A DNA stretch of 64,000 nt, from contig DAIQMY010000001.1 in the NCBI GenBank assembly GCA_036788695.1, forward strand, positions 313,773-377,772, given 5' to 3'. Below are positions 1 to 64,000 of this stretch, one piece after another (within the stretch, counting starts at the first letter, position 1; each line of letters opens with the position of its first letter). Below the pieces are notes generated by a model. The model did not search any database. It was not told the origin of the DNA and saw nothing but the letters and a program-made list of their open reading frames with translations. The position numbers and the translations under genes were made by a program. Source of the DNA: Candidatus Levyibacteriota bacterium. GTDB lineage: Bacteria; Patescibacteriota; Microgenomatia; Levybacterales; GWA1-39-11.

Positions 1-528
1 AATGCAATTAAGGGAGGAGCAATTCCTGCAGAATTCTGTACCTCAATAGAAAAAGGCGTTAAAGAAACTCTGGAAAATGGGCTTTTATTGGGGTATCCAG
101 TGGTTGACTTAAAGGTTACGCTATATGATGGGTCATATCATGATGTTGACTCGTCTGACATGGCATTTAAGATTGCTGGATCTATGGCGCTTCAGGATGC
201 AGCTAAAAAAGGTCAGTTATCCCTTTTGGAGCCTATTATGAAGATAGAGGTAACCACTCCTGAAGAGTTTATGGGGGATGTGATAGGTGATCTTTCATCA
301 AAGCGTGCGCAGATTACAGGAACTGAAGAGCGTGGAAATGCGCGTATTATTCATGGAGAGGTTCCCTTAGAAGAGCTTTCAGGGTATGCTACTACAATTC
401 GTTCTATGTCTCAGGGGCGCGCAACATATTATATGGAGCCATCTCATTACCAAGAAGTTCCTCGAAACATTGTTGACGCAATGTTGGCAAAGACCACATT
501 TACAGGACGTGTATCTGCGCAATCATAA
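1..528 (+). CDS. fusA: Elongation factor G, C-terminal part (5' end lies outside the window)
   Basis: Frame 1 reads through from position 1 (NAIKGGAIPAEF...GYPVVDLKVTLYDGSYHDVDSSDMAFKIAGSMA), matching the EF-G domain IV/V consensus. Stop at 526-528. Confidence 0.9.
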   Translation, partial: NAIKGGAIPAEFCTSIEKGVKETLENGLLLGYPVVDLKVTLYDGSYHDVDSSDMAFKIAGSMALQDAAKKGQLSLLEPIMKIEVTTPEEFMGDVIGDLSSKRAQITGTEERGNARIIHGEVPLEELSGYATTIRSMSQGRATYYMEPSHYQEVPRNIVDAMLAKTTFTGRVSAQS

Positions 529-575
529 ACTTCTTGAAAACTCAAGAATATAGTGTTACTATTATTCAATAAATT

Positions 576-1022
576 ATGGCTGATAATTCTCAAATTCCCC
601 AATTTGACAAATCCCAATTCAATAATGATGGTTATGTAAAACGCGTTGAAAAGCCATGGGGATATGAATTGCATTTTGTGCGGGAGGGTATGCCATATAT
701 GGGTAAGTTAATGCATATTAATGCAGGATGCAGGCAGTCTATGCAGCTTCACGATGCTAAGCAAGAAACGTATCTTGTGACATCTGGCAAAGCCAAGGTA
801 CTTTGGGAAAACAGTAAGGGAGAATTAATTGAGACAGAGCTTGTGCCAAATATAGGATTTACGACTCTTCTGGGGCAAAGACACAGGCTTTGTGGTATAA
901 GTGATTGCGATATTCTTGAATTTTCAACACCAGAAAAGGGTACTACATGGAGGCTTGAGGATGATTATAGTAGACCAGATGAAACACCCGAGCAAAGAAA
1001 GAAAGAAAGGGGAGAAAAATAG
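576..1022 (+). CDS. Cupin-domain protein (mannose-6-phosphate isomerase-like cupin)
   Basis: KPWGYELHF...G.YMGKLMHINAG motif typical of the cupin_2 fold. Sits next to the SIS isomerase gene. Confidence 0.55.
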   Translation: MADNSQIPQFDKSQFNNDGYVKRVEKPWGYELHFVREGMPYMGKLMHINAGCRQSMQLHDAKQETYLVTSGKAKVLWENSKGELIETELVPNIGFTTLLGQRHRLCGISDCDILEFSTPEKGTTWRLEDDYSRPDETPEQRKKERGEK

Positions 1023-1031
1023 AAGATATTT

Positions 1032-2075
1032 ATGGTTGACTTTACAAACATAGACGAAGTAAAAAGACTTGATCCTCAGGACACCTTGCGTTCTACGCAA
1101 TTACTTCCAGAACAATTAGAGGCTGCATGGGATGAGGTGAGGCAGATTCAAGTTCCTCAAGGGTACAATAACGTTTCAAACATTATTTTTTGTGGTATGG
1201 GAGCATCCATATATGGAGCACTCGTTGTAAAAGCACTTTTTGGTTCTGACTTTTCGTATCCAATAGAAATGGTATCAGACTATCATCTCCCAAAGTATGT
1301 AAATAATAATTCGCTTGTTGTTCTAACGAGCTATTCAGGTACAACTGAAGAAGTCTTATCTTGCGCGCATGAAGCACGTGAAAAAGGGGCGAAGATGTTA
1401 ATCCTCACAAAAGGTGGTCAATTGGCAGAGTTTGCGAAACAAGAAAACGTACCCTCATACATATTTAATGGAGCGTTAAATCCTGCTGGTGTTCCAAGGC
1501 TTGGTAATGGGTACACAATAATTGGGCTAATGGGTCTTTTGCATAATGCAGGAATAATTACATTAGATGAGGGCTTATTGAAGGGGGGGATTGAACATAT
1601 TAGGAAAAATAAAGACGCGATTGTTGAACGAGCCATGCATGATGCGCATAGTATGGTAGGTAAAATTCCAGTTATTTTTGCGGCAGAACATTTATCAGGA
1701 AATGCCCAGATATTAAGAAATCAATTTAATGAAACAAGTAAAACTTTTTCTGCCTATTACTTAATCCCTGATCTAAATCATCATCTCATGGAGGGTTTAC
1801 AGTTCCCATCCCCTAGTAATTTAAAGTTTATGATATTTGATTCTCATGCATATTCTCCAAAAATTCAAAAAAGAGTAGAGCTGACTTTAGATGTTGTTCG
1901 TCAAAATAATCACACAATACTTGAGTATATTACTCGCGGAACCGACAAGTATCAGGATTTTCTTGAAGTATTATCTCTTGGTTCATACACTACTTTATAT
2001 TTGGGGCTTTTATATGAACAAAATCCTGCAATAAACCCTTGGGTTGACTACTTTAAAGAAAAATTAGCAGCATAG
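1032..2075 (+). CDS. SIS-domain bifunctional phosphoglucose/phosphomannose isomerase (archaeal/CPR type)
   Basis: 347 aa. SIS-type nucleotide/sugar-phosphate binding region (IIFCGMGASIYGA...VLTSYSGTTEE). Length and layout fit the PGI/PMI family. Confidence 0.6.
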   Translation: MVDFTNIDEVKRLDPQDTLRSTQLLPEQLEAAWDEVRQIQVPQGYNNVSNIIFCGMGASIYGALVVKALFGSDFSYPIEMVSDYHLPKYVNNNSLVVLTSYSGTTEEVLSCAHEAREKGAKMLILTKGGQLAEFAKQENVPSYIFNGALNPAGVPRLGNGYTIIGLMGLLHNAGIITLDEGLLKGGIEHIRKNKDAIVERAMHDAHSMVGKIPVIFAAEHLSGNAQILRNQFNETSKTFSAYYLIPDLNHHLMEGLQFPSPSNLKFMIFDSHAYSPKIQKRVELTLDVVRQNNHTILEYITRGTDKYQDFLEVLSLGSYTTLYLGLLYEQNPAINPWVDYFKEKLAA

Positions 2076-2083
2076 ACAGATAT

Positions 2084-2410
2084 ATGAGGTTCTCTCCTAC
2101 CCTTTTTTTGGTTCTACAATTTTTTATTCTTTTTCCCTCAGTACTTTTTATCTTAGGTATATTTTTTACATTTTTTGCAAAAGATGCAACAGTATATAAC
2201 CTTGTAATTTCAAAAAATATTTTACAAAACATAGGTGTTTTGATTATTTCTCCTCTAGCTTCTGGATTTGTTGCTTATCACTATTTAGAGAGGTATCGAC
2301 CGGAGGGATTTGTAGAACTGGTATCAAAATATCTGTTGGGATATACAATAATAGTTTTAGGTTCTACCATTATTTTTCTATTCTTGAAATTTTTTTCTAG
2401 CCTTTCTTGA
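2084..2410 (+). CDS. Small polytopic membrane protein, hypothetical
   Basis: 108 aa with 3-4 hydrophobic helices. No recognisable motif. Confidence 0.4.
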   Translation: MRFSPTLFLVLQFFILFPSVLFILGIFFTFFAKDATVYNLVISKNILQNIGVLIISPLASGFVAYHYLERYRPEGFVELVSKYLLGYTIIVLGSTIIFLFLKFFSSLS

Positions 2411-2441
2411 TTAACCTACACCAATCACATACAATATCGAC

Positions 2442-3410
2442 ATGATAGTTATTAGGGACGCGCAGATGAAGGATTATTTGTGGTACAAAATTGGTGGAAG
2501 CGCTCGTTATCTGCTGCAATGCTTTTCTGAAGAAGACATAGTTGAAGCTTTTGAGTTTATAAAAAAAGAAAAAATTGAGACCTATTTTATAGTAGGTATG
2601 GGCTCAAATCTTCTTTTCACTGATGGATACTTTGACGGTGTAGTTATACAAATAGTAATAGATACGCAAGGCTCGGGAATTACTCTCTTAGATAAAGAAA
2701 CAATACAGGCATTTTCTGGGGTGGAGCTCGACTCTGTAATTCAGTTTGCTTTTGAGAATAACCTATTGGGATTGGAGTGGGCGGGTGGATTACCTGGTAC
2801 TGTCGGAGCAGCGATTAGGGGAAATGTTGGAGCATTTGGAGGTGAATTTAAAGACTGTTTTAAGGCAGCGCGTGTTCTAGTTTACAATAAGAGAACATAT
2901 AAAGTTTTAGAGTTAAATAAGCGGGATATAAAATTTGCGTATAGGACAAGCACAATAAAAAAACAGAAAAATATGATTGTGCTTTCTGCCACATTTAAAC
3001 TTAAAAAAGTTGATGATAAAAAGTTAGGATGGGGGAAGCAAACATATTTTGCAAATATAGAGTACCGAAAGAGTAAGCATCCAATGGATTTTCCCTCAAC
3101 AGGATCTGCATTTAAGAACATAAACAACCCAGAGAACATAGAAAAAATACTAACTGTTTTTCCTGATATTGAATCTGATGTGAGAATCAAATGGCATGGG
3201 AAGGTGAGTATGGGATATCTCAATAAGCGTCTTGAGCTTTCGGGCTTACAAATCGGTCAGGCTCATATCTCAAATAAACATAGTAATTTCATTGTGAATT
3301 TAGGAGGTGCGACTGCGTTAGATGTTCTATCTGTAATAAAAAAGGTGCAGGAAACATTCCAAGAAACATTTGGATTTATTCCTGAGCTTGAAGTAGAGAT
3401 AGTATCGTAA
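2442..3410 (+). CDS. murB: UDP-N-acetylenolpyruvoylglucosamine reductase
   Basis: FAD-binding PCMH-type N-terminal region (IGGSARYL...GMGSNLLF). C-terminal MurB region (GSAFKN...HSNFIVNLGGATA.DVL). Confidence 0.7.
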   Translation: MIVIRDAQMKDYLWYKIGGSARYLLQCFSEEDIVEAFEFIKKEKIETYFIVGMGSNLLFTDGYFDGVVIQIVIDTQGSGITLLDKETIQAFSGVELDSVIQFAFENNLLGLEWAGGLPGTVGAAIRGNVGAFGGEFKDCFKAARVLVYNKRTYKVLELNKRDIKFAYRTSTIKKQKNMIVLSATFKLKKVDDKKLGWGKQTYFANIEYRKSKHPMDFPSTGSAFKNINNPENIEKILTVFPDIESDVRIKWHGKVSMGYLNKRLELSGLQIGQAHISNKHSNFIVNLGGATALDVLSVIKKVQETFQETFGFIPELEVEIVS

Positions 3411-3443
3411 AAAACTTAAAAAGCCAACCTGAGCATATAATCT

Positions 3444-4247
3444 ATGAGTTCTAAAAAATATAAATTATTAATTTCAGACTATGATGGAACCCTTTCTGGT
3501 CCTGAGTTTGCTATTCCTGATAAGACAGCTCACGCGATTAAAAAATGGATGTCAACCGATCACTTATTCTCAATCGCTTCCGGAAGGCAGTACCTTATGC
3601 TTAAAAAAGACTGTACTTTGCTGGACTTGTCTACCCCACTCATTGTTAGGGGAGGTGCAGAGATTGTGGATCCAAAAAATGATAACATTATCTTTCAAGA
3701 GCAAATACCTAAAGAGACAGTTGCTGAAATTTTTAAAATTTTAAAAAAACACACTGATAAAATCGCGCTTGAAAAAGATGATACAATTTTTTCTTCCTTC
3801 AAATTCGCAGGCGATTTTCCTGAAGTAAAAAGAAAGAGTCTTGATGAGTTCACGATTACCTCCCTTCCTAAAATAGTGGCGAAGGCAGATCACAAGAAGA
3901 GTGGAGAGTTAGAGATAGTGATGGATAGCATAGTAAAAAAATTTCCAGAACTACACATAGTAAGAAGTTATACTCCCCTAGGATCTGGATATGATATAAC
4001 CTCTATTAAGGCAACAAAACATCTTGCCACTCTTGAATTGATAAAATTATTGGGATTATTCCCTGAAGATGTTATAGGGGTAGGAGATGGATATAATGAT
4101 TTTCCACTTCTTGAGGCATGTGGTTTAAAGGTTGCTATGGAAAATTCCCCGGATGAGCTGAAGGCTATTGCGGATATGGTAATTCCTGCGCAAAGAGAAG
4201 AAGGGGTGGCATTTCTTATCGAAAAACTCCTGAAAGAAGAAGGCTAA
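3444..4247 (+). CDS. HAD-superfamily hydrolase, Cof-like (subfamily IIB)
   Basis: Motif I LISDYDGTL. Motif IV GDGYNDFPLL. Confidence 0.7.
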   Translation: MSSKKYKLLISDYDGTLSGPEFAIPDKTAHAIKKWMSTDHLFSIASGRQYLMLKKDCTLLDLSTPLIVRGGAEIVDPKNDNIIFQEQIPKETVAEIFKILKKHTDKIALEKDDTIFSSFKFAGDFPEVKRKSLDEFTITSLPKIVAKADHKKSGELEIVMDSIVKKFPELHIVRSYTPLGSGYDITSIKATKHLATLELIKLLGLFPEDVIGVGDGYNDFPLLEACGLKVAMENSPDELKAIADMVIPAQREEGVAFLIEKLLKEEG

Positions 4248-4418
4248 AGAAGCCAGTGTATTAAAAAACTGTTTTTATAAAATAGTTCCCCAGGCGTAAA
4301 CAACTTAAAAAATTACCATATAGTATGTAATGATTCGCAAAATACACTTAGCTTTGTTGAATATTTTTAGAACTCTTGTAAACGCATCATAAGCTGCAAT
4401 CAGCTAGTATGATACAAT

Positions 4419-5489
4419 GTGTGCGTGCGAAAAATATTTTTACTTTTTAGTATACTTTTCTGTTTTTTTGTTTTATTTCTGTATCTTAAATCAACATTTC
4501 AAAAAAAAACTGTTCAACCAATTCGGGAGACTAGGACTGAAAAAATAGAAACAAGGGTTTCGCCGAAAGAAGAGTATTTATTCGTTCCTTACTGGACTAT
4601 AGATGAAGATATTTCATCTAGTGAGATGACATTAGTATATTTTGGGGTTTTGGGTGGGAAAAATGGGATTGAACAGAGTGATGAAGGATATAAAAACTTA
4701 TCAATGTTTGAAGAAAATAAAAATAGAAAAGACAGCATATTAGTTTTAAGAATGTTAAATACAGATACTAATTTAGATATATTAAAAGACAAAAAAATAC
4801 AGCAACGAATTATAGATGAGACAATAGTTCTTGCAAAGAAACACCACTTTTCAGGAATTATCTTGGACTTTGAAACGCAAGGATTGCCATTTAAAACTTT
4901 GCTTGAGAGCATTACGTCAATGCATGCGTTATTTGCAAAACAGACCCATTTATCAAGCCTTTCATTTGGTACATTACTATTTGGAGATACATTTTATAGA
5001 GTGCGTCCATATGATGTAGAAAAGATTGTGGAAGTGGTAGACCGCGCATATATAATGGCATACGACTTTAGTAAGGCCAAGGGTGACCCAGGTCCCAATT
5101 TTCCATTAAATGGGAAAAACACGTATGGATATGATTTTAAGATAATGGTTGAGGATTTTTTAGATGTTATACCTGGGCATAAGTTGACAATTATTTTTGG
5201 TATGTTTGGGTATGACTGGAAAATTGATGATAAAGGAAGAGGTCGAGAGCAAGCGATTTCTAAAAGTACAATTGCTTTTGAAAAATTTATGTCAACCTGC
5301 ATATCTAGTAGTACGTGTGATGCAAAAATGGATAGCCAATCAGCAGAAACTAACATAAAGTATATATCTGAGGACAAAGAGAATCATGTAATTTGGTTTG
5401 AAAATTCTGAATCTGTTATGAGAAAGAAAGCATTTCTTACTGACTTGGGTTTACGATCAGTTGGCTACTGGGCGTACTCATATTATTAG
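4419..5489 (+). CDS. Membrane-anchored GH18-like glycosyl hydrolase-fold protein (putative)
   Basis: N-terminal transmembrane anchor. GH18-like motifs GVLGG (SxGG-like), SGIILDFE (DxxDxDxE-like, retaining D and E) and IMAYDF (MxYD). Confidence 0.45.
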   Translation: MCVRKIFLLFSILFCFFVLFLYLKSTFQKKTVQPIRETRTEKIETRVSPKEEYLFVPYWTIDEDISSSEMTLVYFGVLGGKNGIEQSDEGYKNLSMFEENKNRKDSILVLRMLNTDTNLDILKDKKIQQRIIDETIVLAKKHHFSGIILDFETQGLPFKTLLESITSMHALFAKQTHLSSLSFGTLLFGDTFYRVRPYDVEKIVEVVDRAYIMAYDFSKAKGDPGPNFPLNGKNTYGYDFKIMVEDFLDVIPGHKLTIIFGMFGYDWKIDDKGRGREQAISKSTIAFEKFMSTCISSSTCDAKMDSQSAETNIKYISEDKENHVIWFENSESVMRKKAFLTDLGLRSVGYWAYSYY

Positions 5490-6060
5490 AAGCTTCTTTG
5501 CAAAAAATTGTTAATGGAGAAGTTCCCGTTAAAAGAGAAGAAGGAGTTTTTTGAGATCCCGCAAAACTTTTATTTAAAAAACGTATAACATGGGATCCGG
5601 TAGGAGTAGGTGAGTCAATGGTAAAAGTAAGTATTGCTACTTTGCTATTTCCTTTTTTTTCTGTGTTTTGTGCATTTAATTCCAGAGCGAGCGATGCTCT
5701 TCCATACTGTTCACGCGTTTCCTCAAGTAAAATTGAATAATCGGTACTTTCTCCAAAGAAATTTGGAGAATAGGGGGTAAGTCTCACGTTTTGAATCACT
5801 TCAGGGTTATATGACAATTCAATCTGTATGCTGTTTAGATAATTATTTTCAGACGAGACGTAGATAGGAACCTCATAAGAAGAATTTATACATGAGGATG
5901 TGATTGTATTCGGGTTGAAAAAAAGTATGGAAGACGGTGAATTGGAGCTAGATTCATTTTTTTGAGTAAGTGAGTTAAATGGTGATACATAAGACAATAA
6001 AAGAAATAGAAGAATTAGAACAAATATAGTTATTCCTAAAACAACGAGATATTTACTCAT
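5437..6060 (-). CDS. Membrane-anchored cohesin-like domain protein (putative)
   Basis: N-terminal TM helix, Ser-rich linker, then a ~110-aa beta-rich domain with a cohesin-like SYNPEVIQNV motif (compare cohesin SYDPNVLE). Its start lies 3 bp downstream of the stop of the dockerin-bearing protease gene. Confidence 0.4.
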   Translation of the reverse strand: MSKYLVVLGITIFVLILLFLLLSYVSPFNSLTQKNESSSNSPSSILFFNPNTITSSCINSSYEVPIYVSSENNYLNSIQIELSYNPEVIQNVRLTPYSPNFFGESTDYSILLEETREQYGRASLALELNAQNTEKKGNSKVAILTFTIDSPTPTGSHVIRFLNKSFAGSQKTPSSLLTGTSPLTIFCKEASNNMSTPSSQLIVNPSQ

Positions 6061-6063
6061 GAG

Positions 6064-8523
6064 TTAATCCCCGCCTCTTTCTCTTAGTTGTCTTAAGAAA
6101 ATATTCAAATCTTTTTCATCTATGTTTCCTTCATTATCAAAATCTGCAGTTATATGTATATCGTCGCAGATGTTGTTTATTATACAATTGACTAAGATGT
6201 TATAGTCTAGAATATCAAGCACGCCGTCTTTTACTAGGTCTCCAACAGTTAAGGCAGTAGTAGGAAGAGTTATATTATTTCCACTATCTTTTATAGTATA
6301 AAAACCTGGAATTGATTTTTTAAGCGTGGAAGACGCATCGGCGAAATTCACTCTCAGTTGGTATATTCCTGGAGGAATATTTAAAATCGGGATTTCCCCT
6401 GAAAACACACCGTTTTCATAGAGTAAGGGAGTTGTGATGGTTGAAGTAATTTCTCCATTCTTGTCAATAAATTCAATACTAGCAAATCTTACTTTACTGA
6501 TTGGGTCTGTGTTCCCTCCAGCCCCTATTCCAGGATGAATAAGTGATATTTTAATGGTTCCTTTGGATGAAGAAGATGTAGGTGTAGGGTTTGAGGGGGA
6601 GGGAGTACTTGCTACAGAAGTGATAGTGGGCGTAATAGCTGTAGTTGGGGTAGGATTTTGTGGTTGAGCTGTGGGGGTTGGGTTATTTGGCGAGTCTGTT
6701 GGAGTAGGATTTTGGTTATCAGGCATTAAAGAGTTTACTGCGCGTGCAAGATTTAATCGCGGACCAATAGGTCTATCAGTTGATATAGTATCTGCATTTG
6801 AAACTAATATGTTTTTTACTTCATCTGGTGATAGATTTGGGTTAATAGACAGCAGAAGTCCCGCAGCGCCTGCAACATGAGGGGTAGCCATAGATGTACC
6901 ATTGAGACTTTCGTATTGATTTTGTGGCCAGGTAGAAATAATTGATACACCCGGGGCGGAAATGTTGACAATCGAACCGTAGTTTGAAAAAGAGGCGCGT
7001 TGATCAGATTGCGTAGTTGCGCCTACTACAAATGTGCCATTACAGTTAGCAGGAGAACTTGTAGAAGCGTCGACTGGGATTCCTCCGGAAACTCCGTTTC
7101 CTGCTGCTACTATAACGCTTACATTAGCATTTCTCGCGTAGTCTACTGCTTCCTGAAATATACCACAAGGAGAATATCCACCCAAACTCATATTAATAAC
7201 TTTTGCTCCATTGTCTACAGCATAATGAATTGCCTGAATAATGATAGAGTCGTCTCCTTGACACTCACCGTTGTATTGTCCCATCGATTTAATTGCTAAT
7301 ATCTTTACATTCCAATTTACGCCTACAACTCCAATATTGTTATTGGTTAGGGCACCAATTGTGCCCGCTACATGTGTTCCATGTCCACATTCGTCCTGGG
7401 AGTCACTTGTTCCGTTAAAGAAATTATATCCATTTTCAATATGTCCAGATAAATCTTGGTGATTGTAATCAACCCCAGAATCAATAACTGCGACTTTAAT
7501 ATTATTATTTCCTTTTGCCTTGTTCCATGCACTAGGTCCTTGAATTTTTTCCATCCCCCACATTTGTGAAAAATATGGGTCGTTTGGAATCTCTGTTGTT
7601 TGTTTTATCCCGTTTTCAACTGCAAGTTCCACTGTTGGAAGTTTTTTATATTCATCTAGCGCGTTTTGTATTGATGTGTTTTTATCTAATGTTATGACTT
7701 GTGCATATTCTAGGGGTGTTTCATATTTCGTATTTTCCAGTAAGTTTTTTTCTTGGATAAAACTAACTTTCTCTTTGGTATCTGCATATAGCTCTTGTAG
7801 AACCATTGGATTTGGAGTTCTTGACATAGAATTTGCAGCATCCATTGCAGCTATTCTTGCCTGACCAAGTATAGGTTGAGAAGCAATTTTTGCTCTTTCT
7901 TGAAGATTTTCTGCCACGTTTGCAGGTGTTGTACCCTTTTTATACTGTACAATTATTTGCTGTTTTGAACGTTCGATTGGGCTTCTATCCGCTGACTGAA
8001 TAGTTTGAGTGGTTTTGATAGAGTTTGGTGCAGCATTTTTAACTTGAGGCAGCGCAAGAAATAGTTTAACAGCCTTTCTTACGTCAGACCCTTTTTTTAA
8101 GGTTACAAGATTAGTTGCTGACTGAGTTTTTTTTATAGGATATAAGTTTTTTTGAGATATGACCCCAGATTCCTCTTCAACCTTTGCTATCTGTTGTAAT
8201 TGATTAGTGTAGAAAGAAGTTCCTGGTATTTTGCCTGACAATTCCATAAAGAACATTTTAGTTTTATTTATAATTCCCTGAGAGTCTAGTTGTCGTTCTT
8301 TTAATGCAGCCTTGAGCTGTAAAGGGGAAAGTCCTGGTTGGTATACGACAATAATTTGAGAAGAATACTTTTCTAGCTGATTTTCAGCTACGGAATTTGG
8401 GGCAGCATAAGAAGAAGTACATACTGTTTTTAGCAGGAAAAAAAGTATAAGTAAAATAAGACCTCTTTTTAACACATATATATAGTAGCCTGCAAAAAAA
8501 AACTTCGCAATAGGAAAAAGCAT
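6064..8523 (-). CDS. Secreted subtilisin-like serine protease (S8) with duplicated N-terminal propeptide-like domains, Pro/Thr linker and C-terminal dockerin-like domain
   Basis: Signal/TM at N-terminus. Catalytic triad motifs VIDSGVD, HGTHVAGT, GTSMATPHVAG. PT-rich linker (NPTPTDSPNNPTPTAQPQNPTPT...). C-terminal DLVKDGVLDILDYNILV...DFDNEGNIDEKDLNIFL resembles a tandem dockerin calcium-binding repeat. Confidence 0.85.
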   Translation of the reverse strand: MLFPIAKFFFAGYYIYVLKRGLILLILFFLLKTVCTSSYAAPNSVAENQLEKYSSQIIVVYQPGLSPLQLKAALKERQLDSQGIINKTKMFFMELSGKIPGTSFYTNQLQQIAKVEEESGVISQKNLYPIKKTQSATNLVTLKKGSDVRKAVKLFLALPQVKNAAPNSIKTTQTIQSADRSPIERSKQQIIVQYKKGTTPANVAENLQERAKIASQPILGQARIAAMDAANSMSRTPNPMVLQELYADTKEKVSFIQEKNLLENTKYETPLEYAQVITLDKNTSIQNALDEYKKLPTVELAVENGIKQTTEIPNDPYFSQMWGMEKIQGPSAWNKAKGNNNIKVAVIDSGVDYNHQDLSGHIENGYNFFNGTSDSQDECGHGTHVAGTIGALTNNNIGVVGVNWNVKILAIKSMGQYNGECQGDDSIIIQAIHYAVDNGAKVINMSLGGYSPCGIFQEAVDYARNANVSVIVAAGNGVSGGIPVDASTSSPANCNGTFVVGATTQSDQRASFSNYGSIVNISAPGVSIISTWPQNQYESLNGTSMATPHVAGAAGLLLSINPNLSPDEVKNILVSNADTISTDRPIGPRLNLARAVNSLMPDNQNPTPTDSPNNPTPTAQPQNPTPTTAITPTITSVASTPSPSNPTPTSSSSKGTIKISLIHPGIGAGGNTDPISKVRFASIEFIDKNGEITSTITTPLLYENGVFSGEIPILNIPPGIYQLRVNFADASSTLKKSIPGFYTIKDSGNNITLPTTALTVGDLVKDGVLDILDYNILVNCIINNICDDIHITADFDNEGNIDEKDLNIFLRQLRERGGD

Positions 8524-8552
8524 AATAAGATCACTGTTTTTTAAAATACCCC

Positions 8553-8581
8553 TTGACGAGTTTTGAAAGATGTTGTATTAT
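8553..8581 (+). promoter_or_regulatory. Sigma-70-like promoter upstream of tuf
   Basis: TTGACG (8553-8558), 17-nt spacer, TATTAT (8576-8581). ~45 nt upstream of the tuf start. Confidence 0.5.
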
Positions 8582-8626
8582 ACTTTTTACACCTTAAAAA
8601 AGAGGTGATTTTTTTGATTTAAATAT

Positions 8627-9805
8627 ATGGCAACATTTCAACGAAACAAACCACACGTTAATATTGGAACTATCGGTCACGTCGACCATGGTAAAACTAC
8701 TTTAACTGCAGCTATTACCACTGTTTTGGCCAAAAAAGGAATGGCTGAAGCACGCAAATACGAAGATATAGATAATGCTCCAGAAGAGCGAGCAAGAGGT
8801 GTTACGATTAACATTTCTCATCAAGAATACGAAACAGAAAAACGTCACTACGCACACATTGATGCTCCAGGACACGCTGATTATATTAAAAACATGATTA
8901 CTGGTGCCGCACAAATGGATGGAGCAATCTTGGTAGTATCTGCTGCTGACGGTCCAATGCCTCAAACACGTGAACATATCCTTCTTGCGCGTCAGGTTGG
9001 AGTTCCGGCTCTTGTTGTTTTTCTTAATAAAGTAGATATGGTACAAGATCCAGAGCTTATTGATTTAGTTGAGATGGAAGTACGTGAACTTCTTTCAAAA
9101 TATCAATATCCAGGAGATGAGATTCCTATGGTTAAAGGATCAGCTCTTAAGGCAACTCAGGGAGATGCAGAAGCAGAAGCTCAAATAATGGAATTAATGG
9201 CAAAGGTTGATGAATATATTCCTACTCCAGAACGACCAACAGATAAGCCATTATTGATGCCTGTTGAGGACGTTTTTTCTATTAAAGGACGCGGAACAGT
9301 TGTTACAGGACGTATTGAGCGCGGAATTGTAAAAATTAACGATACAGTCGCAATTATAGGTATAAAACCTACAAAGGAAGTAGTTGTTACCGGAGTTGAG
9401 ATGTTTAGAAAACAACTAGACGAAGGACAAGCAGGAGACAATGTAGGTCTTTTACTTCGTGGAATTGAAAAGCAGGATGTAGAGCGCGGACAAGTAATAG
9501 CCAAGCCAGGAAGTATCACTCCACATACAAAATTTGAGGCTGAAGTTTATATTCTTACAAAGGAAGAAGGAGGAAGACACACTCCATTCTTCTCCGGGTA
9601 CAGACCACAATTTTATATCAGAACAACTGACGTTACTGGAGAAATCAAGCTTCAAGAAGGCGTTGAAATGGTTATGCCTGGAGATAACGCAAAAATGACT
9701 GCTGAGCTTATAGTCCCTGTAGCTATGGAAGACGGAATGAGATTTGCAATTCGCGAAGGTGGACGCACAGTTGGAGCAGGAGTTGTTACCAAAATCTTAG
9801 CTTAA
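8627..9805 (+). CDS. tuf: Elongation factor Tu
   Basis: [27 protein letters not shown] motifs. 392 aa. Confidence 0.97.
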
Positions 9806-9873
9806 TAGCTTTTGATTATTTGCACATTTTACATTTAAATTTAGTCCGCCAAGTCGGCGGATGGTAACACAGA

Positions 9874-9899
9874 CCTCGCATCCAATGCGAGGTTTTTTT
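9874..9899 (+). terminator. Rho-independent terminator/attenuator between tuf and rpsJ
   Basis: 8-bp perfect stem CCTCGCAT/ATGCGAGG, loop CCA, followed by T7. A second hairpin (9845-9861) precedes it. Confidence 0.7.
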
Positions 9900-9915
9900 G
9901 TTTAAGGAGAAAAAA

Positions 9916-10224
9916 ATGCCAAAAGGAAGAATAAGAGTTAGACTAAAATCATATGATCCCAGGATTATAGATAGTACGTGTCAACAAATCTTAGACACGG
10001 CAATTCGTACTGGAGCAAAAGTAGTTGGTCCTGTACCTCTTCCTACTCAACGATCTATGTTTGCAGTTAATAAATCTGCGTTTGTTGATAAAAACGCGCA
10101 AGAACATTTTCAAATTAAAACACATAAACGCCTTATTGATATTATGTCCCCAACAGATAACACTATAGAATCCTTAATCCACTTAGATCTCCCAGCAGGT
10201 GTGGATGTAGAAATTAAGATGTAA
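9916..10224 (+). CDS. rpsJ: 30S ribosomal protein S10
   Basis: MPKGRIRVRLKSYD... Shine-Dalgarno AAGGAG 7 nt upstream of ATG 9916. The ORF-track start at 9898 is a TTG inside the terminator T-tract. Confidence 0.95.
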   Translation: MPKGRIRVRLKSYDPRIIDSTCQQILDTAIRTGAKVVGPVPLPTQRSMFAVNKSAFVDKNAQEHFQIKTHKRLIDIMSPTDNTIESLIHLDLPAGVDVEIKM

Positions 10225-10225
10225 C

Positions 10226-10600
10226 ATGTCTTTATTGGAAAGAATACGTGCTCCATTTAAAAAAGCAAATCATTTTCCACCCGTGGTTTTTCCCTCAAGT
10301 AAAGAAGTAAAGAAGACCCCCACAACTGAAAATCCATATGCGAATAATTCTTTAAATGACTTTTTAAAGATTAATTCATTTGAAAAATTATCAACAGAAG
10401 AGCGGATTCAAATTTCTAAAAACCTTCGCAAGATGGCAGAAGAAGCAGAGAGCGAATTTCATGAAAAAAGTGCGATTCGAGACAGAGATGAGAGCGTGAA
10501 ACTTATGAGAATAGTGTTTGAATTGGAGAAAATGAATAATTACCAGACAGATACATCTGAGGTGAATCAGGATTTTTCATCTTCCAAGCATCTAAAATAG
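10226..10600 (+). CDS. Hypothetical hydrophilic K/E-rich protein inserted between rpsJ and rplC
   Basis: 124-aa ORF starting 2 nt after the rpsJ stop. No recognisable domain. Codon usage resembles neighbours. Confidence 0.45.
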   Translation: MSLLERIRAPFKKANHFPPVVFPSSKEVKKTPTTENPYANNSLNDFLKINSFEKLSTEERIQISKNLRKMAEEAESEFHEKSAIRDRDESVKLMRIVFELEKMNNYQTDTSEVNQDFSSSKHLK

Positions 10601-10750
10601 ATGGGATACGTTTCCATAGAGAGTTTAGCCTCGTTGCGAGCTTGCATTTTGCTTACGACTTCTATATAATAACTTTTACTCATGTTTAGGTTTACTACCG
10701 AGACTGAATGGAACACTACATAAGAGCTTAGCTGCATTTTTTTGCGTATG

Positions 10751-10778
10751 AAGCGACTTTATGTAGTCGCTTTTTTTG
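10751..10778 (+). promoter_or_regulatory. Terminator-like hairpin + U-tract immediately upstream of rplC start (putative attenuator)
   Basis: AAGCGACT-TTATGT-AGTCGCTT, a perfect 8-bp stem, followed by T7. It ends 12 nt before the rplC ATG. Confidence 0.5.
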
Positions 10779-10789
10779 TGTTTAAACAT

Positions 10790-11671
10790 ATGTCTTTACA
10801 AGCAATTATTGGGAAAAAAATAGATCAGACGCAGGCATTTCTGGAAGACGGAAGACGAATTCCTCTTTCACTGATTTCTGTGTCTGGAAATGTTATTGCA
10901 CAAGTAAAGACATTGGAAAAGGACAAATATACGTCTGTACAGCTTGGATTTGGAGATAAAAAAAAGGTAAATAAAGCAACAGAAGGACATGTAAAAAAAG
11001 CGGGACTTACAAAAACACCCCGCTTTTTTCGTGAAGTAAAAGTTGAAGATATCACAGGATATGAGGTTGGGACAGTCGTAAACGTTGAGGAAATGCTTGA
11101 GCTAGGAGACGTTATTGATGTAACTGGAACATCAAAGGGAAAAGGATATGCTGGGGTAGTTAAAAGACATGGGTTTAAAGGTGGACCGAGAACGCACGGA
11201 CAGTCTGATCGTGAACGCGCGCCTGGTTCAATCGGTCAAACAACAACACCTGGACGTGTTTATAAGGGAAAAAGGATGTCCGGGCGTATGGGAAATGAGC
11301 GTGTGACTATTAAAAATCTGACAGTAGTTGATATTAAAGATGGCATAATTTATGTTCGTGGTTTGGTTCCAGGGGTGAAGGGGTCATTAGTAATGATTTC
11401 AAAAGTGAAAGAAGATAAGAGAAGTAGAGCCACAAAGAAGAAATTTGTTCCTCTTTTCTCAATCAAAGAAGAGGTTCTTGAAGAAAAAAGCGTAGAGCCT
11501 GTTGTTGTAGAGACTGTAGAAGTTGAGACACTTCCCGAAGATCCACAAAAAGTTGTTGAAGAAAAGATAGAGGAAACAGCTGCGCCTATAGAAATAGCAA
11601 AAGAAGAAGTAAAAGTAGACGATAAACCTAAAAAAGAAGCTGTATCTGAAGGAAAAGAGGAGGATAAGTAA
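10790..11671 (+). CDS. rplC: 50S ribosomal protein L3 with long K/E-rich C-terminal extension
   Basis: MSLQAIIGKKIDQTQAF start. L3 core through ~residue 200, then ~90 aa charged tail (KVKEDKRSRATKKK...EGKEEDK). Confidence 0.9.
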   Translation: MSLQAIIGKKIDQTQAFLEDGRRIPLSLISVSGNVIAQVKTLEKDKYTSVQLGFGDKKKVNKATEGHVKKAGLTKTPRFFREVKVEDITGYEVGTVVNVEEMLELGDVIDVTGTSKGKGYAGVVKRHGFKGGPRTHGQSDRERAPGSIGQTTTPGRVYKGKRMSGRMGNERVTIKNLTVVDIKDGIIYVRGLVPGVKGSLVMISKVKEDKRSRATKKKFVPLFSIKEEVLEEKSVEPVVVETVEVETLPEDPQKVVEEKIEETAAPIEIAKEEVKVDDKPKKEAVSEGKEEDK

Positions 11672-11673
11672 TT

Positions 11674-12465
11674 ATGGCTGAAAAAAAGATAAAAAAAGAA
11701 GCAAGCGCACAAAAGACAAAAACTCTTGATAAAAAAACAGTGGTGAAGCCCGTAAAGGAGAATGTGAAGATTATGAAAGATACAAAAAAGAGCAAAATGA
11801 AAACAAACGAGCCAAAGGACGCAGTAATCTCCACAAAAGAAACATTTTCAGTAGATGTATATGGATTAGATGGCAAGGTATCAGGGAAGGTAAATATTCC
11901 CACTGAAATCTTTAAAGCAAAGGTAAACCTTACTTTAATGGCTCAGGCTGTAAGAGTATATCTTGCAACGCAAAGAAGCGGAACATCTTCTACAAAAACA
12001 AGATCAGAAGTTTCAGGAACAACAAAGAAGATGTATCGCCAGAAGGGTACGGGTCGTGCGCGCCATGGAGCCGCAAAAGCGCCTATTTTTGTGGGTGGTG
12101 GAATTGCTTTTGGTCCAAAACCGAGAAGCTTTGCTCTAACCCTTCCGAAGAAAATGAGAAGGAAAGCGCTTTTCTCTGCCTTAACAAGTAAGTATTCAGA
12201 AAATAATCTTATGATTTTAGATGCAGCACAGGCTACAGGGAAAACAAAAGAAATTGTAAACACATTTAAAAATCTTGGACTAACAAAAAAAGTAACTATT
12301 GTGGTTACTCCAGAAGAAAAACAGATTTCCCGTGCAGCAAGAAATATTAAGGGAGTAACAGTTGAGCACGCTGCAAACTTAAATACCTATAGCGTTTTAA
12401 ATAGTAATACTGTTATTTTTGCAAAAGATGCACTTAGTATTTTGCAGAGTACGTTTTTAAAATAA
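11674..12465 (+). CDS. rplD: 50S ribosomal protein L4 with K-rich N-terminal extension
   Basis: L4 core (GTGRARHGA...PIFVGGG...FGP). ~55-aa lysine-rich N-terminal leader. Confidence 0.9.
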   Translation: MAEKKIKKEASAQKTKTLDKKTVVKPVKENVKIMKDTKKSKMKTNEPKDAVISTKETFSVDVYGLDGKVSGKVNIPTEIFKAKVNLTLMAQAVRVYLATQRSGTSSTKTRSEVSGTTKKMYRQKGTGRARHGAAKAPIFVGGGIAFGPKPRSFALTLPKKMRRKALFSALTSKYSENNLMILDAAQATGKTKEIVNTFKNLGLTKKVTIVVTPEEKQISRAARNIKGVTVEHAANLNTYSVLNSNTVIFAKDALSILQSTFLK

Positions 12466-12466
12466 T

Positions 12467-12817
12467 ATGAAAACTATAATTATTAAACCATTAATTACAG
12501 AAACGTCTATGAAGGATGCAGCTTCAAACAAATTTACGTTTTCTGTTTTTAAAGATGCTACAAAGACAGAGATAAAGAAAGCAGTTGAGAAAACATTTAA
12601 CGTACACGTTATAGGAGTTACAACCCTGAATTTAACAAGGCGAAAAACTGTATTTACCAAATTTGGTCGTAAAAAAACTACTGAGAATATAAAAAAAGCA
12701 CGAGTAGAACTTGAAAAAGGACAAACCATTCCAGCATTTGAAGTTGATGGTAAAAAAGAAGAACCAACTGTTAAAAAAGAGAAAAAAGAAAAGAACAAAA
12801 AAGAAGAAAGTAAGTAA
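12467..12817 (+). CDS. rplW: 50S ribosomal protein L23 with K/E-rich C-terminal tail
   Basis: L23 core (FTFSVFKDATKTEIKKAVEKTFNV.V). Tail KKEEPTVKKEKKEKNKKEESK. Confidence 0.85.
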   Translation: MKTIIIKPLITETSMKDAASNKFTFSVFKDATKTEIKKAVEKTFNVHVIGVTTLNLTRRKTVFTKFGRKKTTENIKKARVELEKGQTIPAFEVDGKKEEPTVKKEKKEKNKKEESK

Positions 12818-12819
12818 GT

Positions 12820-13569
12820 ATGACAAAAGCACTAAAACATATTTTAAAAAAGAATTCAGGAAGAGATTCTTCTGGCCAGGTTATGGTGAGATACCAAGGG
12901 GGGAGACACAAGAGATTTTACAGAGATATAGACTTTAAGAGAAATAAGCATGGGATAGAGGCAGAGGTAGTAGAGATTGAATATGATCCGAATAGGTCAG
13001 CTGATATAGCATTATTGCAATATAAAGATGGAGAGAGACGGTATATTTTGTGTCCTGTAGGTCTTGAAGTAGGAATGACTGTTTCAGCAGGGGATACAGT
13101 AGATTTGAAGCCTGGTAATGCCCTACGTCTCATTCAAATACCCGTAGGTACTTTCGTGCATAATATTGAGCTTACATTTGGACGTGGAGGACAAATAGCA
13201 AGGTCAGCAGGAGATCAGGCAGTAGTTACTGCACGTGAAGGTGAATATGTGCATGTGAAGATGCCTTCAGGTGAGGTAAGGCGCATTTTAGGTAAAAATT
13301 ATGCTACAATCGGCCAGGTAGGAAACGTTTTATGGAAAGACCGCGTGCTTGGAAAAGCCGGAGCAGCTCGCCATATGGGTATCCGTCCTCACGTACGAGG
13401 CGTTGCTATGAATCCTCGTTCTCATCCTCATGGTGGAGGAGAAGGAAGAAGCGGGATAGGTATGAGTAGTCCTAAAACGTATGCAGGAAGAAAAGCCGTA
13501 GGAAAAACAAGACGACCAAAAAAATACTCAAATAAGTTTATAATTTTACGAAGAAAGAAAGGTAAATAA
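12820..13569 (+). CDS. rplB: 50S ribosomal protein L2 (lacks conserved N-terminal ~25 aa)
   Basis: [32 protein letters not shown] motifs. Begins at the position equivalent to E. coli L2 residue ~30. No KPTSPGRR segment in any frame upstream. Confidence 0.9.
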
Positions 13570-13598
13570 GAAAAGTATATCTTTTCTCAGATAAGAAT

Positions 13599-13883
13599 AT
13601 GTCAAGATCACTAAAAAAAGGACCATATATAGATGAGCGAATTATGAAGAAGGTGCAAGCCCAAAAGGCGAATGGATCAAGCGATCCAATAAAAACATGG
13701 TCACGCGCATGCCAAATTCCACCGGAATTTGTAGGACATACATTCCTTGTGCACCAAGGAAAACATTTTGTGACAGTTAAGGTAACTGAAGGTATGGTTG
13801 GGCACAGATTAGGGGAATTCGCGCAGACGAGATTATTTAAGGGACATGGTAGAATTGTCGCTCGTGAGATATCAAAGACCTAA
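13599..13883 (+). CDS. rpsS: 30S ribosomal protein S19
   Basis: [12 protein letters not shown]...[26 protein letters not shown]. Confidence 0.95.
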
Positions 13884-13902
13884 TGGTTTTTATATATAAA
13901 AT

Positions 13903-14346
13903 ATGCAATACGTAGCAGAAGCAAAAAATGTTAGAATATCACCTCGGAAGATGAGGTTGGTAGTTGATGGGGTAAGGAAAATGCCAATAGATAAGGCAAT
14001 AGCAACTCTTTCAATAGCAAGTCAGAGAGCGTCTGACCCTATTAAAAAGGCCTTGGAAAGTGCTATTGCGAATGCGGTTCATAATGGTCAGGTTAAAAAA
14101 GAGGAGCTATATATATTTGAAATGTTTGTAAATGAAGGAACCTCATATAAAAGGTTCCACTATGCAGGAAGAGGAAGGACACGACCATATAAGAAGAGAT
14201 CAAGTCACTTAAAAGTGATACTTGGAGTAAAGGACGTAATAGCAAATCCTTTAACTGAGATTGAAGAAGGAAAAAAAGACGAAAAACCAATGAAGACAAT
14301 AAAGAAAAGAGAAACTAAGAAAGGAGAAAAACAAGTTAGTAAATAA
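13903..14346 (+). CDS. rplV: 50S ribosomal protein L22 with K-rich C-terminal tail
   Basis: L22 core (AEAKNVRISPRKMRLV). Tail EEGKKDEKPMKTIKKRETKKGEKQVSK. Confidence 0.9.
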   Translation: MQYVAEAKNVRISPRKMRLVVDGVRKMPIDKAIATLSIASQRASDPIKKALESAIANAVHNGQVKKEELYIFEMFVNEGTSYKRFHYAGRGRTRPYKKRSSHLKVILGVKDVIANPLTEIEEGKKDEKPMKTIKKRETKKGEKQVSK

Positions 14347-14367
14347 CTTGCTGAATAATTAAACCAA

Positions 14368-15012
14368 ATGGGACAAAAAGTTAACCCAATTGCATTAAGA
14401 CTTGGAGGTCATCAGAGCTTTTTAAGCGTCGGATACTATTCTAAGAAAATGTATCCTAAGATTACCCTTCAGGATATAAAAATTCGGGAAATGCTTTATA
14501 AAAAGCTAAAGCAAGCGGGGGTTGGAAGGATTGTAATAGAAAGATCAGTCAGTACAATTAAAATTACAATATTTGTAGTTCGTCCCGGAATAGTAATAGG
14601 GCGAGGAGGAAGTGGGCTTGAAGATATTAAAAGAATGGTGCTGGGGATGTTATTTGAGCCTAAAAAAGATAAAAAAAATCAACCAAGAGTAGAATTAAAG
14701 GTGGAACCAGTTAAAGACCCTAATCTATCAGCATTCTTAGTTGCATCTAATATTTCAGATCAACTCATAAGGAGAATGCCTTTTAGGAGAATTATGAAGC
14801 AGTCAATTGAAAAGGTTATGGGAAGTGGAGCTAAGGGAGTAAGAATAGTTTTAGCAGGAAGAATCAATGGGGCAGAGATTGGACGTCGTGAGAGATTGCA
14901 GGTTGGAAAAGTATCACTTTCAACAATCCGAGAAGATATTGATTACGCGAGTGTCCCAGCTCTTACAAAATCTGGGTATATAGGAGTGAAAGTATGGATA
15001 GATCGGGGATAA
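14368..15012 (+). CDS. rpsC: 30S ribosomal protein S3
   Basis: MGQKVNPIALRLG... KH domain GRGGSGLEDIK. Confidence 0.95.
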   Translation: MGQKVNPIALRLGGHQSFLSVGYYSKKMYPKITLQDIKIREMLYKKLKQAGVGRIVIERSVSTIKITIFVVRPGIVIGRGGSGLEDIKRMVLGMLFEPKKDKKNQPRVELKVEPVKDPNLSAFLVASNISDQLIRRMPFRRIMKQSIEKVMGSGAKGVRIVLAGRINGAEIGRRERLQVGKVSLSTIREDIDYASVPALTKSGYIGVKVWIDRG

Positions 15013-15049
15013 ATAGAGTGAAGGATAATTTGAAATTTAATTAAATAAT

Positions 15050-15460
15050 ATGTTAACACCAAGAAGAACAAAATATAGAAAACAATTTAGACCAAAAACG
15101 GTTGAAAAACCATCTAGGGGTGGAAATTATGTAGCCTTTGGAGAGTTTGGATTAAAGGCTATGAATTCAGGAAATGTTTCAAGTAGGCAGATAGAGGCAG
15201 GGAGAAAGGCTATGACCCATTTTACAAAAAGAGGCGGACGTATCTGGATTCGAATTTTTCCTGATCGCCCAACTACTCGCAAGCCGCCTGAGACGAGAAT
15301 GGGTGGAGGTAAGGGTGATTTGCATGAATATGTAGCACCTGTTCAGACTGGAAGAATAATTTTTGAAATGGGTGGAATACCAGAAACTATAGCTCGAGAA
15401 GCAATGAGATTGGCAGCAAATAAGCTACCTATAAAATGCAGAGTAGTTGAAAGAAAATAG
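15050..15460 (+). CDS. rplP: 50S ribosomal protein L16
   Basis: MLTPRRTKYRKQFR... Confidence 0.95.
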   Translation: MLTPRRTKYRKQFRPKTVEKPSRGGNYVAFGEFGLKAMNSGNVSSRQIEAGRKAMTHFTKRGGRIWIRIFPDRPTTRKPPETRMGGGKGDLHEYVAPVQTGRIIFEMGGIPETIAREAMRLAANKLPIKCRVVERK

Positions 15461-15478
15461 AAGAAAAAGATTAAAATT

Positions 15479-15694
15479 ATGAAAAAGAAAGATTTAGAAA
15501 ATTTGCGCTTGAAAACAAAAAATGAACTCACTGTTCTTGCGGGCTCACTTTGGATTGAAATCATGAAGGCACAAATAGACAAGAAAACTAGTGGTAAAGT
15601 AAAAAATGTGAATGAGGCAAAAAATAAGATGAAAGACAGAGCACGAATTTTAACAATTATTGGAGAAAAGGAAAGGGAGGTAAAACATGTCTAA
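15479..15694 (+). CDS. rpmC: 50S ribosomal protein L29
   Basis: 71 aa. DLENLRLKTKNELTVLAGSL matches the L29 helix. Confidence 0.85.
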   Translation: MKKKDLENLRLKTKNELTVLAGSLWIEIMKAQIDKKTSGKVKNVNEAKNKMKDRARILTIIGEKEREVKHV

Positions 15695-15935
15695 AAAAAC
15701 ATTTATTGGAAAAGTAGTTTCAGACAAGATGAAGAACACTATAATCGTTGCAATTGAAAGAAATATTGCGCACCCACGTTATGGGAAACTGATTAAAAGA
15801 ACACAAAAACTTATGGCTGATACGGGTGGGGTGGATGTAGTTGTTGGTGATACCGTTAAGATTGAAGAGATCAAACCAATGAGTAAAAATAAAAATTTTA
15901 AAGTTGTGAAAAAGGAGGAGGACAAGTCTAAGTAA
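15687..15935 (+). CDS. rpsQ: 30S ribosomal protein S17
   Basis: FIGKVVSDKMKNTIIVAIER...HPRYGK. Confidence 0.9.
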   Translation: MSKKTFIGKVVSDKMKNTIIVAIERNIAHPRYGKLIKRTQKLMADTGGVDVVVGDTVKIEEIKPMSKNKNFKVVKKEEDKSK

Positions 15936-15951
15936 ATATATGCTCAACTCA

Positions 15952-15988
15952 TCCCGATAGATCGGGACGAGCCTCAACATATTTTTTT
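15952..15988 (+). promoter_or_regulatory. Hairpin + T-tract at S10/spc operon boundary (putative attenuator/processing site)
   Basis: 7-bp stem TCCCGAT/ATCGGGA (15952-15967). T7 at 15982-15988. It sits in the 72-bp gap between rpsQ and rplN, which is the S10/spc operon boundary in E. coli. Confidence 0.35.
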
Positions 15989-16007
15989 CTTGATAAACTC
16001 ATAAAAA

Positions 16008-16382
16008 ATGGTACAACACAGAACAAAATTAATAGTTGCAGATAATTCAGGCGTTAAAGAGCTGATGGTAATCCACATTTATGGTGGATCAACAAGAAGG
16101 AAAGGTCATATTGGTAGTATTCTTGGATGTGTTGTTAAGAGGTCACTTCCAAATACTCAGTTTAAAAAGGGTGACAAGGTAAAAGCAGTACTGGTTCGCT
16201 CAAGGAAAGAATTTAAGAGAATTGACGGAACATATATTAGATTTTCGGAGAACGCAGGAGTTGTTATTGAGAATGCGGAAACAAAAAACCCTGTAGGAAC
16301 AAGAATTTTTGGTCCTATAGCACGAGAGATTAAAGAGGAGGGGTTTGCAAAGATTGCATCTTTAGCAAGTCACGTTGTTTAA
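16008..16382 (+). CDS. rplN: 50S ribosomal protein L14
   Basis: [19 protein letters not shown]...IRF..NA.V......P.GTRIFGP.ARE. Confidence 0.95.
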
Positions 16383-16398
16383 GAAAGGAATTATAAAA

Positions 16399-16698
16399 AT
16401 GAAAATAAAAAAAGGAGATACAGTTAAAATTACTCGCGGAAAAGATAAGGGAAAAGAGGGAATTGTTGAAAAAGTGAAAGCAGGAACAATTGTTGTTCCA
16501 GGAGTAAATGAATTCAAGAGACACATAAAGAAGAGTGCAACTGGACAAAAGTCTGAGATTGTTACTATTACAAAACCAATGCAGGCTTCAGTAGTTGCGC
16601 TTATTTGTCCAAAGTGTAAAAAGCAAACACGTATTGGGTATTTGATAAAAGAAGGCGGAAAAGTAAGAATCTGTAGAAAATGCAAAAAAGAGATTTAA
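16399..16698 (+). CDS. rplX: 50S ribosomal protein L24 with C-terminal 4-Cys zinc-ribbon
   Basis: KOW motif KIKKGDTVKITRGKDKGKEG. Start likely ATG 16399, with AAGGAA SD. The ORF-track start 16375 overlaps rplN. C-terminus CPKC...(15 aa)...CRKC. Confidence 0.88.
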   Translation: MKIKKGDTVKITRGKDKGKEGIVEKVKAGTIVVPGVNEFKRHIKKSATGQKSEIVTITKPMQASVVALICPKCKKQTRIGYLIKEGGKVRICRKCKKEI

Positions 16699-16713
16699 AA
16701 AAATACTAAAACT

Positions 16714-16827
16714 ATGAAAGTACAAGCGTCAATAAAAAAAAGATGTAAAAAATGCAAGGTTATTAAAAGACGAGGAGTCCTGTTTATAATTTGTGAGATT
16801 CCAAAACATAAACAAAGACAGGGATAA
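16714..16827 (+). CDS. rpmJ: 50S ribosomal protein L36
   Basis: 37-aa ORF not in the ORF track, read by hand: [37 protein letters not shown]. Matches the L36 C-x2-C-x12-C-x4-H zinc-ribbon consensus. Confidence 0.9.
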
Positions 16828-16853
16828 GTTCAGATAATACTATAAATAAAATT

Positions 16854-17396
16854 ATGCAATCATACAAAGAAACATTTGAGAAAGAGATTATAAAAAAGCT
16901 TCAGCAAGATTTGGGGCTTAAAAATGTAATGTCTGTGCCTAGACTGAAAAAAATTGTGGTAAACACCAGTACTAAGGATTTTCTTTCTGATAAGAAAAAT
17001 TTGGAGCGGGCAGCAGAAGACCTGGGGACAATTACTGGACAAAAGGCAAGGATAGCTCGGGCAAAGGTATCTATCGCAACATTTAAGTTGAGAGAGGGAG
17101 ACAAGCTTGGTCTAGTTGTAACCCTAAGAGGCAAGAGGATGTATGATTTTTATGAAAAACTTGTTAAAATTGTCTTTCCTCGGGTTCGAGATTTTTCAGG
17201 TGTATCCGAGAAGTGGTTGGATGGACAGGGAAATTTAAGTATTGGCTTTTCAGAAAATACAGTGTTTCCTGAAATAGATCCAGGAAAGGTAGAAAAAATA
17301 CGTTCATTACAGGTAACAATTGTTACAAATGCGGAAAACAATAAGCAGGCAAAAGCATTATTTGAGGCAATGGGCATGAAGTTTAGAAAAAATTAA
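16854..17396 (+). CDS. rplE: 50S ribosomal protein L5
   Basis: 180 aa. [15 protein letters not shown] motifs. Confidence 0.95.
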
Positions 17397-17401
17397 AATA
17401 T

Positions 17402-17587
17402 ATGGCAAAAAAATCAAGCATAGTAAAGTTTCAACACAAACAGAAATTTAAAACAAGAGATGTAAACAGGTGCGCACTTTGTGGGCGTTCCCGTTCCTAT
17501 CTACGCCGTTTTGGTTTGTGTAGAATTTGTTTTAGAGAAAAAGCATTGAAAGGAGAATTGCCAGGAGTAACAAAGGCGAGTTGGTAA
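17402..17587 (+). CDS. rpsN: 30S ribosomal protein S14 type Z (zinc-binding)
   Basis: 61 aa. [23 protein letters not shown]. Confidence 0.95.
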
Positions 17588-17599
17588 GAAAATAAATAT

Positions 17600-17986
17600 A
17601 TGTATACTATTGGAGACTTTTTAATTCAAATAAAAAATGGGTATATGGCTCGTAAAAAAGAGCTAGTAGTTCCTTATGCAAAGATAGTGTTATCTATGGG
17701 GCAAATTCTAGCAAAAGAGGGATATATAAAGGCTGTAGAGGTTGTAGATAACAACGGTCGAAAGATGATTGCAATAGAATTGCTTTATAAAAATAAAAGA
17801 CCAGCACTTAAGGATGTGAAGCTTGTTTCAAAACCATCTCTTCACCGATATGTAACAAAAACAAGGATTAAAAGATTTGCGGGGAACTTTGGAATTTCAG
17901 TTGTCTCGACAAGTAGGGGAGTTATGACAGGAAAGGAGGCTTTACAGCAAGGAGTTGGTGGAGAGTTATTGTGTGAGATCTCCTAG
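17600..17986 (+). CDS. rpsH: 30S ribosomal protein S8
   Basis: DFLIQIKNGYMARK... Confidence 0.92.
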   Translation: MYTIGDFLIQIKNGYMARKKELVVPYAKIVLSMGQILAKEGYIKAVEVVDNNGRKMIAIELLYKNKRPALKDVKLVSKPSLHRYVTKTRIKRFAGNFGISVVSTSRGVMTGKEALQQGVGGELLCEIS

Positions 17987-18004
17987 TGATTTGCGTAAAG
18001 ATCT

Positions 18005-18556
18005 ATGTCAAATAATATTGGAAAAAAACTTATTAAGATTGAAGATGGAGTACAGATTCAAATTGCTGATGGGAAAGTAGTGGTAACTGGAGCGAAGGGT
18101 ACTTTATCAGCAAAAATTCCTGAGGGCGTAGAAATAGAAATAACTGATGGGAGTGCAAAAATTAAAAGAACTGAGAAGGATCCCAATTCAGGGAAATATG
18201 CAGGTTTAATTCGTGCAATTCTATCAAATATGGTAGAGGGTGTTTCAAAGGGGTTTAAAAAAGATTTGGAATTGTCAGGGGTTGGATATAGAGCAAAAGT
18301 GGAAGGTAGAGATTTAGTTCTTAATGTAGGATTTGCAAATGCTGTAAGAGTATCTCCTCCGGAAGGGATTACTATTGCGGTTTCTGAAAATACAATTTCT
18401 GTAAGTGGCGTTGATAAGGCACTAATTGGTGATATAGCATCAAAAATTCGTGAGGTTAGAATTCCTGATCCCTATAAAGCAAAAGGAATTAAGTATGCAG
18501 GTGAGAAGATAAGAAGAAAGGTTGGAAAGGCAGCTAAGGCTGTTGGAGGAAAATAA
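18005..18556 (+). CDS. rplF: 50S ribosomal protein L6
   Basis: Two-domain L6 pattern (SNIGKKLIKI...VTGAKGTL...GVGYRA). Confidence 0.92.
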   Translation: MSNNIGKKLIKIEDGVQIQIADGKVVVTGAKGTLSAKIPEGVEIEITDGSAKIKRTEKDPNSGKYAGLIRAILSNMVEGVSKGFKKDLELSGVGYRAKVEGRDLVLNVGFANAVRVSPPEGITIAVSENTISVSGVDKALIGDIASKIREVRIPDPYKAKGIKYAGEKIRRKVGKAAKAVGGK

Positions 18557-18606
18557 CCATTTATAGTATGTAACTTCAAAAAACGAAGAAATAAAATATT
18601 AAAATT

Positions 18607-18972
18607 ATGAAAAGTACAAAAGAAGAAAAAATTAAAAAAATAAGAATTGAAAGAAGAAAGTTGAGGACAAGAAAAAAGATTTTGTCTATGTCTACTTCCC
18701 CAAGACTTTCTGTTTTTCGCTCAAATATGAAAATGTATGCTCAAATCATTGATGATACGAAAGGTATAACCATGGTATCTGTTCATGAAAAAGAGCTGCA
18801 AGAGGCAGTTGGTACAAAGATGGATAAGTCTGGGAAATTAGGAGAGTTGATTGCAAAAAAAGCTCTTGAGAAAAAAATTGAAACAGTAGTTTTTGATAAG
18901 GGATCATATAGATATCATGGACGCGTAAAAGCGTTTGCTGAGGGTGCACGAAAAGGAGGATTAAAATTTTAA
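18607..18972 (+). CDS. rplR: 50S ribosomal protein L18
   Basis: PRLSVFRSNMKMYAQIIDD... Confidence 0.92.
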   Translation: MKSTKEEKIKKIRIERRKLRTRKKILSMSTSPRLSVFRSNMKMYAQIIDDTKGITMVSVHEKELQEAVGTKMDKSGKLGELIAKKALEKKIETVVFDKGSYRYHGRVKAFAEGARKGGLKF

Positions 18973-18975
18973 TAT

Positions 18976-19443
18976 ATGGATAATAATTCTATGGAAAAAT
19001 TTGAAGAAAAGGTAATTCAGGTTTCCCGAGTTTCAAAAAAAACAAAAGGTGGGAATAAGGTTAGATTTGCCGCATTGGTAGTTGTAGGTGACAGACGAGG
19101 AAAAGTTGGAATTGGACTAGGTAAGTCTGGAGATGTAGCGCAGGCAATAGCAAAGGCTGTATCTTATGCGAAAAGAAGGATGATTTTTGTACCAATACAT
19201 AATGAAACAATCACGCAGCAAATCAGAGTAAAAAAAGGTGCTGCTCAAGTGCTTTTAAAGCCTGCACCTAAGGGTACCGGAATTATTGCAGGAGGAGCTA
19301 TAAGAAGCGTTGTTGAAGTAGCAGGAATTAGGAATATATCATCAAAGATTCTAGGATCTTCCAATAAAGCAGGAAATGCTCAAGCTACTTTTATGGCCTT
19401 AACGCAACTCGCGCAAGCTTATGAAGCAAGGGAGAACACATAA
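18976..19443 (+). CDS. rpsE: 30S ribosomal protein S5
   Basis: VVGDRRGKVGIGLGKS.DV..AI.KA. It is followed directly by rplO, with no rpmD (L30) between them. Confidence 0.95.
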   Translation: MDNNSMEKFEEKVIQVSRVSKKTKGGNKVRFAALVVVGDRRGKVGIGLGKSGDVAQAIAKAVSYAKRRMIFVPIHNETITQQIRVKKGAAQVLLKPAPKGTGIIAGGAIRSVVEVAGIRNISSKILGSSNKAGNAQATFMALTQLAQAYEARENT

Positions 19444-19444
19444 T

Positions 19445-19885
19445 ATGCAATTACATAATTTACCAAAAATAACAACAAAAGGATTAAGACGTGTAGGACG
19501 TGGACATGGATCAGGGCGTGTTAAAACTTCAGGGCGAGGAACAAAAGGTCAAAAAGCAAGAAGAGATATTAAGCTTCACTTTGAGGGCGGCGCGCTTCCT
19601 TTAATAAAGCGCTTACCATTTTTGAAGGGTAAGGGTAGAAATAAAACAATTAATCATGACCAAATTGTTTTAAATGTTAAGGACTTTAAAGGACTTCCAG
19701 AAAAAACGGTGATTGATTTAGATTTTCTTAAAAAATATAAACTGGTAGATATTGATAAAGCAAAAACGTATGGAGTAAAAATATTAGGAGAGGGAGAGGT
19801 TACAGTTCCATTAATAGTGAACTTCCCAGTTTCAAAAATAGCCAAGACAAAGATAGAAAAAGCGGGCGGGACAGTTTCCGTATGA
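19445..19885 (+). CDS. rplO: 50S ribosomal protein L15
   Basis: MQLHNLPK...[25 protein letters not shown]. Start ATG 19445 lies 1 nt after the rpsE stop and in frame with the ORF-track 19421. Confidence 0.92.
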
Positions 19886-21168
19886 ATCTTTTTTTAAAAC
19901 TTTTTAGAAATAGCGTAAGAGATAGGGAAATTCGCAAGAAAATCCTTATTACGCTTTTTCTGCTCCTCATGTTCAAGTTGTTTGCGCATATTCCAGTTTC
20001 TGGTGTAAACATAGCACAGCTAAAAAATCTTTTTGCTCAAAATCAGCTTTTAGGGTTTTTGGATATTTTTTCAGGAGGAACACTCTCAAATTTTTCGATT
20101 TTAGCCCTAGGGTTAAATCCCTATATCTATGCGTCAATAGTTTTACAGCTTCTTACAATCGTTTACCCAAAGCTTGAAGCACTCGCCAAGGAGGGAGAGT
20201 ATGGGAAGCAAAAAATAAATCAATATACTCGCTACATAACAATTCCACTCGCAATAGTGCAGGGGGTTGGTATGTATGCTCTATTAAGGAATCAAAACAT
20301 TGTTTCAAGTCTTTCACCTTTAGAAATTGTTTCTTTTATTGCTACATTAACGTGCGGAACTATGATTGCTATGTGGATTGGGGAGCTTATTTCCGAGCAG
20401 GGTATTGGGAATGGAATCTCAATTCTTATCTTTGCTGGTATTGTCGGACAAATACCGGTTATGCTTATGCAGACTATTACAACAATCACTGCTGAGCAAT
20501 TTTTAAATATTGGTATTATTGTTATTTCCGCTATTCTCCTTGTGGCTGCGGTTGTTGCAATTAATGAGGCAGTAAGGCGTGTACCAATTTATTACGCAAA
20601 GCGGGTGAGAGGTTCTAAGATGCTTGGTGGTCAATCAACACATTTGCCCTTAAAATTAAATCAAGCAGGTGTTATACCAATAATTTTTGCTGTTTCATTA
20701 GTGCTACTCCCTTCCGTTATTGCAAATTTTTTAACAACTACGCGTAATAATACACTCTCTTTTATAGGAACAAGCATCTCAACGTATTTGGACCCAAATG
20801 GGGCACTTTATAATATTTTGTACTTCTTGCTGGTTGTAGGATTTACCTATTTTTATACCGCAGTTGTTTTTAACCCATCAAAAATTGCTGAGGAAATTCA
20901 AAAGTATGGCGGATTTATACCTGGAGTAAGACCCGGTAAAGCGACGGCATCATTTTTGAACTTTATTGTTACAAGAATAACACTTGCCGGAGCAGTATTT
21001 TTAGGTATAATTGCAGTGTTACCGAATATAGGGCGAGTGATAACCGGAAATCAGACTCTTCTTATAGGAGGAACGAGTATTTTAATTGTTGTATCAGTTG
21101 TCATTGAAACTGTTAAAATATTAGATACGCAGATGGTGACGAAGAGTTATGAGAAATTTTTAAAGTAA
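19882..21168 (+). CDS. secY: Preprotein translocase subunit SecY
   Basis: 428 aa, 10 TM segments. [21 protein letters not shown] motifs. Confidence 0.95.
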
Positions 21169-21179
21169 GATAAGTACTC

Positions 21180-21731
21180 TTGATATATATGAAATTAATC
21201 TTAATAGGTATACAAGGAAGTGGTAAGTCTACACAAGGAAATATACTCTCCGAGAGATTGCATATACCCTATCTATCTTCTGGGCATATATTTCGTGAAA
21301 TGGCAAAAGAGAAAACTCCATTGGGTCGTTATATTAAAGAGACCATGAATGCAGGATTTTTGATCCCAGATGACAAAACACTAGAAATAGTTATTGAGTA
21401 TTTAGGGCGTTCAGAATATCGGGATGGTTATATTCTTGATGGATTTCCTAGAACTGTTCCACAGGCTGAAGCATTTCCAAATGGAGTAGAAAAGGTAATC
21501 TATCTGAGGGTGACTGATAAAGAGGCATTATGGAGATTAGCCGGTCGCGATGAGGAAGGAGTACGTGAGGACAACACATTGAAAGCTATTTTGAAGCGCA
21601 TAAATGAATTTCATACGAAAACAGAGCCTGTAATTGAATACTACAGGGAAAAAGGTAAACTACTTGAGATAAATGGGGAGAGACACATAGAAGAAATTGC
21701 CTCTGAGATACTTTCAGATATTCAGAAATAA
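21180..21731 (+). CDS. adk: Adenylate kinase (short-LID type)
   Basis: P-loop IGIQGSGKSTQG. NMP-binding GFLIPD...ILDGFPRT. Start may be ATG 21189 (MKLILIG). Confidence 0.85.
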   Translation: MIYMKLILIGIQGSGKSTQGNILSERLHIPYLSSGHIFREMAKEKTPLGRYIKETMNAGFLIPDDKTLEIVIEYLGRSEYRDGYILDGFPRTVPQAEAFPNGVEKVIYLRVTDKEALWRLAGRDEEGVREDNTLKAILKRINEFHTKTEPVIEYYREKGKLLEINGERHIEEIASEILSDIQK

Positions 21732-22301
21732 ATGATAAAACCTCAAATTGTAGGCATTACAGGAGCGTTTGGAAGTGGAAAATCTACTGCTTCTGATTTT
21801 ATTACCTCATTTGGATATAAGAAAATAAGATTATCGAAGTTTTTAGAGGATGAGCTCTTGTCTTCAGGAGATGTAGCTATAACTCGTAAGAAGCTTCAAG
21901 ATCTTGGTAACTCTTGGCGTAATGAGCATGGAAGCGGAGTACTAGGGAAAAAAGCAGTTGAATTTATTTTCACAAACAATGTTGAGAAAGTGGTTGTAGA
22001 GGGTATTCGAAATATTGAAGAGGTTCAAGAATTAAAAAAAATAGGTAAGGTGACTTTAATTGCGCTTATGGTTGATAGAAATGTTAGGTATAAGAGGTTA
22101 GAAAAGTTGACGAGAAGAGAAAAATTAACACCTGAATTATTTGAGAAATTAGACGCACGAGATTTGGGACTGGGGGAGAGTAAGTCTGGATTACAAACTG
22201 CTCTCTGTATCGCGTTATCAGACATATACATACAAAATAATACAAACGAGAAAGAGTTATGCGCTAAATTAGAAAAAGTGATAGCTGAGATTGAGAGGTA
22301 A
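21732..22301 (+). CDS. P-loop nucleotide kinase, CoaE/dNMP-kinase-like (paralogue 2)
   Basis: IVGITGAFGSGKST Walker A near N-terminus. 189 aa. Family assignment uncertain. Confidence 0.5.
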   Translation: MIKPQIVGITGAFGSGKSTASDFITSFGYKKIRLSKFLEDELLSSGDVAITRKKLQDLGNSWRNEHGSGVLGKKAVEFIFTNNVEKVVVEGIRNIEEVQELKKIGKVTLIALMVDRNVRYKRLEKLTRREKLTPELFEKLDARDLGLGESKSGLQTALCIALSDIYIQNNTNEKELCAKLEKVIAEIER

Positions 22302-22334
22302 TAAAAGAGATTTTTTAGTAACTATATTTTAAAA

Positions 22335-22907
22335 ATGAAAAACATATATGTTTTAATAGGGCCGCCATTATCCGGGAAGGAAACACAGGGAGAGTTATTG
22401 GAGACTTCTTTAGGAGGAATTCCAAGATTTTCAATGGGACATCTAATTCGTGAGGCAAGAAGTAAGGATCAAAGATTTGAAAACGCTTATCAACAATATA
22501 GTATGCAAGGGAAGCATTTACCCAATGAAATAAAATTTCCGCTTTTAGTAGATGAGATGAATAAGGCAAGTCAGTCTGGTTTTATTTTGGATAATTTTCC
22601 TGCAACAGAAGAAGACGTGGAATATTTAGAGAGATATCTTGCGGGAAAAGATTTGAATATGAAAACTGTAATTGTGTTAAATGTTTCAAGGGATGAAATG
22701 AAAAAGCGCTTTGAAATAGCAAAAAACAGGCGAGGTCGTGCAGATGATACAATTGAAAACATTGTTGATAGAAGAGAAATCCAAGATAGTGATCGTATGG
22801 CAGTGCTTAATCATTATGAAAAGATGGGATTGTTGAGGATGATTAATGGGGAGCAGTCTGTAGAGAAAGTTCATCAGGACATATTAAGGGAGATTGATCA
22901 ATCATAA
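22335..22907 (+). CDS. Adenylate/UMP-CMP kinase-family NMP kinase (paralogue 3)
   Basis: IGPPLSGKETQG P-loop. GFILDNFPAT NMP-binding. RRGRADD LID-like motif. Confidence 0.6.
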   Translation: MKNIYVLIGPPLSGKETQGELLETSLGGIPRFSMGHLIREARSKDQRFENAYQQYSMQGKHLPNEIKFPLLVDEMNKASQSGFILDNFPATEEDVEYLERYLAGKDLNMKTVIVLNVSRDEMKKRFEIAKNRRGRADDTIENIVDRREIQDSDRMAVLNHYEKMGLLRMINGEQSVEKVHQDILREIDQS

Positions 22908-22916
22908 GTTTTTAAA

Positions 22917-23696
22917 ATGAAAAATAATACTAAAACAAGTAGTCAAATAGAAATTATGGCAAAGGCAGGAGAAATGCTTGGGGTAGTTTTGGCAGAAACT
23001 CTAGCGTTGATTAAGCCTGGGATAACAGAACTTGAGCTCGATGAGTTTGCAGATAAAAGAATAGTAGAGCTAGGTGGTTATCCCGGGTTCAAGAAGGTTG
23101 AGGGGTATAAACATGCTATTTGTGTTGCCACCAACGACATTGTGGTTCACGGCATACCGAAAAAAAGGATTCTTCGGGGAGGAGATATTATTGCAGTAGA
23201 TGCTGGAGTATTCCTTGATGGGTTTCACTCTGACATGGCAGAGACAGTCATAGTTGGGAAAGCACAAAATAATGGAATTCACCGGTTTTTAGAGTTAGGC
23301 AAAAAAGCAATGTATGCAGGTATCATGCAGGCAAAACCCGGCAACCGTGTTGGAGATATTTCAAAAGCAATACAAGAGATTGTGGAAAAACAAGGAGGGT
23401 ATTCAGTTGTCCATTCTCTTGTGGGTCATGGTGTAGGAAGAGACCTTCATGAAGGCCCTCAAGTTCCAGGTTATTTACGTGGAAGAATAGAGAAAACACC
23501 ACTTCTTGTTCCAAGTATGACTATTGCAGTTGAAGTAATTTATAATATGGGTGATCAGGAAGTTGAATATGAGGGTTCAGATGACTGGACAATTGCTACA
23601 AAAGACCATTCCTTGTCTGGAGTTTTTGAGAGAACAATCGTTATAACAGATGCAGGACCAAAGCTTTTAACCCACTTTCCAGGAGAGCAACTATAG
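22917..23696 (+). CDS. map: Methionine aminopeptidase type I
   Basis: Metal ligand context D(A)VDAG...HG.GR.LHE.P. Confidence 0.9.
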   Translation: MKNNTKTSSQIEIMAKAGEMLGVVLAETLALIKPGITELELDEFADKRIVELGGYPGFKKVEGYKHAICVATNDIVVHGIPKKRILRGGDIIAVDAGVFLDGFHSDMAETVIVGKAQNNGIHRFLELGKKAMYAGIMQAKPGNRVGDISKAIQEIVEKQGGYSVVHSLVGHGVGRDLHEGPQVPGYLRGRIEKTPLLVPSMTIAVEVIYNMGDQEVEYEGSDDWTIATKDHSLSGVFERTIVITDAGPKLLTHFPGEQL

Positions 23697-23792
23697 CCTT
23701 GATATGAGGCTTAGTATCTGATAGAATATACAAATACTTAAGCTCTCTTAGAGGAATCTCAAGGGAGAATTTTTGAGTTTAGGGATATACGG

Positions 23793-24014
23793 ATGGCGCA
23801 TCAAGGATCAATAGAAGTAGACGGAATCGTAAAAGAGGTTTTGCCCAATACTTTATTTAGAGTTGAAATAGAAGGTGGGAGGGTAGTTCTCTGTCATCTT
23901 TCGGGTAAGATGAGGATTCATTTTATAAAAATTTTACCAGGGGATAGGGTACGGATAGAAATGACGCCATACGATAAAACAAAGGGAAGAATTACCTTTA
24001 GACATAGAAGCTAA
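23793..24014 (+). CDS. infA: Translation initiation factor IF-1
   Basis: 73 aa, S1-like OB fold. Starts [29 protein letters not shown]...IL.GD.V..E..PYD motif. Confidence 0.95.
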
Positions 24015-24042
24015 AAATTCAGTAGTGTGATCTATTAAAAAT

Positions 24043-24435
24043 ATGAGAGTAGCAGGTGTAAATGTACCAGATGGAAAAAGAGCAGATATAGCGCTTACCT
24101 ATATTTATGGGGTAGGTCGTTCTAACGTGAAAGAAATTTTAGTAAAAGCTAAAATAGAGCCTGATAGAAGAATAAATACTCTATCTGAGGAAGAATTAAC
24201 ACAAATCCAGAAGGCACTTGATTCAATTAAAATCGAAGGAGACTTAAGGGGCGAAATTTTTGAAGACATTAAGCGTCTTAAAAATATAAGTTCTTATAGG
24301 GGATTAAGACATGCAAGAAATCTCCCAGCGCGAGGTCAAAGAACTCGTTCTAATGCTCGTACAAAGCGTGGAAAGAGAGTTACTATTGGTGCAATCAAAA
24401 AAGAGGTTGCAGAAAAAATGGGACTTAATAAGTAG
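24043..24435 (+). CDS. rpsM: 30S ribosomal protein S13
   Basis: MRVAGVNVPDGKR...YIYGVGRS. Confidence 0.95.
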   Translation: MRVAGVNVPDGKRADIALTYIYGVGRSNVKEILVKAKIEPDRRINTLSEEELTQIQKALDSIKIEGDLRGEIFEDIKRLKNISSYRGLRHARNLPARGQRTRSNARTKRGKRVTIGAIKKEVAEKMGLNK

Positions 24436-24452
24436 GAAAAACTATAAACAAT

Positions 24453-24851
24453 ATGGCAAAAGTACAAGTAAAAACAACAAAAACAAAAAAGAAAAAAATG
24501 GTGACAACATCAGCGGGTCGTGTATATGTAAGTACAACATTTAATAACACAATTGTTACTGTAACAAATGAAAAGGGTGACGCTCTTTCATGGAGTTCAT
24601 CTGGGAACATGGGTTATAAGGGTACAAGAAAGTCTACTCCTTTCGCGGCGACTCAAGCTGTTGATGAGGCATTAAAACGAGCAAGAGAAGTTGGTCTGCA
24701 ATCAGTAGAGGTGTATATTAAAGGTCCTGGGGTTGGACGTGATGCGGCTTTGCGTGCAGTTAGAAATTCTGGTCTTACAATTTCAATGATAGCAGATGTA
24801 ACGCCTATTCCACACAATGGAGTAAGGGCAAAGAAGAAGAGACGAGTATAG
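24453..24851 (+). CDS. rpsK: 30S ribosomal protein S11
   Basis: TFNNTIVTVT...G..LSWSS.G...YKGTRKSTPFAA. Confidence 0.95.
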   Translation: MAKVQVKTTKTKKKKMVTTSAGRVYVSTTFNNTIVTVTNEKGDALSWSSSGNMGYKGTRKSTPFAATQAVDEALKRAREVGLQSVEVYIKGPGVGRDAALRAVRNSGLTISMIADVTPIPHNGVRAKKKRRV

Positions 24852-24866
24852 TAATAAATATTTATT

Positions 24867-25454
24867 ATGGCAAGATATACAGGACCAAAACATAGATTAG
24901 CAAGACTTGAGGGTGTAAATATTCTCGAGAAAACATCTAATTCTCTTGAGCGTAGATTGAATATTATTCCTGGAATTCATGGAAAGAAAGGGAGAAGAAA
25001 AACGTCAGAGTATGGACTACAGTTAAGGGAGAAGCAAAAGCTTAAAAAAATATATGGTCTTTTGGAAAAGCAATTTAGAAATTACGTTGATCTTGCACAG
25101 AGTAAGAAAGCAAATACAGAAGATGCCTTGGTTCAACTTCTTGAAACAAGACTAGATAATATTGTTTACCGTTTGGGTTTTGCTCGATCCAGAAATCAGG
25201 CTCGTCAAATGGTTTCACACAAGCACGTATTCGTAAATGGAAAAAAAGTAAATATCCCTTCATATAGAGTAAAAGAAGGAGATTCAATTACTTTTGCAAC
25301 TAAAATGATTAAGACTGAGGAAGAAGAAGCACGCGCAGTTTTACCATTTGTTGAAAGAGAAATAGATTCTGGTAAGCTTATGAGGCTTCCTGAGAGTAAA
25401 GATGTGCCAAATCCAGTAGATTATCAATTGGTTATTGAATTTTACTCTAGATAG
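24867..25454 (+). CDS. rpsD: 30S ribosomal protein S4 (non-zinc form)
   Basis: MARYTGPK..LARLEG. S4 RNA-binding domain. Confidence 0.93.
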   Translation: MARYTGPKHRLARLEGVNILEKTSNSLERRLNIIPGIHGKKGRRKTSEYGLQLREKQKLKKIYGLLEKQFRNYVDLAQSKKANTEDALVQLLETRLDNIVYRLGFARSRNQARQMVSHKHVFVNGKKVNIPSYRVKEGDSITFATKMIKTEEEEARAVLPFVEREIDSGKLMRLPESKDVPNPVDYQLVIEFYSR

Positions 25455-25541
25455 TAGTACAATAACGATTATAGAAGCCTAGCGTATGGGTTATTACTCA
25501 TATTGTGTAGGCTTCAATTCTGTCATTTTGGAGTTATAAAT

Positions 25542-26465
25542 ATGATCAGTCCTAAATTTAAAGTAGTTGAAGAGAATACGCAAGAAAATTATACAAGATT
25601 TGTTTTTGAACCACTTGAACCTGGTTTTGGAAACACCTTAGGAGTTGCGCTTCGTCGTGTGCTTCTGACTGGTATTGAAGGATCAGCAGTTACTTCAGTA
25701 AAAATTAATGGTGTAAAACACATGTTTTCAACCCTCCCTGGATTAAAAGAAGATATTATTGAGCTTATACTTAACATTAAGATGTTGAGAGTTAAAATGG
25801 CTGAAAGCAAAAAGGAAGCTAAGTTAACGCTTGAAGTAACAGGACCAGGAGATATTACTGCATCTAATATAGAAGTAACAGACGGCATAGAAATAGTAAA
25901 CTCTGATCATTACCTAGGTTCTCTTTCTGATAAAAAATCAAAACTAGAAATGGAAATGACAGTTGAGCGTGGTCTTGGATACTCACTTGCAGAAGAAAGA
26001 AAGATTTCAACAGTTGGAGTCATTCCGATCGATGCAATCTTTTCACCTGTTGTAAGAGTAAATTATAAGGTTGAGCAAACACGTGTAGGACGTCAAACAA
26101 ACTATGATAAGCTCGTTCTTGACGTATGGACTGATGGAACAATTGTTGCCTCCGTTGTTTTGGAGCAGGCAGCTCGCATTTTAGTCGCATACTTTATGAG
26201 AATATATGAGCAAGATGAAGATGTTGTAGCTGAGCAAATTATATCTTCACCAAAATTATCTGATGATGTAGCAAGAATGACAGTTGATGAGTTGGACTTG
26301 CCTACAAGAATCTATAATTCCCTAAGAAATGCTGGTATAGAAACTGTTGGTCAACTTTTAACAACTCCTAAAAAAGAATTAATGAATTATAGAAACCTTG
26401 GGGCAAAATCACTCTCCGTTATTGATGAAAGCCTTAAGGAAAAAGGAATAGATTTCAACATCTAA
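25542..26465 (+). CDS. rpoA: DNA-directed RNA polymerase alpha subunit
   Basis: N-terminal domain FVFEPLEPGFGNTLG.ALRRVLL. C-terminal domain ELDL.TR..N.L..AGI.TVG.L. Start ATG 25542, in frame with ORF-track 25503. Confidence 0.93.
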   Translation: MISPKFKVVEENTQENYTRFVFEPLEPGFGNTLGVALRRVLLTGIEGSAVTSVKINGVKHMFSTLPGLKEDIIELILNIKMLRVKMAESKKEAKLTLEVTGPGDITASNIEVTDGIEIVNSDHYLGSLSDKKSKLEMEMTVERGLGYSLAEERKISTVGVIPIDAIFSPVVRVNYKVEQTRVGRQTNYDKLVLDVWTDGTIVASVVLEQAARILVAYFMRIYEQDEDVVAEQIISSPKLSDDVARMTVDELDLPTRIYNSLRNAGIETVGQLLTTPKKELMNYRNLGAKSLSVIDESLKEKGIDFNI

Positions 26466-26503
26466 AGTTCTGCTTTAAAAATTTCGGTTTGATACATATT
26501 AAT

Positions 26504-26527
26504 GCGTCTTAACCGACGCTTTTTTTA
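26504..26527 (+). terminator. Rho-independent terminator/attenuator between rpoA and rplQ
   Basis: GCGTC-TTAACC-GACGC stem-loop followed by T8. Confidence 0.6.
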
Positions 26528-26533
26528 TAAAAG

Positions 26534-27010
26534 ATGAGAAAAAGAGTATTTGGTAAAAAATTAAAAAGAACAACGAATCAAAGAAAGGCGCTTTTTAGAT
26601 CGCTCACACAAGCGCTTGTTTTGCATGGTAGAATAAAAACAACGGAAGCTAAGGCAAAAGCAATAAAAGGAGAAATTGAAAAATTAATAACATATGCAAA
26701 GAATCATAAAGAAAACGCATATAACCACTTACAGCATCATGTGCACCCAAAAACAGCCGAGGGAATTATAACAATAGCACCAGTATTTGAAAATAGACCA
26801 GGAGGATACACAAGAATTATAAGAATTGGTGGAAGAAAAAAGGATAATGCAGCAATGGTATTATTGGAATTTGTAGAAAAGACACAGTCTGTTATCATTG
26901 AGGAACCAAAGAAAACTGAAAAGAAAGTTATTGAAAAAGCTACTAAAGAAAACGATAAAAAAATAAAGAAAGGAAAGGATGCAAAACCTAACAAAACCAA
27001 CAAAAAGTAA
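26534..27010 (+). CDS. rplQ: 50S ribosomal protein L17 with K-rich C-terminal tail
   Basis: L17 core (LGR...HR.ALFR.L...L..HGRI.TT.AKAK). Tail KKTEKKVIEKATKENDKKIKKGKDAKPNKTNKK. Confidence 0.9.
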   Translation: MRKRVFGKKLKRTTNQRKALFRSLTQALVLHGRIKTTEAKAKAIKGEIEKLITYAKNHKENAYNHLQHHVHPKTAEGIITIAPVFENRPGGYTRIIRIGGRKKDNAAMVLLEFVEKTQSVIIEEPKKTEKKVIEKATKENDKKIKKGKDAKPNKTNKK

Positions 27011-27431
27011 AGAAATAATTCGCTCATGGCATCTTGTGGATGCAAATGGTGCAATTCTAGGCAGAACAGCCACAATTATTGCAGAATCCCTCATGGGTAA
27101 AGGAAAATCATATTTTGCAAAGAATATGGATTGTGGAGATTATGTTGTGGTAATAAACGCAGCCATGGTTAAAGTTACAGGTAACAAGGAGAAAAACAAG
27201 ATATACACGAGGTATTCAGGCTATCCAGGCGGACTTCATTCAAAGCGTTTGGAAGAGGTAAGAGAATCTAGGCCAACTGAGATTATAAGACATGCAGTTT
27301 CAGGAATGCTTCCCAAAAACAAATTAAGAGCGCAGATGTTAAAGCGACTTTATATATACAAGAATACAGAACATCCATATGAGGATAAATTAAAGAGTAA
27401 GATTCTGAAAGATAAAAATGAGGAGAAATAA
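26979..27431 (+). CDS. rplM: 50S ribosomal protein L13
   Basis: W.LVDA.G.ILGR.AT.IA..L.GK.K. Overlaps the rplQ tail by 32 nt. Confidence 0.9.
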   Translation: MQNLTKPTKSKEIIRSWHLVDANGAILGRTATIIAESLMGKGKSYFAKNMDCGDYVVVINAAMVKVTGNKEKNKIYTRYSGYPGGLHSKRLEEVRESRPTEIIRHAVSGMLPKNKLRAQMLKRLYIYKNTEHPYEDKLKSKILKDKNEEK

Positions 27432-27436
27432 AAAAA

Positions 27437-27898
27437 ATGGATAAAGTAGAAATAAAAACAAAACCATCAAAAAATTACATAAGTGCGGTAGGTAGACGCA
27501 GAGAAGCTGTTGCGCGCGTAAGAATTTACACTGCGACCGGTAAAATTGAAGTTTTTGATGAAGAGAGAAAAAGAGGAGATATAGTAATAAATAAAAAACC
27601 CGTTATGGAATATTTTTCTTTCGCGTCTTCTGCCTCAAAATATAAAAAATTATTAGGTGAGACAGGGGTAGATGGAAAGTATGTAATTTCCGCAAGAATT
27701 ACAGGTGGAGGGCTTAATGGACAATTGGAAGCATTCGTACATGGGGTAGCACGTGCATTAGATAAAATTGATAAAGAGAAGCATCACAAAGTGTTATCAG
27801 ACAATGGTTATCTTACTCGTGACCCAAGAACTCGTGAGCGACGCAAAGTCGGAAACGCTGGGAAAGCACGTCGTAAGAAGCAGTCACCAAAGCGTTAA
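27437..27898 (+). CDS. rpsI: 30S ribosomal protein S9
   Basis: C-terminal ...DPRTRERRKVGNAGKARRKKQSPKR. Confidence 0.93.
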   Translation: MDKVEIKTKPSKNYISAVGRRREAVARVRIYTATGKIEVFDEERKRGDIVINKKPVMEYFSFASSASKYKKLLGETGVDGKYVISARITGGGLNGQLEAFVHGVARALDKIDKEKHHKVLSDNGYLTRDPRTRERRKVGNAGKARRKKQSPKR

Positions 27899-27922
27899 AG
27901 TTCAAGCTCAAACTCCATTTAT

Positions 27923-28414
27923 TTATTCCACTGCTTTTTTAATTACATCAAAGGAAAACCCGCGAGACTGAAGAAGACGCATCATTTTTTCTTTAAATTG
28001 AAGCTTATCTAAATGAGAATAAATTCTTTTTTTCCTTTCAACAAATGCTTTTGCGGTTATAAAGTCATCTTGCGCATTTTTTGAAACAGTGCTAATAATA
28101 TCATCATTTATTCCCTTTTGCTTTAGTTCATAGGAAATAAAATACTTGCTTTTTCCTTTATACTGTTGCCTGCTGCGAGCGAAACTTCTCCCAAATTCCT
28201 CATCATTTAAGAAATTTAATTCTGTAAGTCTTAGAATCGTTTGAGGAATAACGTTATCTACAAACCCTTTTTTTGCTAAATAATCCTCTATTTCTTTGGT
28301 GCTTCTTGCACGTAAAGACAAATATCTTACAGCACTATTAAATGCGTATTGTGGGTCGTTGGGGTGTACGTTACTGAAGGGCTTCTTCCTCATTTTCCTC
28401 TTTTGTTTCCTCAA
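27923..28414 (-). CDS. recX: Recombination regulator RecX
   Basis: Immediately downstream of recA on the same strand. Repeated helical RecX-like pattern ([13 protein letters not shown]...L..KG...). Start may be the internal Met (28393). Confidence 0.6.
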
Positions 28415-29489
28415 TTCCTACTTCTATCATAGGCTTTTGTGATTCTGACTTTTTCATCACTTCATCAACTATTTTTTTTGCTGTATCTTTGTGTTCAGTA
28501 AGATATGCTTTTGCTGACTCTCGTCCTTGACCAAGCATTAATTCGCCATACCGTAAGAATGCTCCAGATTTTTGAATTACACCTGTTTCAATTCCCACAT
28601 CTAAAATATTACCCTCGCGAGAGATTCCAATACCGCCCATTACGTCGAATTCAGCAACTCGAAACGGTGGGGATACTTTATTTTTTACAACTTTGACGCG
28701 GGTTCTATTTCCAATTACTTTATCCCCATCTTTTAATGTTTCAATTTTTCTAACATCAAGCCGAATTGATGCATAAAATTTCAATGCCATTCCTCCGGTA
28801 GTTGTTTCAGGATTACCAAACATAACTCCAATTTTTTGCCTGAGTTGGTTTGTGAATATGACAATAGTTTTAGATTTTGAAATTGCAGCAGTAAGTTTTC
28901 TTAGCGCCTGAGACATAAGTCTTGCCTGCATTCCCATAACTGCGTCTCCCATTTCTCCCTCTATTTCAGCGCGGGGAACAAGTGCAGCCACAGAGTCGAT
29001 TACTATTACATCTACTCCTCCTGATCTAATAAGCTGTTCAGTGATTTCAAGCGCTTGTTCTCCTGTATCCGGTTGAGAAATGATAAGATCTTCCAGCTTT
29101 ACGCCAATAGTCTGCGCCCATAATGGGTCGAGAGCATGTTCTGCATCTATAAATGCCGCTATCCCTCCTATTTTTTGAGCTTCTGCAATAACTGAAAGGC
29201 AAAGGGTAGTTTTCCCTGATGCTTCGGGTCCAAATATTTCAATAATACGACCACGGGGAAATCCCCCAACTCCAAGTGCTAAGTCTAGGGCAAGTGCTCC
29301 TGTTGGAATTACTTCTATAGCCATTTTCCCTGCTGAGTCGCCAAATTTCATAATGGATCCTTTTCCATACTGTCTTTGTATTTGTTCCATTGCCATATTA
29401 ATTGCCTGAAGACGTTGAGAGGAGGATGCGGAAGCGTTTGCTGCAGTTGTTGATAATCCGTTTGTGGTGTTTGCTTTTGGTTTTGCCAT
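28371..29489 (-). CDS. recA: Recombinase RecA
   Basis: GPEASGKTT Walker A. L2 loop [20 protein letters not shown]. 372 aa. Confidence 0.97.
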
Positions 29490-29616
29490 ATTCTTTTAGT
29501 TCTTCTTCTTTTCGAGTTTTATTGTAACAACTTTCGTATTAATTTCAACCATACGCACTATATCAAAAAGTAGCAAAATATCCATTCCTGTAAAAATTTG
29601 GTAAAATCACATGTTA

Positions 29617-29687
29617 CGGGATGTAGTATAGTGGTAGTACGCTGCGCTGGGGGTGCAGTAGTCCGCGTTCGATTCGCGGCATCCCGA
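29617..29687 (+). tRNA. tRNA-Pro: tRNA-Pro (anticodon GGG)
   Basis: Hand-folded cloverleaf. Acceptor CGGGATG/CATCCCG. D-arm GTAT-AGTGGTA-GTAC. Anticodon stem CTGCG/TGCAG with loop CTGGGGG, anticodon GGG at 34-36. T-arm CCGCG-TTCGATT-CGCGG. Discriminator A. No encoded CCA. Confidence 0.85.
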
Positions 29688-29750
29688 CTGAATGAAATAG
29701 GAAAGAATTTTTTAATCATGTTTTCGGTATTGGCTTGATATATTAAAAAA

Positions 29751-30347
29751 ATGAATCTGCTTACTTTTTTTCTTCAAAATAATATCCAAATAATCCTAGG
29801 CATCCATATAGTAGGTGTAGTAATAGGTTTTGGAGGAGCAATAGTCACTGATATACTTTTCTTAAAATTCATAAAAGATGGCAAGATCGTGTCATACGAA
29901 TTAAATATTCTTGCAACTATGTCAAAAATAATTTGGACTGGCATTTTGCTCATCTGTATTTCTGGTCTTTTTATTTTACTTTCAGATATAGATCGTTATA
30001 CTCATTCGGCAAAATTCCTACTTAAAATGTTTGTTGTATGGGTAATAGTTATCAATGGATTATTTTTAAATTTTGTTGTGACACCAAAATTACCCACAAT
30101 CAATTTTAGGGACGTAAGTCACTTAGGGGACAAGACAAAAAACATAAGGAAATTAGTATTTGTATCTGGTGCAATTTCGGCAACCTCCTGGTGGACTGTT
30201 TTTATTTTAGGAATGTTGCGTGTCTCCCCTGCATCATTTTTAGTTCTCCTTAGTTTCTATCTGTTGATAGTAATAACTGCAATTATTGGAAGTCTCGTTG
30301 TAAATAGTTTACTGAGCAAGGGTATTCTTAAGCTTCCTTCTTTGTAG
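29751..30347 (+). CDS. Polytopic membrane protein, hypothetical
   Basis: 198 aa, ~5 predicted TM helices. Confidence 0.45.
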   Translation: MNLLTFFLQNNIQIILGIHIVGVVIGFGGAIVTDILFLKFIKDGKIVSYELNILATMSKIIWTGILLICISGLFILLSDIDRYTHSAKFLLKMFVVWVIVINGLFLNFVVTPKLPTINFRDVSHLGDKTKNIRKLVFVSGAISATSWWTVFILGMLRVSPASFLVLLSFYLLIVITAIIGSLVVNSLLSKGILKLPSL

Positions 30348-30383
30348 CGTTTAGGAAAAATTTAAATTATAATCGAGCAATAA

Positions 30384-30779
30384 GTGCATATGAATTTTAA
30401 AAGACCACGTGGATTTCTTCGATTGGGAGGAATAATCATTTTTATTATTGGGCTATTTGGAATTGCCGGTCTTATAGGTCCAAGTCCTTCTCAAAGTATT
30501 TTCCGTTCGTATTGGTGGCTAGGAGAGAAGGAGAGTCTAGTATTTTTTATTACAGGATTAGTTTTGTTTTTTATATCATTTACCTTTCCTGCACTTTGGC
30601 AAAGATATATAGTAATTATATTCGGTATTATAGAGATATTAATTGGTTCATTTGCTTTTTTTGGCCAAAGTATATTTGGAGTAAACCTTGAGAATCCCTC
30701 TGATCTTATATTCCATTTTATTATTGGTGGATGGGCAATATATTCAGTGTATGGGATGCCCAGGGGTAAACGAGCATGA
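30384..30779 (+). CDS. Small membrane protein, hypothetical
   Basis: 131 aa, 4 hydrophobic segments. Confidence 0.4.
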   Translation: MHMNFKRPRGFLRLGGIIIFIIGLFGIAGLIGPSPSQSIFRSYWWLGEKESLVFFITGLVLFFISFTFPALWQRYIVIIFGIIEILIGSFAFFGQSIFGVNLENPSDLIFHFIIGGWAIYSVYGMPRGKRA

Positions 30780-31111
30780 AAGATTTATTAAACAAAAAAT
30801 GTGTTCCATGTGAAGGCGGGACATTGCCATTCACGAATGAGCAGATTGAGGAATACAAAAAAGAAATAGCTCAGAATTGGCAAGTTATAAATGAGGGGAA
30901 AAAACTATACAGAAAATTTAAACTAGAAAATTTCAAAAAAGCAATGGTTTTAGTGAATGAAATTGCTAAAATATCAGAACAGGAGCAGCATCATCCTGAT
31001 ATTAAAATATTCTACAATATAGTTGAGATAACACTGTGGACACACGCAATCGCGGGACTATCTGAAAATGATTTTGTGGTTGCTGCAAAAATTGACGCGC
31101 TTGCACAGTAG
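30776..31111 (+). CDS. Pterin-4a-carbinolamine dehydratase (PCD/DCoH family)
   Basis: EQHHPDIKIFYNIVEITLWTHAIAGLS matches the PCD signature [E]-x3-H-H-P-x5,6-[YW]-x12-H-x3-G-L-S. Confidence 0.75.
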   Translation: MKDLLNKKCVPCEGGTLPFTNEQIEEYKKEIAQNWQVINEGKKLYRKFKLENFKKAMVLVNEIAKISEQEQHHPDIKIFYNIVEITLWTHAIAGLSENDFVVAAKIDALAQ

Positions 31112-31126
31112 ATGATTTGAAGTAAT

Positions 31127-31846
31127 TTGGATATGAAAGTGTTTTTGGGAACTAAGAAAGATAAGGTAACGGTTTTTGCAAAAGAGGCGCTTTATAAAAT
31201 ATTTACCGATCACTACAACAAGCATATATTATTTCTTACTTCTGGTGGATCCTCGTTTAGATTATTGGATGCATTAGATAATTTGCCCCCTTATGTATCC
31301 ATTGGTGTTTTAGATGAGAGGTATAGTAAAGACCCAAAGGTAAATAATTTTTCACAACTTACAAAAACACAATTTTATATACGTTCAGAAAAAAGATTTG
31401 AACAAATTCTTCATACTGCAGTACATGCGGATGAGTCCCTTGATTCTTTTTCAAACAGATTTGAAGCCCTTATGAGAGGATGGAAGGCTCAATTTCCGGA
31501 CGGGATAGTAGTTGCAACATTGGGAATGGGAAAAGACGGGCATATTTCTGGAATAATGCCATTTCCAGAAGATAATGTGGTGTTTGAAAAGTTATTTAAC
31601 AATTCGAGGAATTGGGTTGTTGGATATGATGTAGGGAATAAAAACCCGTATCGGTATCGGGTAACTACAACGTTGCCATTTTTAAGAAATGAAGTAGACT
31701 TTGCTGTTGCATACATTACGGGTGAAGAAAAAAAAGACGCATTGGATATGTGTCTTGCAGATGATGGTGAGGTAAACAATATTCCTGCCCGGGTGATGCA
31801 TGACATGAAGAATGTGACAGTTTTTACAGATATAGAAACAAAGTGA
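31127..31846 (+). CDS. 6-phosphogluconolactonase/glucosamine-6-P deaminase family protein
   Basis: LTSGGSSF and LGMGKDGHISGIMPFP motifs (compare LSGGSTP / LGMGEDGHTASLFP). Confidence 0.65.
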   Translation: MDMKVFLGTKKDKVTVFAKEALYKIFTDHYNKHILFLTSGGSSFRLLDALDNLPPYVSIGVLDERYSKDPKVNNFSQLTKTQFYIRSEKRFEQILHTAVHADESLDSFSNRFEALMRGWKAQFPDGIVVATLGMGKDGHISGIMPFPEDNVVFEKLFNNSRNWVVGYDVGNKNPYRYRVTTTLPFLRNEVDFAVAYITGEEKKDALDMCLADDGEVNNIPARVMHDMKNVTVFTDIETK

Positions 31847-31848
31847 TG

Positions 31849-32838
31849 TTACTTTCTTGAAATGACTTTTTTTACAGAAGTTATGATGTCTGGTGTATCC
31901 ATATGATATTTTTTTAATAATTCATCAGGTTTTCCTGACTCACCAAAAATATCTTGAAGTCCAATTCTTTCAAGAGGAGTAGGAAGTTGTTCTGAAAATA
32001 TTTCAGCAAGTAATCCACCCAACCCTCCTGCTACTTGATGATCTTCTACTGACACTGCTGCGCGGGTTTTTTTGACTGATTCTATGACGGATTCTCTGTC
32101 AAGAGGTTTTATAGACGCAATATTAAGAACTTCTGTGTTAATTCCCTCTTCTGCTAATTGTTTTGCAGCCATGAGCGCATAGTAGAGCATATATCCTGTT
32201 GCAAATAGAGATACCTGTGGATTTTCTCCTATCCAATAGACGTATGCCTTCCCTTCCTCGAATGGGGTCTCAGAGGTTGTTATAATAGGGGTCTTATCGC
32301 GTGTGAAACGCATATACACAGGTCCCATGACGTTTCCTGCGAGAATAGTAGCTCGTTCACCCTCTAATGCGTCACAGGGCACAAAAACGCGGATATTTGG
32401 CCAAACACGGGTAATTGCGATATCTTCTGTTGCCTGGTGAGTTGCCCCATCCGGTCCGGTCATGATGCCTGCGTGGTGACCGGCTATCTTTGCATTTGCA
32501 TCGTTGTATACAATTGTTGTTCTAATTTGTTCCCAGTTTCTTCCAGGAGAGAAGGTTGCATATGAAGAAATAAATGGAATTTTCCCACTTACGCCTAATC
32601 CTGCTGCTATAGCTGCCATATTTTGCTCTGCTACTCCTACCTCAAAATAGCGATCACTATATTTTTTTGCAAACGCCTCAACTTTAGTTGAATCGGTGAG
32701 ATCCGCACAAAGCGCGACTACATTTGGATTTGTATCACCTAGTTTTATAAGTCCAGTTCCATACCCTGAACGTGTTGCATCCTTCTCAACATTTTCATCA
32801 AACAATTTTGGGTTTAATTTTAAGACTGGGTTTAACAT
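31849..32838 (-). CDS. Transketolase, C-terminal (pyrimidine-binding) subunit of split enzyme
   Basis: 329 aa. AEQNMAAIAAGL, G.THQ motifs. Adjacent to the N-terminal subunit gene. Confidence 0.85.
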   Translation of the reverse strand: MLNPVLKLNPKLFDENVEKDATRSGYGTGLIKLGDTNPNVVALCADLTDSTKVEAFAKKYSDRYFEVGVAEQNMAAIAAGLGVSGKIPFISSYATFSPGRNWEQIRTTIVYNDANAKIAGHHAGIMTGPDGATHQATEDIAITRVWPNIRVFVPCDALEGERATILAGNVMGPVYMRFTRDKTPIITTSETPFEEGKAYVYWIGENPQVSLFATGYMLYYALMAAKQLAEEGINTEVLNIASIKPLDRESVIESVKKTRAAVSVEDHQVAGGLGGLLAEIFSEQLPTPLERIGLQDIFGESGKPDELLKKYHMDTPDIITSVKKVISRK

Positions 32839-32851
32839 AGTGCTCAGATAA

Positions 32852-33721
32852 TTAGATTAATTTACTATTTCCCTTTAACTTTTCCAGTAATGCATTTAAC
32901 TCGCCTAGTGCTTTTGCCGCCTCATCCTTGTTGGGGGCCTTGCCGTGCCAGAGATAATCATTTTCCATAAATGACACGTTTTTACCAGGAATTGTGTGTG
33001 CTATTATACAGGTTGGTCTTCCATGTGTTTTTCTAGCACTTTGAACAGCTTGGACAAATCCCGCCATGTCATGCCCGTCTACTTCATACACGTTCCAGTT
33101 AAATGATTCGTATTTTAATCGTAAAACTTCAAGGGGCACAATTTTTTCTGTAAGTCCATCTATTTGGATCATATTTCTATCAATTACTACAGTAAGATTA
33201 TCTAGCTCATATTTAGGTGCAAGCATCACTGCTTCCCACGTGTTGCCTTCTTGGTGTTCACCATCTGAGGTAAGACAATATACATGCCAATCTTTTTTAT
33301 CCATTTTTGCAGCCAAAGCCATTCCTATAGCTTGAGACAGTCCTTCTCCAAGTGGTCCTGAAGTGTTTTCAACTCCTGGAGTAACCCCTCTATGAGGGTG
33401 TCCTTGGAGTGGAGAATTAATTTTTCTAAGCGTATTTAGCCAATCAAGCGGGAAATACCCTGCTTTTGCGAGAGTGGCGTATAGGACGGGGCATATATGA
33501 CCATTTGATAGAACTAGTCTGTCTCGGTCTTCCCATAATGGTTTTTTAGGATCTTTGTTGAGAATATGAAAATACATACAGGTAAAGATATCTGACATTC
33601 CAAGTGACCCTCCTGGATGACCCGAGCCTGCTTCTTCAAGCATTTTTATAATCAGTATTTGAATTTCTGTTGAAATAACTTGCAGGCTATAGATTTCTTG
33701 TTGTGTAATGTTTGTAATCAT
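32852..33721 (-). CDS. Transketolase, N-terminal (TPP-binding) subunit of split enzyme
   Basis: 289 aa. GHPGGSLGMSD, SDGEHQEGNTWEA (thiamin-diphosphate binding). Confidence 0.85.
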   Translation of the reverse strand: MITNITQQEIYSLQVISTEIQILIIKMLEEAGSGHPGGSLGMSDIFTCMYFHILNKDPKKPLWEDRDRLVLSNGHICPVLYATLAKAGYFPLDWLNTLRKINSPLQGHPHRGVTPGVENTSGPLGEGLSQAIGMALAAKMDKKDWHVYCLTSDGEHQEGNTWEAVMLAPKYELDNLTVVIDRNMIQIDGLTEKIVPLEVLRLKYESFNWNVYEVDGHDMAGFVQAVQSARKTHGRPTCIIAHTIPGKNVSFMENDYLWHGKAPNKDEAAKALGELNALLEKLKGNSKLI

Positions 33722-33758
33722 ATAAAATATTGTTCAAAAAGACACAAGTAAAGTATTA

Positions 33759-35042
33759 TTAGTATTTATACACGATAAATAAATCTGAAACATTGCTGGG
33801 TAGTCTTCCTGTTTCGATTCCATCTCCGACTTTTTCAAAAAAAACGAGACTATCATTCTTTTGGAGACTTGTGTTTATGTCCAATTGTAATTCTTCAGCG
33901 CGTGTTTTTGTGCTCGTATCTCCAATTGCGCCCGCAAGTTTACTGTTATCCCAACCATCTGAATCAAAGGAACACAGAATTGTGCTTTCAGGCATATCCT
34001 CAAGTGTTCCCAAGACTACTTCTTGGTTTCTTCCTCCTGCCCCCCCTCCCGCTACATGCACTGTGGTTTCTCCTCCTGCAAGTAGTATGCTTTTGGGTTT
34101 TGTGAGTTCAATAAGTGTTTTGCCCGCGGTTTTTGCTTCATGCTCAAATTTATCGCTATAGATTTCTGCGTCAATTTGGAATATATGTGCCTTATCTTGC
34201 ATTGCTGATAAAGCACTATTATTTGAAAGCATTATGATATTTGTAATATTTTGAAATAGTGATTTTTCTTTTGGGGTTTCAAGAAGGGAATCTAACGCAA
34301 ACGGTAAGACTTTTTGCATGTTATACTTCTCAATTATTGCTTTTGCATCAGCCACAGTTCCTTCATCATACACTGTAGGACCAGAAGCTATTACCGACAA
34401 GTCATTTCCTGGTACATCAGAAAAGATAAGACTTACAACACGGGATGGGAAAAGTGCCTTTGCGAGTCCTCCACCTTTAACTTCTGACAAATGTTTCCGA
34501 ACAGTGTTCATTTCAGATATTGTTGCACCAGATTTGAGAAGTTCTTTATTGACTTCTATTTTTTGATCAAGCGATATTTTATTTGGTGCGACAAGCATTG
34601 CAGAGCCGCCACCGCAGATAACTACAAGAACTAAATCCCTTTCATTTAGTTGGAGGGTTGCTAAGCGTTTTAATAATGCTTGGGTGAATGCGGCATTTAT
34701 TGTGGAAGGAAGCGGATGAGACCCATTTGTGAAATGAATTTTTGTAAACTGTTCAGGATTTGTGTCTATTACGTGTCCTTCTGTAAGTTTTTCACCTAGT
34801 TTTTCCTCAATAATCTTTGCAATGCCTGCGGATCCCTTCCCGAAACCAACAAGAAAAACTCTTTCAAATAGTGATATGTCAAATGATTGATCTGAGATAG
34901 TTAACATGTTTCCAATCAGCTTGAAGTTGTTATTCATTACGTGGTTAGGCTGGATTGACATGAAAGCTGCTTCTACAAGCTCTAAAACTATTTTTCTTTC
35001 ATTGGTAGTTGAAAGCGTGGATACGTTTTTAATAAAAGCCAT
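33759..35042 (-). CDS. Glycerate 2-kinase / hydroxypyruvate reductase-like (MOFRL family)
   Basis: LLAGGETTVHV..GGAGGRNQE signature of the MOFRL family. Confidence 0.65.
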   Translation of the reverse strand: MAFIKNVSTLSTTNERKIVLELVEAAFMSIQPNHVMNNNFKLIGNMLTISDQSFDISLFERVFLVGFGKGSAGIAKIIEEKLGEKLTEGHVIDTNPEQFTKIHFTNGSHPLPSTINAAFTQALLKRLATLQLNERDLVLVVICGGGSAMLVAPNKISLDQKIEVNKELLKSGATISEMNTVRKHLSEVKGGGLAKALFPSRVVSLIFSDVPGNDLSVIASGPTVYDEGTVADAKAIIEKYNMQKVLPFALDSLLETPKEKSLFQNITNIIMLSNNSALSAMQDKAHIFQIDAEIYSDKFEHEAKTAGKTLIELTKPKSILLAGGETTVHVAGGGAGGRNQEVVLGTLEDMPESTILCSFDSDGWDNSKLAGAIGDTSTKTRAEELQLDINTSLQKNDSLVFFEKVGDGIETGRLPSNVSDLFIVYKY

Positions 35043-35107
35043 GTATCTAGTATCTAGTATTTTATATCTAGTATCAAGTATGTTTGATGGTGCCAGATTG
35101 CAGGTTT

Positions 35108-35857
35108 CTATTTTTGTGTTTTACCGTGTTTCCAGTTGGCTGATTTCAAGAAAGTAGAGTATACATCATCGTCTATGTCTATGTTGGATGCTGATATTTC
35201 CGCGTCTGTTGGGTTGTGTTCTTGGAAGACTACAAATGGGACATCAGTAATTACACTAAGTGGTGTTTGTTCTATTGTTTCTCCCATAAGGACAACTGCG
35301 GCGGCTGCAAGTCCGTCCATAATGTTTACTTTTGTCATTTTAAATTCCCGACCAAAAAGATCTTTTGAGCCGATATGGTCATTTATTGCCTGAAAACCGC
35401 TGTGTGCAAGTCCAATTCCCGTTACTCCCCATCTAAGCGGTGTAGTTTTACTGTCCGTAATAAGAATTCCTAAGTTTTTAATTTTATGTTTTTCTCTTAA
35501 GTAAGTACGAATTTTATTTGCGCTTTCTTGTGCATTTTTTGGCCAAAAAACAAAATAGCCATTCGTATTTGATTCATCAATCCCCGCTGTTGCGGCTAAA
35601 ATATTATTCTTAATAGTAATATACACCCCGTATTTGTTTTCCTCTTTTGGAAGATATAAATTAGCTTCGCGCGCAACCAATTCATCTTTTGTAGATGCGG
35701 ATTCAGGAAGCATGTTTCCTTCACAGATTGCAACTATTTTTGAGGTTATAGCAATAATTGAGTTTTCCTCAAGCGGGGGCAGATACATATCTAGTATTGG
35801 GAATATATCAGTATCTTCAGCTGTGATCTTATGAGTCTTTATAGATATAATTTGCAT
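35108..35857 (-). CDS. CofE-like (F420-0:gamma-glutamyl ligase family fold) protein
   Basis: IAITSKIVAICEGN and ITDSKTTPLRWGVTGIGLAHSG resemble CofE-family motifs. Function in this organism is unclear. Confidence 0.4.
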   Translation of the reverse strand: MQIISIKTHKITAEDTDIFPILDMYLPPLEENSIIAITSKIVAICEGNMLPESASTKDELVAREANLYLPKEENKYGVYITIKNNILAATAGIDESNTNGYFVFWPKNAQESANKIRTYLREKHKIKNLGILITDSKTTPLRWGVTGIGLAHSGFQAINDHIGSKDLFGREFKMTKVNIMDGLAAAAVVLMGETIEQTPLSVITDVPFVVFQEHNPTDAEISASNIDIDDDVYSTFLKSANWKHGKTQK

Positions 35858-35860
35858 GAT

Positions 35861-37471
35861 TTACCTTGCGTATGGGTTACTCAATTCTCCGGCAGATGGA
35901 GAGACTTTGTCAACAAGTATTGATTCTCTTGCATGCAGTGTTTTTATGTCAGGGACTCTTTGAAACACTAGTCCTACAGAAATAGCATAAAGAATTCGTT
36001 CTATATTTCTTGTGATTGATTTTCTGTCAGATAAATTATCGGGTTCAAACATGCCATTACCTTTACACAACATTCTAACTCCACCCTCACCCTCTGGAAA
36101 TCGTATTCTTCCTTGTTCATCGAAGCTATCTGGCCTCCATGTTTTAGCTGAATTTGATGCTTCACCCCCATATAATACCCACCAATTTTTTTGGGGATCT
36201 TCAAAAACATATTTTCCACTCCCTGCAATACTTACTCCTATCTCTCCTGGTTTTGATAAGTAATGAGCTCCGAGAGAAAGTGCAGTTATCATATGACTTC
36301 CAACCCCACCACCCTCAATCCCGATAGGTACTTGCAAGTTTGCTTCGCGTAAATCATAAAGTAGGTTTGGTGTATTCACTGGGATATCTGCATTTATTGA
36401 TGTAGTACATTGACTTCCTCCAGCGACTCCAATAATTATTGAGTCACAGCCTGCATTAACGGCTGCTCTTGCAGTTTTTACGTCCATTATTTGACCTGCT
36501 ATCACATTGACAGAATTTTTTTGAAAGCTTGGATGCTTTCTAAGTGCGTCTACCGTTTCTACTATTTCATGTCCTCCTTCGGGAGAATAAATTCTAAACA
36601 TAGTGCAGCCCTTTTCAAGTAACAATTCAGATCGTTTTATTCCTTTGGGAGATGCTTCAATAGCTGCTCCAACATTTTTGATCCAGGAGTTTCTTAATGT
36701 GTCTATGTAATCTTTATATGCTTTTTCAGGTTTAAATTCTTCAGAAGATCTCCCTTGTATTTCCCAAAATTTTATTAAATCACTTTCAGTAGGTGTCATC
36801 ATTTCTGTAATTGGGTAAGTTCTTAAATCATCTATAACCTGTCCTATTAAAAGTGCTTGCTTTTTTGGATCTCCCCATATTTTATCTCGGGATGCTGTAA
36901 CCATTACTCCTGACTGCGCTGCCTTTCTGTAGGATTCTCTGCTTGCCACATCAGGAACTGCTCCAAGCATAATAGGCATTCTTCCTTGTCCCATGATTGG
37001 AACGTTTAAGAGGCTAGGATATGCATCTTGAGATCTACTAATTCTTTTTTTTCCTTCAGGAGATGGTGAAGTAGTTCTCAGGTCGTCAAATGAAACAATT
37101 TGTCCTTCAGATTTTAAACTTCGCATGACCGGAGAAGTAGCCTCTGAGTTTATTGGGTTTGTAAGAGTTGCCTGAATCCTTTCAAGAAATTTTTCAGGAG
37201 TGTTCCATTGGTCTATGTCTTTTTTTTCTGACTCCTCAATAGTATGTTTTATTTCTTCAGGGATTTTTATAAGACGGGTACCTTCAGGCAGTAATTTATG
37301 ATCATGGGTGGATATTAGAGGAATTTCCCCCATAACTAATGCATGATCAATGTCTGTTTTTAACAATTCTGCAATAAGCGCTGTTTGGGAGACATAGTGC
37401 GTTAATGCTCCCAAGCTTTCTCTTGTTGGGTTATATTTTCTAGATTTATTCTCTGTATCCAAGGGGTGCAT
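35861..37471 (-). CDS. IMP dehydrogenase/GMP reductase-family TIM-barrel protein with long N-terminal extension
   Basis: IIGVAGGSQCTTS (catalytic CTT loop) and IGIEGGGVGSHMITALSLGA (phosphate-binding). 536 aa, with an unassigned ~250-aa N-terminal region. Confidence 0.5.
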   Translation of the reverse strand: MHPLDTENKSRKYNPTRESLGALTHYVSQTALIAELLKTDIDHALVMGEIPLISTHDHKLLPEGTRLIKIPEEIKHTIEESEKKDIDQWNTPEKFLERIQATLTNPINSEATSPVMRSLKSEGQIVSFDDLRTTSPSPEGKKRISRSQDAYPSLLNVPIMGQGRMPIMLGAVPDVASRESYRKAAQSGVMVTASRDKIWGDPKKQALLIGQVIDDLRTYPITEMMTPTESDLIKFWEIQGRSSEEFKPEKAYKDYIDTLRNSWIKNVGAAIEASPKGIKRSELLLEKGCTMFRIYSPEGGHEIVETVDALRKHPSFQKNSVNVIAGQIMDVKTARAAVNAGCDSIIIGVAGGSQCTTSINADIPVNTPNLLYDLREANLQVPIGIEGGGVGSHMITALSLGAHYLSKPGEIGVSIAGSGKYVFEDPQKNWWVLYGGEASNSAKTWRPDSFDEQGRIRFPEGEGGVRMLCKGNGMFEPDNLSDRKSITRNIERILYAISVGLVFQRVPDIKTLHARESILVDKVSPSAGELSNPYAR

Positions 37472-37842
37472 TATATCAATTAATGCCTATAGTTGTAAAG
37501 ATATTGCACGAGAAAGATTTACACATTAAGTTTCTTTTGCTTACACGAAGCATAAGTGCAAATTCGTCAGAAATGGATAAAATATCGACTGCAAACAGGA
37601 AAAGATCCGTTTTTTATAGTACATGGTTGGAGTCACCTTCTATATAGTATTTGAAAAGAGAGGTATAATCGATCTGTTCCATCATCTGCTTATAATATAA
37701 GACAGAATCATTTACAATGCATTAGGTTTTAGATATAATATGCAGTAGACACGATGGTGATGAGTAATTATGGTACGCACACACGCAATCATATCACCTC
37801 TTTAAGGCTTATTTAAAAGCTTTTTCTTCGTGTAATTAAATT

Positions 37843-39021
37843 ATGGCAGCACTAAAGACACTAGATCAATTACGTCAAGAATACATTGAGAAACTTGAGA
37901 AAGTTTCAGGTATTTCTAGGGACTCAGCAAAGCAAGAATTGCTTACTGAGGCAGAGCGTGATTCCTCAGAACAGCTTGCTAAGATAATACGAGAAACGGA
38001 AGATCAAGCAAAGCTCACCGCAAACCACAAAGTTCAAGAAATTTTAGTTGATGCCATGCGTCATGGTGCGCTTAACTACATTGCTGAGTATACAGTTTCA
38101 ACGATCAGAGTAGAATCAGAGGATGTAAAAGGTAGAATAATTGGAAAAGAGGGAAGAAACATACGTTCATTTGAAAATGCTACAGGAGTAGATGTTGATC
38201 TGGATGAGGAGGGAATTATTAGGCTCTCTTCTTTTGATCCAGTCAGGCGTGAAATAGCAAGACGTTCGCTAGAGGTGTTAATTAAGGATACTAGAATTCA
38301 ACCAGTAAGAATTGAGGAAGTTGTATCTGAAACTAAAAAAGAAGTAGATGCAATCTTGTTTGAAGAAGGAGAAAAGTTGGCGCATGAGGTAGGGGTATAT
38401 AATCTTCAACCAGACTTGTTATCTATGTTGGGAAGATTTAAGTTCCGCACATCTTTTGGACAGAATTTGGTAGTTCACACACTTGAGGAGACAAAAATTG
38501 GGATACAAATTGCATCAGAAATTGGAGCAAACGTAGATATAGTGCGTTTAGGGTGCTTATTTCATGACATAGGAAAGATTGTAAATGATAAAGAAGGAAG
38601 CCACGTTGCACTAGGAGTTGAGCTGCTACAAAAATACAAAATTTCAAAAGAAGTTATCAATTGTGTGGCAGAACATCATGAAGATAAGCCATTTTCATCA
38701 GTAGAGTCAGTTATTGTGCATATTGCAGATTCTATTTCTGGAGCACGTCCTGGAGCAAGACACGAAGACGTACAGGATTATGTAAAGCGTATTCGTGATA
38801 TGGAGGATATCGCAAAGAAATTTGATGGAGTTGATGATGCGTACGCATTTGAAGCAGGGCGTGAGCTTAGGGTAGTCATAAATCCTGGGAAATTAGATGA
38901 CATTGAAACCACCATAATTGCAAAGAAAATTAAGGAAGAGATTGACAGTAAGCTTATTGTTCCAGGTGTAGTACGAGTTACAGCAATCCGCGAATTTAGA
39001 TCCACAGAACCCAAGGAGTAA
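37843..39021 (+). CDS. rny: Ribonuclease Y (KH + HD domains; no N-terminal TM anchor in this ORF)
   Basis: Coiled-coil N-terminus. KH domain GRIIGKEGRNIR. HD domain HDIGK...HH. 392 aa, versus ~520 for B. subtilis RNase Y. Confidence 0.8.
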   Translation: MAALKTLDQLRQEYIEKLEKVSGISRDSAKQELLTEAERDSSEQLAKIIRETEDQAKLTANHKVQEILVDAMRHGALNYIAEYTVSTIRVESEDVKGRIIGKEGRNIRSFENATGVDVDLDEEGIIRLSSFDPVRREIARRSLEVLIKDTRIQPVRIEEVVSETKKEVDAILFEEGEKLAHEVGVYNLQPDLLSMLGRFKFRTSFGQNLVVHTLEETKIGIQIASEIGANVDIVRLGCLFHDIGKIVNDKEGSHVALGVELLQKYKISKEVINCVAEHHEDKPFSSVESVIVHIADSISGARPGARHEDVQDYVKRIRDMEDIAKKFDGVDDAYAFEAGRELRVVINPGKLDDIETTIIAKKIKEEIDSKLIVPGVVRVTAIREFRSTEPKE

Positions 39022-39035
39022 GAGTTGATTTAAAA

Positions 39036-39398
39036 ATGAGAACTGAAGTGCCACAGTTTGAGAAACTTATAAATGCTAATTCACCACGCCGTGAAGATTT
39101 TGGACCAGGAAAGGCAGGTGGTGCAGCCTACTTGCTAGTTCTGAAAAAGGAGCCTTGTGGCTTCATCGCAAGCGACCCCGTTAATAAGCAGGGCGGGAGC
39201 ATAGCGTGCGGTAAAGAGTCAATAGCTACATTAGATTTTGATTTTCCAATTACTAATGACTTGGAACACATTCCTGTATGTTCAGAAGAGCATTTTAGGT
39301 TAGTTCAAAATTCAATTAAAGAAGAGATTACTAACCTGGGTGAGTCGGGGGGCAGACCATGGATTTCATTTGGGATAAACGGATGGGGGCGTCATTAA
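39036..39398 (+). CDS. Hypothetical protein
   Basis: 120 aa, Gly/Cys-containing. No recognisable motif. Overlaps the downstream convergent gene by 4 nt. Confidence 0.35.
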   Translation: MRTEVPQFEKLINANSPRREDFGPGKAGGAAYLLVLKKEPCGFIASDPVNKQGGSIACGKESIATLDFDFPITNDLEHIPVCSEEHFRLVQNSIKEEITNLGESGGRPWISFGINGWGRH

Positions 39399-40138
39399 GA
39401 TAAATACCCACGTTTATGAAGCCAGTTATTAATAATAGCAATGTTCTCATTAATAGTTGTATTTGTAGTATCTACAATTAGGTCGAATAAATTTTCATCC
39501 AAAGCGTCTCCTGATTCTTCATTCAGCTCAAGCATTTTGCGAAAAATTCCCGCGTCACTTTTGTTTCTTTCTATGGTTTTTTCAAGTACCTCTTTGTAGT
39601 CTATGCCTTCTCTTTTAGCAATTCTTCTCGCAGATTCTTCAACTGTTGTTATAAGCTTTATTTTTAAAATGCCCAAGTCTTTTTTTTCTTTCATTTCTTG
39701 CTGCAAGGCAATAATAGGACCTAGCCTAGAGTCAACAATAACAGGTCTTCTTTGCCTGCCATGAATTACACCTGTGGCATTCCTGATTACAAGTCTTCCT
39801 AACGCATTTAGCTTATCATCTATTTCAGGTTTTCTATCTATTGCCCCAACCACTATATTTCCGGTAGTAGCATAGTGGATTTTTTTGAAGATCTTCCCAA
39901 CGTCGACAAATTCTGCTCCATGTTGTTCTGCAAGAGCTCTACCCACAGATGAGGTTCCTGTTCCCGCCCAACCTGCAAGTTCAATAACGTTATAGGATGG
40001 AGAAAGTAAATCAATTCCTTTCGGTTTTTCAGATAATTTCATTACTGTCAGCTTAGATTGTTCAATTCCCATATACATATTATAGGTTCTTAAATCCCGG
40101 AAAGCAAACCTTGGGTAACATTTGTGAAAAATAAACAC
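39395..40138 (-). CDS. Cytidylate kinase-like P-loop kinase
   Basis: IELAGWAGTGTSSVGRALAEQHG resembles the Cmk P-loop region. True start probably the internal Met (MKLSEK, ~40042), since the P-loop would otherwise sit 50 aa in. Confidence 0.45.
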   Translation of the reverse strand: MFIFHKCYPRFAFRDLRTYNMYMGIEQSKLTVMKLSEKPKGIDLLSPSYNVIELAGWAGTGTSSVGRALAEQHGAEFVDVGKIFKKIHYATTGNIVVGAIDRKPEIDDKLNALGRLVIRNATGVIHGRQRRPVIVDSRLGPIIALQQEMKEKKDLGILKIKLITTVEESARRIAKREGIDYKEVLEKTIERNKSDAGIFRKMLELNEESGDALDENLFDLIVDTTNTTINENIAIINNWLHKRGYLS

Positions 40139-40349
40139 TACATCTTGACAATTATTTTTGTAGGTTGTATTGTTAAATCAATGCAATTTTACACTTTTGA
40201 ATCTTCAAAAACTTCAATAAGTACAATTCTTCATATCCAGTCGACTTTTTTAAGTAAAGCAAGGTTCTCCTCTAGTCTCCATACTTCAGGGATAACCTTT
40301 TTTCTTTATTCTATTTCCCTAAAGGGAAAAAGATTGGGGGTGAAATCTG

Positions 40350-40628
40350 ATGTCTGTAACTAAAAAAGAACTCATAGAAGTTGTAGCTAAAAAGGCAAAC
40401 TTAACAAATAAAGCATCAAAAGAGGCAATTCGAGTATTTTTAAATTCTATACGTGATTCCTTAAAACGAAATGAGAAGGTTGTTATTTCCGGTTTTGGTA
40501 CATTTTCTCTTAGAACTAGAAAACAAAAAAAAGGAAGAAACCCGAAAACTGGTGAGCCTATGATGATTGCTGCGCGTCGTGCTCCTGGATTTACTCCAGG
40601 AAAAAGTCTTAAAAAAGCAGTCAGATAG
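40350..40628 (+). CDS. hup: DNA-binding protein HU
   Basis: GFGTFSLRTRKQKKGRNPKTGEPMMIAARRAPGFTPGKSLK. Arm region with conserved R-N-P-x-T-G. Confidence 0.9.
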   Translation: MSVTKKELIEVVAKKANLTNKASKEAIRVFLNSIRDSLKRNEKVVISGFGTFSLRTRKQKKGRNPKTGEPMMIAARRAPGFTPGKSLKKAVR

Positions 40629-40960
40629 TAGGATTTGGTCTCAGAAGTTTAGGTATGGTACTGCCCGTATCATGCGATTTAATCTTCGTATTTGTACTTT
40701 AGTACATCTTGCACTAGCAGGTTTGCGGTTGGGTTTCTGTTTTCTTATATGGAAGTATTGTTTCGTTTTTTATCACTATAATTCTCACCTACTCTTTTAA
40801 TCTTTTTATTAATATTTTTATTCATAAACTACGCGCAAAACTGTGCCTTGTCAATTTTTATTGCGCGTCTTGTACTTATGTTTTAAAGCATCCCCCAGGA
40901 GTAAGTGGGCGCTTTTTTTTGAAAACTATAATAAAAATAGCCTCATATAACATCTTATAG

Positions 40961-40989
40961 TTGTTAGCTTCTTCTTGATGTAGTATAAT
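40961..40989 (+). promoter_or_regulatory. Sigma-70-like promoter of rnpB
   Basis: TTGTTA (40961-66), 17-nt spacer, TATAAT (40984-89). Predicted +1 ~7-10 nt downstream coincides with the 5' strand of the P1 stem. Confidence 0.5.
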
Positions 40990-40998
40990 AATATAGCT

Positions 40999-41344
40999 CT
41001 GGGAAGAAGGACTATTACGGTTCATATAATGGATCGAGGAAAGTCCAGACAGCAGCAATGCAGGGGACGGGGCATAAGCCCCGATTGGCAACAACTAGTG
41101 TTTAAACCTTTACTCACATGTGGGTTTAAAACAGATCTTGAATTGACAAGATTTGAGAGCAACAGAGACGAGTGAGTGTGAAACGGGCAATCCTACCTGC
41201 TGCAACTTCCGAACGGTGTGTTTAAAGCGCATTGCTTAGCACCAAAGATTGAAGGCATCCTGCTAAGAACAGGAAAGGTCGACTTAAAATATCGAACTTA
41301 GAGAGATATAGTCTAAAACAGAATCTGGCTTATTCTCTTCCCAG
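40999..41344 (+). ncRNA. rnpB: RNase P RNA, bacterial type A
   Basis: Conserved CR-I GAGGAAAGUCC (41036-41046). GCAACAGAGA. GUGAAACGGG. CR-V ACAGAAUCUGGCUUA (41317-41331). P1 pairing CUGGGAAGA / UCUUCCCAG at the two ends. P4 pairs AAG(U)CCAG with CUGGCUU, with compensatory changes relative to E. coli. Confidence 0.9.
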
Positions 41345-41378
41345 GGCATACAAATTTCTTTCGTGATAAAGTTAAAAG

Positions 41379-41936
41379 ATGAGCTATTTGCATAGCAAAA
41401 TATTTTGGGCTTTGTTTCTCACCAATTGTTTGTACACAGTTATTTTATTAGTATTTATAGTACCTTTTATGATTTTTGTAGTAGCTATGTTGTCTTTTGT
41501 ATCTTTCATTCTTGTTTTTTTAGTCTCAGAAATTTTTTCTATTCAGTCTTATACGCTTTTGAAATTAATTCCTAACACTTTCTCACAACTTCCAATAACT
41601 TTATCAATCTTTATCTTTTTGGGGATAAATTATGTAATATCACGAATGTATCTAAGCCACTATAAGTATGAGGTAGATAGTGATGGAGTAAGAATTACAA
41701 CTGGATTTAGAGACTCAAAGCTTAGGTCATATTCTAAGGGTAATGTAGACGAAGTGAAAATTACGGCTAACCTTGCAGAGCTTGTATTGGGAATTTACGA
41801 TGTATTGATTATTCCTCGGAATGGCAAAAAAAGCAAACTTGCAATTTATAACCCAGGAAGAATTATTGGTTTAGATAGAGAGAAAGCTGAAGCTATTTAT
41901 AGAAGTATTTACACGAACAAGGTAAGTGAGGAGTAG
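41379..41936 (+). CDS. Membrane protein with bacterial PH-like (YdbS/DUF304-like) domain
   Basis: Two N-terminal TM helices, then YEVDSDGVRITTGF...VDEVKI...YDVLIIPRNG, typical of bPH_2 proteins. Confidence 0.4.
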   Translation: MSYLHSKIFWALFLTNCLYTVILLVFIVPFMIFVVAMLSFVSFILVFLVSEIFSIQSYTLLKLIPNTFSQLPITLSIFIFLGINYVISRMYLSHYKYEVDSDGVRITTGFRDSKLRSYSKGNVDEVKITANLAELVLGIYDVLIIPRNGKKSKLAIYNPGRIIGLDREKAEAIYRSIYTNKVSEE

Positions 41937-41943
41937 GTTATTC

Positions 41944-44817
41944 TCATGTGTTACAGAGTAATTTGTATTCACAGTTAACGCAAAGGACATTCTTACTACA
42001 TTGAAAGCTACTTTCCTCTATTTCCTTTATATCCTCAAGTAGATTATTTTCAAATTCTTCCAAGTCCTCCTTTTTAAAGGTCATTGTTTTTTTTGTATTT
42101 CCTTCAAGAAAATGAAGCGTTAGCTTAATATCTTCCGGTTTTCTATCTAGTATTGGGTCTTTAACGCGAGTTGCAGCAAGCGCATACATAGCCAATTGAA
42201 GCCTATGGGATTTTTCAGCTTTTGGATTGTCCTCACCGGTTTTGTAATCAATAATCTCTATTCCGTTATCAGTTTTATCAATTCTATCTATTTTCCCAAA
42301 AATTTTAACACCATTTTTTAACGTGAAATTAAATGGCATTTCAAGAGCCAAGGGTACTACGGGAGGTTGACATTCTTTTGAATAAAATTCTTCCAACAGT
42401 TTTTGTCCTTGTACAATACGTTCTTTTTCATGTGCTTTACTTTCATATCCATCCGACTGCCACTCATGTTTTAGCAAATCGCAAAGTTCTTGAAGTGATA
42501 ATATATTGCCGTTTTGTACCGCTTTATAGAAGCTATAAAGTGTATTATGCATTGAAATACCAAAACTTTGTACGGCGGCAGGGGGAGTAGGTAAGCCAAG
42601 AATGACTTTTGCTTTATAGTGAAGTGGGCAAATATCAAACATTTGGAGATTAGAGTAGGTAAGATAGGTCACTTTATATGGATTTTTAATTTCTATTTTT
42701 TCATCCACATTCTCATATACTGATAAAACTTCAGTTAAAGATAGCTGTTGAACACGTTTTGGGACCTGCTCTGTCTTTGCGAGATTAGGCAATGCCTCAT
42801 AAATAAAAGGAGAGATCTTTTTTGCGCGTTTTCCAGTTCCATAGTAATCTGCCGCAGTAAAATAAAGATGCTTACGTGCCCTTGTCATCCCAACGTAAAA
42901 TAGTCTTCGCTCTTCTTGTAAGTGGATATCTTCTTCGTCTATTATTTTCTCTTTAATAATCTCTTGGGGAAGTGGGATTTTTTCAGTTCGTTCACGGGAT
43001 GGGAATCTGTCATTTACGAGGTTGACCATGAAAACAGTGTCAAATTCTAGTCCTTTTGAAGAATGGACTGTGAGAATATTTACCGCATTTAAATCTCTCA
43101 CATCAACATCAGCGGCAGTTGGGCTATCCCCCATAGTTAACATAAGCGAGAGCCAATCTACCAGGGTAAAGATGTTGCTGTTTGTACGTTCTGACTCAAA
43201 ATTTTTTATCCTATCAAAAAATTTTGCAATGTTTTGAACGCGTCTTTCTTCTTTTACAGAATTTGTTGCGGAGAGTGTTTCAAACAATTTACTATCGACT
43301 AAAAAGTAATATAAAATTTGTCCGGCTGGATCTTTTCGAGCAAGATCTAAGTGGCGCAAAACCATTTGCTTAAATAAGTTTAATTTTTCCTGAGTTTCAG
43401 GTTTTAGAAATGTTTGATTTAAGTTGTTAAGTGATTCAAAAAGAGTTAAATTTTTCTTTTTTGCAAAATTTAATAAATAATTAAGTTCTACAGTTGGAAG
43501 TTTGAAAATATCCATTGAAAGCACCCTGAAAAGAGATACAGAGTCAGAAAGATTGGTAAGAAAAACAAGGTATGCGATGAGATCTTTTACTTCTTCCTGT
43601 TGAAAGAGATGTCCTGGGCCCAAGAATTGGTAGGGGATTTTGTGTCTTTGCAAGGCCGTAGTTATAATTTGAGCATGATTGTTTGCTCTGACAAGGATTG
43701 CTATATCTTTATATGATATATCTCGACTCAATTCTATTATCTTACGGGCAATTGCGTCTGCTTCATCTTCTGTGCGAACTTCATGAATGAGTTCAATACC
43801 TGATTTTTTAGTAGCTTTCGTGTGGGATTTAAGCTTTTTATCAATCTTTTCAACAATCTCAAGCCTGTTTGGGTTATTATGTTGAATAAGAGCATATGCA
43901 GCATCTAATATGACCTGGGTTGATCTATAGTTATCAATAAGACTTATAACTGATGCTGTGGGAAAATTTTTTTTAAATTGAAGCACATTATTTACAGCCG
44001 CACCTCTGAATCTATATATTGACTGGTCATCATCTGCAACGACCGTAATATTGTGTTCTTTTCCAGCAAGCAAAATGGCTAGTTCATTTTGTGCATAGTT
44101 TGTGTCCTGGAATTCATCGACTAATACAAATTTAAATTGCGTTTGGTAACGTTTTAAAATATGAGGTCTTTGCCGAAACAATAATAGGGTATTGGATATG
44201 AGATCTGAAAAATCCATGACTGAATTTTCAATCTTTAATTGCTCATATGCCTTATATGCGTTTGCGAGTTCCGCGTATTGCGCGGTCTCATCATTTTGCT
44301 CTTTGCTGTTTTTATTTTGTTCATGAGCCCATTTCATATAATCTTCAGGAGTTATATCTTCATCCTTGAGCCTTGCAAAATGGGTGAGGAGAGCATTTAA
44401 AAATTTTGTCGGATTTCCAAGAGGTCTAAACATTTTCAGTCCTAAATTAAAAATGTTTTGTCTCATTAAAAGAATCGCTTCTGATTCTGAGATAAGTTTA
44501 TAATTTGGATCAAGTCCAATTGCATGTGCGTCGTCTCTTAAAATTTTGTCGCAGAAGGAGTGAAATGTATGAATCCATAGATTCGTATAGCCATAAGGGA
44601 GTAGAATATCCACTCTTTCCTGCATTTCGTACGCTGCCTTTTCAGTAAATGTTAGCGCTAAAACCTGGGATGATGGAACATTTTTTTCAGTGATAAGGTG
44701 TCTTATTCTTTCTGTTATAACCGTAGTTTTCCCTGTGCCAGCGCCCGCAATTATGAGAAGAGGTCCGCTTCTGAATGTTACAGCCTTTTGCTGTTGAGTA
44801 TTCAATTGTTTATTCAT
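41944..44817 (-). CDS. UvrD/PcrA-family SF1 helicase fused to C-terminal Cas4/AddB-like PD-(D/E)XK nuclease with 4-Cys Fe-S motif
   Basis: N-terminal LIIAGAGTGKTTV (Walker A). Helicase motifs through ~residue 650. C-terminal ICPLHY...GKIDRID...EIIDYKTG...LQLAMYALA...CSKNVLCVNCEYKLLC (nuclease motifs II/III, QxxxY, Cys cluster). Confidence 0.8.
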   Translation of the reverse strand: MNKQLNTQQQKAVTFRSGPLLIIAGAGTGKTTVITERIRHLITEKNVPSSQVLALTFTEKAAYEMQERVDILLPYGYTNLWIHTFHSFCDKILRDDAHAIGLDPNYKLISESEAILLMRQNIFNLGLKMFRPLGNPTKFLNALLTHFARLKDEDITPEDYMKWAHEQNKNSKEQNDETAQYAELANAYKAYEQLKIENSVMDFSDLISNTLLLFRQRPHILKRYQTQFKFVLVDEFQDTNYAQNELAILLAGKEHNITVVADDDQSIYRFRGAAVNNVLQFKKNFPTASVISLIDNYRSTQVILDAAYALIQHNNPNRLEIVEKIDKKLKSHTKATKKSGIELIHEVRTEDEADAIARKIIELSRDISYKDIAILVRANNHAQIITTALQRHKIPYQFLGPGHLFQQEEVKDLIAYLVFLTNLSDSVSLFRVLSMDIFKLPTVELNYLLNFAKKKNLTLFESLNNLNQTFLKPETQEKLNLFKQMVLRHLDLARKDPAGQILYYFLVDSKLFETLSATNSVKEERRVQNIAKFFDRIKNFESERTNSNIFTLVDWLSLMLTMGDSPTAADVDVRDLNAVNILTVHSSKGLEFDTVFMVNLVNDRFPSRERTEKIPLPQEIIKEKIIDEEDIHLQEERRLFYVGMTRARKHLYFTAADYYGTGKRAKKISPFIYEALPNLAKTEQVPKRVQQLSLTEVLSVYENVDEKIEIKNPYKVTYLTYSNLQMFDICPLHYKAKVILGLPTPPAAVQSFGISMHNTLYSFYKAVQNGNILSLQELCDLLKHEWQSDGYESKAHEKERIVQGQKLLEEFYSKECQPPVVPLALEMPFNFTLKNGVKIFGKIDRIDKTDNGIEIIDYKTGEDNPKAEKSHRLQLAMYALAATRVKDPILDRKPEDIKLTLHFLEGNTKKTMTFKKEDLEEFENNLLEDIKEIEESSFQCSKNVLCVNCEYKLLCNT

Positions 44818-44990
44818 CTTTATGATAATAATCTTCTTGTACTCTTGCTCACTTCGTTCTCAAAATCTAAAGATGAGGTTTAGTACCTTATCCATGTTTG
44901 TATTATACGATTCTTTATTGGTAGACCATTGTAGCATAGGATACATGTCTTGGGTGTATAAAAGCGGGTGTGCTATACTCTTAAAATTCC

Positions 44991-45743
44991 ATGGCAGCTA
45001 TTTCATTCAAATCATTACTTATAAAAAAAGAAAAGAATGGTGAGAACGCGTGGAATTTTTATTTTACTAAACCTGAATTTACGCATAGAACAAGTCATAA
45101 CAGATTGGGCATCATCAAAAACTCAAAAAAATTTACTTATCTTCCAGGTCAGTATGTAAAAATTAACCTCGATATTAAAAATCCAGACGCAAGAGGGGTA
45201 AGTAGATACTTTACATTATCTAGTAGTCCTCAAGACACATATTTAATGGTGACCACTCGCATATTAAAGTCTACTTTTAAATTATCGCTAAATAGTCTTG
45301 CGATAGGTCAGGAAGTTCAGATAAGAGGTCCATGGGGAGACTTTGTTTTAGACAAAAAAGAAACACGTCCTGTTGTTTTTATAGCGGGAGGAATTGGGAT
45401 AACCCCGTTCCAATCAATCATTAAATCTTTCTTAAAAGAAAAAGGTAAAATTCCAAAGATAACTTTATTTGTTTCCTATAAAACATCCCAGGACGTTTTA
45501 TTTAAGAGAGAGATGGATTTTGTGACTGGAAATAAGAATATACGCGTTATTACAGTCATTTCATCAGAAAATAAAGAGAGGATTGAAATAAAATTTCTTC
45601 AAAAGCATCTTGTTTCTTTGGACAAATATGCGTATTATATTTCAGGTTCTGAAAAAATGGTCTCGGACATGAAAAGAATGCTGACGAATGAAGCAAAAAT
45701 CTCTGAAACTCATATAAAGACAGATGATTTCCCGGGTTATTAA
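44991..45743 (+). CDS. FNR-like FAD/NAD(P)-binding oxidoreductase (PyrK/ferredoxin reductase family)
   Basis: RYFTLSS (RxYS FAD motif). GPWGDF. FIAGGIGITPF (NAD(P) GxGxxP). Confidence 0.6.
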   Translation: MAAISFKSLLIKKEKNGENAWNFYFTKPEFTHRTSHNRLGIIKNSKKFTYLPGQYVKINLDIKNPDARGVSRYFTLSSSPQDTYLMVTTRILKSTFKLSLNSLAIGQEVQIRGPWGDFVLDKKETRPVVFIAGGIGITPFQSIIKSFLKEKGKIPKITLFVSYKTSQDVLFKREMDFVTGNKNIRVITVISSENKERIEIKFLQKHLVSLDKYAYYISGSEKMVSDMKRMLTNEAKISETHIKTDDFPGY

Positions 45744-45746
45744 AGA

Positions 45747-45968
45747 ATGAAACGCAATAGTAAAAAAATACAAAAAACAAATGTGTTGTCCTCAACGGAC
45801 CTTGAAAGATTTGGTGGGGCGGTAAAACACATAAGACAAGCTTGGGAGAATATGGCTGATGAAACAGACTTTGAAGAGAGGGAATTATTCGTAGAAATGG
45901 CATCAAAGGTACTCTTTTTAAGAAGTAAATTATCAGAACTTGATAAAAGTAATGATCATGTCAATTAA
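45747..45968 (+). CDS. Small hypothetical protein
   Basis: 73-aa ORF starting 4 nt after the preceding stop. No motif. Confidence 0.25.
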   Translation: MKRNSKKIQKTNVLSSTDLERFGGAVKHIRQAWENMADETDFEERELFVEMASKVLFLRSKLSELDKSNDHVN

Positions 45969-46915
45969 TCGCCCGGCAATAATTTTTCTTCTTCGTTTTT
46001 AATATTTGCAGTTGATTGAATTTTTATTCCCAATTTATCAAATCCAGTTGTAACGTGTGCCATTACGTTGTAGGAATTTGTAATATGTTTGTTTAACACT
46101 CCAATTGTTTCGCCCACTTTTTCATAATCTTTCTGCATCGCTCTTACTCCGGAAAGAATTTCTTTTGCCTGCTCAGTAATCTTCTGACCCTCAAAACTTA
46201 TAAGTATGGATCTTAAATATGCGTAGAAAGTCATGGGGGATACGGGAAGAACACGTTTGACAGACGCGTAGTCATACAGTGCAGAGTGATTGACGATTTC
46301 GTAATATATTGCTTCAGAGGGGATATACATAAGGGCATAATCTATAGTTCCTTCTTGTGTCAAAATATATCTACTTGAAATTGCGTCAATATGTTTTTTT
46401 ACATCTGAAACAAAGTCTTTCTCAATTGTTTTTTTCTCAGCTTCTGTTTCGGAGGCTGCCATTTTTCTAAAATTTTCTAAAGGAAATTTTGAATCAATAG
46501 GGATAATTCCCGCCTCAGTTTTAATTGCTGCATCTACAATTACGCCACTTTTAAATGTGTATTGAAGATGAAAAGAGGATTTAGGAAGCATTTGTGAAAG
46601 TAACTCTTTCAGAACCTGCTCGCCTATATTTCCTCTGAGTTTTGGGCTTTTAAGGAGGTCTTGTAGATCTCGCATGGACCGTCCTATTTCTGACATTTCC
46701 CCAATATTTTTTTGTACGCCTGAGATAACCTCTGCTGCTTTGTCGAGTCTGGAATTTAATTGTTGAGAGTTGTTGTCGAGTCGCTTATCCATGGATTTAA
46801 GCCACTCAAGCAATGTTTGGTCAGATTTCTGATTTGATTTTTTTGAGACGATATAAATTACAATTCCAAAACCTAGAACGAGAATAGAGGAAATAATGAG
46901 CAGATCTGTATTCAT
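45965..46915 (-). CDS. rmuC: DNA recombination protein RmuC
   Basis: N-terminal TM + coiled coil. RGNIGEQVLKELL...IPIDSKFPLE matches RmuC conserved core. Confidence 0.75.
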   Translation of the reverse strand: MNTDLLIISSILVLGFGIVIYIVSKKSNQKSDQTLLEWLKSMDKRLDNNSQQLNSRLDKAAEVISGVQKNIGEMSEIGRSMRDLQDLLKSPKLRGNIGEQVLKELLSQMLPKSSFHLQYTFKSGVIVDAAIKTEAGIIPIDSKFPLENFRKMAASETEAEKKTIEKDFVSDVKKHIDAISSRYILTQEGTIDYALMYIPSEAIYYEIVNHSALYDYASVKRVLPVSPMTFYAYLRSILISFEGQKITEQAKEILSGVRAMQKDYEKVGETIGVLNKHITNSYNVMAHVTTGFDKLGIKIQSTANIKNEEEKLLPGD

Positions 46916-47043
46916 GAAGTGTTATATTTTACCACATGAAAACAATTAAACAGTTTCTCAGGGTTTTAGTCTTGGGAGATTTTCAATGGTCTGGTTGAAA
47001 ACGATTCTGAATTGTTGATGCTTAATAGGATTTTTGTTATATT

Positions 47044-48021
47044 TTGAGTATGTCTATTCCACAAAGTGAGGGTGAACCTCATATTGCACAGCCAACCTTA
47101 GGTAGGCTAGTTAGAGCTCATGAGTATGCTGAGTTTGAAACTATAAGAAGCCACCATAGAAGTTCAGCATTGGATGCAAGAGAAAAAGCAAACCAGAAAA
47201 AACAAAGTTCAAGCCCGCTTGATAAAGCTCTCAGCGTTTGGCAAAGTAAAAAATCACACTTTCATGATAGAAAATCTGAAGGAGCTAAATTAAAAATTGA
47301 AAAAGAAGTTGAACAAATGTTTTGGTCAGCGGATAGAGACGAAATGTCAACATTCTACCAGTCCGTTGCAGCAAATGCAGCAGGGATGGGAATGAAAGAC
47401 CTTGCAGACGAACTAATTCGCATGAGTGAAAGAAGCCCTGAACAAGCCCTTACTGAATATAAGCCTGGGGTACACTCTGAGCTTGCTCAAGCTGTTGAAC
47501 AGATGGCTTATTACATAGGAAATAGATTTAAGGAACCAACAGTGGTAGTTATTTCTGACGGTGGGTTTATAACGGAAGGTAATCTTTTCGGTCCAATAAC
47601 ACCTGAAAGAATTGCCGGAAGGGATGCTTGGTATAGAAGGAATAACCCAGAAAACATACTTAATAAGACGAAGGTAGCATATGGATTATTGGGTTTAAAG
47701 GATTATATTGAGGACATTCCAGACTTTACTCATGAATCAAGCTTTTGGCCACTTTCTAACTCATGGGAGAAAGATCACAAGACGTATATTTCTGGAGCAT
47801 TTAGAGACCCCGTGGCATTCTCATTTATTTTCATAAGACCGAAAACTAAGAGTACACCAGATGATTTTCAAGAAATGTATATCCCTCCAAAAGTAGGGAT
47901 ACAATTAAATAAAATTAATGTAGATTGGCCACAAATTGAACCTGATTCATCAAAAGCTGTTCATGAACTAGACCGCTATAGCTTACTGCAACCTAAATTG
48001 TTACCTGTCCCAGAAGTTTAA
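47044..48021 (+). CDS. Hypothetical protein (unknown family)
   Basis: 325-aa ORF. Visibly less A/T-skewed than its neighbours. No recognisable motif. Confidence 0.4.
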   Translation: MSMSIPQSEGEPHIAQPTLGRLVRAHEYAEFETIRSHHRSSALDAREKANQKKQSSSPLDKALSVWQSKKSHFHDRKSEGAKLKIEKEVEQMFWSADRDEMSTFYQSVAANAAGMGMKDLADELIRMSERSPEQALTEYKPGVHSELAQAVEQMAYYIGNRFKEPTVVVISDGGFITEGNLFGPITPERIAGRDAWYRRNNPENILNKTKVAYGLLGLKDYIEDIPDFTHESSFWPLSNSWEKDHKTYISGAFRDPVAFSFIFIRPKTKSTPDDFQEMYIPPKVGIQLNKINVDWPQIEPDSSKAVHELDRYSLLQPKLLPVPEV

Positions 48022-48551
48022 CTATTTTTCTCAAGCACCTTGTAAAGAGCGATTCCTAAAGTTACCATAACGTTTAGGCTTGTGTTAATCCCAAACATGG
48101 GAAGTTCAACTATAGAGTCACACGCACTCAGTGTTTCAGAGGAGCAACCATCTGTTTCATTTCCTACTACTAGTGCGATCGGAAGTTTATAGTCAAATGT
48201 GGTAAAGGGTATACTTCTTTGATCTTGTTCGACTGCGACAATTTGAACGTTTTGTATTTGCTGTTTTAATTTTTGAATTGCCTCTGGTGCGCTTGAAACG
48301 TATTCCCAAGGTGTCCATTGCCATGTATTAATGCTTGCCTTTTTAATGCGTGAATTTGGAGGTGTTTCGGTTCTCCCGCAGAGATATACCTTTGCTGCTC
48401 CTACAGCGTCTGCTAGGCGGAATATAGCGCCAACGTTATATGTATCAAGAACGTCATCTAGAATAATATAAATCCCTTGCCTTTTAATTGAATTGAGTTG
48501 TTCTTGGGTTGGTTCTGTTGTTCTCAGTGTTGCCGGTTTGAGTTTATTCAT
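48018..48551 (-). CDS. SpoU-class (SPOUT) RNA 2'-O-methyltransferase, TrmH/TrmL-like
   Basis: NVGAIFRLADAVG. LVVGNETDG. LPMFGINTSLNV. Confidence 0.7.
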   Translation of the reverse strand: MNKLKPATLRTTEPTQEQLNSIKRQGIYIILDDVLDTYNVGAIFRLADAVGAAKVYLCGRTETPPNSRIKKASINTWQWTPWEYVSSAPEAIQKLKQQIQNVQIVAVEQDQRSIPFTTFDYKLPIALVVGNETDGCSSETLSACDSIVELPMFGINTSLNVMVTLGIALYKVLEKNS

Positions 48552-50595
48552 TTGTTTGCTCTGTTATGCCCACCTCTTTTAGTAATTGTTTTTTTGTCCA
48601 GACAGCAAAATCGCATTTAGGATAGTTGCTGCAACCAAAAAATGTTCTTCCCTTTTTTGTTTTTTTTACTATAACATCTCCCTTGTCTTTAGGACACTTA
48701 TACTGTGTTGCATCTATTATAGGGGCGGTGTATTTACACGTTGGAAAGTTACCGCAAGCATAAAACTTCCCAAAACGTCCGCGCCTTATTAAAACAATTC
48801 CACTATCTAATGGACAGATTTTATCAGTTTTTTCGTCCAGGTCTATTTTAGTAACCTCCGCATTTTCAGCTTCGGCTAGTTGTTTTTCAAGGGGAGCGTA
48901 GAATTCAGCAATCATTGGTTTCCATAGAATTTCACCATTTGCGATTGCGTCCAACTTATTCTCCATAGCCGCGGTAAAGGGAATATCATCTATGTCAGAA
49001 AAGTTTTTAACTAAAAAATCGCTCACTGTGTTTCCTACCAGTGTGGGAATGAATCTATTCTCCTCACGCTCTATGTAGAATCTATCTAAAATGGTAGAGA
49101 CTATAGAGGCATACGTAGAAGGACGGCCAATCCCATTCTTTTCAAGAGTTGATATCAGGCTTGCATCATTATACCGAGGAGGAGGAGTTGTTGTGTGTTG
49201 GGTTTTTTGCGCGTTTACGAACGGAAGTATTTCTCCACTATCAAATTCGGGTAGAAACTCTTCTCCGTCTTCTCTGTACCACAACTTTAAATAACCATCA
49301 AACAGTAATACAGATCCAGATTTTTCAAAAACGTGTCCAAGAAGTGTTTTAACTGTGATTTTTGTTGATTCAAATAGTGCATCAGCCATTTGTGTTGCGA
49401 TTGCTCGTTTGTAAATGAGTTCATAAAGTCTTACCCCATCTCGCCCCAATTCGCCTGCTATTTTTCGCTTCACCTCTTCAAAATTTTCTATTTCTGTAGG
49501 GCGAATTGCCTCGTGTGCTTCTTGGGCAACTTTAGACTTAGTTTTAAATATTCTGTTTCCGTCATGCAGATATTTTTCGCCAAATTCTTTCTGAATAAAG
49601 TCTCTTGCTTTTGTTATAAATTGATGGGAGAGATTAAAAGAGTCTGTCCTGTGATATGTGATATGTCCTTCCTCATACAATTTTTGAGCAACTTGCATAG
49701 TTTTTCTACTATTAAAGGATAGTTTTCGTGCCGCTTCAATTTGCATAGAAGATGTAATAAATGGTGGTAGAGGAGAGCGTTTATTTTGTTTCTTTGCTAC
49801 GTCTGAAACAGTATATGATTGAGCGGATAATTCCGCGATAATTTTGTCCGCGAGTGATTCGTTTAGAGTAGTCTTTGTGTACGTATACTGACCGTCATAG
49901 AGGTCAAGTTTTTCAGTCTGTTCAATTTTTTCCCCATTTATAGAAGTTAGCTCAAACTGTACTTCACTTAGCCCAGAGTTTCCACTTTCAGTTTTTCTAA
50001 GTATTACAAAAATTTTATAGTATTCTTCTGAATTAAATTTTGCAATCTCTCGTTCACGTTCTACTATTAATCGAAGTGCAATAGATTGAACGCGACCGGC
50101 AGATAAGTTTCTCTTAATTTTTTTCCATAATATCGGGGATACCTTGTAGCCCACAATTCTATCAAGCACCCGTCGCGCAATTTGTGCATCTACGAGTTTT
50201 TCATCAATCTCCCGAGGATTATTGAGCGCTTCTTCAATTGCGTCCCGCGTTATTTCATGGAAAACGATCCTTTTGAAGACTGCACCCTTTTTAGCTTCTG
50301 GTCTTAGCATTTCTAAGAGATGGTAGGAAATTGCTTCACCCTCGCGGTCAGGGTCTGTTGCAAGAAGTACAGTATCTGCTTTTTTTACTTTTTTCTTGAG
50401 TAAGGTTAGGGTTTTTTGTTTTGCTTTAGGGGTTACATACCTGGGTTCAAAATCGTGCTCTATATCAACCCCAATATCTCCTCTGGGCAAGTCTCTTATG
50501 TGGCCAATGGACGCTTCCACATCATATTTATCTCCGAAAAATCGGGTTAAGGTGCGTGCCTTTGTAGGTGATTCAACAAGAATTAATGTACTCAT
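48544..50595 (-). CDS. topA: DNA topoisomerase I
   Basis: Toprim N-terminus LILVESPTKARTL. Catalytic Tyr region. Two C-terminal C4 zinc ribbons (CPLD...C...C, CPKDKG...CSNYPKC). Confidence 0.92.
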   Translation of the reverse strand: MSTLILVESPTKARTLTRFFGDKYDVEASIGHIRDLPRGDIGVDIEHDFEPRYVTPKAKQKTLTLLKKKVKKADTVLLATDPDREGEAISYHLLEMLRPEAKKGAVFKRIVFHEITRDAIEEALNNPREIDEKLVDAQIARRVLDRIVGYKVSPILWKKIKRNLSAGRVQSIALRLIVEREREIAKFNSEEYYKIFVILRKTESGNSGLSEVQFELTSINGEKIEQTEKLDLYDGQYTYTKTTLNESLADKIIAELSAQSYTVSDVAKKQNKRSPLPPFITSSMQIEAARKLSFNSRKTMQVAQKLYEEGHITYHRTDSFNLSHQFITKARDFIQKEFGEKYLHDGNRIFKTKSKVAQEAHEAIRPTEIENFEEVKRKIAGELGRDGVRLYELIYKRAIATQMADALFESTKITVKTLLGHVFEKSGSVLLFDGYLKLWYREDGEEFLPEFDSGEILPFVNAQKTQHTTTPPPRYNDASLISTLEKNGIGRPSTYASIVSTILDRFYIEREENRFIPTLVGNTVSDFLVKNFSDIDDIPFTAAMENKLDAIANGEILWKPMIAEFYAPLEKQLAEAENAEVTKIDLDEKTDKICPLDSGIVLIRRGRFGKFYACGNFPTCKYTAPIIDATQYKCPKDKGDVIVKKTKKGRTFFGCSNYPKCDFAVWTKKQLLKEVGITEQTNE

Positions 50596-50688
50596 AATTG
50601 GTTATTACGTGATAGGAATTAGTATAACAACTGAGAAAGAGGGATTGTAAAGGATTAATTTACTATTTGCAAGAGAACGTGCAAGGAG

Positions 50689-51387
50689 TTAATTTTCTTG
50701 AACGTCAATATTTACCTCATGCTTAGCTATTTCCGTGGCATTCTCTTTTACTTTTTTTTGTGCTTCCTCTACTGATCTATTAAATTCATCCATTGTGATG
50801 GGGCTAATTGAATATTCATGTTTTGGGTCAGAAGAAATGCTATATTTAATCTCAGGTTTTTCAGGACGCTTAATATTCATTTCCAGTAATGGATTTCCGT
50901 CAACCATAGTATAAGAGCCACTCATATCTACCTGAATTCCAGAATGTTCAAAAAATAGAGCAAGATTTAAAAACTTTTCCATCCTACCAGGACCGTACCT
51001 ATCAATAGAAGCTAAATTAGAAGGTGTATCTACGGGATAATAATCAATTCCTTCTTTCAAGTTATTGTTATTTGCGGAAATTCTATAAGGTCCGTCTATA
51101 GTCATGATATCAATGTTTCCTGAGATATCAGTGGACTTTATAAAAAGAGTTCTTGTGTCTTCTGATTGTGTCTTTCTTCCAAGTACTACTAATGCTTCTG
51201 TAGGAAGAGTATTTTCAAGTGAGTCCATGACACGCGTATGTTCTGATCTAGTGCGTGGCTTTTCTTCCGGTGTCCTTCCTGGTTTTGGTTCCATTAAGGG
51301 GATTATAATTTTAAGAGAAAAAGAAGTCAATATATTAGGCAAAGTAGAGGTCAGGTGCCGCATGGACGTTTTTCCACGATTCTTCAC
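50689..51387 (-). CDS. Hypothetical protein (start uncertain; overlaps tsaD 3' end if the longest ORF is used)
   Basis: 232-aa ORF. An internal Met (MEPKPGRT...) gives a non-overlapping start. No motif. Confidence 0.3.
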   Translation of the reverse strand: MKNRGKTSMRHLTSTLPNILTSFSLKIIIPLMEPKPGRTPEEKPRTRSEHTRVMDSLENTLPTEALVVLGRKTQSEDTRTLFIKSTDISGNIDIMTIDGPYRISANNNNLKEGIDYYPVDTPSNLASIDRYGPGRMEKFLNLALFFEHSGIQVDMSGSYTMVDGNPLLEMNIKRPEKPEIKYSISSDPKHEYSISPITMDEFNRSVEEAQKKVKENATEIAKHEVNIDVQEN

Positions 51388-52429
51388 TGGGGTTAAGTAA
51401 TGCGTATGTTCCTATCATGGCTGCGTTATCTGTACAGTATTTTTTTTCTGGAGCAAAAACTTTTGTGTGGGGCATGCGATTTTCAATTTGTAATTTAAGA
51501 TTTCTGACGAGTTCCGAGTTAGCTGATACTCCACCGCCAAGCAGTATAGTGGAGGCACTGAACTGCTCAGCTGCGTCTAGTGTCTTTTTGCACAACACAT
51601 CAACAACTGCTTTTTGAACTGCAAAGCATATTTCATTTTTCATTGTTTCAGTTAGTGTATGTTGTTGTGTGAAGCGCATTACTTCTGATTTTAAGCCTGA
51701 AAAAGAAAAATCATAGGTCTTAACTCCTAATAGTGGTGCGTGGAATCGTATTTTTGTAGCAATTCCCTTTATAGCTCGCTGTTCTATCTCTGGTCCTGCA
51801 GGATATGAAAGACCCAAGAGTCTTCCTATTTTGTCGAGCGCTTCCCCAGCAGCATCATCTCTTGTCCCTCCAAGCCACGTAAATTCCTGTACGTTTTTAA
51901 AATAGAGAAGATCTGTGTGCCCACCTGAAACAATTAAACCTATAAAGGGATGATGTATGATTTTCAGTTTTTGATTATCACCTAAAAACGGCTCTGATTC
52001 TATGCAATTTGCAAAGATATGTGCGAGCAAATGGTTGACGGGAATAAGAGGTTTTTCAAAAATGTAGCAAAGTGTTTTTGCGGTCTCAACTCCTACAAGC
52101 AAAGATCCAATAAGTCCTGGACCGTGCGTTATTGCTATGGCATCAATAGTGTTTTTAAGTATATCGCTTGCGTTCTTAAAATCGTTTATCTGTTTTTGAT
52201 CTGATTTGTTTGTGTGATTTTTAAATTGAATAAGAGCTTGGGTAATGACAGGAATAATATATTGTACTTGTTCACGGGCTGCATTTTCCGGGATTATTCC
52301 GCCAGTTTTTGCGTGCGTACTAAGCGAGCTTGCAGTGATATTTGAGTGAACAATTATATTTCCGTCTATCTTCTCAACTACAGCAGCAGACGTTTCATCG
52401 CATGAAGATTCAATTGCTAATATTTTCAT
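51335..52429 (-). CDS. tsaD: tRNA N6-adenosine threonylcarbamoyltransferase TsaD/Kae1
   Basis: MKILAIESSCDETSAAVV. HxxH metal site ...HLLAHI. GGVSAN. Confidence 0.9.
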   Translation of the reverse strand: MKILAIESSCDETSAAVVEKIDGNIIVHSNITASSLSTHAKTGGIIPENAAREQVQYIIPVITQALIQFKNHTNKSDQKQINDFKNASDILKNTIDAIAITHGPGLIGSLLVGVETAKTLCYIFEKPLIPVNHLLAHIFANCIESEPFLGDNQKLKIIHHPFIGLIVSGGHTDLLYFKNVQEFTWLGGTRDDAAGEALDKIGRLLGLSYPAGPEIEQRAIKGIATKIRFHAPLLGVKTYDFSFSGLKSEVMRFTQQHTLTETMKNEICFAVQKAVVDVLCKKTLDAAEQFSASTILLGGGVSANSELVRNLKLQIENRMPHTKVFAPEKKYCTDNAAMIGTYALLNPSEESWKNVHAAPDLYFA

Positions 52430-52527
52430 GAATTTCTAGTTTATCTAATTTGTTTTTAACCTAAACAATTACCAAAATGCAATCAGGGAGTTGGAATTTT
52501 AGAGAAATTGTGTAAATGTGCTAGAGC

Positions 52528-53013
52528 TTATTGTATTCCCTTAAAAGTTACGATGTCTCCTTTTTTTATGTTATTTTTCTTAACTTCCCCCGCGTTTACT
52601 TCTAGAACATAATTTGAATCTTCTGAAGGTTTATAGATAGGAAGTGCTGCAGTATTTTGTTCTTTGCTTGGAGCTTTTGCATTTTCGACTATATCTACAA
52701 TCTTGGTATCGTTTATAAATAATATATCAATCGGGAATTTCATATTTTTCATCCAAAATGCAGGTTTTGATTTTTCTTGAAATATAAATAACATGCCTGA
52801 GTCATTTGGGAGACTATTTCTGTCAGATAATCCTTTTTGTTTGTCTTTTTCTGTTTTGACCACAATAAGTTTGTATGTCTTATTTTGAATCGTAGCTGTT
52901 GTACTGCTACTTCCGCCTCCACCCCCAAAATTGAGAAAATTTGTTCCGCGAGTAAGCATAAATATGATAACAACAATTACTAGTAAACCGTAAAACAGTA
53001 AGACTTTTTTCAT
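52528..53013 (-). CDS. DUF192-family protein (membrane-anchored)
   Basis: N-terminal TM, Gly/Ser linker, then GMLFIF...FWMKNMKFPIDILFI...YVLE motifs of DUF192. Confidence 0.55.
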   Translation of the reverse strand: MKKVLLFYGLLVIVVIIFMLTRGTNFLNFGGGGGSSSTTATIQNKTYKLIVVKTEKDKQKGLSDRNSLPNDSGMLFIFQEKSKPAFWMKNMKFPIDILFINDTKIVDIVENAKAPSKEQNTAALPIYKPSEDSNYVLEVNAGEVKKNNIKKGDIVTFKGIQ

Positions 53014-53513
53014 TTTAGCTCCTTCTTTTTTCTGATCAGGTCTGTTGTAGAGTATTGGGGAAGGCGGTCAATTACTTCAACTATTTTTCCTCCTACCATT
53101 TTTGCCTGTTCCACTTTTTTATTATAGGCAGGATCTCCTGACGTGACAGCAATTATATCAGGTTCTATTTTTTTTACAAGATCGTAATACTCTAGGTCTT
53201 TCTTTAATTCTGGAAGCAGGAGAATGTAATCTACACATTCAATCTCACTAAGAATTCGTGCTCGCTTCTTCTGTGTATTAATTGGTCTTTCACTACCCTT
53301 CCATTTTTTAATAGATTTATCGCTTTCAAGGAGTATCAGGATTACATCTCCTTGTTCTTTGGCCTTTTTGAGAAACAGAATATGTCCTTCATGAAGAATA
53401 TCAAAGCACCCGCCCACAAGTACTAATTTGCCTCGGGATTTGACTTGACTCAATTTGTTTGGCAGAGTATCTTGTGTAATTATTTTATCCATGTGCTCTT
53501 GCGTAGTTCTCAT
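53010..53513 (-). CDS. Cytidylyltransferase-like nucleotidyltransferase (RfaE domain II/TagD-like, HxGH)
   Basis: LVGGCFDILHEGHILFL (HxGH). ~165 aa. Confidence 0.65.
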   Translation of the reverse strand: MRTTQEHMDKIITQDTLPNKLSQVKSRGKLVLVGGCFDILHEGHILFLKKAKEQGDVILILLESDKSIKKWKGSERPINTQKKRARILSEIECVDYILLLPELKKDLEYYDLVKKIEPDIIAVTSGDPAYNKKVEQAKMVGGKIVEVIDRLPQYSTTDLIRKKKELK

Positions 53514-53534
53514 CAGGCAGACGAAAATTGCAGA

Positions 53535-54968
53535 TTATCCCTCTTTTGTGCCACGTAGGAATATTGCTTGCCACGGACGATACACTGATTTATAGCTGTC
53601 TGCAATAACAACTTTGCCGTTTTTTGTCACTTTTCTTGAGAAAACAACAGTTGCCCCATCTGCTGCAAAATCTACTTGTTTTACTTGTCCTCGCGGAAGA
53701 GTAGGATCATCTTGATAAGATGCTTCAGGGGCTGGTGTTTGACTTGTTATAACAGGCGTACTCATAGATACTTCCCTTCCGTCACTTTTCCCGTAAAGGT
53801 TAAACGTAAGTCTTAGGTTGGCAAGGTCCGTATGAGCAACTATAAGTATATAATTTCCCGTGTCGTTTTTAAATTTTAAGTCTACGGTTGGATAATATAC
53901 CGTAGCGTCTAATCCTGGAGGGGAATCTTGCTCGTAATATCCAACTCTATACGCGTGAGCAACACGATTGGTAATTGGCAGACCAGCATTTAACAACGCT
54001 CTAAAAAGTGTAGTTGATACTTGGCATACTCCTCCTCCGTCACCTAACACAGTTTTGCCATTTTGAATAATGTAGGCTTGTTGATAGCCGGTAAATTGAG
54101 TAACGTCACCAAGGTTTTTTACAAATGAAAACTCCTCTCCAGGGGGAACGAGTACACCGTTGATTTTTCCTGCAGCAAGAGCTACATTATGAATTCTACC
54201 TGGAATTGAGTGTGCAAAAAGAGAGGTTCCTTCACCAATTTCTTCAACTATGCCTAGATTATTTGCTTTTTCTGTTGGGATATTTGGTTTTAAAATTTTA
54301 AGCGGAATAGGAAGCGTGACAGCTTTTATTTTTCCGCTTATTATTTCCGGAATTTTTTGGTTAATATTTTTTTCAATGGTATCAAAATCTATAGTGCGTC
54401 CATCAACGGACTCCCTAAACGCAATAACCTTTTTGTCTTTGATTTCAAAAAGCGCATCTTGAGCGGATATGTGAATTTCTTTTTCGATTGGTGCAAGTAG
54501 TTTTGTTGTCTTATCTAAACTACTTGTGTATGACGGATTTAAATAAGTTCCATTAAGATATGAATTAAAAATGTAATAGATATTGCTTACTATATCTTTA
54601 TTTTTCCCTATGCTCTCAGCTTGGGATACCATAAGTTTTACGTCATACCCTATTCCTAGTTCTTGCGCAGAAATTGTGGCGATTCTATTGTCCTCACTTT
54701 TAAAAGTAATGGTGCTTTTGCCAATGTTTTTATTTTTTTCTTCAAAAATTCTTGTTACCTCATCTGCAGTTTTTTCACCAACATAAGTGTTTCCAAGAAA
54801 AATGCCCGGAATAACTTTATTCTTATACGTCACCTTAAAGTAGATAAGAAAAAATGTAGCGAGGCAAAAACTAGCAAAAAACATTCCAATAATAAACCAA
54901 AAAATTGGTGTTATGTATTTGCTTTTTTTGTTTTTTTGTTCTTTTTTTGAAGAATTTTTTTCTTTCAT
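53535..54968 (-). CDS. VanW-family protein with N-terminal TM anchor and C-terminal G5-like domain
   Basis: GGGVCQVSTTLFRALLNAGL..R..H core of VanW (PF04294-like). Confidence 0.65.
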   Translation of the reverse strand: MKEKNSSKKEQKNKKSKYITPIFWFIIGMFFASFCLATFFLIYFKVTYKNKVIPGIFLGNTYVGEKTADEVTRIFEEKNKNIGKSTITFKSEDNRIATISAQELGIGYDVKLMVSQAESIGKNKDIVSNIYYIFNSYLNGTYLNPSYTSSLDKTTKLLAPIEKEIHISAQDALFEIKDKKVIAFRESVDGRTIDFDTIEKNINQKIPEIISGKIKAVTLPIPLKILKPNIPTEKANNLGIVEEIGEGTSLFAHSIPGRIHNVALAAGKINGVLVPPGEEFSFVKNLGDVTQFTGYQQAYIIQNGKTVLGDGGGVCQVSTTLFRALLNAGLPITNRVAHAYRVGYYEQDSPPGLDATVYYPTVDLKFKNDTGNYILIVAHTDLANLRLTFNLYGKSDGREVSMSTPVITSQTPAPEASYQDDPTLPRGQVKQVDFAADGATVVFSRKVTKNGKVVIADSYKSVYRPWQAIFLRGTKEG

Positions 54969-55039
54969 ATGTTTGCAAAATCAATCGTCACTATTATACT
55001 ATAAATAGACATGGTTTTTCGTATGCCATTGCTTGCAAT

Positions 55040-56461
55040 ATGGATCCTAACAATTCAAACCCACAAACACCACAGCCTATACCTGTACAGCCTGTTTCAA
55101 CGCCTCAGCCACATATAGAACATGAAGAGGGTGGAGGAAAGCGTAAAATAGTAAGTATAGTTATTGGACTTGTCGTATTAATAGTAATATTTTTATTCGT
55201 TTTTCTGGTGATTATTCCAAAATTTTTTTCCAAGAATAATAATCCTGTAACTCTTACGTATTGGGGTTTATGGGAAGAGCCTTCAGTCATGAATCAAATA
55301 ATCGCAGATTTTAATAGAGAATACCCAAATATAAAAGTAACATATGAGCGACAGGATATTAAGGTGCTAGGAAAATATATTGACAGATTGCAAACTCGCA
55401 TTGAAAATGGGAATGGTCCGGACATATATAGATTTCATAATAGCTGGCCTTTGGAGTTAAAGGGTTATCTCCTTGCGCTCCCAAAAGATGTTGTTGATTC
55501 TTTGGAGTTGGATACGCAATATTATGATGTTATAAAAAAAGATATAAAGATAAACGGCGCATATTATGGAGTTCCGCTAGGGATAGACACTTTAGCACTT
55601 TTTTACAACGTAGATTTATTTAAAGCGGCTGATATTGCTCAACCACCTTCAAGCTGGAACGATCTAACAGATATAGCTGCAACACTTACCGTACCCGATG
55701 AGGAGGGAAAGATTAGAACAGCAGGTATTGCATTGGGAACATATGATAATATCTATCACGCATCAGACATAATATCTTTATTATTCGTTCAAAATGGTGC
55801 GGACTTATATAATTTGGCGGGTCCCACAAAACAAAATGCTATTGATGCATTGGGGACATACTACACATATTTTGCAAAAGGGGATGAAGCAGGCAGGGGG
55901 AAGACATGGGATTCAGGCATGGAAAACTCAAAGCTCGCGTTTGCAAACGGCAAATTGGCTATGTACTTTGGATACTCATGGGATATATTTGAGATAAAAG
56001 GAAAAAATCCAGATCTAAACTTCAAAGTGACACGAGTGCCCAATTTGCCTCCAGACAGAAATCAAACAATAGCGTCTTATTGGGTCGAGGGCATTTCTTC
56101 AAAGACAAAGCACCCAAAAGAAGCCTTTATTTTCTTAAAATACTTGGGGAAGAAGACAACGCTTGAGAAATTATATACTCTTGAATCAAAAACACGTCTT
56201 TTTGGAGAACTTTACCCAAGACGCGATATGAAATCGCTTCTTGCAAATAATCCGCTTCTGATCCCATTCCTGGAGCAAGCGGATAGGGCAGTTGCGACAC
56301 CATTCTCATCTGATACATACGATGACGCAATGAACTCAGCACTAAATACATACTTGGGGAATGCTGTAAATTCAATACTTAATGGGGCATCTCCCGAAAC
56401 CGCGATTGACACTTTGGGTGCTGGAGAAACTCAGGTACTGCAAAGATATAATTTTCAATGA
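55040..56461 (+). CDS. Extracellular solute-binding protein (ABC-type, family 1), TM-anchored, orphan
   Basis: Start ATG 55040 (MDPNNSNPQ...). N-terminal TM helix. SBP_bac_1-like body. No permease/ATPase genes nearby. Confidence 0.65.
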   Translation: MDPNNSNPQTPQPIPVQPVSTPQPHIEHEEGGGKRKIVSIVIGLVVLIVIFLFVFLVIIPKFFSKNNNPVTLTYWGLWEEPSVMNQIIADFNREYPNIKVTYERQDIKVLGKYIDRLQTRIENGNGPDIYRFHNSWPLELKGYLLALPKDVVDSLELDTQYYDVIKKDIKINGAYYGVPLGIDTLALFYNVDLFKAADIAQPPSSWNDLTDIAATLTVPDEEGKIRTAGIALGTYDNIYHASDIISLLFVQNGADLYNLAGPTKQNAIDALGTYYTYFAKGDEAGRGKTWDSGMENSKLAFANGKLAMYFGYSWDIFEIKGKNPDLNFKVTRVPNLPPDRNQTIASYWVEGISSKTKHPKEAFIFLKYLGKKTTLEKLYTLESKTRLFGELYPRRDMKSLLANNPLLIPFLEQADRAVATPFSSDTYDDAMNSALNTYLGNAVNSILNGASPETAIDTLGAGETQVLQRYNFQ

Positions 56462-57375
56462 AAAAAGAAACATTTAAATATTCTGTATTAAAAACACTTT
56501 GTTATTCGCAGGTATTCTCTTATCCATTAACAATTCATGAGTTATGGAAGTATCTGATAAGTGATAAAAAAATTTCATATCAGGAATTTTTATTGCGCTT
56601 TTATAAAACGCGTCAAGATTTTGAACAGATTGGAGAGTATGTGGTTCTTTTTGGCGATAAACATTTAGTTACGCAGAGACATTCCCGCGCTTATGAATCT
56701 AAGCGCAAAATGGCAAAAGCACACTGGATTAGTCAGTTTTTGTCAGTTATTCCCACGATTAAATTAATCGCGGTTTCTGGCAGTCTTTCTATGTTTAATG
56801 CAAAAAAAACGGATGATATAGATTTATTCTTCATAACATCAAAAAATTCCTTGTGGATTAGCCGTTTTTTAGTTAATTTAATACTTTTTTTCCTTGGAGA
56901 AAAGAGGGGGAGAAAAGAGAAGTATGCTAAGGATAAAGTATGTCCTAACATGTTTATTTCAGAGGACCGTTTAACTATCAGTAAGAAAACTATGTATACG
57001 GCTCATGAAGTGGCACAAATGAAAGTAATTTTTTCAAGAGAGGATGTTGTCTTAGACTTCTTTACCGCAAACAAATGGGTATTAAAATTCCTTCCCAATG
57101 TATTTGTTCTAGGCAAAAAGCATAAGAAAGAAAAAAGTATCCACTCTGGTTTTTTACTTCAAGCGATTGAAAAATTTTTCTACTTTGTTCAACTTCAATA
57201 TATGAAAAAAAGAATTACTCACGAGACTATTAAAAAAGACGTTGCGGCATTTCATCCTATTCAAAATGATAAGATTATCCAAATGCTTTATACATTAAAG
57301 GTAAATACACAAATAAGTATAATACAAGACAAAAATAGGCACAAAAGTAACCACTCAACCACCGTTGTAAACTAA
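56458..57375 (+). CDS. Nucleotidyltransferase-fold protein (Pol-beta/LicD-like GS...DDID motif), function unknown
   Basis: VSGSLSMFNAKKTDDIDLFFI. 4-nt overlap with the upstream SBP gene. Confidence 0.4.
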   Translation: MKKETFKYSVLKTLCYSQVFSYPLTIHELWKYLISDKKISYQEFLLRFYKTRQDFEQIGEYVVLFGDKHLVTQRHSRAYESKRKMAKAHWISQFLSVIPTIKLIAVSGSLSMFNAKKTDDIDLFFITSKNSLWISRFLVNLILFFLGEKRGRKEKYAKDKVCPNMFISEDRLTISKKTMYTAHEVAQMKVIFSREDVVLDFFTANKWVLKFLPNVFVLGKKHKKEKSIHSGFLLQAIEKFFYFVQLQYMKKRITHETIKKDVAAFHPIQNDKIIQMLYTLKVNTQISIIQDKNRHKSNHSTTVVN

Positions 57376-57390
57376 CTATACTCCAGGATA

Positions 57391-57419
57391 TTGACATGCT
57401 ACGAGGCTTCTAGTATAGT
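57391..57419 (+). promoter_or_regulatory. Sigma-70-like promoter for greA
   Basis: TTGACA (57391-96), 17-nt spacer, TATAGT (57414-19). Confidence 0.6.
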
Positions 57420-57442
57420 GTCATTTGAACTTATTAATTAAT

Positions 57443-57478
57443 CCCTCCCTCGGTATACCCGGAAGGGGTTTTTTTTAA
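57443..57478 (+). promoter_or_regulatory. Leader hairpin + U8 between promoter and greA start (intrinsic terminator/attenuator-like)
   Basis: GC-rich imperfect stem CCCTCCCTCGG...CCGGAAGGGG followed by T8 (57469-76), 15 nt before the greA ATG. Confidence 0.4.
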
Positions 57479-57491
57479 GCAGAAAGCAATA

Positions 57492-57971
57492 ATGGATAAT
57501 AATAATCAAAAGAAAAAAATATTTGTCACGAAAGAAGGATTAGACGAGCTTAAGAGGGAGCTTGAGGAATTGAATAAGGTAAAACGTCCGGAAGTTTTAG
57601 AGCGTGTTTCTGCAGCTAGGGCAATGGGAGATCTTGCTGAAAACTCTGAATATACTGCAGCTCGTGAGGACTTATCTCTTATTGATGGAAGAATAGAGGA
57701 ATTGACAGAGATTCTCAAGAGTGCTGAATTAATAAAAGAAACAGGGAAAGATACAAAAGCTATTCAGCTTGGTTCTACCGTCATTGTTTCAATTGGTGGA
57801 AAAAAAGAAGAATTTGCTCTAGTTGGTGAATGGGAAGCAGATCCTCACAATAAAAAGATTTCACATGAATCTCCACTCGGAAAAGCACTTATGGGTAAGG
57901 CTGTAGGAGAAAAAATAGAGGTAGAAGCACCAGCAGGTACAATCTCTTATACCGTAGTTTCTATTCACTAA
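57492..57971 (+). CDS. greA: Transcription elongation factor GreA
   Basis: Coiled-coil N-terminus with acidic tip (EDLSLIDG). C-terminal FKBP-like domain. Confidence 0.9.
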   Translation: MDNNNQKKKIFVTKEGLDELKRELEELNKVKRPEVLERVSAARAMGDLAENSEYTAAREDLSLIDGRIEELTEILKSAELIKETGKDTKAIQLGSTVIVSIGGKKEEFALVGEWEADPHNKKISHESPLGKALMGKAVGEKIEVEAPAGTISYTVVSIH

Positions 57972-58062
57972 TTGTTGTATTTTTAAAATACATACATCTT
58001 CATTTTTCAAACGTTTATTTCATTTTTCCCAAAATTAATTTTTTAGTGTATAATAGGAGGCT

Positions 58063-59820
58063 ATGTCAGCACATCAAGGAGAAAATTCAATAAAAAAAGA
58101 CATAAGTACTCTTGCGGTAACTCCTTTCATTCAGGACTATAAATCCTTTTATTCGTCTTTTTCGTGGGATGAATCTATTTCATCTATTTCATTTTTTGAA
58201 GATGGTACTCTCAATGCAGCTTATAACGCTGTAGATAGGCATGCAAAGGAAGGTAAGGCTGAGCGGGCTGCTCTTTTGTGGGAAGGTAGTACTGGAGAAA
58301 AAGAGACATATACATACTCAGATCTTTCAAAAAAATCCAACCAATTTGCAAATGTTTTGACATCTTTTGGTGTGGGTAAGGGGGACCGTGTTTTTGTTTT
58401 TCTTCCAACAATTCCAGAGCGGTATATAGCGTTTTTAGGTATTTTAAAAACAGGAGCAATTGTGGGAACTCTTTTTTCAGCATTTCAGGAATTAGCCCTT
58501 TTAGACAGGCTTTCTGATAGTGGAGCAAAGATTGTTATAACAAATGAAGCACTATATCCTCGTATTCAGAAAATAGAAAAAGATCTTCCTTCTCTTGAAA
58601 AAGTAATTATAGTTGAGCGGGGAAGCGTTGCTCATCCTCAAGGTGACCATATTGCATCTTTTGAAAGAGAAATGGAAAAGGCTGCAGTTAGTTTTGATGT
58701 GGCACACATGAAGAAGGAGGACTATTCTTATATGCTTTACACATCTGGAACGACAGGAAAACCTAAGGGAGTTGTTCACTCTCACTTTGATGTGCTACAG
58801 GCAATGTTAACTACAAAGTATGTCCTAGATTTACACGATGATGATATTTATTGGTGCACAGCTGATACAGGATGGGTAACTGGAGTTGTATATGGGGTGT
58901 TAGGACCTATGTGTCTTGGCGTTACATCTGTTATTTTTGAAGGAAGATATAGTCCTACAGCTTGGTACACAATACTTCAAGATTACAAGGTTACTGTTTG
59001 GTATACAGCTCCTACTGCAATAAGAATGCTTATGGGGTCAGAAGTACAACCAAAGAATTTTAATTTGTCTTCTCTTCGGGCACTTTTTAGTGTGGGTGAA
59101 CCGCTGAATCCGGAGGCGATTTGGTGGGGGCTTGAGGCGTTTGGGCTTCCATTTCACGATACCTGGTGGCAGACGGAATTGGGCGGAATGGCAATTGTAA
59201 ACTATGTATCAATGGATATTAAACCAGGAAGTATGGGAAAGCCTTTTCCCGGAATTGTTGCGTCAGTGGTAGATGAGAATGGAGAAGAAGTAGAACAAGG
59301 CAAGATTGGCAGTCTTGTTATAAAGCCTGAAACTGACCCATCACTTATGGGAGAGATTTGGCACAATAAGGAAAAATTTGATTCGTACTTTAAAGACGGA
59401 TGGTATGTTTCAGGAGACAAAGCATATATTGATAATGATGGCTATTTTTGGTTTGTTGGGCGGGCAGATGATCTCATAAATACTCAGGGAGAAAGAGTTG
59501 GACCGTTTGAGGTGGAAAGCGCACTAGTTGAATATCCAGATGTTGTTGAGGCAGGTGTCATAGGAAAGCCAGATGAGATGCGGGGTGAAATAATTAAAGC
59601 CTTTGTTGTCCTCAAGCCAGGTATAGAAGGGACAGATGAGCTAAAGGAGAAAATTGCACAACATGTGAAGAAGAACTTAGCGGGTCATGCATATCCACGA
59701 GAAATTGAATTTATTGAGAAGCTTCCTAAAACAAGATCTGGGAAAATAATGCGAAGGCTCTTGAAGTCTCGCGAATTAGGTTTACCTGAAGGTGATACTT
59801 CAACCCTTGAGGACTATTAA
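58063..59820 (+). CDS. AMP-forming acetyl/acyl-CoA synthetase
   Basis: AMP-binding signature YTSGTTGKPKGV. Acs-like C-terminal PKTRSGKIMRR (acetylatable Lys motif). Confidence 0.85.
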   Translation: MSAHQGENSIKKDISTLAVTPFIQDYKSFYSSFSWDESISSISFFEDGTLNAAYNAVDRHAKEGKAERAALLWEGSTGEKETYTYSDLSKKSNQFANVLTSFGVGKGDRVFVFLPTIPERYIAFLGILKTGAIVGTLFSAFQELALLDRLSDSGAKIVITNEALYPRIQKIEKDLPSLEKVIIVERGSVAHPQGDHIASFEREMEKAAVSFDVAHMKKEDYSYMLYTSGTTGKPKGVVHSHFDVLQAMLTTKYVLDLHDDDIYWCTADTGWVTGVVYGVLGPMCLGVTSVIFEGRYSPTAWYTILQDYKVTVWYTAPTAIRMLMGSEVQPKNFNLSSLRALFSVGEPLNPEAIWWGLEAFGLPFHDTWWQTELGGMAIVNYVSMDIKPGSMGKPFPGIVASVVDENGEEVEQGKIGSLVIKPETDPSLMGEIWHNKEKFDSYFKDGWYVSGDKAYIDNDGYFWFVGRADDLINTQGERVGPFEVESALVEYPDVVEAGVIGKPDEMRGEIIKAFVVLKPGIEGTDELKEKIAQHVKKNLAGHAYPREIEFIEKLPKTRSGKIMRRLLKSRELGLPEGDTSTLEDY

Positions 59821-60482
59821 TCTATTACGTTGTTTGTGAATAAAGACTCAAGGATTGAAAATGCTTTATTCACGTCTTTTTTGTTTACCACAAAAGTAAA
59901 TTCCAAGTGTGCTGAAACAATTTCAACTATGTTAATTCCTTCCCAGGCAAGCGATTTTAGAAGTGAGTAGAGTATTCCTGGAGAATGAATTGAGCTTTCT
60001 GGTAGTTGAATTGTGATAGAGGAGAGGTTATTAATTTTCTCTGTTATTTTTTCATTATCTAGTATGCTGCATGCCTTCTCCTCTATATCGTTACTAATTA
60101 TAATAGATGTTTCAAAGACTCCTTGGGTGACGGTTAGAAAGTATTTAGCTTGACTATCAGATAACTGTAAAAGAGTAGGGAGTATTTTCGGTAAAGATTG
60201 TGAGTTTAGGACAACTATTTCCGAAAGATTTGATTTTAATGTCATGTTAGGTGGTGCAGTAAATATATCTGTAGATTTATAGTTTGGCCTGATTGTTGTG
60301 GAAAGTCTATTCAACGCCATGATAAGTGATGCTTCACTTACTGTTTTTTTAGTAAGTTGTTCTACTTCTGGTTGAATATAACGTGCAAGAGCTGAAAAGT
60401 TAATAATTCCTTTAGAAATAGCCTCAGAAAGATATCTGGAGCGCGAAATGATAATCTCAACTGCAGAAGATATGCTAACCAT
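59817..60482 (-). CDS. Tandem ACT-like domain protein (aspartokinase regulatory-domain-like), hypothetical
   Basis: C-terminal PGILYSLLKSLAWEGINIVEIVSAHLEFTFVV resembles an ACT beta-alpha-beta-beta-alpha-beta unit. An upstream half resembles a second unit. Confidence 0.35.
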   Translation of the reverse strand: MVSISSAVEIIISRSRYLSEAISKGIINFSALARYIQPEVEQLTKKTVSEASLIMALNRLSTTIRPNYKSTDIFTAPPNMTLKSNLSEIVVLNSQSLPKILPTLLQLSDSQAKYFLTVTQGVFETSIIISNDIEEKACSILDNEKITEKINNLSSITIQLPESSIHSPGILYSLLKSLAWEGINIVEIVSAHLEFTFVVNKKDVNKAFSILESLFTNNVID

Positions 60483-60537
60483 ATTTTGTTAAAATTTTAA
60501 CACAATATATATAATTTGTCAATATTTTATAGAAAAT

Positions 60538-60566
60538 TGACATACTATAGGAACCTTCGTATACTT
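60538..60566 (+). promoter_or_regulatory. Sigma-70-like promoter for the GNAT-like/HDAC-like/PPAT-DPCK cluster
   Basis: TTGACA (60538-43), 17-nt spacer, TATACT (60561-66). Confidence 0.5.
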
Positions 60567-60601
60567 GCTTTATCAATTCAGCTATACATTATAATAAATG
60601 T

Positions 60602-61666
60602 ATGACTGATACAAGAGATATGGGAAAAGAAATAGTTTCAAGCACTGGGCGTATGGGTATAGATACCCGATCAGACAATAGATTTTATTGGAATGTGAGG
60701 CAACCAATGCATGATGCAAGCAGGGTTGAAAAGGGGTTTGATAGGCTTGCGCAAGTAAAAAATATAAAACCTTCTCGAGAGAACCAGTTTGATTTTCTTG
60801 ATTCCTCAAAGAGACGGGATGTTATGAGATTTATTGCAACTGGAGAAGTTGCAGAGCAGCTAATTAATCCCAGCAATCCTTTTTCTGGAAATGTAGAGGT
60901 TGCTTTTCCGATTTCGGATGGTGATTGGTATATAAGCCTGGGTAGAAACGGAGAAGATAGAAAAACGGCTCTTTCTATGGATGAATTAATTCAGGAGACA
61001 GCTGTGCCTGACAGGCAAAATTATCCAGCAGCAGCAGTGGAAAAGGTGTTGAAGGAAGGGTACTCGTTTAGGACAGACCTTTCAAGCCCTCAAGTGCGGG
61101 AACAAGTATTAGGATTATGGGATAATACTTTTGGTTGGACAACGGAAGAGATTTGTAATTTAGAAAAAAGTTTAAAGGAGCAGGAGAAAACTGGAGAAAA
61201 GAATGTATGGTTCAGTGCTTTGCAAAAGCCTATTTTAAAAGATAAAGTAGTTGTCGCAGTCGGTATGGCGGAGAAAATCAAATTTACAAGAAGTAATGGT
61301 AGACCAATTGATATTATAGAATTAACTGAATGGTCTGTAGATGAAGGAAGTCGTGGGAATGGATATATGCCTGCAACGGTAACTCAATTAGCAGCCCAAG
61401 TGTTAGATTCATACCCCATAGAAGAGAGAAAAAGAGATATCTTACTTATAGCAGAGTGCAATATTGGAGCGTATGCTCATAAAACAGGTTACAAGGCAGG
61501 ATTAACAGTACCTGAAAGAGTTGTTCCACAAATATTGAAACAGAATGTAGATGTAAATGGTATTTCTTCAGACTTTGCCTTTATGTATATTTCTCCATCA
61601 TCTCTTGCAAAAAACTATCCACCAGAGGTGGTAAAACAAATATTAAGAGATACTGAGGTAAAGTAA
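60602..61666 (+). CDS. Hypothetical protein with C-terminal GNAT-like acetyltransferase motifs
   Basis: SRGNGYMPATV (motif A-like) and NIGAYAHKTGYKAG (motif B-like N-x2-A-x3-Y-x-K-x-GY). N-terminal ~200 aa unassigned. Confidence 0.4.
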   Translation: MTDTRDMGKEIVSSTGRMGIDTRSDNRFYWNVRQPMHDASRVEKGFDRLAQVKNIKPSRENQFDFLDSSKRRDVMRFIATGEVAEQLINPSNPFSGNVEVAFPISDGDWYISLGRNGEDRKTALSMDELIQETAVPDRQNYPAAAVEKVLKEGYSFRTDLSSPQVREQVLGLWDNTFGWTTEEICNLEKSLKEQEKTGEKNVWFSALQKPILKDKVVVAVGMAEKIKFTRSNGRPIDIIELTEWSVDEGSRGNGYMPATVTQLAAQVLDSYPIEERKRDILLIAECNIGAYAHKTGYKAGLTVPERVVPQILKQNVDVNGISSDFAFMYISPSSLAKNYPPEVVKQILRDTEVK

Positions 61667-61667
61667 T

Positions 61668-62630
61668 ATGAAGTTTCCTATTATCTATTCTTCCCAACAC
61701 AAACAACACGCTCCGTTATTTGAGATATATGACGATGTGAAAGAGGAATATTCTGAAAAGCCTGCGCGGATTGAGACAATTAAAGAAAAACTTGAACAAG
61801 AGAATGCGGGGCAATTTTTTTCTCCTTCTAAGTTTCCCTTGGATCATATAAAGAAAATACATCATTATGCGTATATAGATTTTCTGAAGAATCGTTCAAG
61901 ACTTTTAAAAGAAAATGAAGTTTTATACCCTTCATATTTTATAACTGATACGTATATTGCAATTACCCCTGGAACATACGATGCAGCTGTCGAGTCTGTA
62001 AACATAGCACTTACTGGTGCACAGAAAGTACTTGATGGTGAAAAACTTGTCTACTCTCTTTGTAGGCCTCCAGGACACCACGCAGAAGAAAGAAGTATGG
62101 GTGGATATTGTTTCTTTAATAATGCAGCAATCGCGGCAAATTTCCTAACTCAAAAGGGTAAAGTTGCTCTATTGGATATAGATTTCCACCACGGAAATGG
62201 AACGCAGCAAATATTTTATGAGAGAAGCGATGTTTTATATGTATCTATTCACGCTGATCCAAAAGAAAAATATCCATATAAAACTGGTTTTATGGATGAA
62301 AGCGGGAAAGGAGCAGGAGAGGGTTTTACCGTAAATTATCCATTGCCACTTGGCGTAACAGATATTAATTACATGTCAGTACTGAAAGATGCACTTTCCA
62401 AAATCACAGAATTTAATCCTGAATTTATTGTATTATCAGCCGGATTTGATACCTATGAAAACGATCCAATAGGGGGATTCAAGCTCACTGTCCCATTTTA
62501 TGAGGCTATAGGTCAAGAAATAAAGGCGTTAAATACTTCCACTCTTGTTGTGCAGGAAGGTGGATATGCTGTAGATGCATTAGGGGAAATGGCTTACAAT
62601 TTTCTAAAGGGATTATCTTTTACTTCATGA
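61668..62630 (+). CDS. Histone deacetylase-family (AcuC/acetylpolyamine amidohydrolase-like) deacetylase
   Basis: GYCFFNNAAIA, DIDFHHGNGTQ, LSAGFDTYENDPIGG: the three HDAC signature blocks. Confidence 0.85.
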   Translation: MKFPIIYSSQHKQHAPLFEIYDDVKEEYSEKPARIETIKEKLEQENAGQFFSPSKFPLDHIKKIHHYAYIDFLKNRSRLLKENEVLYPSYFITDTYIAITPGTYDAAVESVNIALTGAQKVLDGEKLVYSLCRPPGHHAEERSMGGYCFFNNAAIAANFLTQKGKVALLDIDFHHGNGTQQIFYERSDVLYVSIHADPKEKYPYKTGFMDESGKGAGEGFTVNYPLPLGVTDINYMSVLKDALSKITEFNPEFIVLSAGFDTYENDPIGGFKLTVPFYEAIGQEIKALNTSTLVVQEGGYAVDALGEMAYNFLKGLSFTS

Positions 62631-63559
62631 GATATAGATTGGCTGCATTGGGTGGAACATTTGATAGATTACACCGTGGACATAGGGATTTTCTTCAATT
62701 TTCACTTTCCAAAAGTGACTATGTGGTGTTAGGGCTTACCTCAGATGCTTATATTAAAAAATATAAAGATGGACTTGGAGTTGAACCTTACGAAGCGCGG
62801 GAAAAAAACCTCCAGATATTTTTACAATCGATTCAGAAAGAAAGTAGAGTAAAGATTGTGTCAATTGATGACCTGTTTGGTCCAACAATTTTACCTGAAT
62901 ATAAGTTTGATGCACTTATTGTAACCCGGGACACCATAAAAGGTGGAGAAGAGATAAATAAGAAAAGAAAAGAGATGGGGCTTTCAGACTTATCAGTGGA
63001 AGTTTTTTCTTTAACAAATGAAGTTTACGGTGTTCCGATTGCATCTTCAACAATACGAAAAGTAATTTTTGCTCTTCCCGCAAGTCTACGTTTTCTACTT
63101 CAGGAGCCATGGGGAAAAGTAACTGAGAAAGTTCCACGCAATATAGAATCGGAGAAAACTATTACTGTAGGGGATGTAACTACAAAAATGTTTTTAGATC
63201 AGGGGATACATCCCAGACTTGCAATAATTGATCTCTATATAGAGCGGGAGTACGCTGTTAAAAAAATTGAGGAATTAGGTTTTTCTAGTAGTCAACCCGT
63301 AGTGTATGTTAAGAATCCTGCTGCAACTATTACCCCCGAATTAGTAATTGCTATCCGTGAAGCACTTTTAAGCAACGAAGATTCACTTATCATTGTTGAG
63401 GGAGAAGAGGATCTAGCGGTTTTGCCGGCTTTGCTTGAGGCGGATAATGGGTATTCAGTTTTTTATGGGCAGCCAGGTCAAGGGATGGTAGAGGTAAAGG
63501 TAAATGATAAAGTTAAAAAGAGTGCGCAGGATTTACTCGCCAAGTTTGACAAGAAATAA
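62627..63559 (+). CDS. Fusion: archaeal-type phosphopantetheine adenylyltransferase (N-terminal) + DUF359-like GTP-dependent dephospho-CoA kinase (C-terminal)
   Basis: N-terminal LGGTFDRLHRGH (HxGH cytidylyltransferase). C-terminal VGDVTT...IVEGEEDLAVLPA, reminiscent of archaeal DPCK (DUF359). Confidence 0.55.
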   Translation: MRYRLAALGGTFDRLHRGHRDFLQFSLSKSDYVVLGLTSDAYIKKYKDGLGVEPYEAREKNLQIFLQSIQKESRVKIVSIDDLFGPTILPEYKFDALIVTRDTIKGGEEINKKRKEMGLSDLSVEVFSLTNEVYGVPIASSTIRKVIFALPASLRFLLQEPWGKVTEKVPRNIESEKTITVGDVTTKMFLDQGIHPRLAIIDLYIEREYAVKKIEELGFSSSQPVVYVKNPAATITPELVIAIREALLSNEDSLIIVEGEEDLAVLPALLEADNGYSVFYGQPGQGMVEVKVNDKVKKSAQDLLAKFDKK

Positions 63560-63656
63560 ATCCTTTGGTAACATGGATATACAAATGAAATTTCTAACCA
63601 TCCTCAAGAAGATTAAGAAAACCCCATAGGGGCTAGATCTTTTTGTGAGAGAGCTA

Positions 63657-63681
63657 GACCCCGAGCAATCGGGGTTTTTTT
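63657..63681 (+). terminator. Rho-independent terminator
   Basis: CCCCGA-GCAA-TCGGGG followed by T7. Preceded by a second hairpin at 63623-63632. Confidence 0.75.
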
Positions 63682-63713
63682 GTGTCTCAAAACTATAAGA
63701 AAGGAGGGTAAAA

Positions 63714-64000
63714 ATGAATAAAGAAATAATAAGCCAAGGCTTGAATCAATTCATGACAAAAGAGGGACCAGTTGTTATTAACTATACCTATCACCCAGAC
63801 AGTTATTTAGCTCATGAGCTGCGGATGACACAGGGGATAAATGGTTCAAAAAAAGAACTCTTGTCATGTGCTACTGAATTATCCAATGCGGTTTGTGGCT
63901 TAGGAGTAAGAGGGAAAAAGCTTGTGGAAGAAGCACAGCTTCAAACTCCGCAAATGCGTCTTTCTGATGAGGTAGGGACTATCCAGGAAATGTTGTCTCA
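63714..64000 (+). CDS. Hypothetical protein, 5' part (runs off window end)
   Basis: ATG 63714 preceded by AAGGAGG SD. Open frame to window end (MNKEIISQGLNQFMTKEGP...). Confidence 0.5.
   Translation, partial: MNKEIISQGLNQFMTKEGPVVINYTYHPDSYLAHELRMTQGINGSKKELLSCATELSNAVCGLGVRGKKLVEEAQLQTPQMRLSDEVGTIQEMLS

Follow-up and report, generated by a model that had tools for sequence, protein, structure and literature searches.

In E. coli and B. subtilis, the canonical str operon consists of the genes rpsL, rpsG, fusA and tufA. The Candidatus Levybacteria sampled here (Microgenomates, CPR) possess the same four genes in the same order and orientation, whereas contiguity, and with it possible co-transcription, is gone, and tuf has a predicted promoter of its own. 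The locus analyzed here, in which 8.1 kb that include an opposing operon lie between fusA and tuf, raises the question of whether such a gap reflects an accessory insertion, as proposed in a preliminary description, and a recent one, or is much older. The comparison with related genomes makes it very likely that the separation of the two genes is ancient and has been passed on vertically throughout the lineage sampled, and that it is not a recent accessory insertion.

In the window (the complete 64-kb stretch of DNA analyzed, with its open reading frames and translations), fusA ends at position 528 and tuf starts at 8627. The fusA portion (1..528, plus strand) encodes the C-terminal 175 aa of EF-G in frame 1 up to the stop codon, the gene being cut by the window start; this fragment shares 73-100% identity with the C-terminal part of the full-length EF-G (705-728 aa) encoded at this position in relatives. 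The tuf gene (8627..9805, plus strand) encodes a 392-aa EF-Tu with the Pfam domains GTP_EFTU, D2 and D3; the identical protein sequence is listed at NCBI under Candidatus Levybacteria bacterium. Translation and domain matches bear out that the genes listed in the preliminary description keep fusA and tuf apart, and its labels match the ORFs in Pfam and NCBIfam searches; the number of intervening ORFs, however, is eight rather than seven.

Relatives were chosen for an EF-Tu identity of at least 85% rather than from a tree, and represent 12 lineages, all of them Levybacteria, on which all statements on Levybacteria as a whole rest. In none of the 12 does fusA adjoin tuf. The gap spans 6.8-15.0 kb in the 10 lineages in which both ends are seen, and murB is located between the two genes in 9 of the 10 lineages with a readable interval. 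One subclade (L001, L002, L093, L094 and L095), with murB sequences 66-87% identical, shares the arrangement fusA, zero to two ORFs, cupin, PGI/PMI, membrane ORF, murB, a HAD, NUDIX or glyoxalase gene, GH18, cohesin and S8 (the latter two on the minus strand) and tuf; the full block retains this order even in relatives whose murB is only 66-71% identical. In L096/L088, L097, L098, L099 and L089, murB is retained in the gap with different neighbors, and in L100, ddl, an ATP-citrate-lyase-like pair, PIG-L and GH18 are found in its place. In L087, the 10 kb preceding tuf contain no fusA, and the linkage may have been fully lost in some Levybacteria. The contents of the gap thus turn over between lineages (ATP-citrate-lyase-like genes, HhH-GPD, LytR_C, DsbD, PIG-L, ddl), while the flanking order rpoC-rpsL-rpsG...fusA...tuf-rpsJ-rplC is collinear in relatives, which suggests that genes entered the junction historically and that tuf did not move away.

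The first five ORFs are co-directional with fusA. A 148-aa cupin (576..1022, plus strand), weakly similar to phosphomannose isomerases (23.7 bits with Pfam MannoseP_isomer, cut-off 23.6), is followed by a bifunctional phosphoglucose/phosphomannose isomerase (PGI/PMI; 1032..2075, plus strand; Pfam SIS and bact-PGI_C), which matches the NCBIfam PGI/PMI models at E 5e-63, yet below the equivalog cut-offs; the two genes are also adjacent in L001, L002 and L093-L095. The third ORF (2084..2410, plus strand) encodes a 108-aa protein with hydrophobic segments, apparently a membrane protein, with no family match in Pfam or NCBIfam. A small ORF of 102-113 aa is located immediately 5′ of murB in most Levybacteria loci, but sequence similarity to the 108-aa protein is confirmed only within the subclade (41-95% identity in L001, L002 and L093-L095); in L089, L097 and L098, the position is matched by an ORF of similar size only. 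The murB gene itself (UDP-N-acetylenolpyruvoylglucosamine reductase; 2442..3410, plus strand; Pfam FAD_binding_4 and MurB_C) scores 193.5 bits with TIGR00179 (cut-off 144.5). It precedes a Cof-type HAD-IIB, sugar-phosphatase-like phosphatase (3444..4247, plus strand; Pfam Hydrolase_3 at 8e-45), which reaches 134.9 bits with TIGR00099 against a cut-off of 137. The HAD protein is 51% identical to its L001 counterpart, compared with 87% for murB, and this sequence disparity indicates that the HAD gene was swapped in place within the block. From fusA onward, the spacers between these genes measure 8-47 nt, and the run from fusA to HAD has no predicted terminator, so that the cupin-to-HAD unit is a predicted operon, probably expressed together with fusA or shortly afterwards; its predicted role is probably the production of sugar-phosphate and UDP-MurNAc precursors.

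The next gene (4419..5489, plus strand; Pfam Glyco_hydro_18, 68 bits) encodes a peptidoglycan-hydrolase-like GH18 protein whose N-terminus carries a hydrophobic anchor or signal. Its closest relatives of solved structure include the cortex-lytic GH18 enzymes of spore formers, namely YdhD (3cz8), YaaH (4s3k) and the cortical-lytic enzyme (4s3j), with which it shares the catalytic D-x-E, its LDFE motif aligning with the catalytic IDFE of 4wiw. Unlike these enzymes, it belongs to an organism that is not a spore former and carries an N-terminal membrane anchor, and no LysM domains were detected in it. L087, L088/L096 and L100 also have GH18 genes upstream of tuf.

The remaining two genes occupy the opposite strand. 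The gene adjacent to GH18, the 3′ end of which it overlaps by 53 nt with its own 3′ end, encodes a membrane-anchored single cohesin module of 207 aa (5437..6060, minus strand) that gives a weak Pfam match. In the AlphaFold2 model (pLDDT 85), a helix at residues 2-24 is followed by a beta-sandwich, and the best 50 matches to this model in a Foldseek search of the PDB are all cohesins (E 1e-9, TM 0.7-0.79); at the level of the predicted structure, the cohesin fold is thus confirmed, even though the protein shares 8-16% sequence identity with known cohesins. Only 8 homologues were detectable among 5.8 billion proteins, which suggests that the module is young. With 3 nt between the two, the cohesin gene is preceded by the gene for a secreted S8 subtilase of 819 aa (6064..8523, minus strand; Pfam Peptidase_S8 at 9e-62) with the triad motifs DSG348, HGT381 and GTSMA542, a pro-domain at the N-terminus and a dockerin-like module at the C-terminus. 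This tail ends in a duplicated D-x-D/N-x-D-G-like segment, scores 17.2 bits with Dockerin_1, below the Pfam cut-off, and weakly matches solved dockerins (E 0.04-0.16). The two genes appear to form a convergent operon, and the membrane-anchored cohesin probably tethers the protease to the cell surface via the dockerin-like tail. In its cohesin fold and dockerin likeness, this putative pair resembles the non-cellulosomal cohesin-dockerin pairs (type I 6kgf, 1g1k and 4dh2; archaeal 2xdh), from which it differs in that a single cohesin on a transmembrane helix is partnered with a subtilase, in a CPR bacterium.

How did these genes come to separate fusA from tuf? Given that the source is a metagenome-assembled genome, an assembly chimera at one or both junctions, a possibility raised in the preliminary description, has to be considered; however, contigs from several independent assemblies (NCBI contigs of 250-592 kb and ENA, Logan and JGI contigs) extend across both junctions, and a sister strain aligns collinearly with 98% identity for ~19.7 kb, a ~70-bp indel splitting the alignment into two blocks. 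An artefact of this kind has a negligible probability and was rejected. Hardly more credible is a recent, horizontally acquired 8-kb island inserted as one unit into an intact fusA-tuf operon. Such an event would account for the presence of eight non-translation genes between two genes that about half of the unrelated bacteria sampled keep together and for a cohesin gene with so few relatives, and another genome (L007) contains an AAA_14/DUF4143 ATPase pair at the same junction. Nevertheless, the block is native in composition: its GC content is 0.358 compared with 0.368 in the rest of the window, and its tetranucleotide distance is 0.109, against an average of 0.118, with 43 of 56 segments of the same size deviating more. 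No tRNA, boundary repeats, integrase, transposase or other mobility genes were found in the block, which includes a core peptidoglycan-precursor gene, murB. The conserved order in species with substantially diverged murB, the correlation of murB identity with EF-Tu identity (Spearman rho 0.83, p 0.005) and the uniform divergence of block and flanks from the sister strain (96-99% nucleotide identity) likewise largely refute a discrete, recent or foreign insertion; with the gap in every sampled lineage and murB in nine, the locus largely conforms to the lineage trait that the preliminary description had named as the alternative to its own reading. Its ranking of fusA-tuf among the most conserved junctions of bacterial genomes was also overstated: among 71 tuf loci of unrelated bacteria for which the upstream sequence was long enough, fusA is within 300 bp in 35 and is absent from the 2.7-10 kb available in 34.

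That about half of the unrelated bacteria lack fusA before tuf, and that in one other patescibacterial genome (L014) the alpha operon precedes tuf, could also mean that there was no insertion, the ancestor never having had fusA beside tuf and the tuf-S10 cluster having been translocated to the neighborhood of murB. We consider this improbable because the canonical order and orientation are kept, with every junction merely widened, which fits serial insertion and is not predicted by translocation; moreover, in L008, one of the nearest non-Levybacteria matches, fusA lies 196 bp from tuf. Somewhat less remote, albeit still doubtful, is the possibility that the block is a single coherent locus for surface or host interaction, its genes acting together and placed for a functional reason. 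The mixture of cell-wall and surface-protease genes pointed out in the preliminary description is real, most products being envelope-related (MurB, the membrane ORF, anchored GH18, anchored cohesin, secreted S8), and envelope genes recur in the gaps of other lineages (ddl, PIG-L, LytR_C, DsbD/thioredoxin, GH18). However, the modules differ in distribution, murB being nearly universal, cupin-PGI/PMI and cohesin-S8 confined to one subclade and GH18 patchy, which argues against one functional unit; the block contains opposing transcription units, gaps also harbor unrelated housekeeping genes (HhH-GPD glycosylase, ATP-citrate-lyase-like, GreA, Dus, NUDIX, glyoxalase), and nothing ties the locus to any host.

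Under the preferred scenario of an old, inherited gap, genes would have entered the fusA-tuf junction early in the Levybacteria lineage; for the node of this break and for the ancestral adjacency of fusA and tuf, we infer as much from collinearity only. The break in the str operon would then have been passed down vertically as a characteristic of the sampled Levybacteria, with murB staying in the gap in nearly all descendants, and the interval, once the operon link was lost, would have become a permissive zone in which genes were gained, lost and replaced. The version in the window belongs to one subclade and comprises three predicted units, the cupin-to-HAD run, GH18 and the convergent S8/cohesin pair.

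A comparable course of events, in which constraint relaxes after a small insertion and more rearrangement ensues, has been described for the cluster in both Gammaproteobacteria and Bacilli (PMC8046335; PMC6735719). There, as here, a few non-translation genes invade a junction, flanking order and orientation are kept, the insertion is inherited by descendants and the junction then gathers further rearrangements. Those cases are mostly located between operons (rpoBC|str, str|S10), whereas in Levybacteria, a CPR lineage, the break is inside the str operon (fusA|tuf, also rpsG|fusA), with added breaks at tuf|rpsJ and rpsJ|rplC. The gap is a further case of the known multigene invasion of a conserved translation-gene cluster and, as such, a modest curiosity of synteny.

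Because the S8/cohesin unit faces tuf, the latter would be unreadable from the fusA side and would depend on a near-consensus sigma-70 promoter of its own, with a hairpin in the 5′ leader. The predicted promoter (8553..8581, plus strand; TTGACG, 17 nt, TATTAT), identified by sequence match and already noted in the preliminary description, is supported by conservation: TTGACG is invariant and the ~17-nt spacing and a TATNAT -10 element are kept in all 12 lineages, whichever gene is upstream. Overall, the region contains no more promoter-like matches than shuffled sequence does, and TTGAC-N16-18-TATNAT occurs at only two sites in the window, one of them being this promoter. The intergenic region upstream of tuf is 100% identical in the sister strain. 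The leader hairpin (8590..8615, plus strand) begins 8 nt past the -10 element and has a CACCU/AGGUG stem with a U-run after it. Predictions put a hairpin in the corresponding position in each of the 12 lineages, with three stem sequences (CACCU/AGGUG, AACCUU/AAGGUU and AUCUCAUU/AAUGAGAU); the hairpin may have a role in tuf expression. In E. coli, secondary tufA promoters are found inside fusA. The predicted independence of tuf transcription from fusA resembles the tufB-type and tRNA-tuf-secE-nusG arrangements of Proteobacteria, Bacteroidota and others, in which, however, tuf is part of another conserved neighborhood, whereas in Levybacteria it is still directly before rpsJ.

The junctions rpsG|fusA, tuf|rpsJ and rpsJ|rplC are likewise interrupted in Levybacteria genomes, rpsG and fusA being spaced by ~3.5 kb in relatives. 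After tuf, the window contains a strong terminator-like hairpin (9871..9902, plus strand; 11 bp and a U-run) that is kept in most relatives, with the Shine-Dalgarno sequence AAGGAG and the rpsJ ATG (9916) immediately 3′ of it. Between rpsJ and rplC, a 124-aa ORF (10226..10600, plus strand) without a family match in Pfam or NCBIfam further interrupts the cluster; it is also present in L002, and other genes fill this junction in L087, L097 and L098.

In the window, the C-terminus of EF-G is encoded in frame 1 by bases 1-528, up to the stop codon, and tuf starts at position 8627, leaving 8,098 bp, including two minus-strand genes, between them; this arrangement is distinct from the intact str operon, in which fusA and tuf are adjacent and co-directional with no opposing gene in between. 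The preliminary description labelled the intervening genes correctly, as judged by Pfam and NCBIfam, but counted seven of them, and eight ORFs are present. On the plus strand, these encode a 148-aa cupin whose match to phosphomannose isomerase is borderline (576-1022), an SIS-type bifunctional phosphoglucose/phosphomannose isomerase (1032-2075; Pfam and NCBIfam), a 108-aa hydrophobic protein without a family match in either database (2084-2410), MurB (2442-3410), which contains both Pfam domains (FAD-binding and MurB_C) and scores 193.5 bits against the TIGR00179 cut-off of 144.5, a Cof-type HAD phosphatase (3444-4247; Pfam and NCBIfam), and an N-terminally anchored GH18 protein (4419-5489; 68.1 bits in Pfam, threshold 29.6). 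On the minus strand, they encode a 207-aa cohesin-fold protein (5437-6060), assigned from a structure model, since its Pfam Cohesin score of 21.9 bits falls below the cut-off of 24.1, and an 819-aa S8 subtilase (6064-8523; Pfam and NCBIfam). A 392-aa ORF at 37843-39021, considered as a second tuf copy, is unrelated (E 0.33).

Comparison of this interval across 12 Levybacteria lineages, chosen by sequence identity, reveals no case of fusA adjacent to tuf; the gap spans 6.8-15.0 kb in the 10 lineages where both ends are seen, and in the deep lineage L087 no fusA occurs within 10 kb upstream of tuf. The locus of a sister strain (L002, GCA_964419005.1) is collinear with the window at ~98% nucleotide identity, and that of a sister species (L001, GCA_018062815.1) is 80-88% identical. 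Three other species of the same subclade (L093, L094 and L095; MurB 71, 67 and 66% identical to that of the window, respectively) share the order of the block, namely fusA, up to two extra ORFs, cupin, PGI/PMI, the small membrane ORF and murB, then a varying combination of HAD, NUDIX and glyoxalase genes, followed by GH18, the minus-strand cohesin and S8 genes, and tuf.

In the deeper lineages with murB (EF-Tu 85-94% and MurB 50-57% identical to the window), fusA and tuf are also apart and murB lies between them among other neighbours. These are an abhydrolase, an ATP-citrate-lyase-like pair, Dus, LigD_N, PDDEXK, HhH-GPD, LytR_C, GH18, GpsA and a 451-aa ORF in the lineage represented by L096 and L088; DUF1361, HhH-GPD, DUF488, LytR_C and a DsbD-thioredoxin protein in L097; the ATP-citrate-lyase-like pair, HhH-GPD, LytR_C and thioredoxin/DsbD in L098 and L099, with GreA in the former and PIG-L in the latter; and an amidohydrolase, HhH-GPD, LytR_C, glyoxalase and PIG-L in L089. 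The interval of L100 is without murB and holds ddl, the ATP-citrate-lyase-like pair, ICMT, PIG-L and GH18. Altogether, nine lineages retain murB in the interval, with turnover of the genes around it. A metagenome search with murB yielded three short loci only. The ATP-citrate-lyase-like pair (L096 6842-9881, L098 6646-9615, L099 1356-4311, L100 4360-7371) combines Citrate_synth_N/Citrate_bind with Ligase_CoA/Citrate_synt domains, in that order, and is located between fusA and murB in three lineages and between ddl and ICMT in L100, where there is no murB; a literature search found no match for ATP-citrate lyase together with Levybacteria.

The block had been taken for an accessory island, and composition, mobility hallmarks, divergence and synteny all argue against this reading. 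Its GC content (0.358 vs 0.368 elsewhere in the window) and its tetranucleotide usage (distance 0.109, below the window mean of 0.118, with 43 of 56 equal-sized segments more deviant) are typical of the window. Pfam detects no integrase or transposase domains in the block, no tRNA gene was found near it (the sole one found is at 29617), a repeat search shows no boundary repeats at 528/8626, and neither the repeat nor the tRNA search uncovered insertion scars. Nucleotide identity to the sister strain is even (96-99%) across fusA, the block and the ribosomal genes. The block is found in all five subclade loci and the fusA-tuf gap in all 12 lineages, with no empty site, and the identity of MurB to its counterpart in the window follows that of EF-Tu (Spearman 0.83, p 0.005, n = 9, on pairwise identities), as vertical co-inheritance predicts. 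An assembly chimera is excluded because several independent assemblies span both junctions. The gap is thus real but, being common to all sampled Levybacteria, not accessory, so that of the initial interpretation the past invasion of the junction and the predicted separate tuf promoter stand, whereas the island status does not. Within this inherited block, the HAD gene is discordant with murB: the window and the sister species have identical EF-Tu and 87% identical MurB, yet their HAD proteins (genes at 3444-4247 in the window and 4816-5619 in L001) are only 51% identical, and L094, although more distant, has a copy that shares 65% identity with the HAD of the window. From these sequence comparisons, the gene or an allele of it seems to have been replaced in situ.

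Other junctions of the ribosomal cluster are widened as well. In L093-L095 and L097, the order and orientation rpoC-rpsL-rpsG...fusA...tuf-rpsJ-rplC are retained with foreign genes in between. The distance between rpsG and fusA is 3.3-4.0 kb, with four to six genes (L093 1869-5231, L094 1893-5724, L095 1688-4483, L097 3764-7291), usually including a peptidyl-prolyl isomerase and an M24 peptidase on the opposite strand; with both rpsG|fusA and fusA|tuf opened, the str operon of this lineage is in three pieces. Additional ORFs are found at tuf|rpsJ in L088 and L095, and rpsJ|rplC accommodates a 124-aa ORF without a family in the window (10226-10600), a PAS/HisKA histidine kinase in L087 (11792-13282), a cation-efflux gene in L097 (18429-19289) and a NUDIX gene in L098 (17515-17943). 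From rplC onward, the cluster is still tight in Levybacteria. In L001, rplX and rplE flank a predicted gene for ribosomal protein L36 (17862-17975), an odd place for rpmJ.

The collinear order combined with widened junctions suggests serial insertion into a putative ancestral canonical order rather than translocation, and likewise an old break between fusA and tuf with later turnover of the genes within it. Like the lineage-specific multigene insertions described previously, the Levybacteria interruptions keep the order and orientation of the flanking genes with foreign genes in between, are inherited within the clade and undergo later rearrangement at the same junction (PMC8046335). In the scenario that Brandis described for Gammaproteobacteria and Bacilli, a cluster junction is invaded by a few genes, selection for linkage is relaxed, and more rearrangements follow (PMC8046335; PMC6735719). 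The Levybacteria interruption matches this pattern known for the same cluster, here in an uncultivated phylum. A literature search found nothing on the str operon of Levybacteria.

The matches listed in an EF-Tu search of genome contigs came from at least 80 unrelated bacteria, with no Levybacteria among them, and the 71 tuf loci in this list that had sufficient sequence upstream served as background. The preliminary description had placed fusA-tuf among the most conserved junctions in bacterial genomes; with fusA within 300 bp of tuf in 35 of these 71 loci, it is widespread but does not rank with the most inviolable ones. Of the remainder, two have fusA 1.0 and 4.7 kb from tuf, and 34 show no fusA in the 2.7-10 kb of available upstream sequence, many of which we take to be tufB-type copies or lineages with tuf elsewhere. 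Outside the sampled Levybacteria, the Patescibacteria locus L014 shows another way in which the ribosomal supercluster has been rearranged, with tuf-rpsJ-rplC immediately preceded by the alpha operon (rpsM-rpsK-rpsD-rpoA-rplQ; 7158-9799). In two loci of uncertain taxonomic placement, fusA and tuf are separated by an AAA_14/DUF4143 ATPase and an unknown gene (L007, the 4.7-kb insert) or are adjacent (L008).

The rpoBC-str-S10-spc-alpha cluster is a textbook case of gene order resistant to rearrangement, and in Levybacteria several of its 5' junctions (rpsG|fusA, fusA|tuf, tuf|rpsJ, rpsJ|rplC) can be opened and have been kept open across the sampled lineages. Current understanding is not overturned by these observations. 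The junctions provide a natural data set for the proposal that selection on a junction is relaxed once a first insertion has occurred. In practice, the opened junctions offer a lineage marker for CPR genome binning and curation, and annotators should be cautioned against labelling such interruptions as islands or chimeras.

The separate tuf promoter proposed from the sequence of the window, TTGACG-17-TATTAT at 8553-8581 (10 of 12 matches to the consensus), is supported by conservation. Promoter-like matches in 1-11000 are no commoner than in shuffled sequence, so the consensus match alone is weak proof. The predicted -35/-10 pair is present in all 12 lineages within a 16-18 nt spacing, with TTGACG invariant and followed after ~17 nt by TATTAT, TATCAT or TATATT, irrespective of the upstream gene and its strand, and TTGAC-N16-18-TATNAT has just two sites in the whole 64-kb window. 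The 103-bp spacer between the S8 gene and tuf is 100% identical between the window and the sister strain, whereas differences of 1-4% are seen in the adjacent genes. In this subclade, the predicted S8-cohesin operon is oriented towards tuf, so that tuf cannot be supplied by transcripts coming from fusA and requires a promoter of its own; the predicted promoter itself evidently predates the subclade.

At equivalent positions in all 12 lineages (window, L001, L087-L089, L093-L095, L097-L100), a small predicted hairpin followed by a U-run (8590-8615 in the window) occurs 6-8 nt past the tuf -10 element and 10-25 nt before the tuf ATG (~90 nt in L001). Folded sequence by sequence, since a MAFFT alignment misaligned the variable loops, these hairpins have energies of -4 to -9 kcal/mol. 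The stems are mostly CACCU/AGGUG, with AACCUU/AAGGUU in L087 and AUCUCAUU/AAUGAGAU in L100, and the existence of three different stem sequences indicates that the structure persists despite changes of sequence. We infer a putative 5'-terminal stabilising stem or weak attenuator. An Rfam scan of 1-12000 yielded nothing above threshold, and hence no family for this hairpin; a sub-threshold PsrR1 match lies on the opposite strand. The AGGUG 3' arm was rejected as a conserved Shine-Dalgarno sequence of tuf, given its variable distance to the ATG (11 to ~25 nt) and its absence from the stems of L087 and L100. Together, the conserved promoter and leader supply a concrete model of a promoter in an uncultivated phylum.

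The block is not one functional unit. In its first part (576-4247), the genes for two sugar-phosphate isomerase-like proteins, MurB and a sugar-phosphatase-like HAD are separated by spacers of 8-47 nt with no predicted terminator, and would be expressed with fusA or just after it; their likely role would be to supply fructose-6-P or mannose-6-P and UDP-MurNAc for the envelope. The GH18 protein has peptidoglycan-cortex enzymes (YdhD, YaaH and a cortical-lytic enzyme) among its closest solved relatives and keeps the catalytic D-x-E, its LDFE aligning with IDFE of 4wiw. Its gene and the convergent cohesin gene overlap at their 3' ends by 53 nt (5437-5489), as in L001, and by 47 nt in L093.

The genes of the S8 protease, with catalytic triad motifs at D348, H381 and S544, and of the 207-aa protein are 3 nt apart. 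The model of the latter consists of a transmembrane helix and a beta-sandwich (pLDDT 85), and cohesins make up all of its best 50 Foldseek matches in the PDB (E 1e-9, TM up to 0.79). In the protease tail, two dockerin-like segments are visible in residues 761-813, with Pfam Dockerin_1 at 17.2 bits (cut-off 22.9) and weak matches to solved dockerins (E 0.04-0.16). A membrane cohesin would then likely tether a dockerin-bearing protease in a putative pairing. With only eight cohesin homologues in the protein collection, this pair is a young addition of the subclade. In L094, the protease region is enlarged to four minus-strand genes (14300-19351), encoding a 564-aa S8 protease, a 291-aa protein with cohesin and dockerin matches, an 812-aa SdrD_B-repeat protein and a cohesin-like protein, a gene content that may reflect a small surface assembly built from several cohesin and dockerin components.

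Across lineages, the interval repeatedly holds envelope genes (murB, ddl, GH18, PIG-L, LytR_C, DsbD), but unrelated housekeeping genes recur there too, and a single host-interaction locus, as initially envisaged, is therefore not supported. A more ambitious interpretation, which we regard as improbable, would see the interval as a long-lived zone of envelope-gene recruitment, and the promoter-hairpin leaders as attenuators or stabilisers of a class not described before. Under this interpretation, murB, ddl, GH18, PIG-L, LytR_C, DsbD and the cohesin-protease pair would have been repeatedly placed beside translation-factor genes, such that wall synthesis would track growth-rate-coupled expression in regulator-poor genomes, and the tuf promoter, hairpin and U-run, along with similar hairpins before rpsJ and rplC, would have replaced operon-level control of translation genes.

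Directly past the tuf stop codon (window 9806-9916), a GCACWTTTWACA motif is found in all lineages with tuf next to rpsJ, L100 included. It is followed by an 11-bp terminator-like hairpin with a U-run (9871-9902) and then directly by the Shine-Dalgarno sequence AAGGAG and the rpsJ ATG, which leaves no room for a promoter, so that rpsJ seems to depend on read-through. A sub-threshold Rfam match to freshwater-2 (RF02980; 29.1 vs 49.9 bits) covers 9845-9918. A further hairpin with a U-run (10750-10773) lies just upstream of the probable start of rplC, ATG 10790 (MSLQAIIGKK), the TTG at 10742 in the ORF list being probably wrong.

Follow-up and report, generated by a model that had tools for sequence, protein, structure and literature searches.

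In the cellulosome of Clostridium thermocellum, the X-module-dockerin (X-Doc) dyad of CipA is held by type II cohesins of SdbA, OlpB or ScaC-type proteins, with SLH domains providing the anchoring. In Ruminococcus flavefaciens, the anchor ScaE is joined covalently to the wall by sortase. [quoted passage not shown] The pair described here resembles those in not being tied to plant cell wall degradation. Proteases are also among the anchored proteins. [quoted passage not shown] 2013). Since protease anchoring by cohesin-dockerin is thus documented in Firmicutes, the principle is not new.

Two adjacent genes in a 64-kb stretch of DNA (the window) encode an S8 subtilase ending in an X-Doc dyad and a membrane-anchored single-cohesin protein, respectively. 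The CPR lineage assumed in an earlier, sequence-only reading is correct, the source being a tiny uncultured bacterium of Candidatus Levybacteria/Levyibacteriota. We propose that the two genes are probably transcribed together and make up a minimal cassette for cohesin-dockerin tethering. Compared with type II anchoring in C. thermocellum, the X-Doc is on the enzyme rather than on a scaffoldin, and the putative anchor has about 200 amino acids, one cohesin and an N-terminal transmembrane (TM) helix in place of SLH domains. No SLH match was found in the pair using Pfam, and neither a multi-cohesin scaffoldin nor a dockerin-bearing glycoside hydrolase lies nearby in the 64-kb window. Clo1313_0689 has two dockerins in tandem and lacks an X module; ScaD, to which it binds, is a scaffoldin of several modules from a cellulosome producer, and its gene is not beside that of the protease. 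The window subtilase has a single X-Doc and, in its CPR genome, an apparently dedicated TM-cohesin encoded next to it. As with ScaE, the X-Doc dyad would tie a peptidase to a single-cohesin cell-surface anchor, the binding being predicted in our case; the R. flavefaciens system is, however, cellulosome-associated, and its enzyme is a cysteine peptidase, ours a serine peptidase (S8). Unlike ScaE, the window protein has no LPXTG motif and is anchored by its N-terminal TM helix.

Organization of the gene pair

Both minus-strand ORFs of the sequence-only reading, of 819 and 207 amino acids, were recovered (Table 1), and the junction sequence bears out its placing of the second three bp past the first on the same strand. 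The TAA of the subtilase gene is followed by CTC and then the ATG of the cohesin gene, both ORFs share one frame, and a purine-rich AGAGGCGGGG is found 5' of this ATG. A terminator and promoter scan revealed nothing above chance; since the spacer contains no terminator, the two genes are predicted to be co-transcribed.

Table 1. Features of the subtilase-cohesin locus (window coordinates)
Feature	Position	Strand	Basis or remark
819-aa secreted S8 subtilase gene, C-terminal X-module-dockerin dyad	6064..8523	-	ORF list; TAA stop at 6064-6066
Signal peptide region, ~residues 1-41	8401..8523	-	read from sequence; hydrophobic core LILLILFFLL
Propeptide-like N-terminal region (Fervidolysin N-pro / I9-like)	7534..8400	-	Pfam PF22148
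S8 catalytic domain, residues 340-578	6790..7506	-	Pfam coordinates and motifs
Pro/Thr/Ser-rich linker, ~residues 586-654, 54% P+T+S	6562..6768	-	computed composition
X-module-like beta-sandwich, residues ~655-757, packed directly N-terminal of dockerin	6253..6561	-	
Dockerin, residues 758-819, two 22-residue segments	6067..6252	-	Ca-loop-like motifs 762-773 and 794-805
Spacer between subtilase and cohesin genes, 3 nt	6061..6063	-	sequence
207-aa membrane-anchored single-cohesin protein gene	5437..6060	-	ORF, homologues, structure
N-terminal transmembrane signal-anchor, residues 2-24	5989..6057	-	helix in AlphaFold model
Short Ser-rich flexible linker, residues 25-43	5932..5988	-	pLDDT <50 for 29-41; poorly conserved
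Cohesin domain, beta-sandwich, residues 44-187	5500..5931	-	AlphaFold, Foldseek, Pfam, family profile
Disordered C-terminal tail, residues 188-207	5440..5499	-	pLDDT <50 for 193-207
GH18 gene, convergent, TM-anchored	4419..5489	+	Pfam Glyco_hydro_18, E 1.4e-18

The S8 subtilase

Pfam analysis of the 819-aa protein revealed Peptidase_S8 (E 9e-62) and Fervidolysin_NPro-like (PF22148) domains, the latter in two stretches of which the best covers residues 134-167 (E 3e-7); the orthologues match it too. The motifs VIDSGVD, HGTHVAG, GTSMATPHVAG and AAGNG were located, and the triad Asp348/His381/Ser544 is intact, with Asn476 as the oxyanion residue. The signal peptide is likely cleaved after SYA, and the orthologues possess classical Sec signal peptides with AxA-like sites at their ends. 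The architecture is common to all 19 full-length orthologues, with the linker aligning to PT-rich linkers in every one. Judged from its sequence, the protein is a secreted, catalytically intact S8 subtilase.

The two repeats noted earlier in the C-terminal tail are present as DLVKDGVLDILDYN (residues 762-775) and DFDNEGNIDEKDLN (residues 794-807). Dockerin_1 is the best non-catalytic Pfam match of the protein (17.2 bits, E 0.006, profile positions 2-56 of 57), just below the gathering threshold; it spans the whole module here and in every orthologue tested, and is above threshold in the relatives L003 (23.2 bits) and P0050 (32 bits). The HMM check that the sequence-only reading had suggested therefore favours a dockerin, with the window copy itself falling short. 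A profile of 17 tail sequences matched solved dockerins in the PDB, the best being X-Doc dyads, namely 2b59_B (E 6.6e-8), 3kcp, 5g5d_B, 4wi0_B and 4u3s_B. Of these, 2b59, 3kcp and 5g5d represent the type II cohesin/X-module-dockerin system of C. thermocellum. The earlier assignment to type I dockerins thus holds for the identity of the module and not for its type: because an X-module-like beta-sandwich accompanies the dockerin, an X-module-dockerin dyad of type II-like character fits better than a plain type I dockerin. The proposed calcium loops are canonical in the family consensus at positions 1, 3, 5, 9 and 12. The window copy is slightly degenerate: Val replaces Asn/Asp in loop 1 (position 3) and Glu replaces Asp in loop 2 (position 5), both positions being canonical in the consensus. 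Its calcium site 1 may be weakened.

Perhaps the dockerin acts alone and brings the protease to a host or substrate surface, by calcium-dependent adhesion or by binding glycans, the cohesin being functionally unrelated; this we regard as very improbable. Adhesion or glycan targeting has been speculated for non-cellulosomal dockerins of Omnitrophota and Saccharibacteria, in papers which name no cohesin partners (PMC10066038; PMC10633639). In our case, however, a cohesin gene follows after 3 nt, such genes are found repeatedly next to dockerin genes, and the dyad matches modules solved in complex with cohesins. We know of no dockerin with a demonstrated glycan-binding function.

The cohesin protein

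The 207-aa protein contains everything ascribed to it from sequence, i.e. an N-terminal TM segment, a Ser-rich linker, a beta-rich domain and an S-Y-[ND]-P-x-V-[LI] motif (ELSYNPEVI). Reading of its sequence revealed no pilin-type and no lipoprotein motif, and Lys3 is predicted to face the cytoplasm. Residues 191-207 overlap the 3' end of the opposite-strand GH18 gene, and 184-aa orthologues lack the C-terminal tail.

The AlphaFold model of the domain (pLDDT ~95) was compared with the PDB using Foldseek, and the 50 best matches were 50 cohesins, led by 6kgf_C (E 1.2e-9, TM 0.74). Among the structural matches are 2xdh, the Archaeoglobus fulgidus cohesin, and modules of Clostridium perfringens, whose NagH/NagJ is 2ozn; both exemplify the pairs unconnected with plant cell walls mentioned above. 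Since type I cohesins rank first, the type of the window cohesin is ambiguous. Cohesin is also the best Pfam match (21.9 bits, E 2e-4, profile positions 15-117 of 139); as with the dockerin, the window copy lies just under the gathering score and relatives pass, among them an L012 protein which is 42% identical to the cohesin domain (30.4 bits).

The family to which the protein belongs comprises at least 720 sequence clusters, mostly unannotated; almost all its members have about 200 amino acids and the TM plus single-cohesin layout. A strongly hydrophobic N-terminal segment occurs in 137 of 148 representatives, and 87 of 141 match Pfam Cohesin, with no rival family. The window-family profile finds L009_199 at 56.6 bits, itself a Pfam Cohesin protein (43 bits); in an exhaustive search the family profile finds a classical CBM3-dockerin-cohesin scaffoldin (E 7e-14), and a broad version reaches PDB cohesins (E 1.5e-5). 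The earlier identification as a membrane-anchored cohesin is therefore supported by sequence and model.

Chance likeness, in which the dockerin is mimicked by Asp/Asn-rich repeats of low complexity and the cohesin by a beta-sandwich of a general kind, is hardly credible. It could draw on the sub-threshold Pfam scores of both window proteins and on a narrow nine-sequence profile which found no PDB cohesin by sequence, but relatives score above threshold, the tail-profile and scaffoldin matches are as given above, and the fold matches are exclusively cohesins or dockerins. We consider it effectively refuted by these fold matches, the Foldseek cohesins, the PDB dockerins found with the tail profile and the Pfam Cohesin matches in the family.

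Gene neighbourhood

A search for the pair in relatives, as the sequence-only reading had proposed, found it conserved in Levybacteria down to 37-42% identity (S8: 37%) and recurring in unrelated gene contexts. In Levybacteria the EF-Tu/S8/cohesin/GH18/MurB neighbourhood is syntenic as a whole, and conservation of the pair there is therefore not independent evidence. The GH18 gene is a conserved neighbour in all Levybacteria loci; its product gave no dockerin match, and its membership in a tethering system is not shown. Outside this synteny, the TM-cohesin gene adjoins at least one dockerin-ending gene in five of seven independent contexts, the cargo being an S8 protease, a VWA/SdrD_B protein or unknowns. 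Searched from the dockerin side, the cohesin gene is immediately downstream in 4/4 close relatives. No partner was found nearby for TM-cohesin genes on two short contigs (L018, L019) or for one distant dockerin gene (L024).

These data bear upon two further explanations. The 207-aa protein might be a protease accessory factor, serving in the membrane as a chaperone for maturation, as an inhibitor or in self-protection, with a cohesin-like fold and no anchoring role, as its tight operonic coupling to the protease, its sub-threshold Cohesin score and the many functions served by beta-sandwich folds would allow. We think this quite unlikely, since the family also adjoins non-protease cargo, the dockerin rather than the protease is common to the neighbouring genes, the subtilase already has its own pro-domains, and sequence as well as fold supports homology to true cohesins. 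Alternatively, the subtilase dockerin may bind a cohesin encoded at another locus or carried by another cell, and the TM-cohesin may accept other dockerin proteins, the adjacency of the two genes being inherited synteny. The shared Levybacteria neighbourhood fits this, as do the clusters of several dockerin or cohesin genes in L009 and L014, from which partner choice is not one-to-one everywhere, and the reported promiscuity of protease dockerins across species (PMC12484212). No further cohesin- or dockerin-like ORF was found in the window, but as the scan covered 64 kb of the genome others may exist in it. Set against this are the recurrence of adjacency with different cargo in five of seven unrelated contexts, the 3-nt spacer in a window with no other cohesin or dockerin, and the orthologue alignment, in which conservation within the tail is highest in the dockerin helices, beside a conserved cohesin. 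On balance such non-partnership is unlikely.

Conclusions

The domain identities, topology elements, intact triad and adjacency, with its conservation and recurrence, are established. In the proposed tethering cassette, the subtilase would be exported by Sec and matured by removal of its pro-domains, and its X-Doc dyad would plug, in a calcium-dependent manner, into the one cohesin that the 207-aa protein carries, holding the protease on the producer cell. The signal-anchor helix would fix this protein in the cytoplasmic membrane with the cohesin outside on a linker of about 20 residues, and the Pro/Thr linker of about 65 residues would let the catalytic domain reach outward from the anchor point. 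Against this cassette stand the sub-threshold Pfam scores of both modules and the two non-canonical calcium-ligand residues; the shortness of the TM-to-cohesin linker also weighs against it, since it makes the reach of the cohesin past the cell wall questionable.

No description of a family of about 200 amino acids with TM and single cohesin beside dockerin cargo was found in the literature searched; protease anchoring as such is known in Firmicutes (PMC12484212). What would be new is protease anchoring that is TM-based, operonic and non-cellulosomal, in CPR. Environmental protein or the surface of a host cell may serve as the substrate, and the likely benefit to an organism with little biosynthetic capacity would be that proteolysis and the released peptides are kept at the cell surface. 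If true, the cell-surface tethering of the cellulosome would have been reused, in minimal form, to keep a protease on the cell.

Gene organization

The pair consists of two minus-strand genes, one for a subtilase (S8) and one for a small membrane-anchored protein (TM-cohesin), with the coordinates and sizes expected from the sequence-only reading. The stop codon of the S8 gene (TAA) is separated by three bases (CTC) from the ATG of the TM-cohesin gene, and a purine-rich stretch, AGAGGCGGGG, lies just 5' of this ATG. Both ORFs share one frame, and a fusion of the two through a stop recoded under genetic code 25 was considered. This was ruled out by the identity of the stop codon, TAA, and by the fact that translation with the standard bacterial code (table 11) leaves long ORFs intact; the two genes are thus a pair and not a recoded fusion. 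Promoter and terminator scans at the locus gave only chance-level matches, and no further cohesin- or dockerin-like ORF was found within the 64-kb window.

Coordinates and content of features in the window and at related loci
Feature	Location	Strand	Content	Basis
S8 ORF	6064-8523	-	819 aa	ORF reading
TM-cohesin ORF	5437-6060	-	207 aa	ORF reading
GH18 gene	4419-5489	+	convergent neighbour of the pair
Antisense overlap	5437-5489		53 nt, 3' ends of the TM-cohesin and GH18 genes
Ribosomal-protein cluster region	9898-12465	+	includes the genes for L3 and L4
ORF between rpsJ and rplC	10226-10600	+	124 aa
L009	238-4813		S8-cohesin-dockerin protein, then TM-cohesin (Pfam Cohesin 43 bits); before these, a protein that matches cohesin and dockerin weakly
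L012			two-dockerin protein upstream of TM-cohesin
L013			X-module-dockerin fragment upstream of TM-cohesin
L014-L016			TM-cohesin, then a 500-aa protein of unknown function and a 628-aa VWA/SdrD_B protein, both dockerin-ending
L014	5001-9160		P0200, then two non-protease dockerin-ending cargo genes
L017			dockerin-ending protein upstream of TM-cohesin
L018, L019			TM-cohesin on short contigs; no dockerin seen there
L024	4278-5546		dockerin-ending protein

The convergent GH18 gene specifies a TM-anchored protein which retains the D-x-E catalytic motif (LDFE) and has no dockerin. In the overlap of the 3' ends, the GH18 C-terminus ('...GYWAYSYY') is encoded opposite the disordered tail of TM-cohesin, residues 191-207, in which 'STPSSQL' is conserved. 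The 184-residue TM-cohesin orthologues of loci L006 and L007 have no such tail, so that the GH18 reading frame is the probable cause of its conservation. In the nearby ribosomal-protein cluster, the L3 product (309 aa) ends in a long extension rich in Glu and Lys, and the L4 product starts with a Lys-rich extension of ~60 residues. Loci L003 and L006 possess small ORFs at positions similar to that of the 124-aa ORF between rpsJ and rplC.

The protease and its C-terminal tail

S8 has a Peptidase_S8 match (Pfam, E 9e-62) over residues 340-578, preceded by fervidolysin-type pro-domains. The triad Asp348, His381 and Ser544, together with the oxyanion Asn476, occurs in subtilisin order and in canonical motifs. 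The N-terminus contains a hydrophobic core followed by SYA/AP, and textbook Sec signal peptides are present in the orthologues. The catalytic domain is followed by a linker of ~65 residues, 54% of which are Pro, Thr or Ser.

The two dockerin-like repeats noted in the sequence-only reading were located at residues 762-775 and 794-807, in tandem segments of ~22 residues (762-783 and 794-815), each with a 12-residue EF-hand-like loop and a helix after it. The Dockerin_1 profile (PF00404) covers this region almost completely (positions 2-56 of 57) and scores 17.2 bits against a gathering threshold of 22.9. All three S8 orthologues retrieved first also match Dockerin_1, one of them, from L003, above threshold (23.2 bits), as does P0050, the S8-cohesin-dockerin protein of L009 (32.0 bits). 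Precomputed PF00404 domains are found on six more distant full-length orthologues, and a family HMM detected the module in 19/19. The calcium-loop residues are canonical in the family consensus (D-x-N-x-D-G-x-L-D-x-x-D and D-L-N-x-D-x-x-V-D-x-x-D; positions 1, 3, 5, 9 and 12), whereas the window copy, which does have both segments, deviates at two positions, with Val at position 3 of loop 1 and Glu at position 5 of loop 2.

Over 25 solved dockerins were matched by a profile built from the last 180 residues of 17 sequences. Scaffoldin X-dockerin dyads scored highest, with 2b59_B (E 6.6e-8) followed by 3kcp, 5g5d_B, 4wi0_B and 4u3s_B. The alignment to these dyads extends into the beta-domain that precedes the dockerin. 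From the same 17-sequence alignment AlphaFold2 predicted, at a pLDDT of 87.9, a beta-sandwich followed by a helix, a short helix and a helix. The tail thus combines a predicted three-helix dockerin fold with profile similarity to solved dockerins. Immediately in front of the dockerin, and packed against it, lies an Ig-like X module, as in type II X-module-dockerin dyads. Positions 10 and 11 differ between the two segments (Ile-Leu as against Ala/Glu-Lys), which, by analogy with known dockerins, suggests a single rather than a dual binding mode.

The 207-residue TM-cohesin

The best Pfam match of TM-cohesin is Cohesin (PF00963), which covers profile positions 15-117 of 139 and scores 21.9 bits (gathering threshold 24.1). 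Most close homologues show a collinear match, also below threshold. A relative at L012, 42% identical to the window domain, scores above it (30.4 bits), as does the 199-residue protein of L009 (43 bits). Screening with the two Pfam models places both window copies below threshold, whereas members of the same families, L003 and P0050 for the dockerin and L012 and L009_199 for the cohesin, lie above it.

AlphaFold2 modelled TM-cohesin with a pLDDT of 85.2 overall and ~95 over residues 44-187, as a TM helix (residues 2-24) joined by a disordered linker to a beta-sandwich. The N-terminal anchor and the beta-rich domain proposed in the sequence-only reading are both present in this model. In a Foldseek search of the PDB each of the 50 best matches is a cohesin; types I, II and III are all represented, as is the non-cellulosomal cohesin of Archaeoglobus. 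The first has an E-value of 1.2e-9 and a TM-score of 0.74, and target-normalised TM-scores of 0.71-0.78 agree with the flattened nine-stranded (jelly-roll) cohesin fold. The partner of a type II dyad is a type II cohesin, distinguished by an extra helix and beta-flaps. In the Foldseek ranking type I cohesins come first, with type II below them (E 1e-6, TM 0.42-0.58); by sequence, the family profile matches type II ScaB cohesins best (E 1.5e-5). Among PDB cohesins the broad family profile reaches 3l8q_A (E 1.5e-5), 1qzn and 6kgc_A. P0282, a scaffoldin of the classical CBM3-dockerin-multi-cohesin type, is matched (E 7e-14) by the profile used for the exhaustive family search.

A narrow profile of nine sequences matched no cohesin in the PDB, its top match being a 'flagellin-like protein' (8rey_M) at an insignificant E of 0.045. 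A hydrophobic N-terminal helix followed by a beta domain might also describe a pilin- or archaellin-like protein. This reading was rejected because the protein lacks a class III signal-peptide motif and because nothing but cohesins was returned when searching by fold and by family. No SLH repeats were matched by Pfam in TM-cohesin and no LPXTG motif is present, the C-terminus being NNMSTPSSQLIVNPSQ; the predicted N-terminal TM helix is its means of attachment.

While a word-indexed search found only 8 homologues of TM-cohesin, an exhaustive profile search recovered at least 720 clusters (50% identity) at E <= 1e-3, with 254 at E <= 1e-10. The family has a median length of 201 residues, and a strongly hydrophobic N-terminus is present in 137 of the 148 representatives listed. 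Pfam Cohesin was matched at E <= 1e-3 by 87/141 representatives (best 4e-13), with no rival family. None of the 8 close homologues carries a precomputed Pfam domain. One orthologue, P0003, was labelled 'flagellar basal body-associated protein FliL' by JGI, a label which neither fold nor family searches support. Another protein, P0014 (104 aa), has a TM helix at its N-terminus and, besides this, only a dockerin; in this inverse layout the plug rather than the socket is membrane-anchored.

Linkage of cohesin and dockerin genes

The named orthologues belong to Candidatus Levybacteria or Levyibacteriota, in agreement with the CPR affiliation assumed at the outset. Wider sampling with two alignments added 3 and 6 loci, and a further alignment matched nothing among the metagenome contigs. 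The gene pair recurs in every Levybacteria locus obtained. In all of these the S8-dockerin gene is directly followed by TM-cohesin and then by GH18, which is always convergent to the pair. The block adjoins tuf and the S10 operon, an arrangement which holds down to 37% S8 identity. Because the block is syntenic, conservation of the pair in Levybacteria is weak evidence by itself; the unrelated gene contexts listed in the table are stronger evidence of linkage. When the search was run from the dockerin side, a cohesin gene lay directly downstream in 4/4 close relatives. Around the distant dockerin gene of L024, no cohesin gene was detected in the 5 kb upstream or in the 0.85 kb downstream. Its 423-residue product, from a soil metagenome, is 29% identical to the window tail and breaks the adjacency rule. 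A second distant dockerin gene, L025, has too little downstream sequence for adjacency to be scored.

Two of the loci are more elaborate. At L009, three consecutive genes, for proteins of 296, 833 (P0050) and 199 residues, carry cohesin and/or dockerin modules, an arrangement more suggestive of a small hierarchical chain than of a simple pair; the cohesin and dockerin matches of the 296-residue product are weak. At L014 the TM-cohesin (P0200) is a distant member of the family, and the 500-residue cargo protein has no Pfam domain besides its dockerin. Loci L011 and L012 (CAYMYC010000001.1 and CAYRYY010000014.1) are of the Levybacteria type and bear the TPA title 'uncultured Gammaproteobacteria bacterium', which is probably a taxonomic mislabel.

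Relation to known systems

Cohesin-dockerin pairs outside cellulosomes have long been known (Peer et al. 2009, as cited in PMC10066038 and PMC2930009). According to the summary in PMC12484212, the double dockerin of a C. thermocellum S8 protease prefers the cell-bound ScaD cohesin, and a cysteine peptidase of R. flavefaciens binds the ScaE anchor through an X-dockerin dyad. The sequence-only reading had supposed that such pairs are not described as protease anchors in this lineage, and our literature searches returned no description of cohesin-dockerin tethering in CPR bacteria. Protease anchoring by cohesin and dockerin is already known from Firmicutes (PMC12484212), and its proposed TM-anchored, non-cellulolytic CPR form is an extension.

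Several differences separate this form from the precedents. Anchoring scaffoldins of the SdbA, OlpB and ScaE type are attached through SLH or LPXTG signals, whereas the window protein has an N-terminal TM helix. Cellulosomes combine a multi-cohesin scaffoldin with several dockerin-bearing CAZymes; the window contains one cohesin and one dockerin within 64 kb, and neither scaffoldin nor CAZyme cargo is in view at the locus. Unlike in C. thermocellum and R. flavefaciens, a putatively dedicated single-cohesin socket is encoded here beside its cargo, in a CPR lineage.

Proposed function and significance

The best-supported reading of the locus is a minimal cohesin-dockerin tethering cassette; what had been observed in the sequence is confirmed, and the interpretation placed upon it is supported. 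The S8 protease would be secreted and then kept on the membrane of the producing cell by a calcium-dependent interaction between its X-dockerin dyad and the cohesin, while the long PT linker would lend the catalytic domain reach. We infer the binding from genomic linkage, and infer also its calcium dependence, the membrane orientation, co-transcription and the substrate. The locus offers a concrete and readily testable mechanism, a membrane cohesin socket that would hold a large protease on the cell, and extends such anchoring from cellulosome-producing Firmicutes to a genome-reduced, non-cellulolytic lineage with another type of anchor. In addition, it draws attention to a large family of small proteins that standard annotation overlooks, and compact orthogonal cohesin/X-dockerin pairs could find use in protein-display engineering.

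More tentatively, TM-cohesins may be a general plug-and-socket system of surface display in CPR bacteria, each with interchangeable X-dockerin cargo encoded beside it, and may also be the receptors of SEML1_0315-like proteins. SEML1_0315 is an essential dockerin-domain envelope protein identified by Tn-seq in a cultivated CPR bacterium, a member of the Saccharibacteria (PMC10633639), where no cohesin partner is mentioned for it. The cargo might then comprise proteases, VWA-type adhesins and proteins of unknown function, sometimes with hierarchical chaining as in the S8-cohesin-dockerin protein of L009. This more ambitious, CPR-wide reading draws on few loci and on metagenomic sequences; it is plausible, though less likely than not.

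Knowledge of how the cell surface is built and armed is central to an understanding of the episymbiotic or scavenging lifestyle of CPR/Patescibacteria, whose envelope proteins are mostly unannotated. If the wider reading is true, plug-and-socket display would be among the chief means by which these ultra-small bacteria equip their surface to scavenge from host cells or attach to them. TM-cohesins would then provide dockerin-domain envelope proteins with their missing receptor, and the family is an obvious candidate in the case of the essential SEML1_0315.

Follow-up and report, generated by a model that had tools for sequence, protein, structure and literature searches.

A conserved candidate attenuator ahead of rplC and an unrelated orphan gene at the rpsJ–rplC junction of Candidatus Levybacteria

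In the window, that is, the whole 64-kb stretch of DNA that was analysed, the genes for ribosomal proteins S10 and L3 are separated by an open reading frame of 124 codons (ORF124), a long spacer and a hairpin with a T-run, and re-reading of the sequence confirmed that all of these are present as given in the preliminary description. The upstream neighbour is rpsJ, which closes the tuf-rpsJ stretch (PF00338 is recorded on the identical rpsJ of a sister genome), and a single base, the C at 10225, lies between its stop and the start of ORF124 (TAAcATG). The spacer has the size previously assigned to it (189 nt, 10601-10789) but is not the non-coding DNA that it was taken for, since a predicted promoter and a short upstream ORF (uORF) of 13 codons lie inside it. 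The features are as follows:

9916 to 10224, + strand: rpsJ (ribosomal protein S10), stop TAA at 10222-10224, identified from the list of open reading frames and its translation
10226 to 10600, + strand: ORF124, ATG start, 124 aa, occupying the variable cargo slot that separates rpsJ from the rplC leader
10642 to 10647, + strand: predicted -35 hexamer, TTGCAT
10665 to 10670, + strand: predicted -10 hexamer, TATAAT, 17 nt past the -35 hexamer and 11 nt before the ATG of the uORF
10682 to 10723, + strand: uORF (putative leader peptide), 13 codons MFRFTTETEWNTT, then TAA
10715 to 10723, + strand: predicted antiterminator 5' strand ACTACATAA, made up of the last two sense codons and the stop of the uORF
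10724 to 10749, + strand: linker between uORF and terminator, with a weak, variable hairpin (P2)
10750 to 10777, + strand: terminator-like hairpin and T7, stem 10750-10758 with 10765-10773, as in the RNAalifold consensus structure
10790 to 11671, + strand: rplC (L3), first gene of the rplC-rplD-rplW-rplB... operon

The view that S10 is directly followed by L3, from which the earlier interpretation started, fails in this clade, where the gap is never shorter than 73 nt and encloses unrelated genes in approximately one third of the species. The rpsJ–rplC junction, usually taken as tight, is here an operon boundary and an insertion slot. In the window, we think it probable that two unrelated things lie between the two genes, namely the orphan gene ORF124 and an attenuator that belongs to rplC and not to rpsJ.

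As previously described, a perfect 8-bp hairpin followed by seven T residues stands 12 nt ahead of the rplC ATG (10790). Its 5' arm AAGCGACT (10751-10758) and 3' arm AGTCGCTT (10765-10772) enclose the loop TTATGT (10759-10764); there are eight perfect pairs, or nine including G10750-T10773, with four G-C pairs and a stability of -11.8 kcal/mol, and the seven-T run (10771-10777) comes directly after the stem. By its sequence this element is a predicted intrinsic (Rho-independent) terminator according to the usual criteria, and transcription would be expected to end at 10777. Such sites are rare in the window: a scan of both strands detected four intergenic hairpins with a T-run, all on the + strand, of which three are located just upstream of tuf, rpsJ and rplC. 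Moreover, when the same criteria were used on related loci, a hairpin with a T-run was identified ahead of rplC in 72/77, as against 19/80 ahead of rpsJ, so that the rplC hairpin exceeds what chance would produce. In the alignment, 95.9% of the cells of the stem are paired and compensatory changes occur at two pairs, the loop sequence is conserved across leaders, and the U-run is always found 6-46 nt from the rplC ATG. In this context, the hairpin is probably best regarded as the predicted terminator of a conserved and previously undescribed rplC leader.

No promoter can fit after the hairpin, since only 12 nt separate it from the rplC ATG. Upstream of it, the arrangement TTGCA(T/A)-N17-TATAAT was identified in 18/19 type-A leaders, with invariant hexamers and a variable spacer sequence, and the promoter motif was found in 56/65 metagenomic leaders. 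Between the window and its sister strain, the promoter and leader (10642-10789, 148 nt) present no differences, while dS in the neighbouring genes is 0.006-0.135. Furthermore, leader and promoter are retained at loci with a divergent gene upstream (L010, L029 and L048). From TTGCAT-17-TATAAT, a leader of about 110 nt would be started, probably near 10677.

The uORF would then be near-leaderless, with a predicted 5' UTR of about 5 nt, and is presumably translated. An ATG in the frame that ends at the uORF stop was found in 19/19 type-A leaders and in 61-64/65 metagenomic leaders, the count for the other two frames being 0. Among 82 distinct type-A leaders, the first ATG after the -10 hexamer falls in the uORF frame in 68 (p=3e-20); the 14 out-of-frame first ATGs are placed 1-4 nt past the -10 hexamer, upstream of any start site, and the transcribed first ATGs are in frame with the uORF stop in 68/68 cases. 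The distance from ATG to stop is distributed over eight length classes (27, 30, 33, 36, 39, 66, 69 and 90 nt), all of them multiples of three. When all leader types were considered, a uORF of at least 8 codons ending 20-50 nt before the terminator was present in 52/68, compared with 13.3±3.1 in shuffled sequences. Indeed, the comparison of these leaders indicates a short leader ORF that is kept open and in frame by selection, and such a uORF suggests that the sensor is the translating ribosome rather than L4.

With regard to the peptide, the uORF encodes M-x4-E-V-x-L-(A/T)-T in relatives and MFRFTTETEWNTT in the window, a C-terminal conservation that is explicable by RNA pairing alone. No conserved run of regulatory codons was detected across the uORF peptides; that of the window has 5 Thr among 13 residues. 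A three-codon mini-ORF served by an internal GGAGG was rejected as a candidate, as its start codon is not conserved, and a uORF beginning with MPK in type-B leaders, enriched but ambiguous, was set aside, its ATGCCC lying perhaps within the promoter spacer at some loci.

The strand that carries the uORF end is also the one that could oppose the terminator. ACTACATAA is complementary to TTATGTAGT (10759-10767), a pairing worth -9.7 kcal/mol, and the end of the uORF including its stop (ACUACAUAA) can base-pair with the terminator from its loop into its 3' arm (UUAUGUAGU). Across 19 leaders, 90.5% of the alignment cells of this antiterminator helix are paired, compared with 22-46% when the strands are slid. 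The third base of the uORF stop codon (TAG/TAA) covaries with its terminator partner, as GC in 8 sequences and AU in 4; covariation is modest overall, with two pairs changed on both sides and highly conserved strands, and the metagenomic leader set was itself retrieved with a pattern that fixes those strands. Per sequence, the duplex of the upstream strand with the 3' half of the terminator is about 1 sd better than shuffles (mean z -0.97). In the window the two folds are nearly equal, with a minimum free energy (MFE) of -23.6 kcal/mol for the antiterminated state vs -23.4 kcal/mol when the terminator is enforced, and the modelled probability of the terminator is 0.22 for the free RNA, rising to 0.55 when a ribosome occupies the start and to 0.96 when one masks the stop. 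Such a ribosome-dependent switch was obtained by equilibrium folding in 14/54 leaders only, and type-B and type-C leaders, from other Microgenomates, present a stable terminator in every modelled state. The linker of the window (10724-10749) also contains another strand that can base-pair with the 3' half of the terminator, as it does in the full-length MFE fold; its hairpin P2 is clear in many relatives (z to -5.2) and weak in the window (z 0.3), and a GGAGGTG element common in relatives is absent from the window lineage. In sequence and in folding models, the predicted antiterminator pairing and the terminator were found to be mutually exclusive.

The preliminary description had suggested that the hairpin could attenuate rplC expression, and this suggestion is strengthened by the clade-wide hairpin, the conserved promoter upstream of it and the mutually exclusive pairing. 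The reading that we favour, and hold to be probable together with the account of ORF124 given below, is a ribosome-mediated attenuation of the rplC operon, as suggested by the leader sequences and their modelled folds. When the uORF end is uncovered, because few ribosomes are available or translation is slow or stalled, the antiterminator would fold and RNA polymerase would read into rplC-rplD and beyond. A ribosome at the uORF stop would instead hide the antiterminator strand, the terminator would fold and transcription would halt at the U-run. In this presumed direction of response a ribosome at the stop codon favours the terminator, and consequently the output of the operon would be tied negatively to translation capacity.

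A wider proposal is made more tentatively, as we see it falling a little short of an even chance: in Levybacteria and related Microgenomates, the attenuator that governs the main ribosomal-protein operon, from rplC onward, may sense the translating ribosome through a near-leaderless uORF of 10-13 codons, whose stop is located within the antiterminator. If true, this would be a direct feedback of translation capacity on ribosome synthesis, which would replace or supplement L4 autoregulation of the E. coli type, and which is not in Rfam.

A covariance model of the leader returned one match in the 64-kb window and one per locus upstream of rplC, with a few weak extras, and in 75/77 metagenomic loci the L3 start is less than 200 nt downstream of the leader. 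It is a conserved element of an entire group of uncultivated bacteria. No Rfam family reached threshold in the leader, the whole window or 20 relatives, one tRNA excepted; at E values up to 10, the leader gave a single weak match, on the minus strand, to an unrelated sRNA, and the spacer contains no tRNA and no known small RNA. Likewise, a literature search returned no described leader peptide or attenuator of the rplC/S10 operon in bacteria of the Candidate Phyla Radiation. A sub-threshold match to the Rfam entry 'freshwater-2' was also observed upstream of rpsJ, and a search for that name in the literature gave nothing relevant.

Gene callers were seen to extend L3 through the hairpin. The ATG at 10748, called as the L3 start in the sister genome, was rejected, as the alignment of the L3 N-terminus begins at 10790 and the added codons run into a stop in L010.

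In E. coli, the S10 leader is controlled by transcription attenuation that depends on L4 and NusA. The alternative that survives best, although we consider it unlikely, is that the leader described here is an attenuator of this type, in which excess L4 (or L3) would bind the RNA and promote termination, the uORF being incidental or auxiliary. The geometry is that of E. coli, where a terminator and U-run likewise stand some tens of nt ahead of the gene that opens the L3/L4 operon; furthermore, type-C leaders (Gottesman- and Woesebacteria) resemble a closed stem followed by a terminator, some of them lacking a uORF (L070, L075 and L080), and a protein effector would be compatible with the behaviour of type-B and type-C leaders, most of which show no switch under equilibrium folding. 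An r-protein might also act through this RNA alongside the ribosome. However, the constraint on the uORF frame, with 68/68 transcribed first ATGs and eight length classes, would serve no purpose if a protein alone mediated the control; the element is placed after rpsJ and not before it; and neither an Rfam family at threshold nor an rRNA-mimic motif was identified in the leader.

The favoured reading, attenuation by the ribosome, is joined to an account of ORF124, which looks like a genuine but orphan protein-coding gene. Its composition includes 15 E, 14 K and 14 S residues, and its translation is probably coupled to the rpsJ stop. Compared with the sister strain, it presents 9 synonymous and 9 non-synonymous changes, with a dN/dS of 0.23 (binomial p=0.0037), and for codon use its own frame scores +0.336 (window genes 0.434±0.097), whereas the two alternative frames give -0.86 and -0.94. 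This excess of synonymous changes, the gene-like codon use confined to one frame, and a reading frame intact in 5/5 known variants all argue against a non-functional ORF124, i.e., a chance or decaying open frame within an expanded spacer, which we regard as rather improbable. Some observations would agree with such decay: the frame has no homologue anywhere and is shortened or missing in the closest relatives, no other part of the region evolves as fast (dN of 0.031 vs 0-0.003), and its single-sequence AF2 model is of low confidence (mean pLDDT 62.6) and half disordered, the disorder including the N-terminus and residues 57-106 forming a helical hairpin.

The preliminary description had proposed a lineage-specific ribosome-associated protein, whose homologues should be sought next to rpsJ. 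Among 5.8 billion clustered proteins, and in a full HMMER scan of 1.84 billion representatives, the sole match of ORF124 was its own 90%-identity cluster; no match was found in Pfam, NCBIfam or PDB sequences, and a weak one only in PHROGs. By tblastn of 166 loci with the same junction (80 from related genomes and 86 metagenomic), ORF124 was absent, with neither conserved presence nor linkage to r-protein genes. In one close relative (L009) an N-terminal remnant of 45 codons is all that was found (tblastn match of 43 residues), and in another (L008) nothing remains, although S10 is 100% identical in both. Foldseek searches of the ORF124 model against PDB gave no fold match at E<1; its two-helix hairpin resembles many helical hairpins, small ribosomal chains among them, at E>3, and these resemblances were treated as meaningless. 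Across other Levybacteria the slot is empty or filled with assorted unrelated genes on either strand (encoding Fic, racemase, deformylase, His-phosphatase, deaminase, EamA, cation-efflux, NUDIX and glyoxalase proteins), and S10 and the leader are between 82 nt and 4.9 kb apart. Nothing in these comparisons ties ORF124 to the ribosome, and the ribosome-associated reading is unsupported, given the lack of homologues outside its own cluster, its loss or truncation despite an identical S10, and the unrelated genes that take its place elsewhere. As the other half of our joint explanation, ORF124 is probably restricted to one species-level lineage of Candidatus Levybacteria and would be of little importance, as another lineage-specific orphan.

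Returning to the hairpin, it and its U-run could have a different function, in which no termination takes place and the structure either stabilises the mRNA as part of its 5' UTR or offers rplC a U-rich ribosome landing site independent of a Shine-Dalgarno (SD) motif. We rate this as quite improbable. rplC does lack an SD motif, in a window where SD-like motifs stand upstream of 12/61 genes; the U-run never leaves the range of 6-46 nt ahead of the ATG, and tuf and rpsJ are likewise preceded by a hairpin and T-run. Nevertheless, the rpsJ hairpin is present in only 19/80 relatives; the stem, loop and U7 of the rplC hairpin have every sequence trait of an intrinsic terminator, and its conserved loop, complementary upstream strand and isoenergetic alternative fold are features of a switch and not of a static stabiliser. 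Finally, a plain intrinsic terminator that closes the tuf-rpsJ(-ORF124) unit is hardly credible, for although the hairpin lies on the same strand downstream of rpsJ and ORF124, and no further strong terminator follows ORF124, the conserved promoter upstream of it and the 12 nt left to the ATG mean that rplC transcripts must cross it, it stays with rplC whatever lies upstream (divergent genes or up to 4.9 kb of cargo), and its conserved loop is paired with an upstream strand.

To our knowledge, the regulation of ribosome synthesis in bacteria of the Candidate Phyla Radiation is essentially unknown. These bacteria have small genomes and few recognisable regulators, and have not yet been grown alone. 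A clade-wide and easily recognised leader would provide a testable handle on how r-protein output is tuned in them.

Like the E. coli S10 leader, the Levybacteria leader has a terminator and U-run shortly before the first gene of the rplC/rplD operon, and its output would be set by premature termination. The former is located upstream of rpsJ, whereas the latter lies downstream of rpsJ, directly before rplC, and has its own predicted promoter and a conserved in-frame uORF whose stop falls within the antiterminator; in sequence and in Rfam searches the two show no similarity.

With the attenuators of trpL, hisL, pheL and thrL, the leader shares the order of its parts, i.e., promoter, short ORF, mutually exclusive antiterminator and terminator hairpins, and structural genes. 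In those systems the position of the ribosome on the leader ORF picks the hairpin and, by analogy, the same may be proposed for the rplC leader. Unlike them, it has no codon run, a trait of the amino-acid-sensing subclass only, and its targets are ribosomal proteins; moreover, its uORF is predicted to be near-leaderless, the stop codon would be the critical position, and the host belongs to the Candidate Phyla Radiation.

A further comparison is offered by attenuators that respond to translation status without amino-acid specificity, such as the growth-rate-dependent ampC attenuator of E. coli and bmrB-bmrCD of B. subtilis. The ermC-type leaders, cited in PMC2965389, are of this kind as well. 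In ermC, bmrB-bmrCD and ampC, as proposed here, the leader ORF is short and serves as an indicator of overall ribosome activity or occupancy and not of one amino acid, and stalled or absent ribosomes alter the fold. These systems control resistance or efflux genes, whereas the rplC leader targets an r-protein operon and would close a direct feedback loop on ribosome synthesis.

The leader also belongs with the cis-regulatory 5' leaders of r-protein genes, i.e., the L10, L13, L19, L20 and L21 leaders of Rfam and the L4 leader of Archaeoglobi, several of which end in intrinsic terminators. The Archaeoglobi leader is located upstream of rplC-rplD (PMC7247131), the same genes that follow the Levybacteria leader. 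The curated r-protein leaders bind protein by mimicking rRNA and lack a leader peptide, and none of them reached threshold on the window or on 20 relatives. In brief, the motif described here is a candidate addition to RNA family databases, and it suggests that feedback can be sensed by the ribosome and not by one r-protein.

Between rpsJ (S10) and rplC (L3), this Candidatus Levybacteria genome (Microgenomates, Candidate Phyla Radiation) carries a 124-codon open reading frame (ORF124; exact protein in GenBank, HMS22421.1) and a hairpin, and re-reading the coordinates in the sequence showed the preliminary description of both to be accurate. The interest of the locus is the leader directly upstream of rplC, not ORF124. 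We show here the parts of this leader, their conservation, the frame constraint on its uORF and its two pairings. A conserved leader with promoter, uORF and alternative pairings sustains the earlier idea that the hairpin is an attenuator, probably with a different sensor; the other half of that interpretation, a ribosome-associated protein, did not hold.

Features at the rpsJ-rplC junction (window positions)
10224: end of the rpsJ stop codon
10226-10600: ORF124, 124 codons, ATG start; 189-nt spacer to rplC
10642-10647: promoter -35 element, TTGCAT
10665-10670: promoter -10 element, TATAAT
10682-10723: uORF, encoding MFRFTTETEWNTT
10715-10723 with 10759-10767: antiterminator pairing, ACTACATAA with TTATGTAGT
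10751-10758 and 10765-10772: hairpin arms AAGCGACT and AGTCGCTT, loop TTATGT
10771-10777: T7 run, 12 nt from the rplC ATG
10790: rplC start

In an alignment (A1) of 19 leaders of the window's sub-type (type A), the promoter TTGCA(T/A)-17 nt-TATAAT is invariant in 18, with a spacer of variable sequence, and it recurs in 56 of 65 further metagenomic leaders; a consensus scan missed it because TTGCAT matches TTGACA at only three of six positions. The type-A uORF, of 10-13 codons, starts 11-17 nt past the -10 box, implying a 5' UTR of a few nt, and its peptide follows the pattern M-x4-E-V-x-L-(A/T)-T in relatives. Its last sense codons and stop form the antiterminator motif CTACATA(G/A), complementary to the terminator loop and the beginning of the 3' arm. 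Between the uORF stop and the terminator lies a variable hairpin (P2) that stands out in many relatives but is weak in the window.

Comparison of leader sequences shows that the uORF is under reading-frame constraint. Every A1 leader has an open frame with an ATG at least nine codons upstream of the motif stop (19/19), and the other two frames have none (0/19 each). A metagenome scan whose pattern covered the antiterminator motif and terminator only returned 86 loci, 65 of them distinct, with a frame-0 ORF in 61-64 and none in frames 1 and 2. When the frame was not presupposed, 68 of 82 distinct leaders had their first ATG past the -10 box in the frame of the stop (p=3e-20), and the 14 out-of-frame ATGs lay just 1-4 nt past the -10 box, upstream of any start site. 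From ATG to stop, the uORF measures 27, 30, 33, 36, 39, 66, 69 or 90 nt, eight length classes that are all multiples of three; in-frame insertions of 33-36 nt in the leader of L047 (leader at 4691-4789) and in those of the metagenomic loci L097 and L151 encode a G/P/A/R-rich stretch (e.g., ...QAAGPRGPLARGEVIVAT), giving leader peptides of 22-23 codons. Taking every leader type together, 52 of 68 leaders have a uORF of eight or more codons that ends 20-50 nt ahead of the terminator, against 13.3±3.1 in dinucleotide shuffles. That the uORF has no Shine-Dalgarno motif is no objection, since such a motif lies 4-18 nt from the start in merely 12 of 61 window genes. Upstream regions in the window are A/T-rich, with several TATAAT boxes very close to start codons, which suggests that Shine-Dalgarno-independent or leaderless initiation is widespread.

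Both pairings were followed through the alignment. Pairing of the antiterminator helix extends to 90.5% of alignment cells and drops to 22-46% if its partner strand is shifted by 1-3 columns; the stop codon's third base (G/A) covaries with C/T in the terminator, and locus L052 has an A-U to U-G double change. RNAalifold returns the terminator as the consensus structure; 95.9% of its cells are paired, two pairs show compensatory changes, and a plain terminator would not be expected to have a conserved loop sequence. Cut at the stem end, the window leader has an antiterminated MFE fold of -23.6 kcal/mol, against -23.4 kcal/mol with the terminator enforced; the full leader (z=-2.76) is again antiterminated at its MFE. 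With ribosome occupancy modelled as 27 nt forced unpaired around the stop codon, the terminator base-pair probability in the window rose from 0.22 to 0.96, and it was 0.55 with the ribosome at the start. Similar modelled switches were obtained in L010, L022, L024, L035, L049, L051, L052 and L059, and overall in only 14 of 54 leaders; leaders of types B and C have a stable terminator at equilibrium, and the duplex scores of single sequences improve on shuffles by only about 1 sd (mean z -0.97).

We infer termination, translation of the uORF and the sign of the response as follows. RNA polymerase would start at about 10677 and the uORF would be translated from 10682; a ribosome at the stop codon would cover ACUACAUAA plus the dozen nt beyond it, which would let the terminator fold and end transcription at the U-run. 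With the stop codon unoccupied, whether because free ribosomes are few or because translation slows or stalls further up the uORF, the antiterminator would form and the operon would be transcribed. Transcription of the ribosomal protein operon would then be coupled inversely to translation capacity. The main rival is a ribosomal protein effector such as L4, as in the E. coli S10 leader, which could coexist with the uORF.

The hairpin is part of a leader that is conserved upstream of rplC. Of 77 loci, 72 have a G+C-rich hairpin plus T-run no more than a few tens of nt from the rplC ATG, and the same criteria find one before rpsJ in only 19 of 80; stem sequences vary by sub-clade with pairing retained (AAGCGACT/AGTCGCTT, GGTAGCC/GGCTAYC, GACCTC/GAGGTC, ACGGCTC/GAGCCGT and ACCCCGC/GCGGGGT). 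The 148 nt at 10642-10789 have zero differences between the window and the sister strain L001 (GCA_964419005.1), at a flanking-gene synonymous divergence of 0.006-0.135. The covariance model R1, built from A1, has a single match in the 64-kb window (10674-10778, 68 bits) and one in each type-A locus, all of them upstream of rplC if a few weak additional matches are set aside; an L3 start follows within 200 nt in 75 of 77 metagenomic copies. Since leader and promoter are retained beside divergent upstream genes (L010, L029, L048) and just 12 nt are left after the U-run, the hairpin as a mere terminator of the upstream unit is ruled out. A second site may carry a related leader in the Levybacteria genome L019, where R1 has a weak match just upstream of rpsJ (2884-2982; 31 bits, E about 0.002).

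ORF124 is probably a real gene, judging from its coding statistics, which are gene-like: nine synonymous and nine non-synonymous changes against L001 (dN/dS 0.23; synonymous excess p=0.0037), a codon usage score per codon of +0.336 in frame only (-0.86 and -0.94 in the other frames; window genes 0.434±0.097), and a frame intact in all five known variants. It is also the most diverged piece of the region, its dN against L001 (0.031) being at least tenfold that of tuf, rpsJ, rplC, rplD, rplW and rplB (0-0.003). No match was found in Pfam, NCBIfam or PDB, only a weak one in PHROG (E=0.02), and its own 90% cluster was all that came back when 5.8 billion clusters were searched by word index and 1.84 billion representatives were scanned in full with HMMER. 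Its single-sequence AlphaFold model (mean pLDDT 62.6), disordered over the 40 N-terminal residues and with a helical hairpin spanning residues 57-106, gave no fold match with E<1. Among 80 related loci obtained via S10, L009 (S10 100% identical, L3 86%) keeps a 45-codon remnant starting right after the rpsJ stop and L008 (S10 100% identical, L3 89%) has no ORF at this slot; no homologue was found in the remaining genome loci or in 86 metagenomic loci. The suggested ribosome-associated role thus found no support, and ORF124 is an orphan that cannot be filed in any family.

Nor does ORF124 break up a universal S10-L3 adjacency, as had been proposed, since members of this clade lack a tight junction between the two genes. 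Where a locus has both (77 loci), they are at least 73 nt apart, usually 110-250 nt, and 450-2000 nt in about a third of species, and S10 lies 82 nt to 4.9 kb from the leader in metagenomic contigs. Where the gap is larger, it contains unrelated genes in either orientation, among them Fic, Asp/Glu racemase, peptide deformylase, histidine phosphatase, cytidine deaminase, EamA transporter, cation-efflux protein, NUDIX and glyoxalase. ORF124 thus joins the genes that occupy a cargo slot at an operon boundary.

Several observations concern neighbouring genes. The tuf-rpsJ spacer (9806-9915; 110 nt, identical in L001) has hairpins at 9843-9861 and 9871-9895, the latter followed by T8, directly before the rpsJ Shine-Dalgarno AAGGAG, and a sub-threshold Rfam freshwater-2 match (29.1 bits; gathering score 49.9); these hairpins look like a second leader, lineage-limited because just those 19 of 80 relatives have a comparable one. 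Upstream of tuf (ATG at 8627) are a promoter-like TTGACG-17-TATTAT (8553-8581) and a hairpin (8590-8607) with T7 ending 20 nt before the ATG, so that tuf is the third gene noted, with rpsJ and rplC in a row, with a promoter-hairpin-U-run arrangement. Further upstream and divergent (6064-8523, minus strand) is an 819-aa secreted subtilisin-like peptidase with a P/T/S-rich low-complexity linker, PF00082 in the sister genome's record. L3 is called as 307 aa in L001 (4523-5446, window 10748-11671) and several contigs, with the start placed at an ATG within the terminator hairpin (10748). Both the conserved N-terminus of L3 and a stop that interrupts the extension in L010 point to 10790 as the true start, and the longer call is likely a recurrent mis-annotation. 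Long lysine/glutamate-rich extensions beyond usual bacterial lengths are present in L3 (a protein of 293 aa; C-terminus, 11380-11671), L4 (263 aa; N-terminus, 11674-11850) and L23 (116 aa; C-terminus, 12740-12817).

Elsewhere in the Microgenomates, leaders of other types precede rplC. Those of type B (L012-L018, L033, L038-L042, L065, L068) have a ATGCCCAAAC motif, possibly an 'MPK...' uORF (in L068 it overlaps the stop of rpsJ), together with an AGCCTA strand that matches a GGTAGCC/GGCTAYC terminator; in type C (L067-L087), GATACTCTGGTATA...TACCAAAAGTCTCGG close a variable insert before the GACCTC/GAGGTC terminator. Both may be distinct sensors on the same operon. The rplC leader matches no Rfam family at threshold, and no description of such a leader was found in the searchable literature. 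By its sequence, it would work like leader-peptide attenuators, although it has no codon run of the kind found in amino-acid attenuators. With the E. coli S10 leader it shares control of the L3-L4 operon by termination, putative here, whereas that leader lies before rpsJ and the present one after it.
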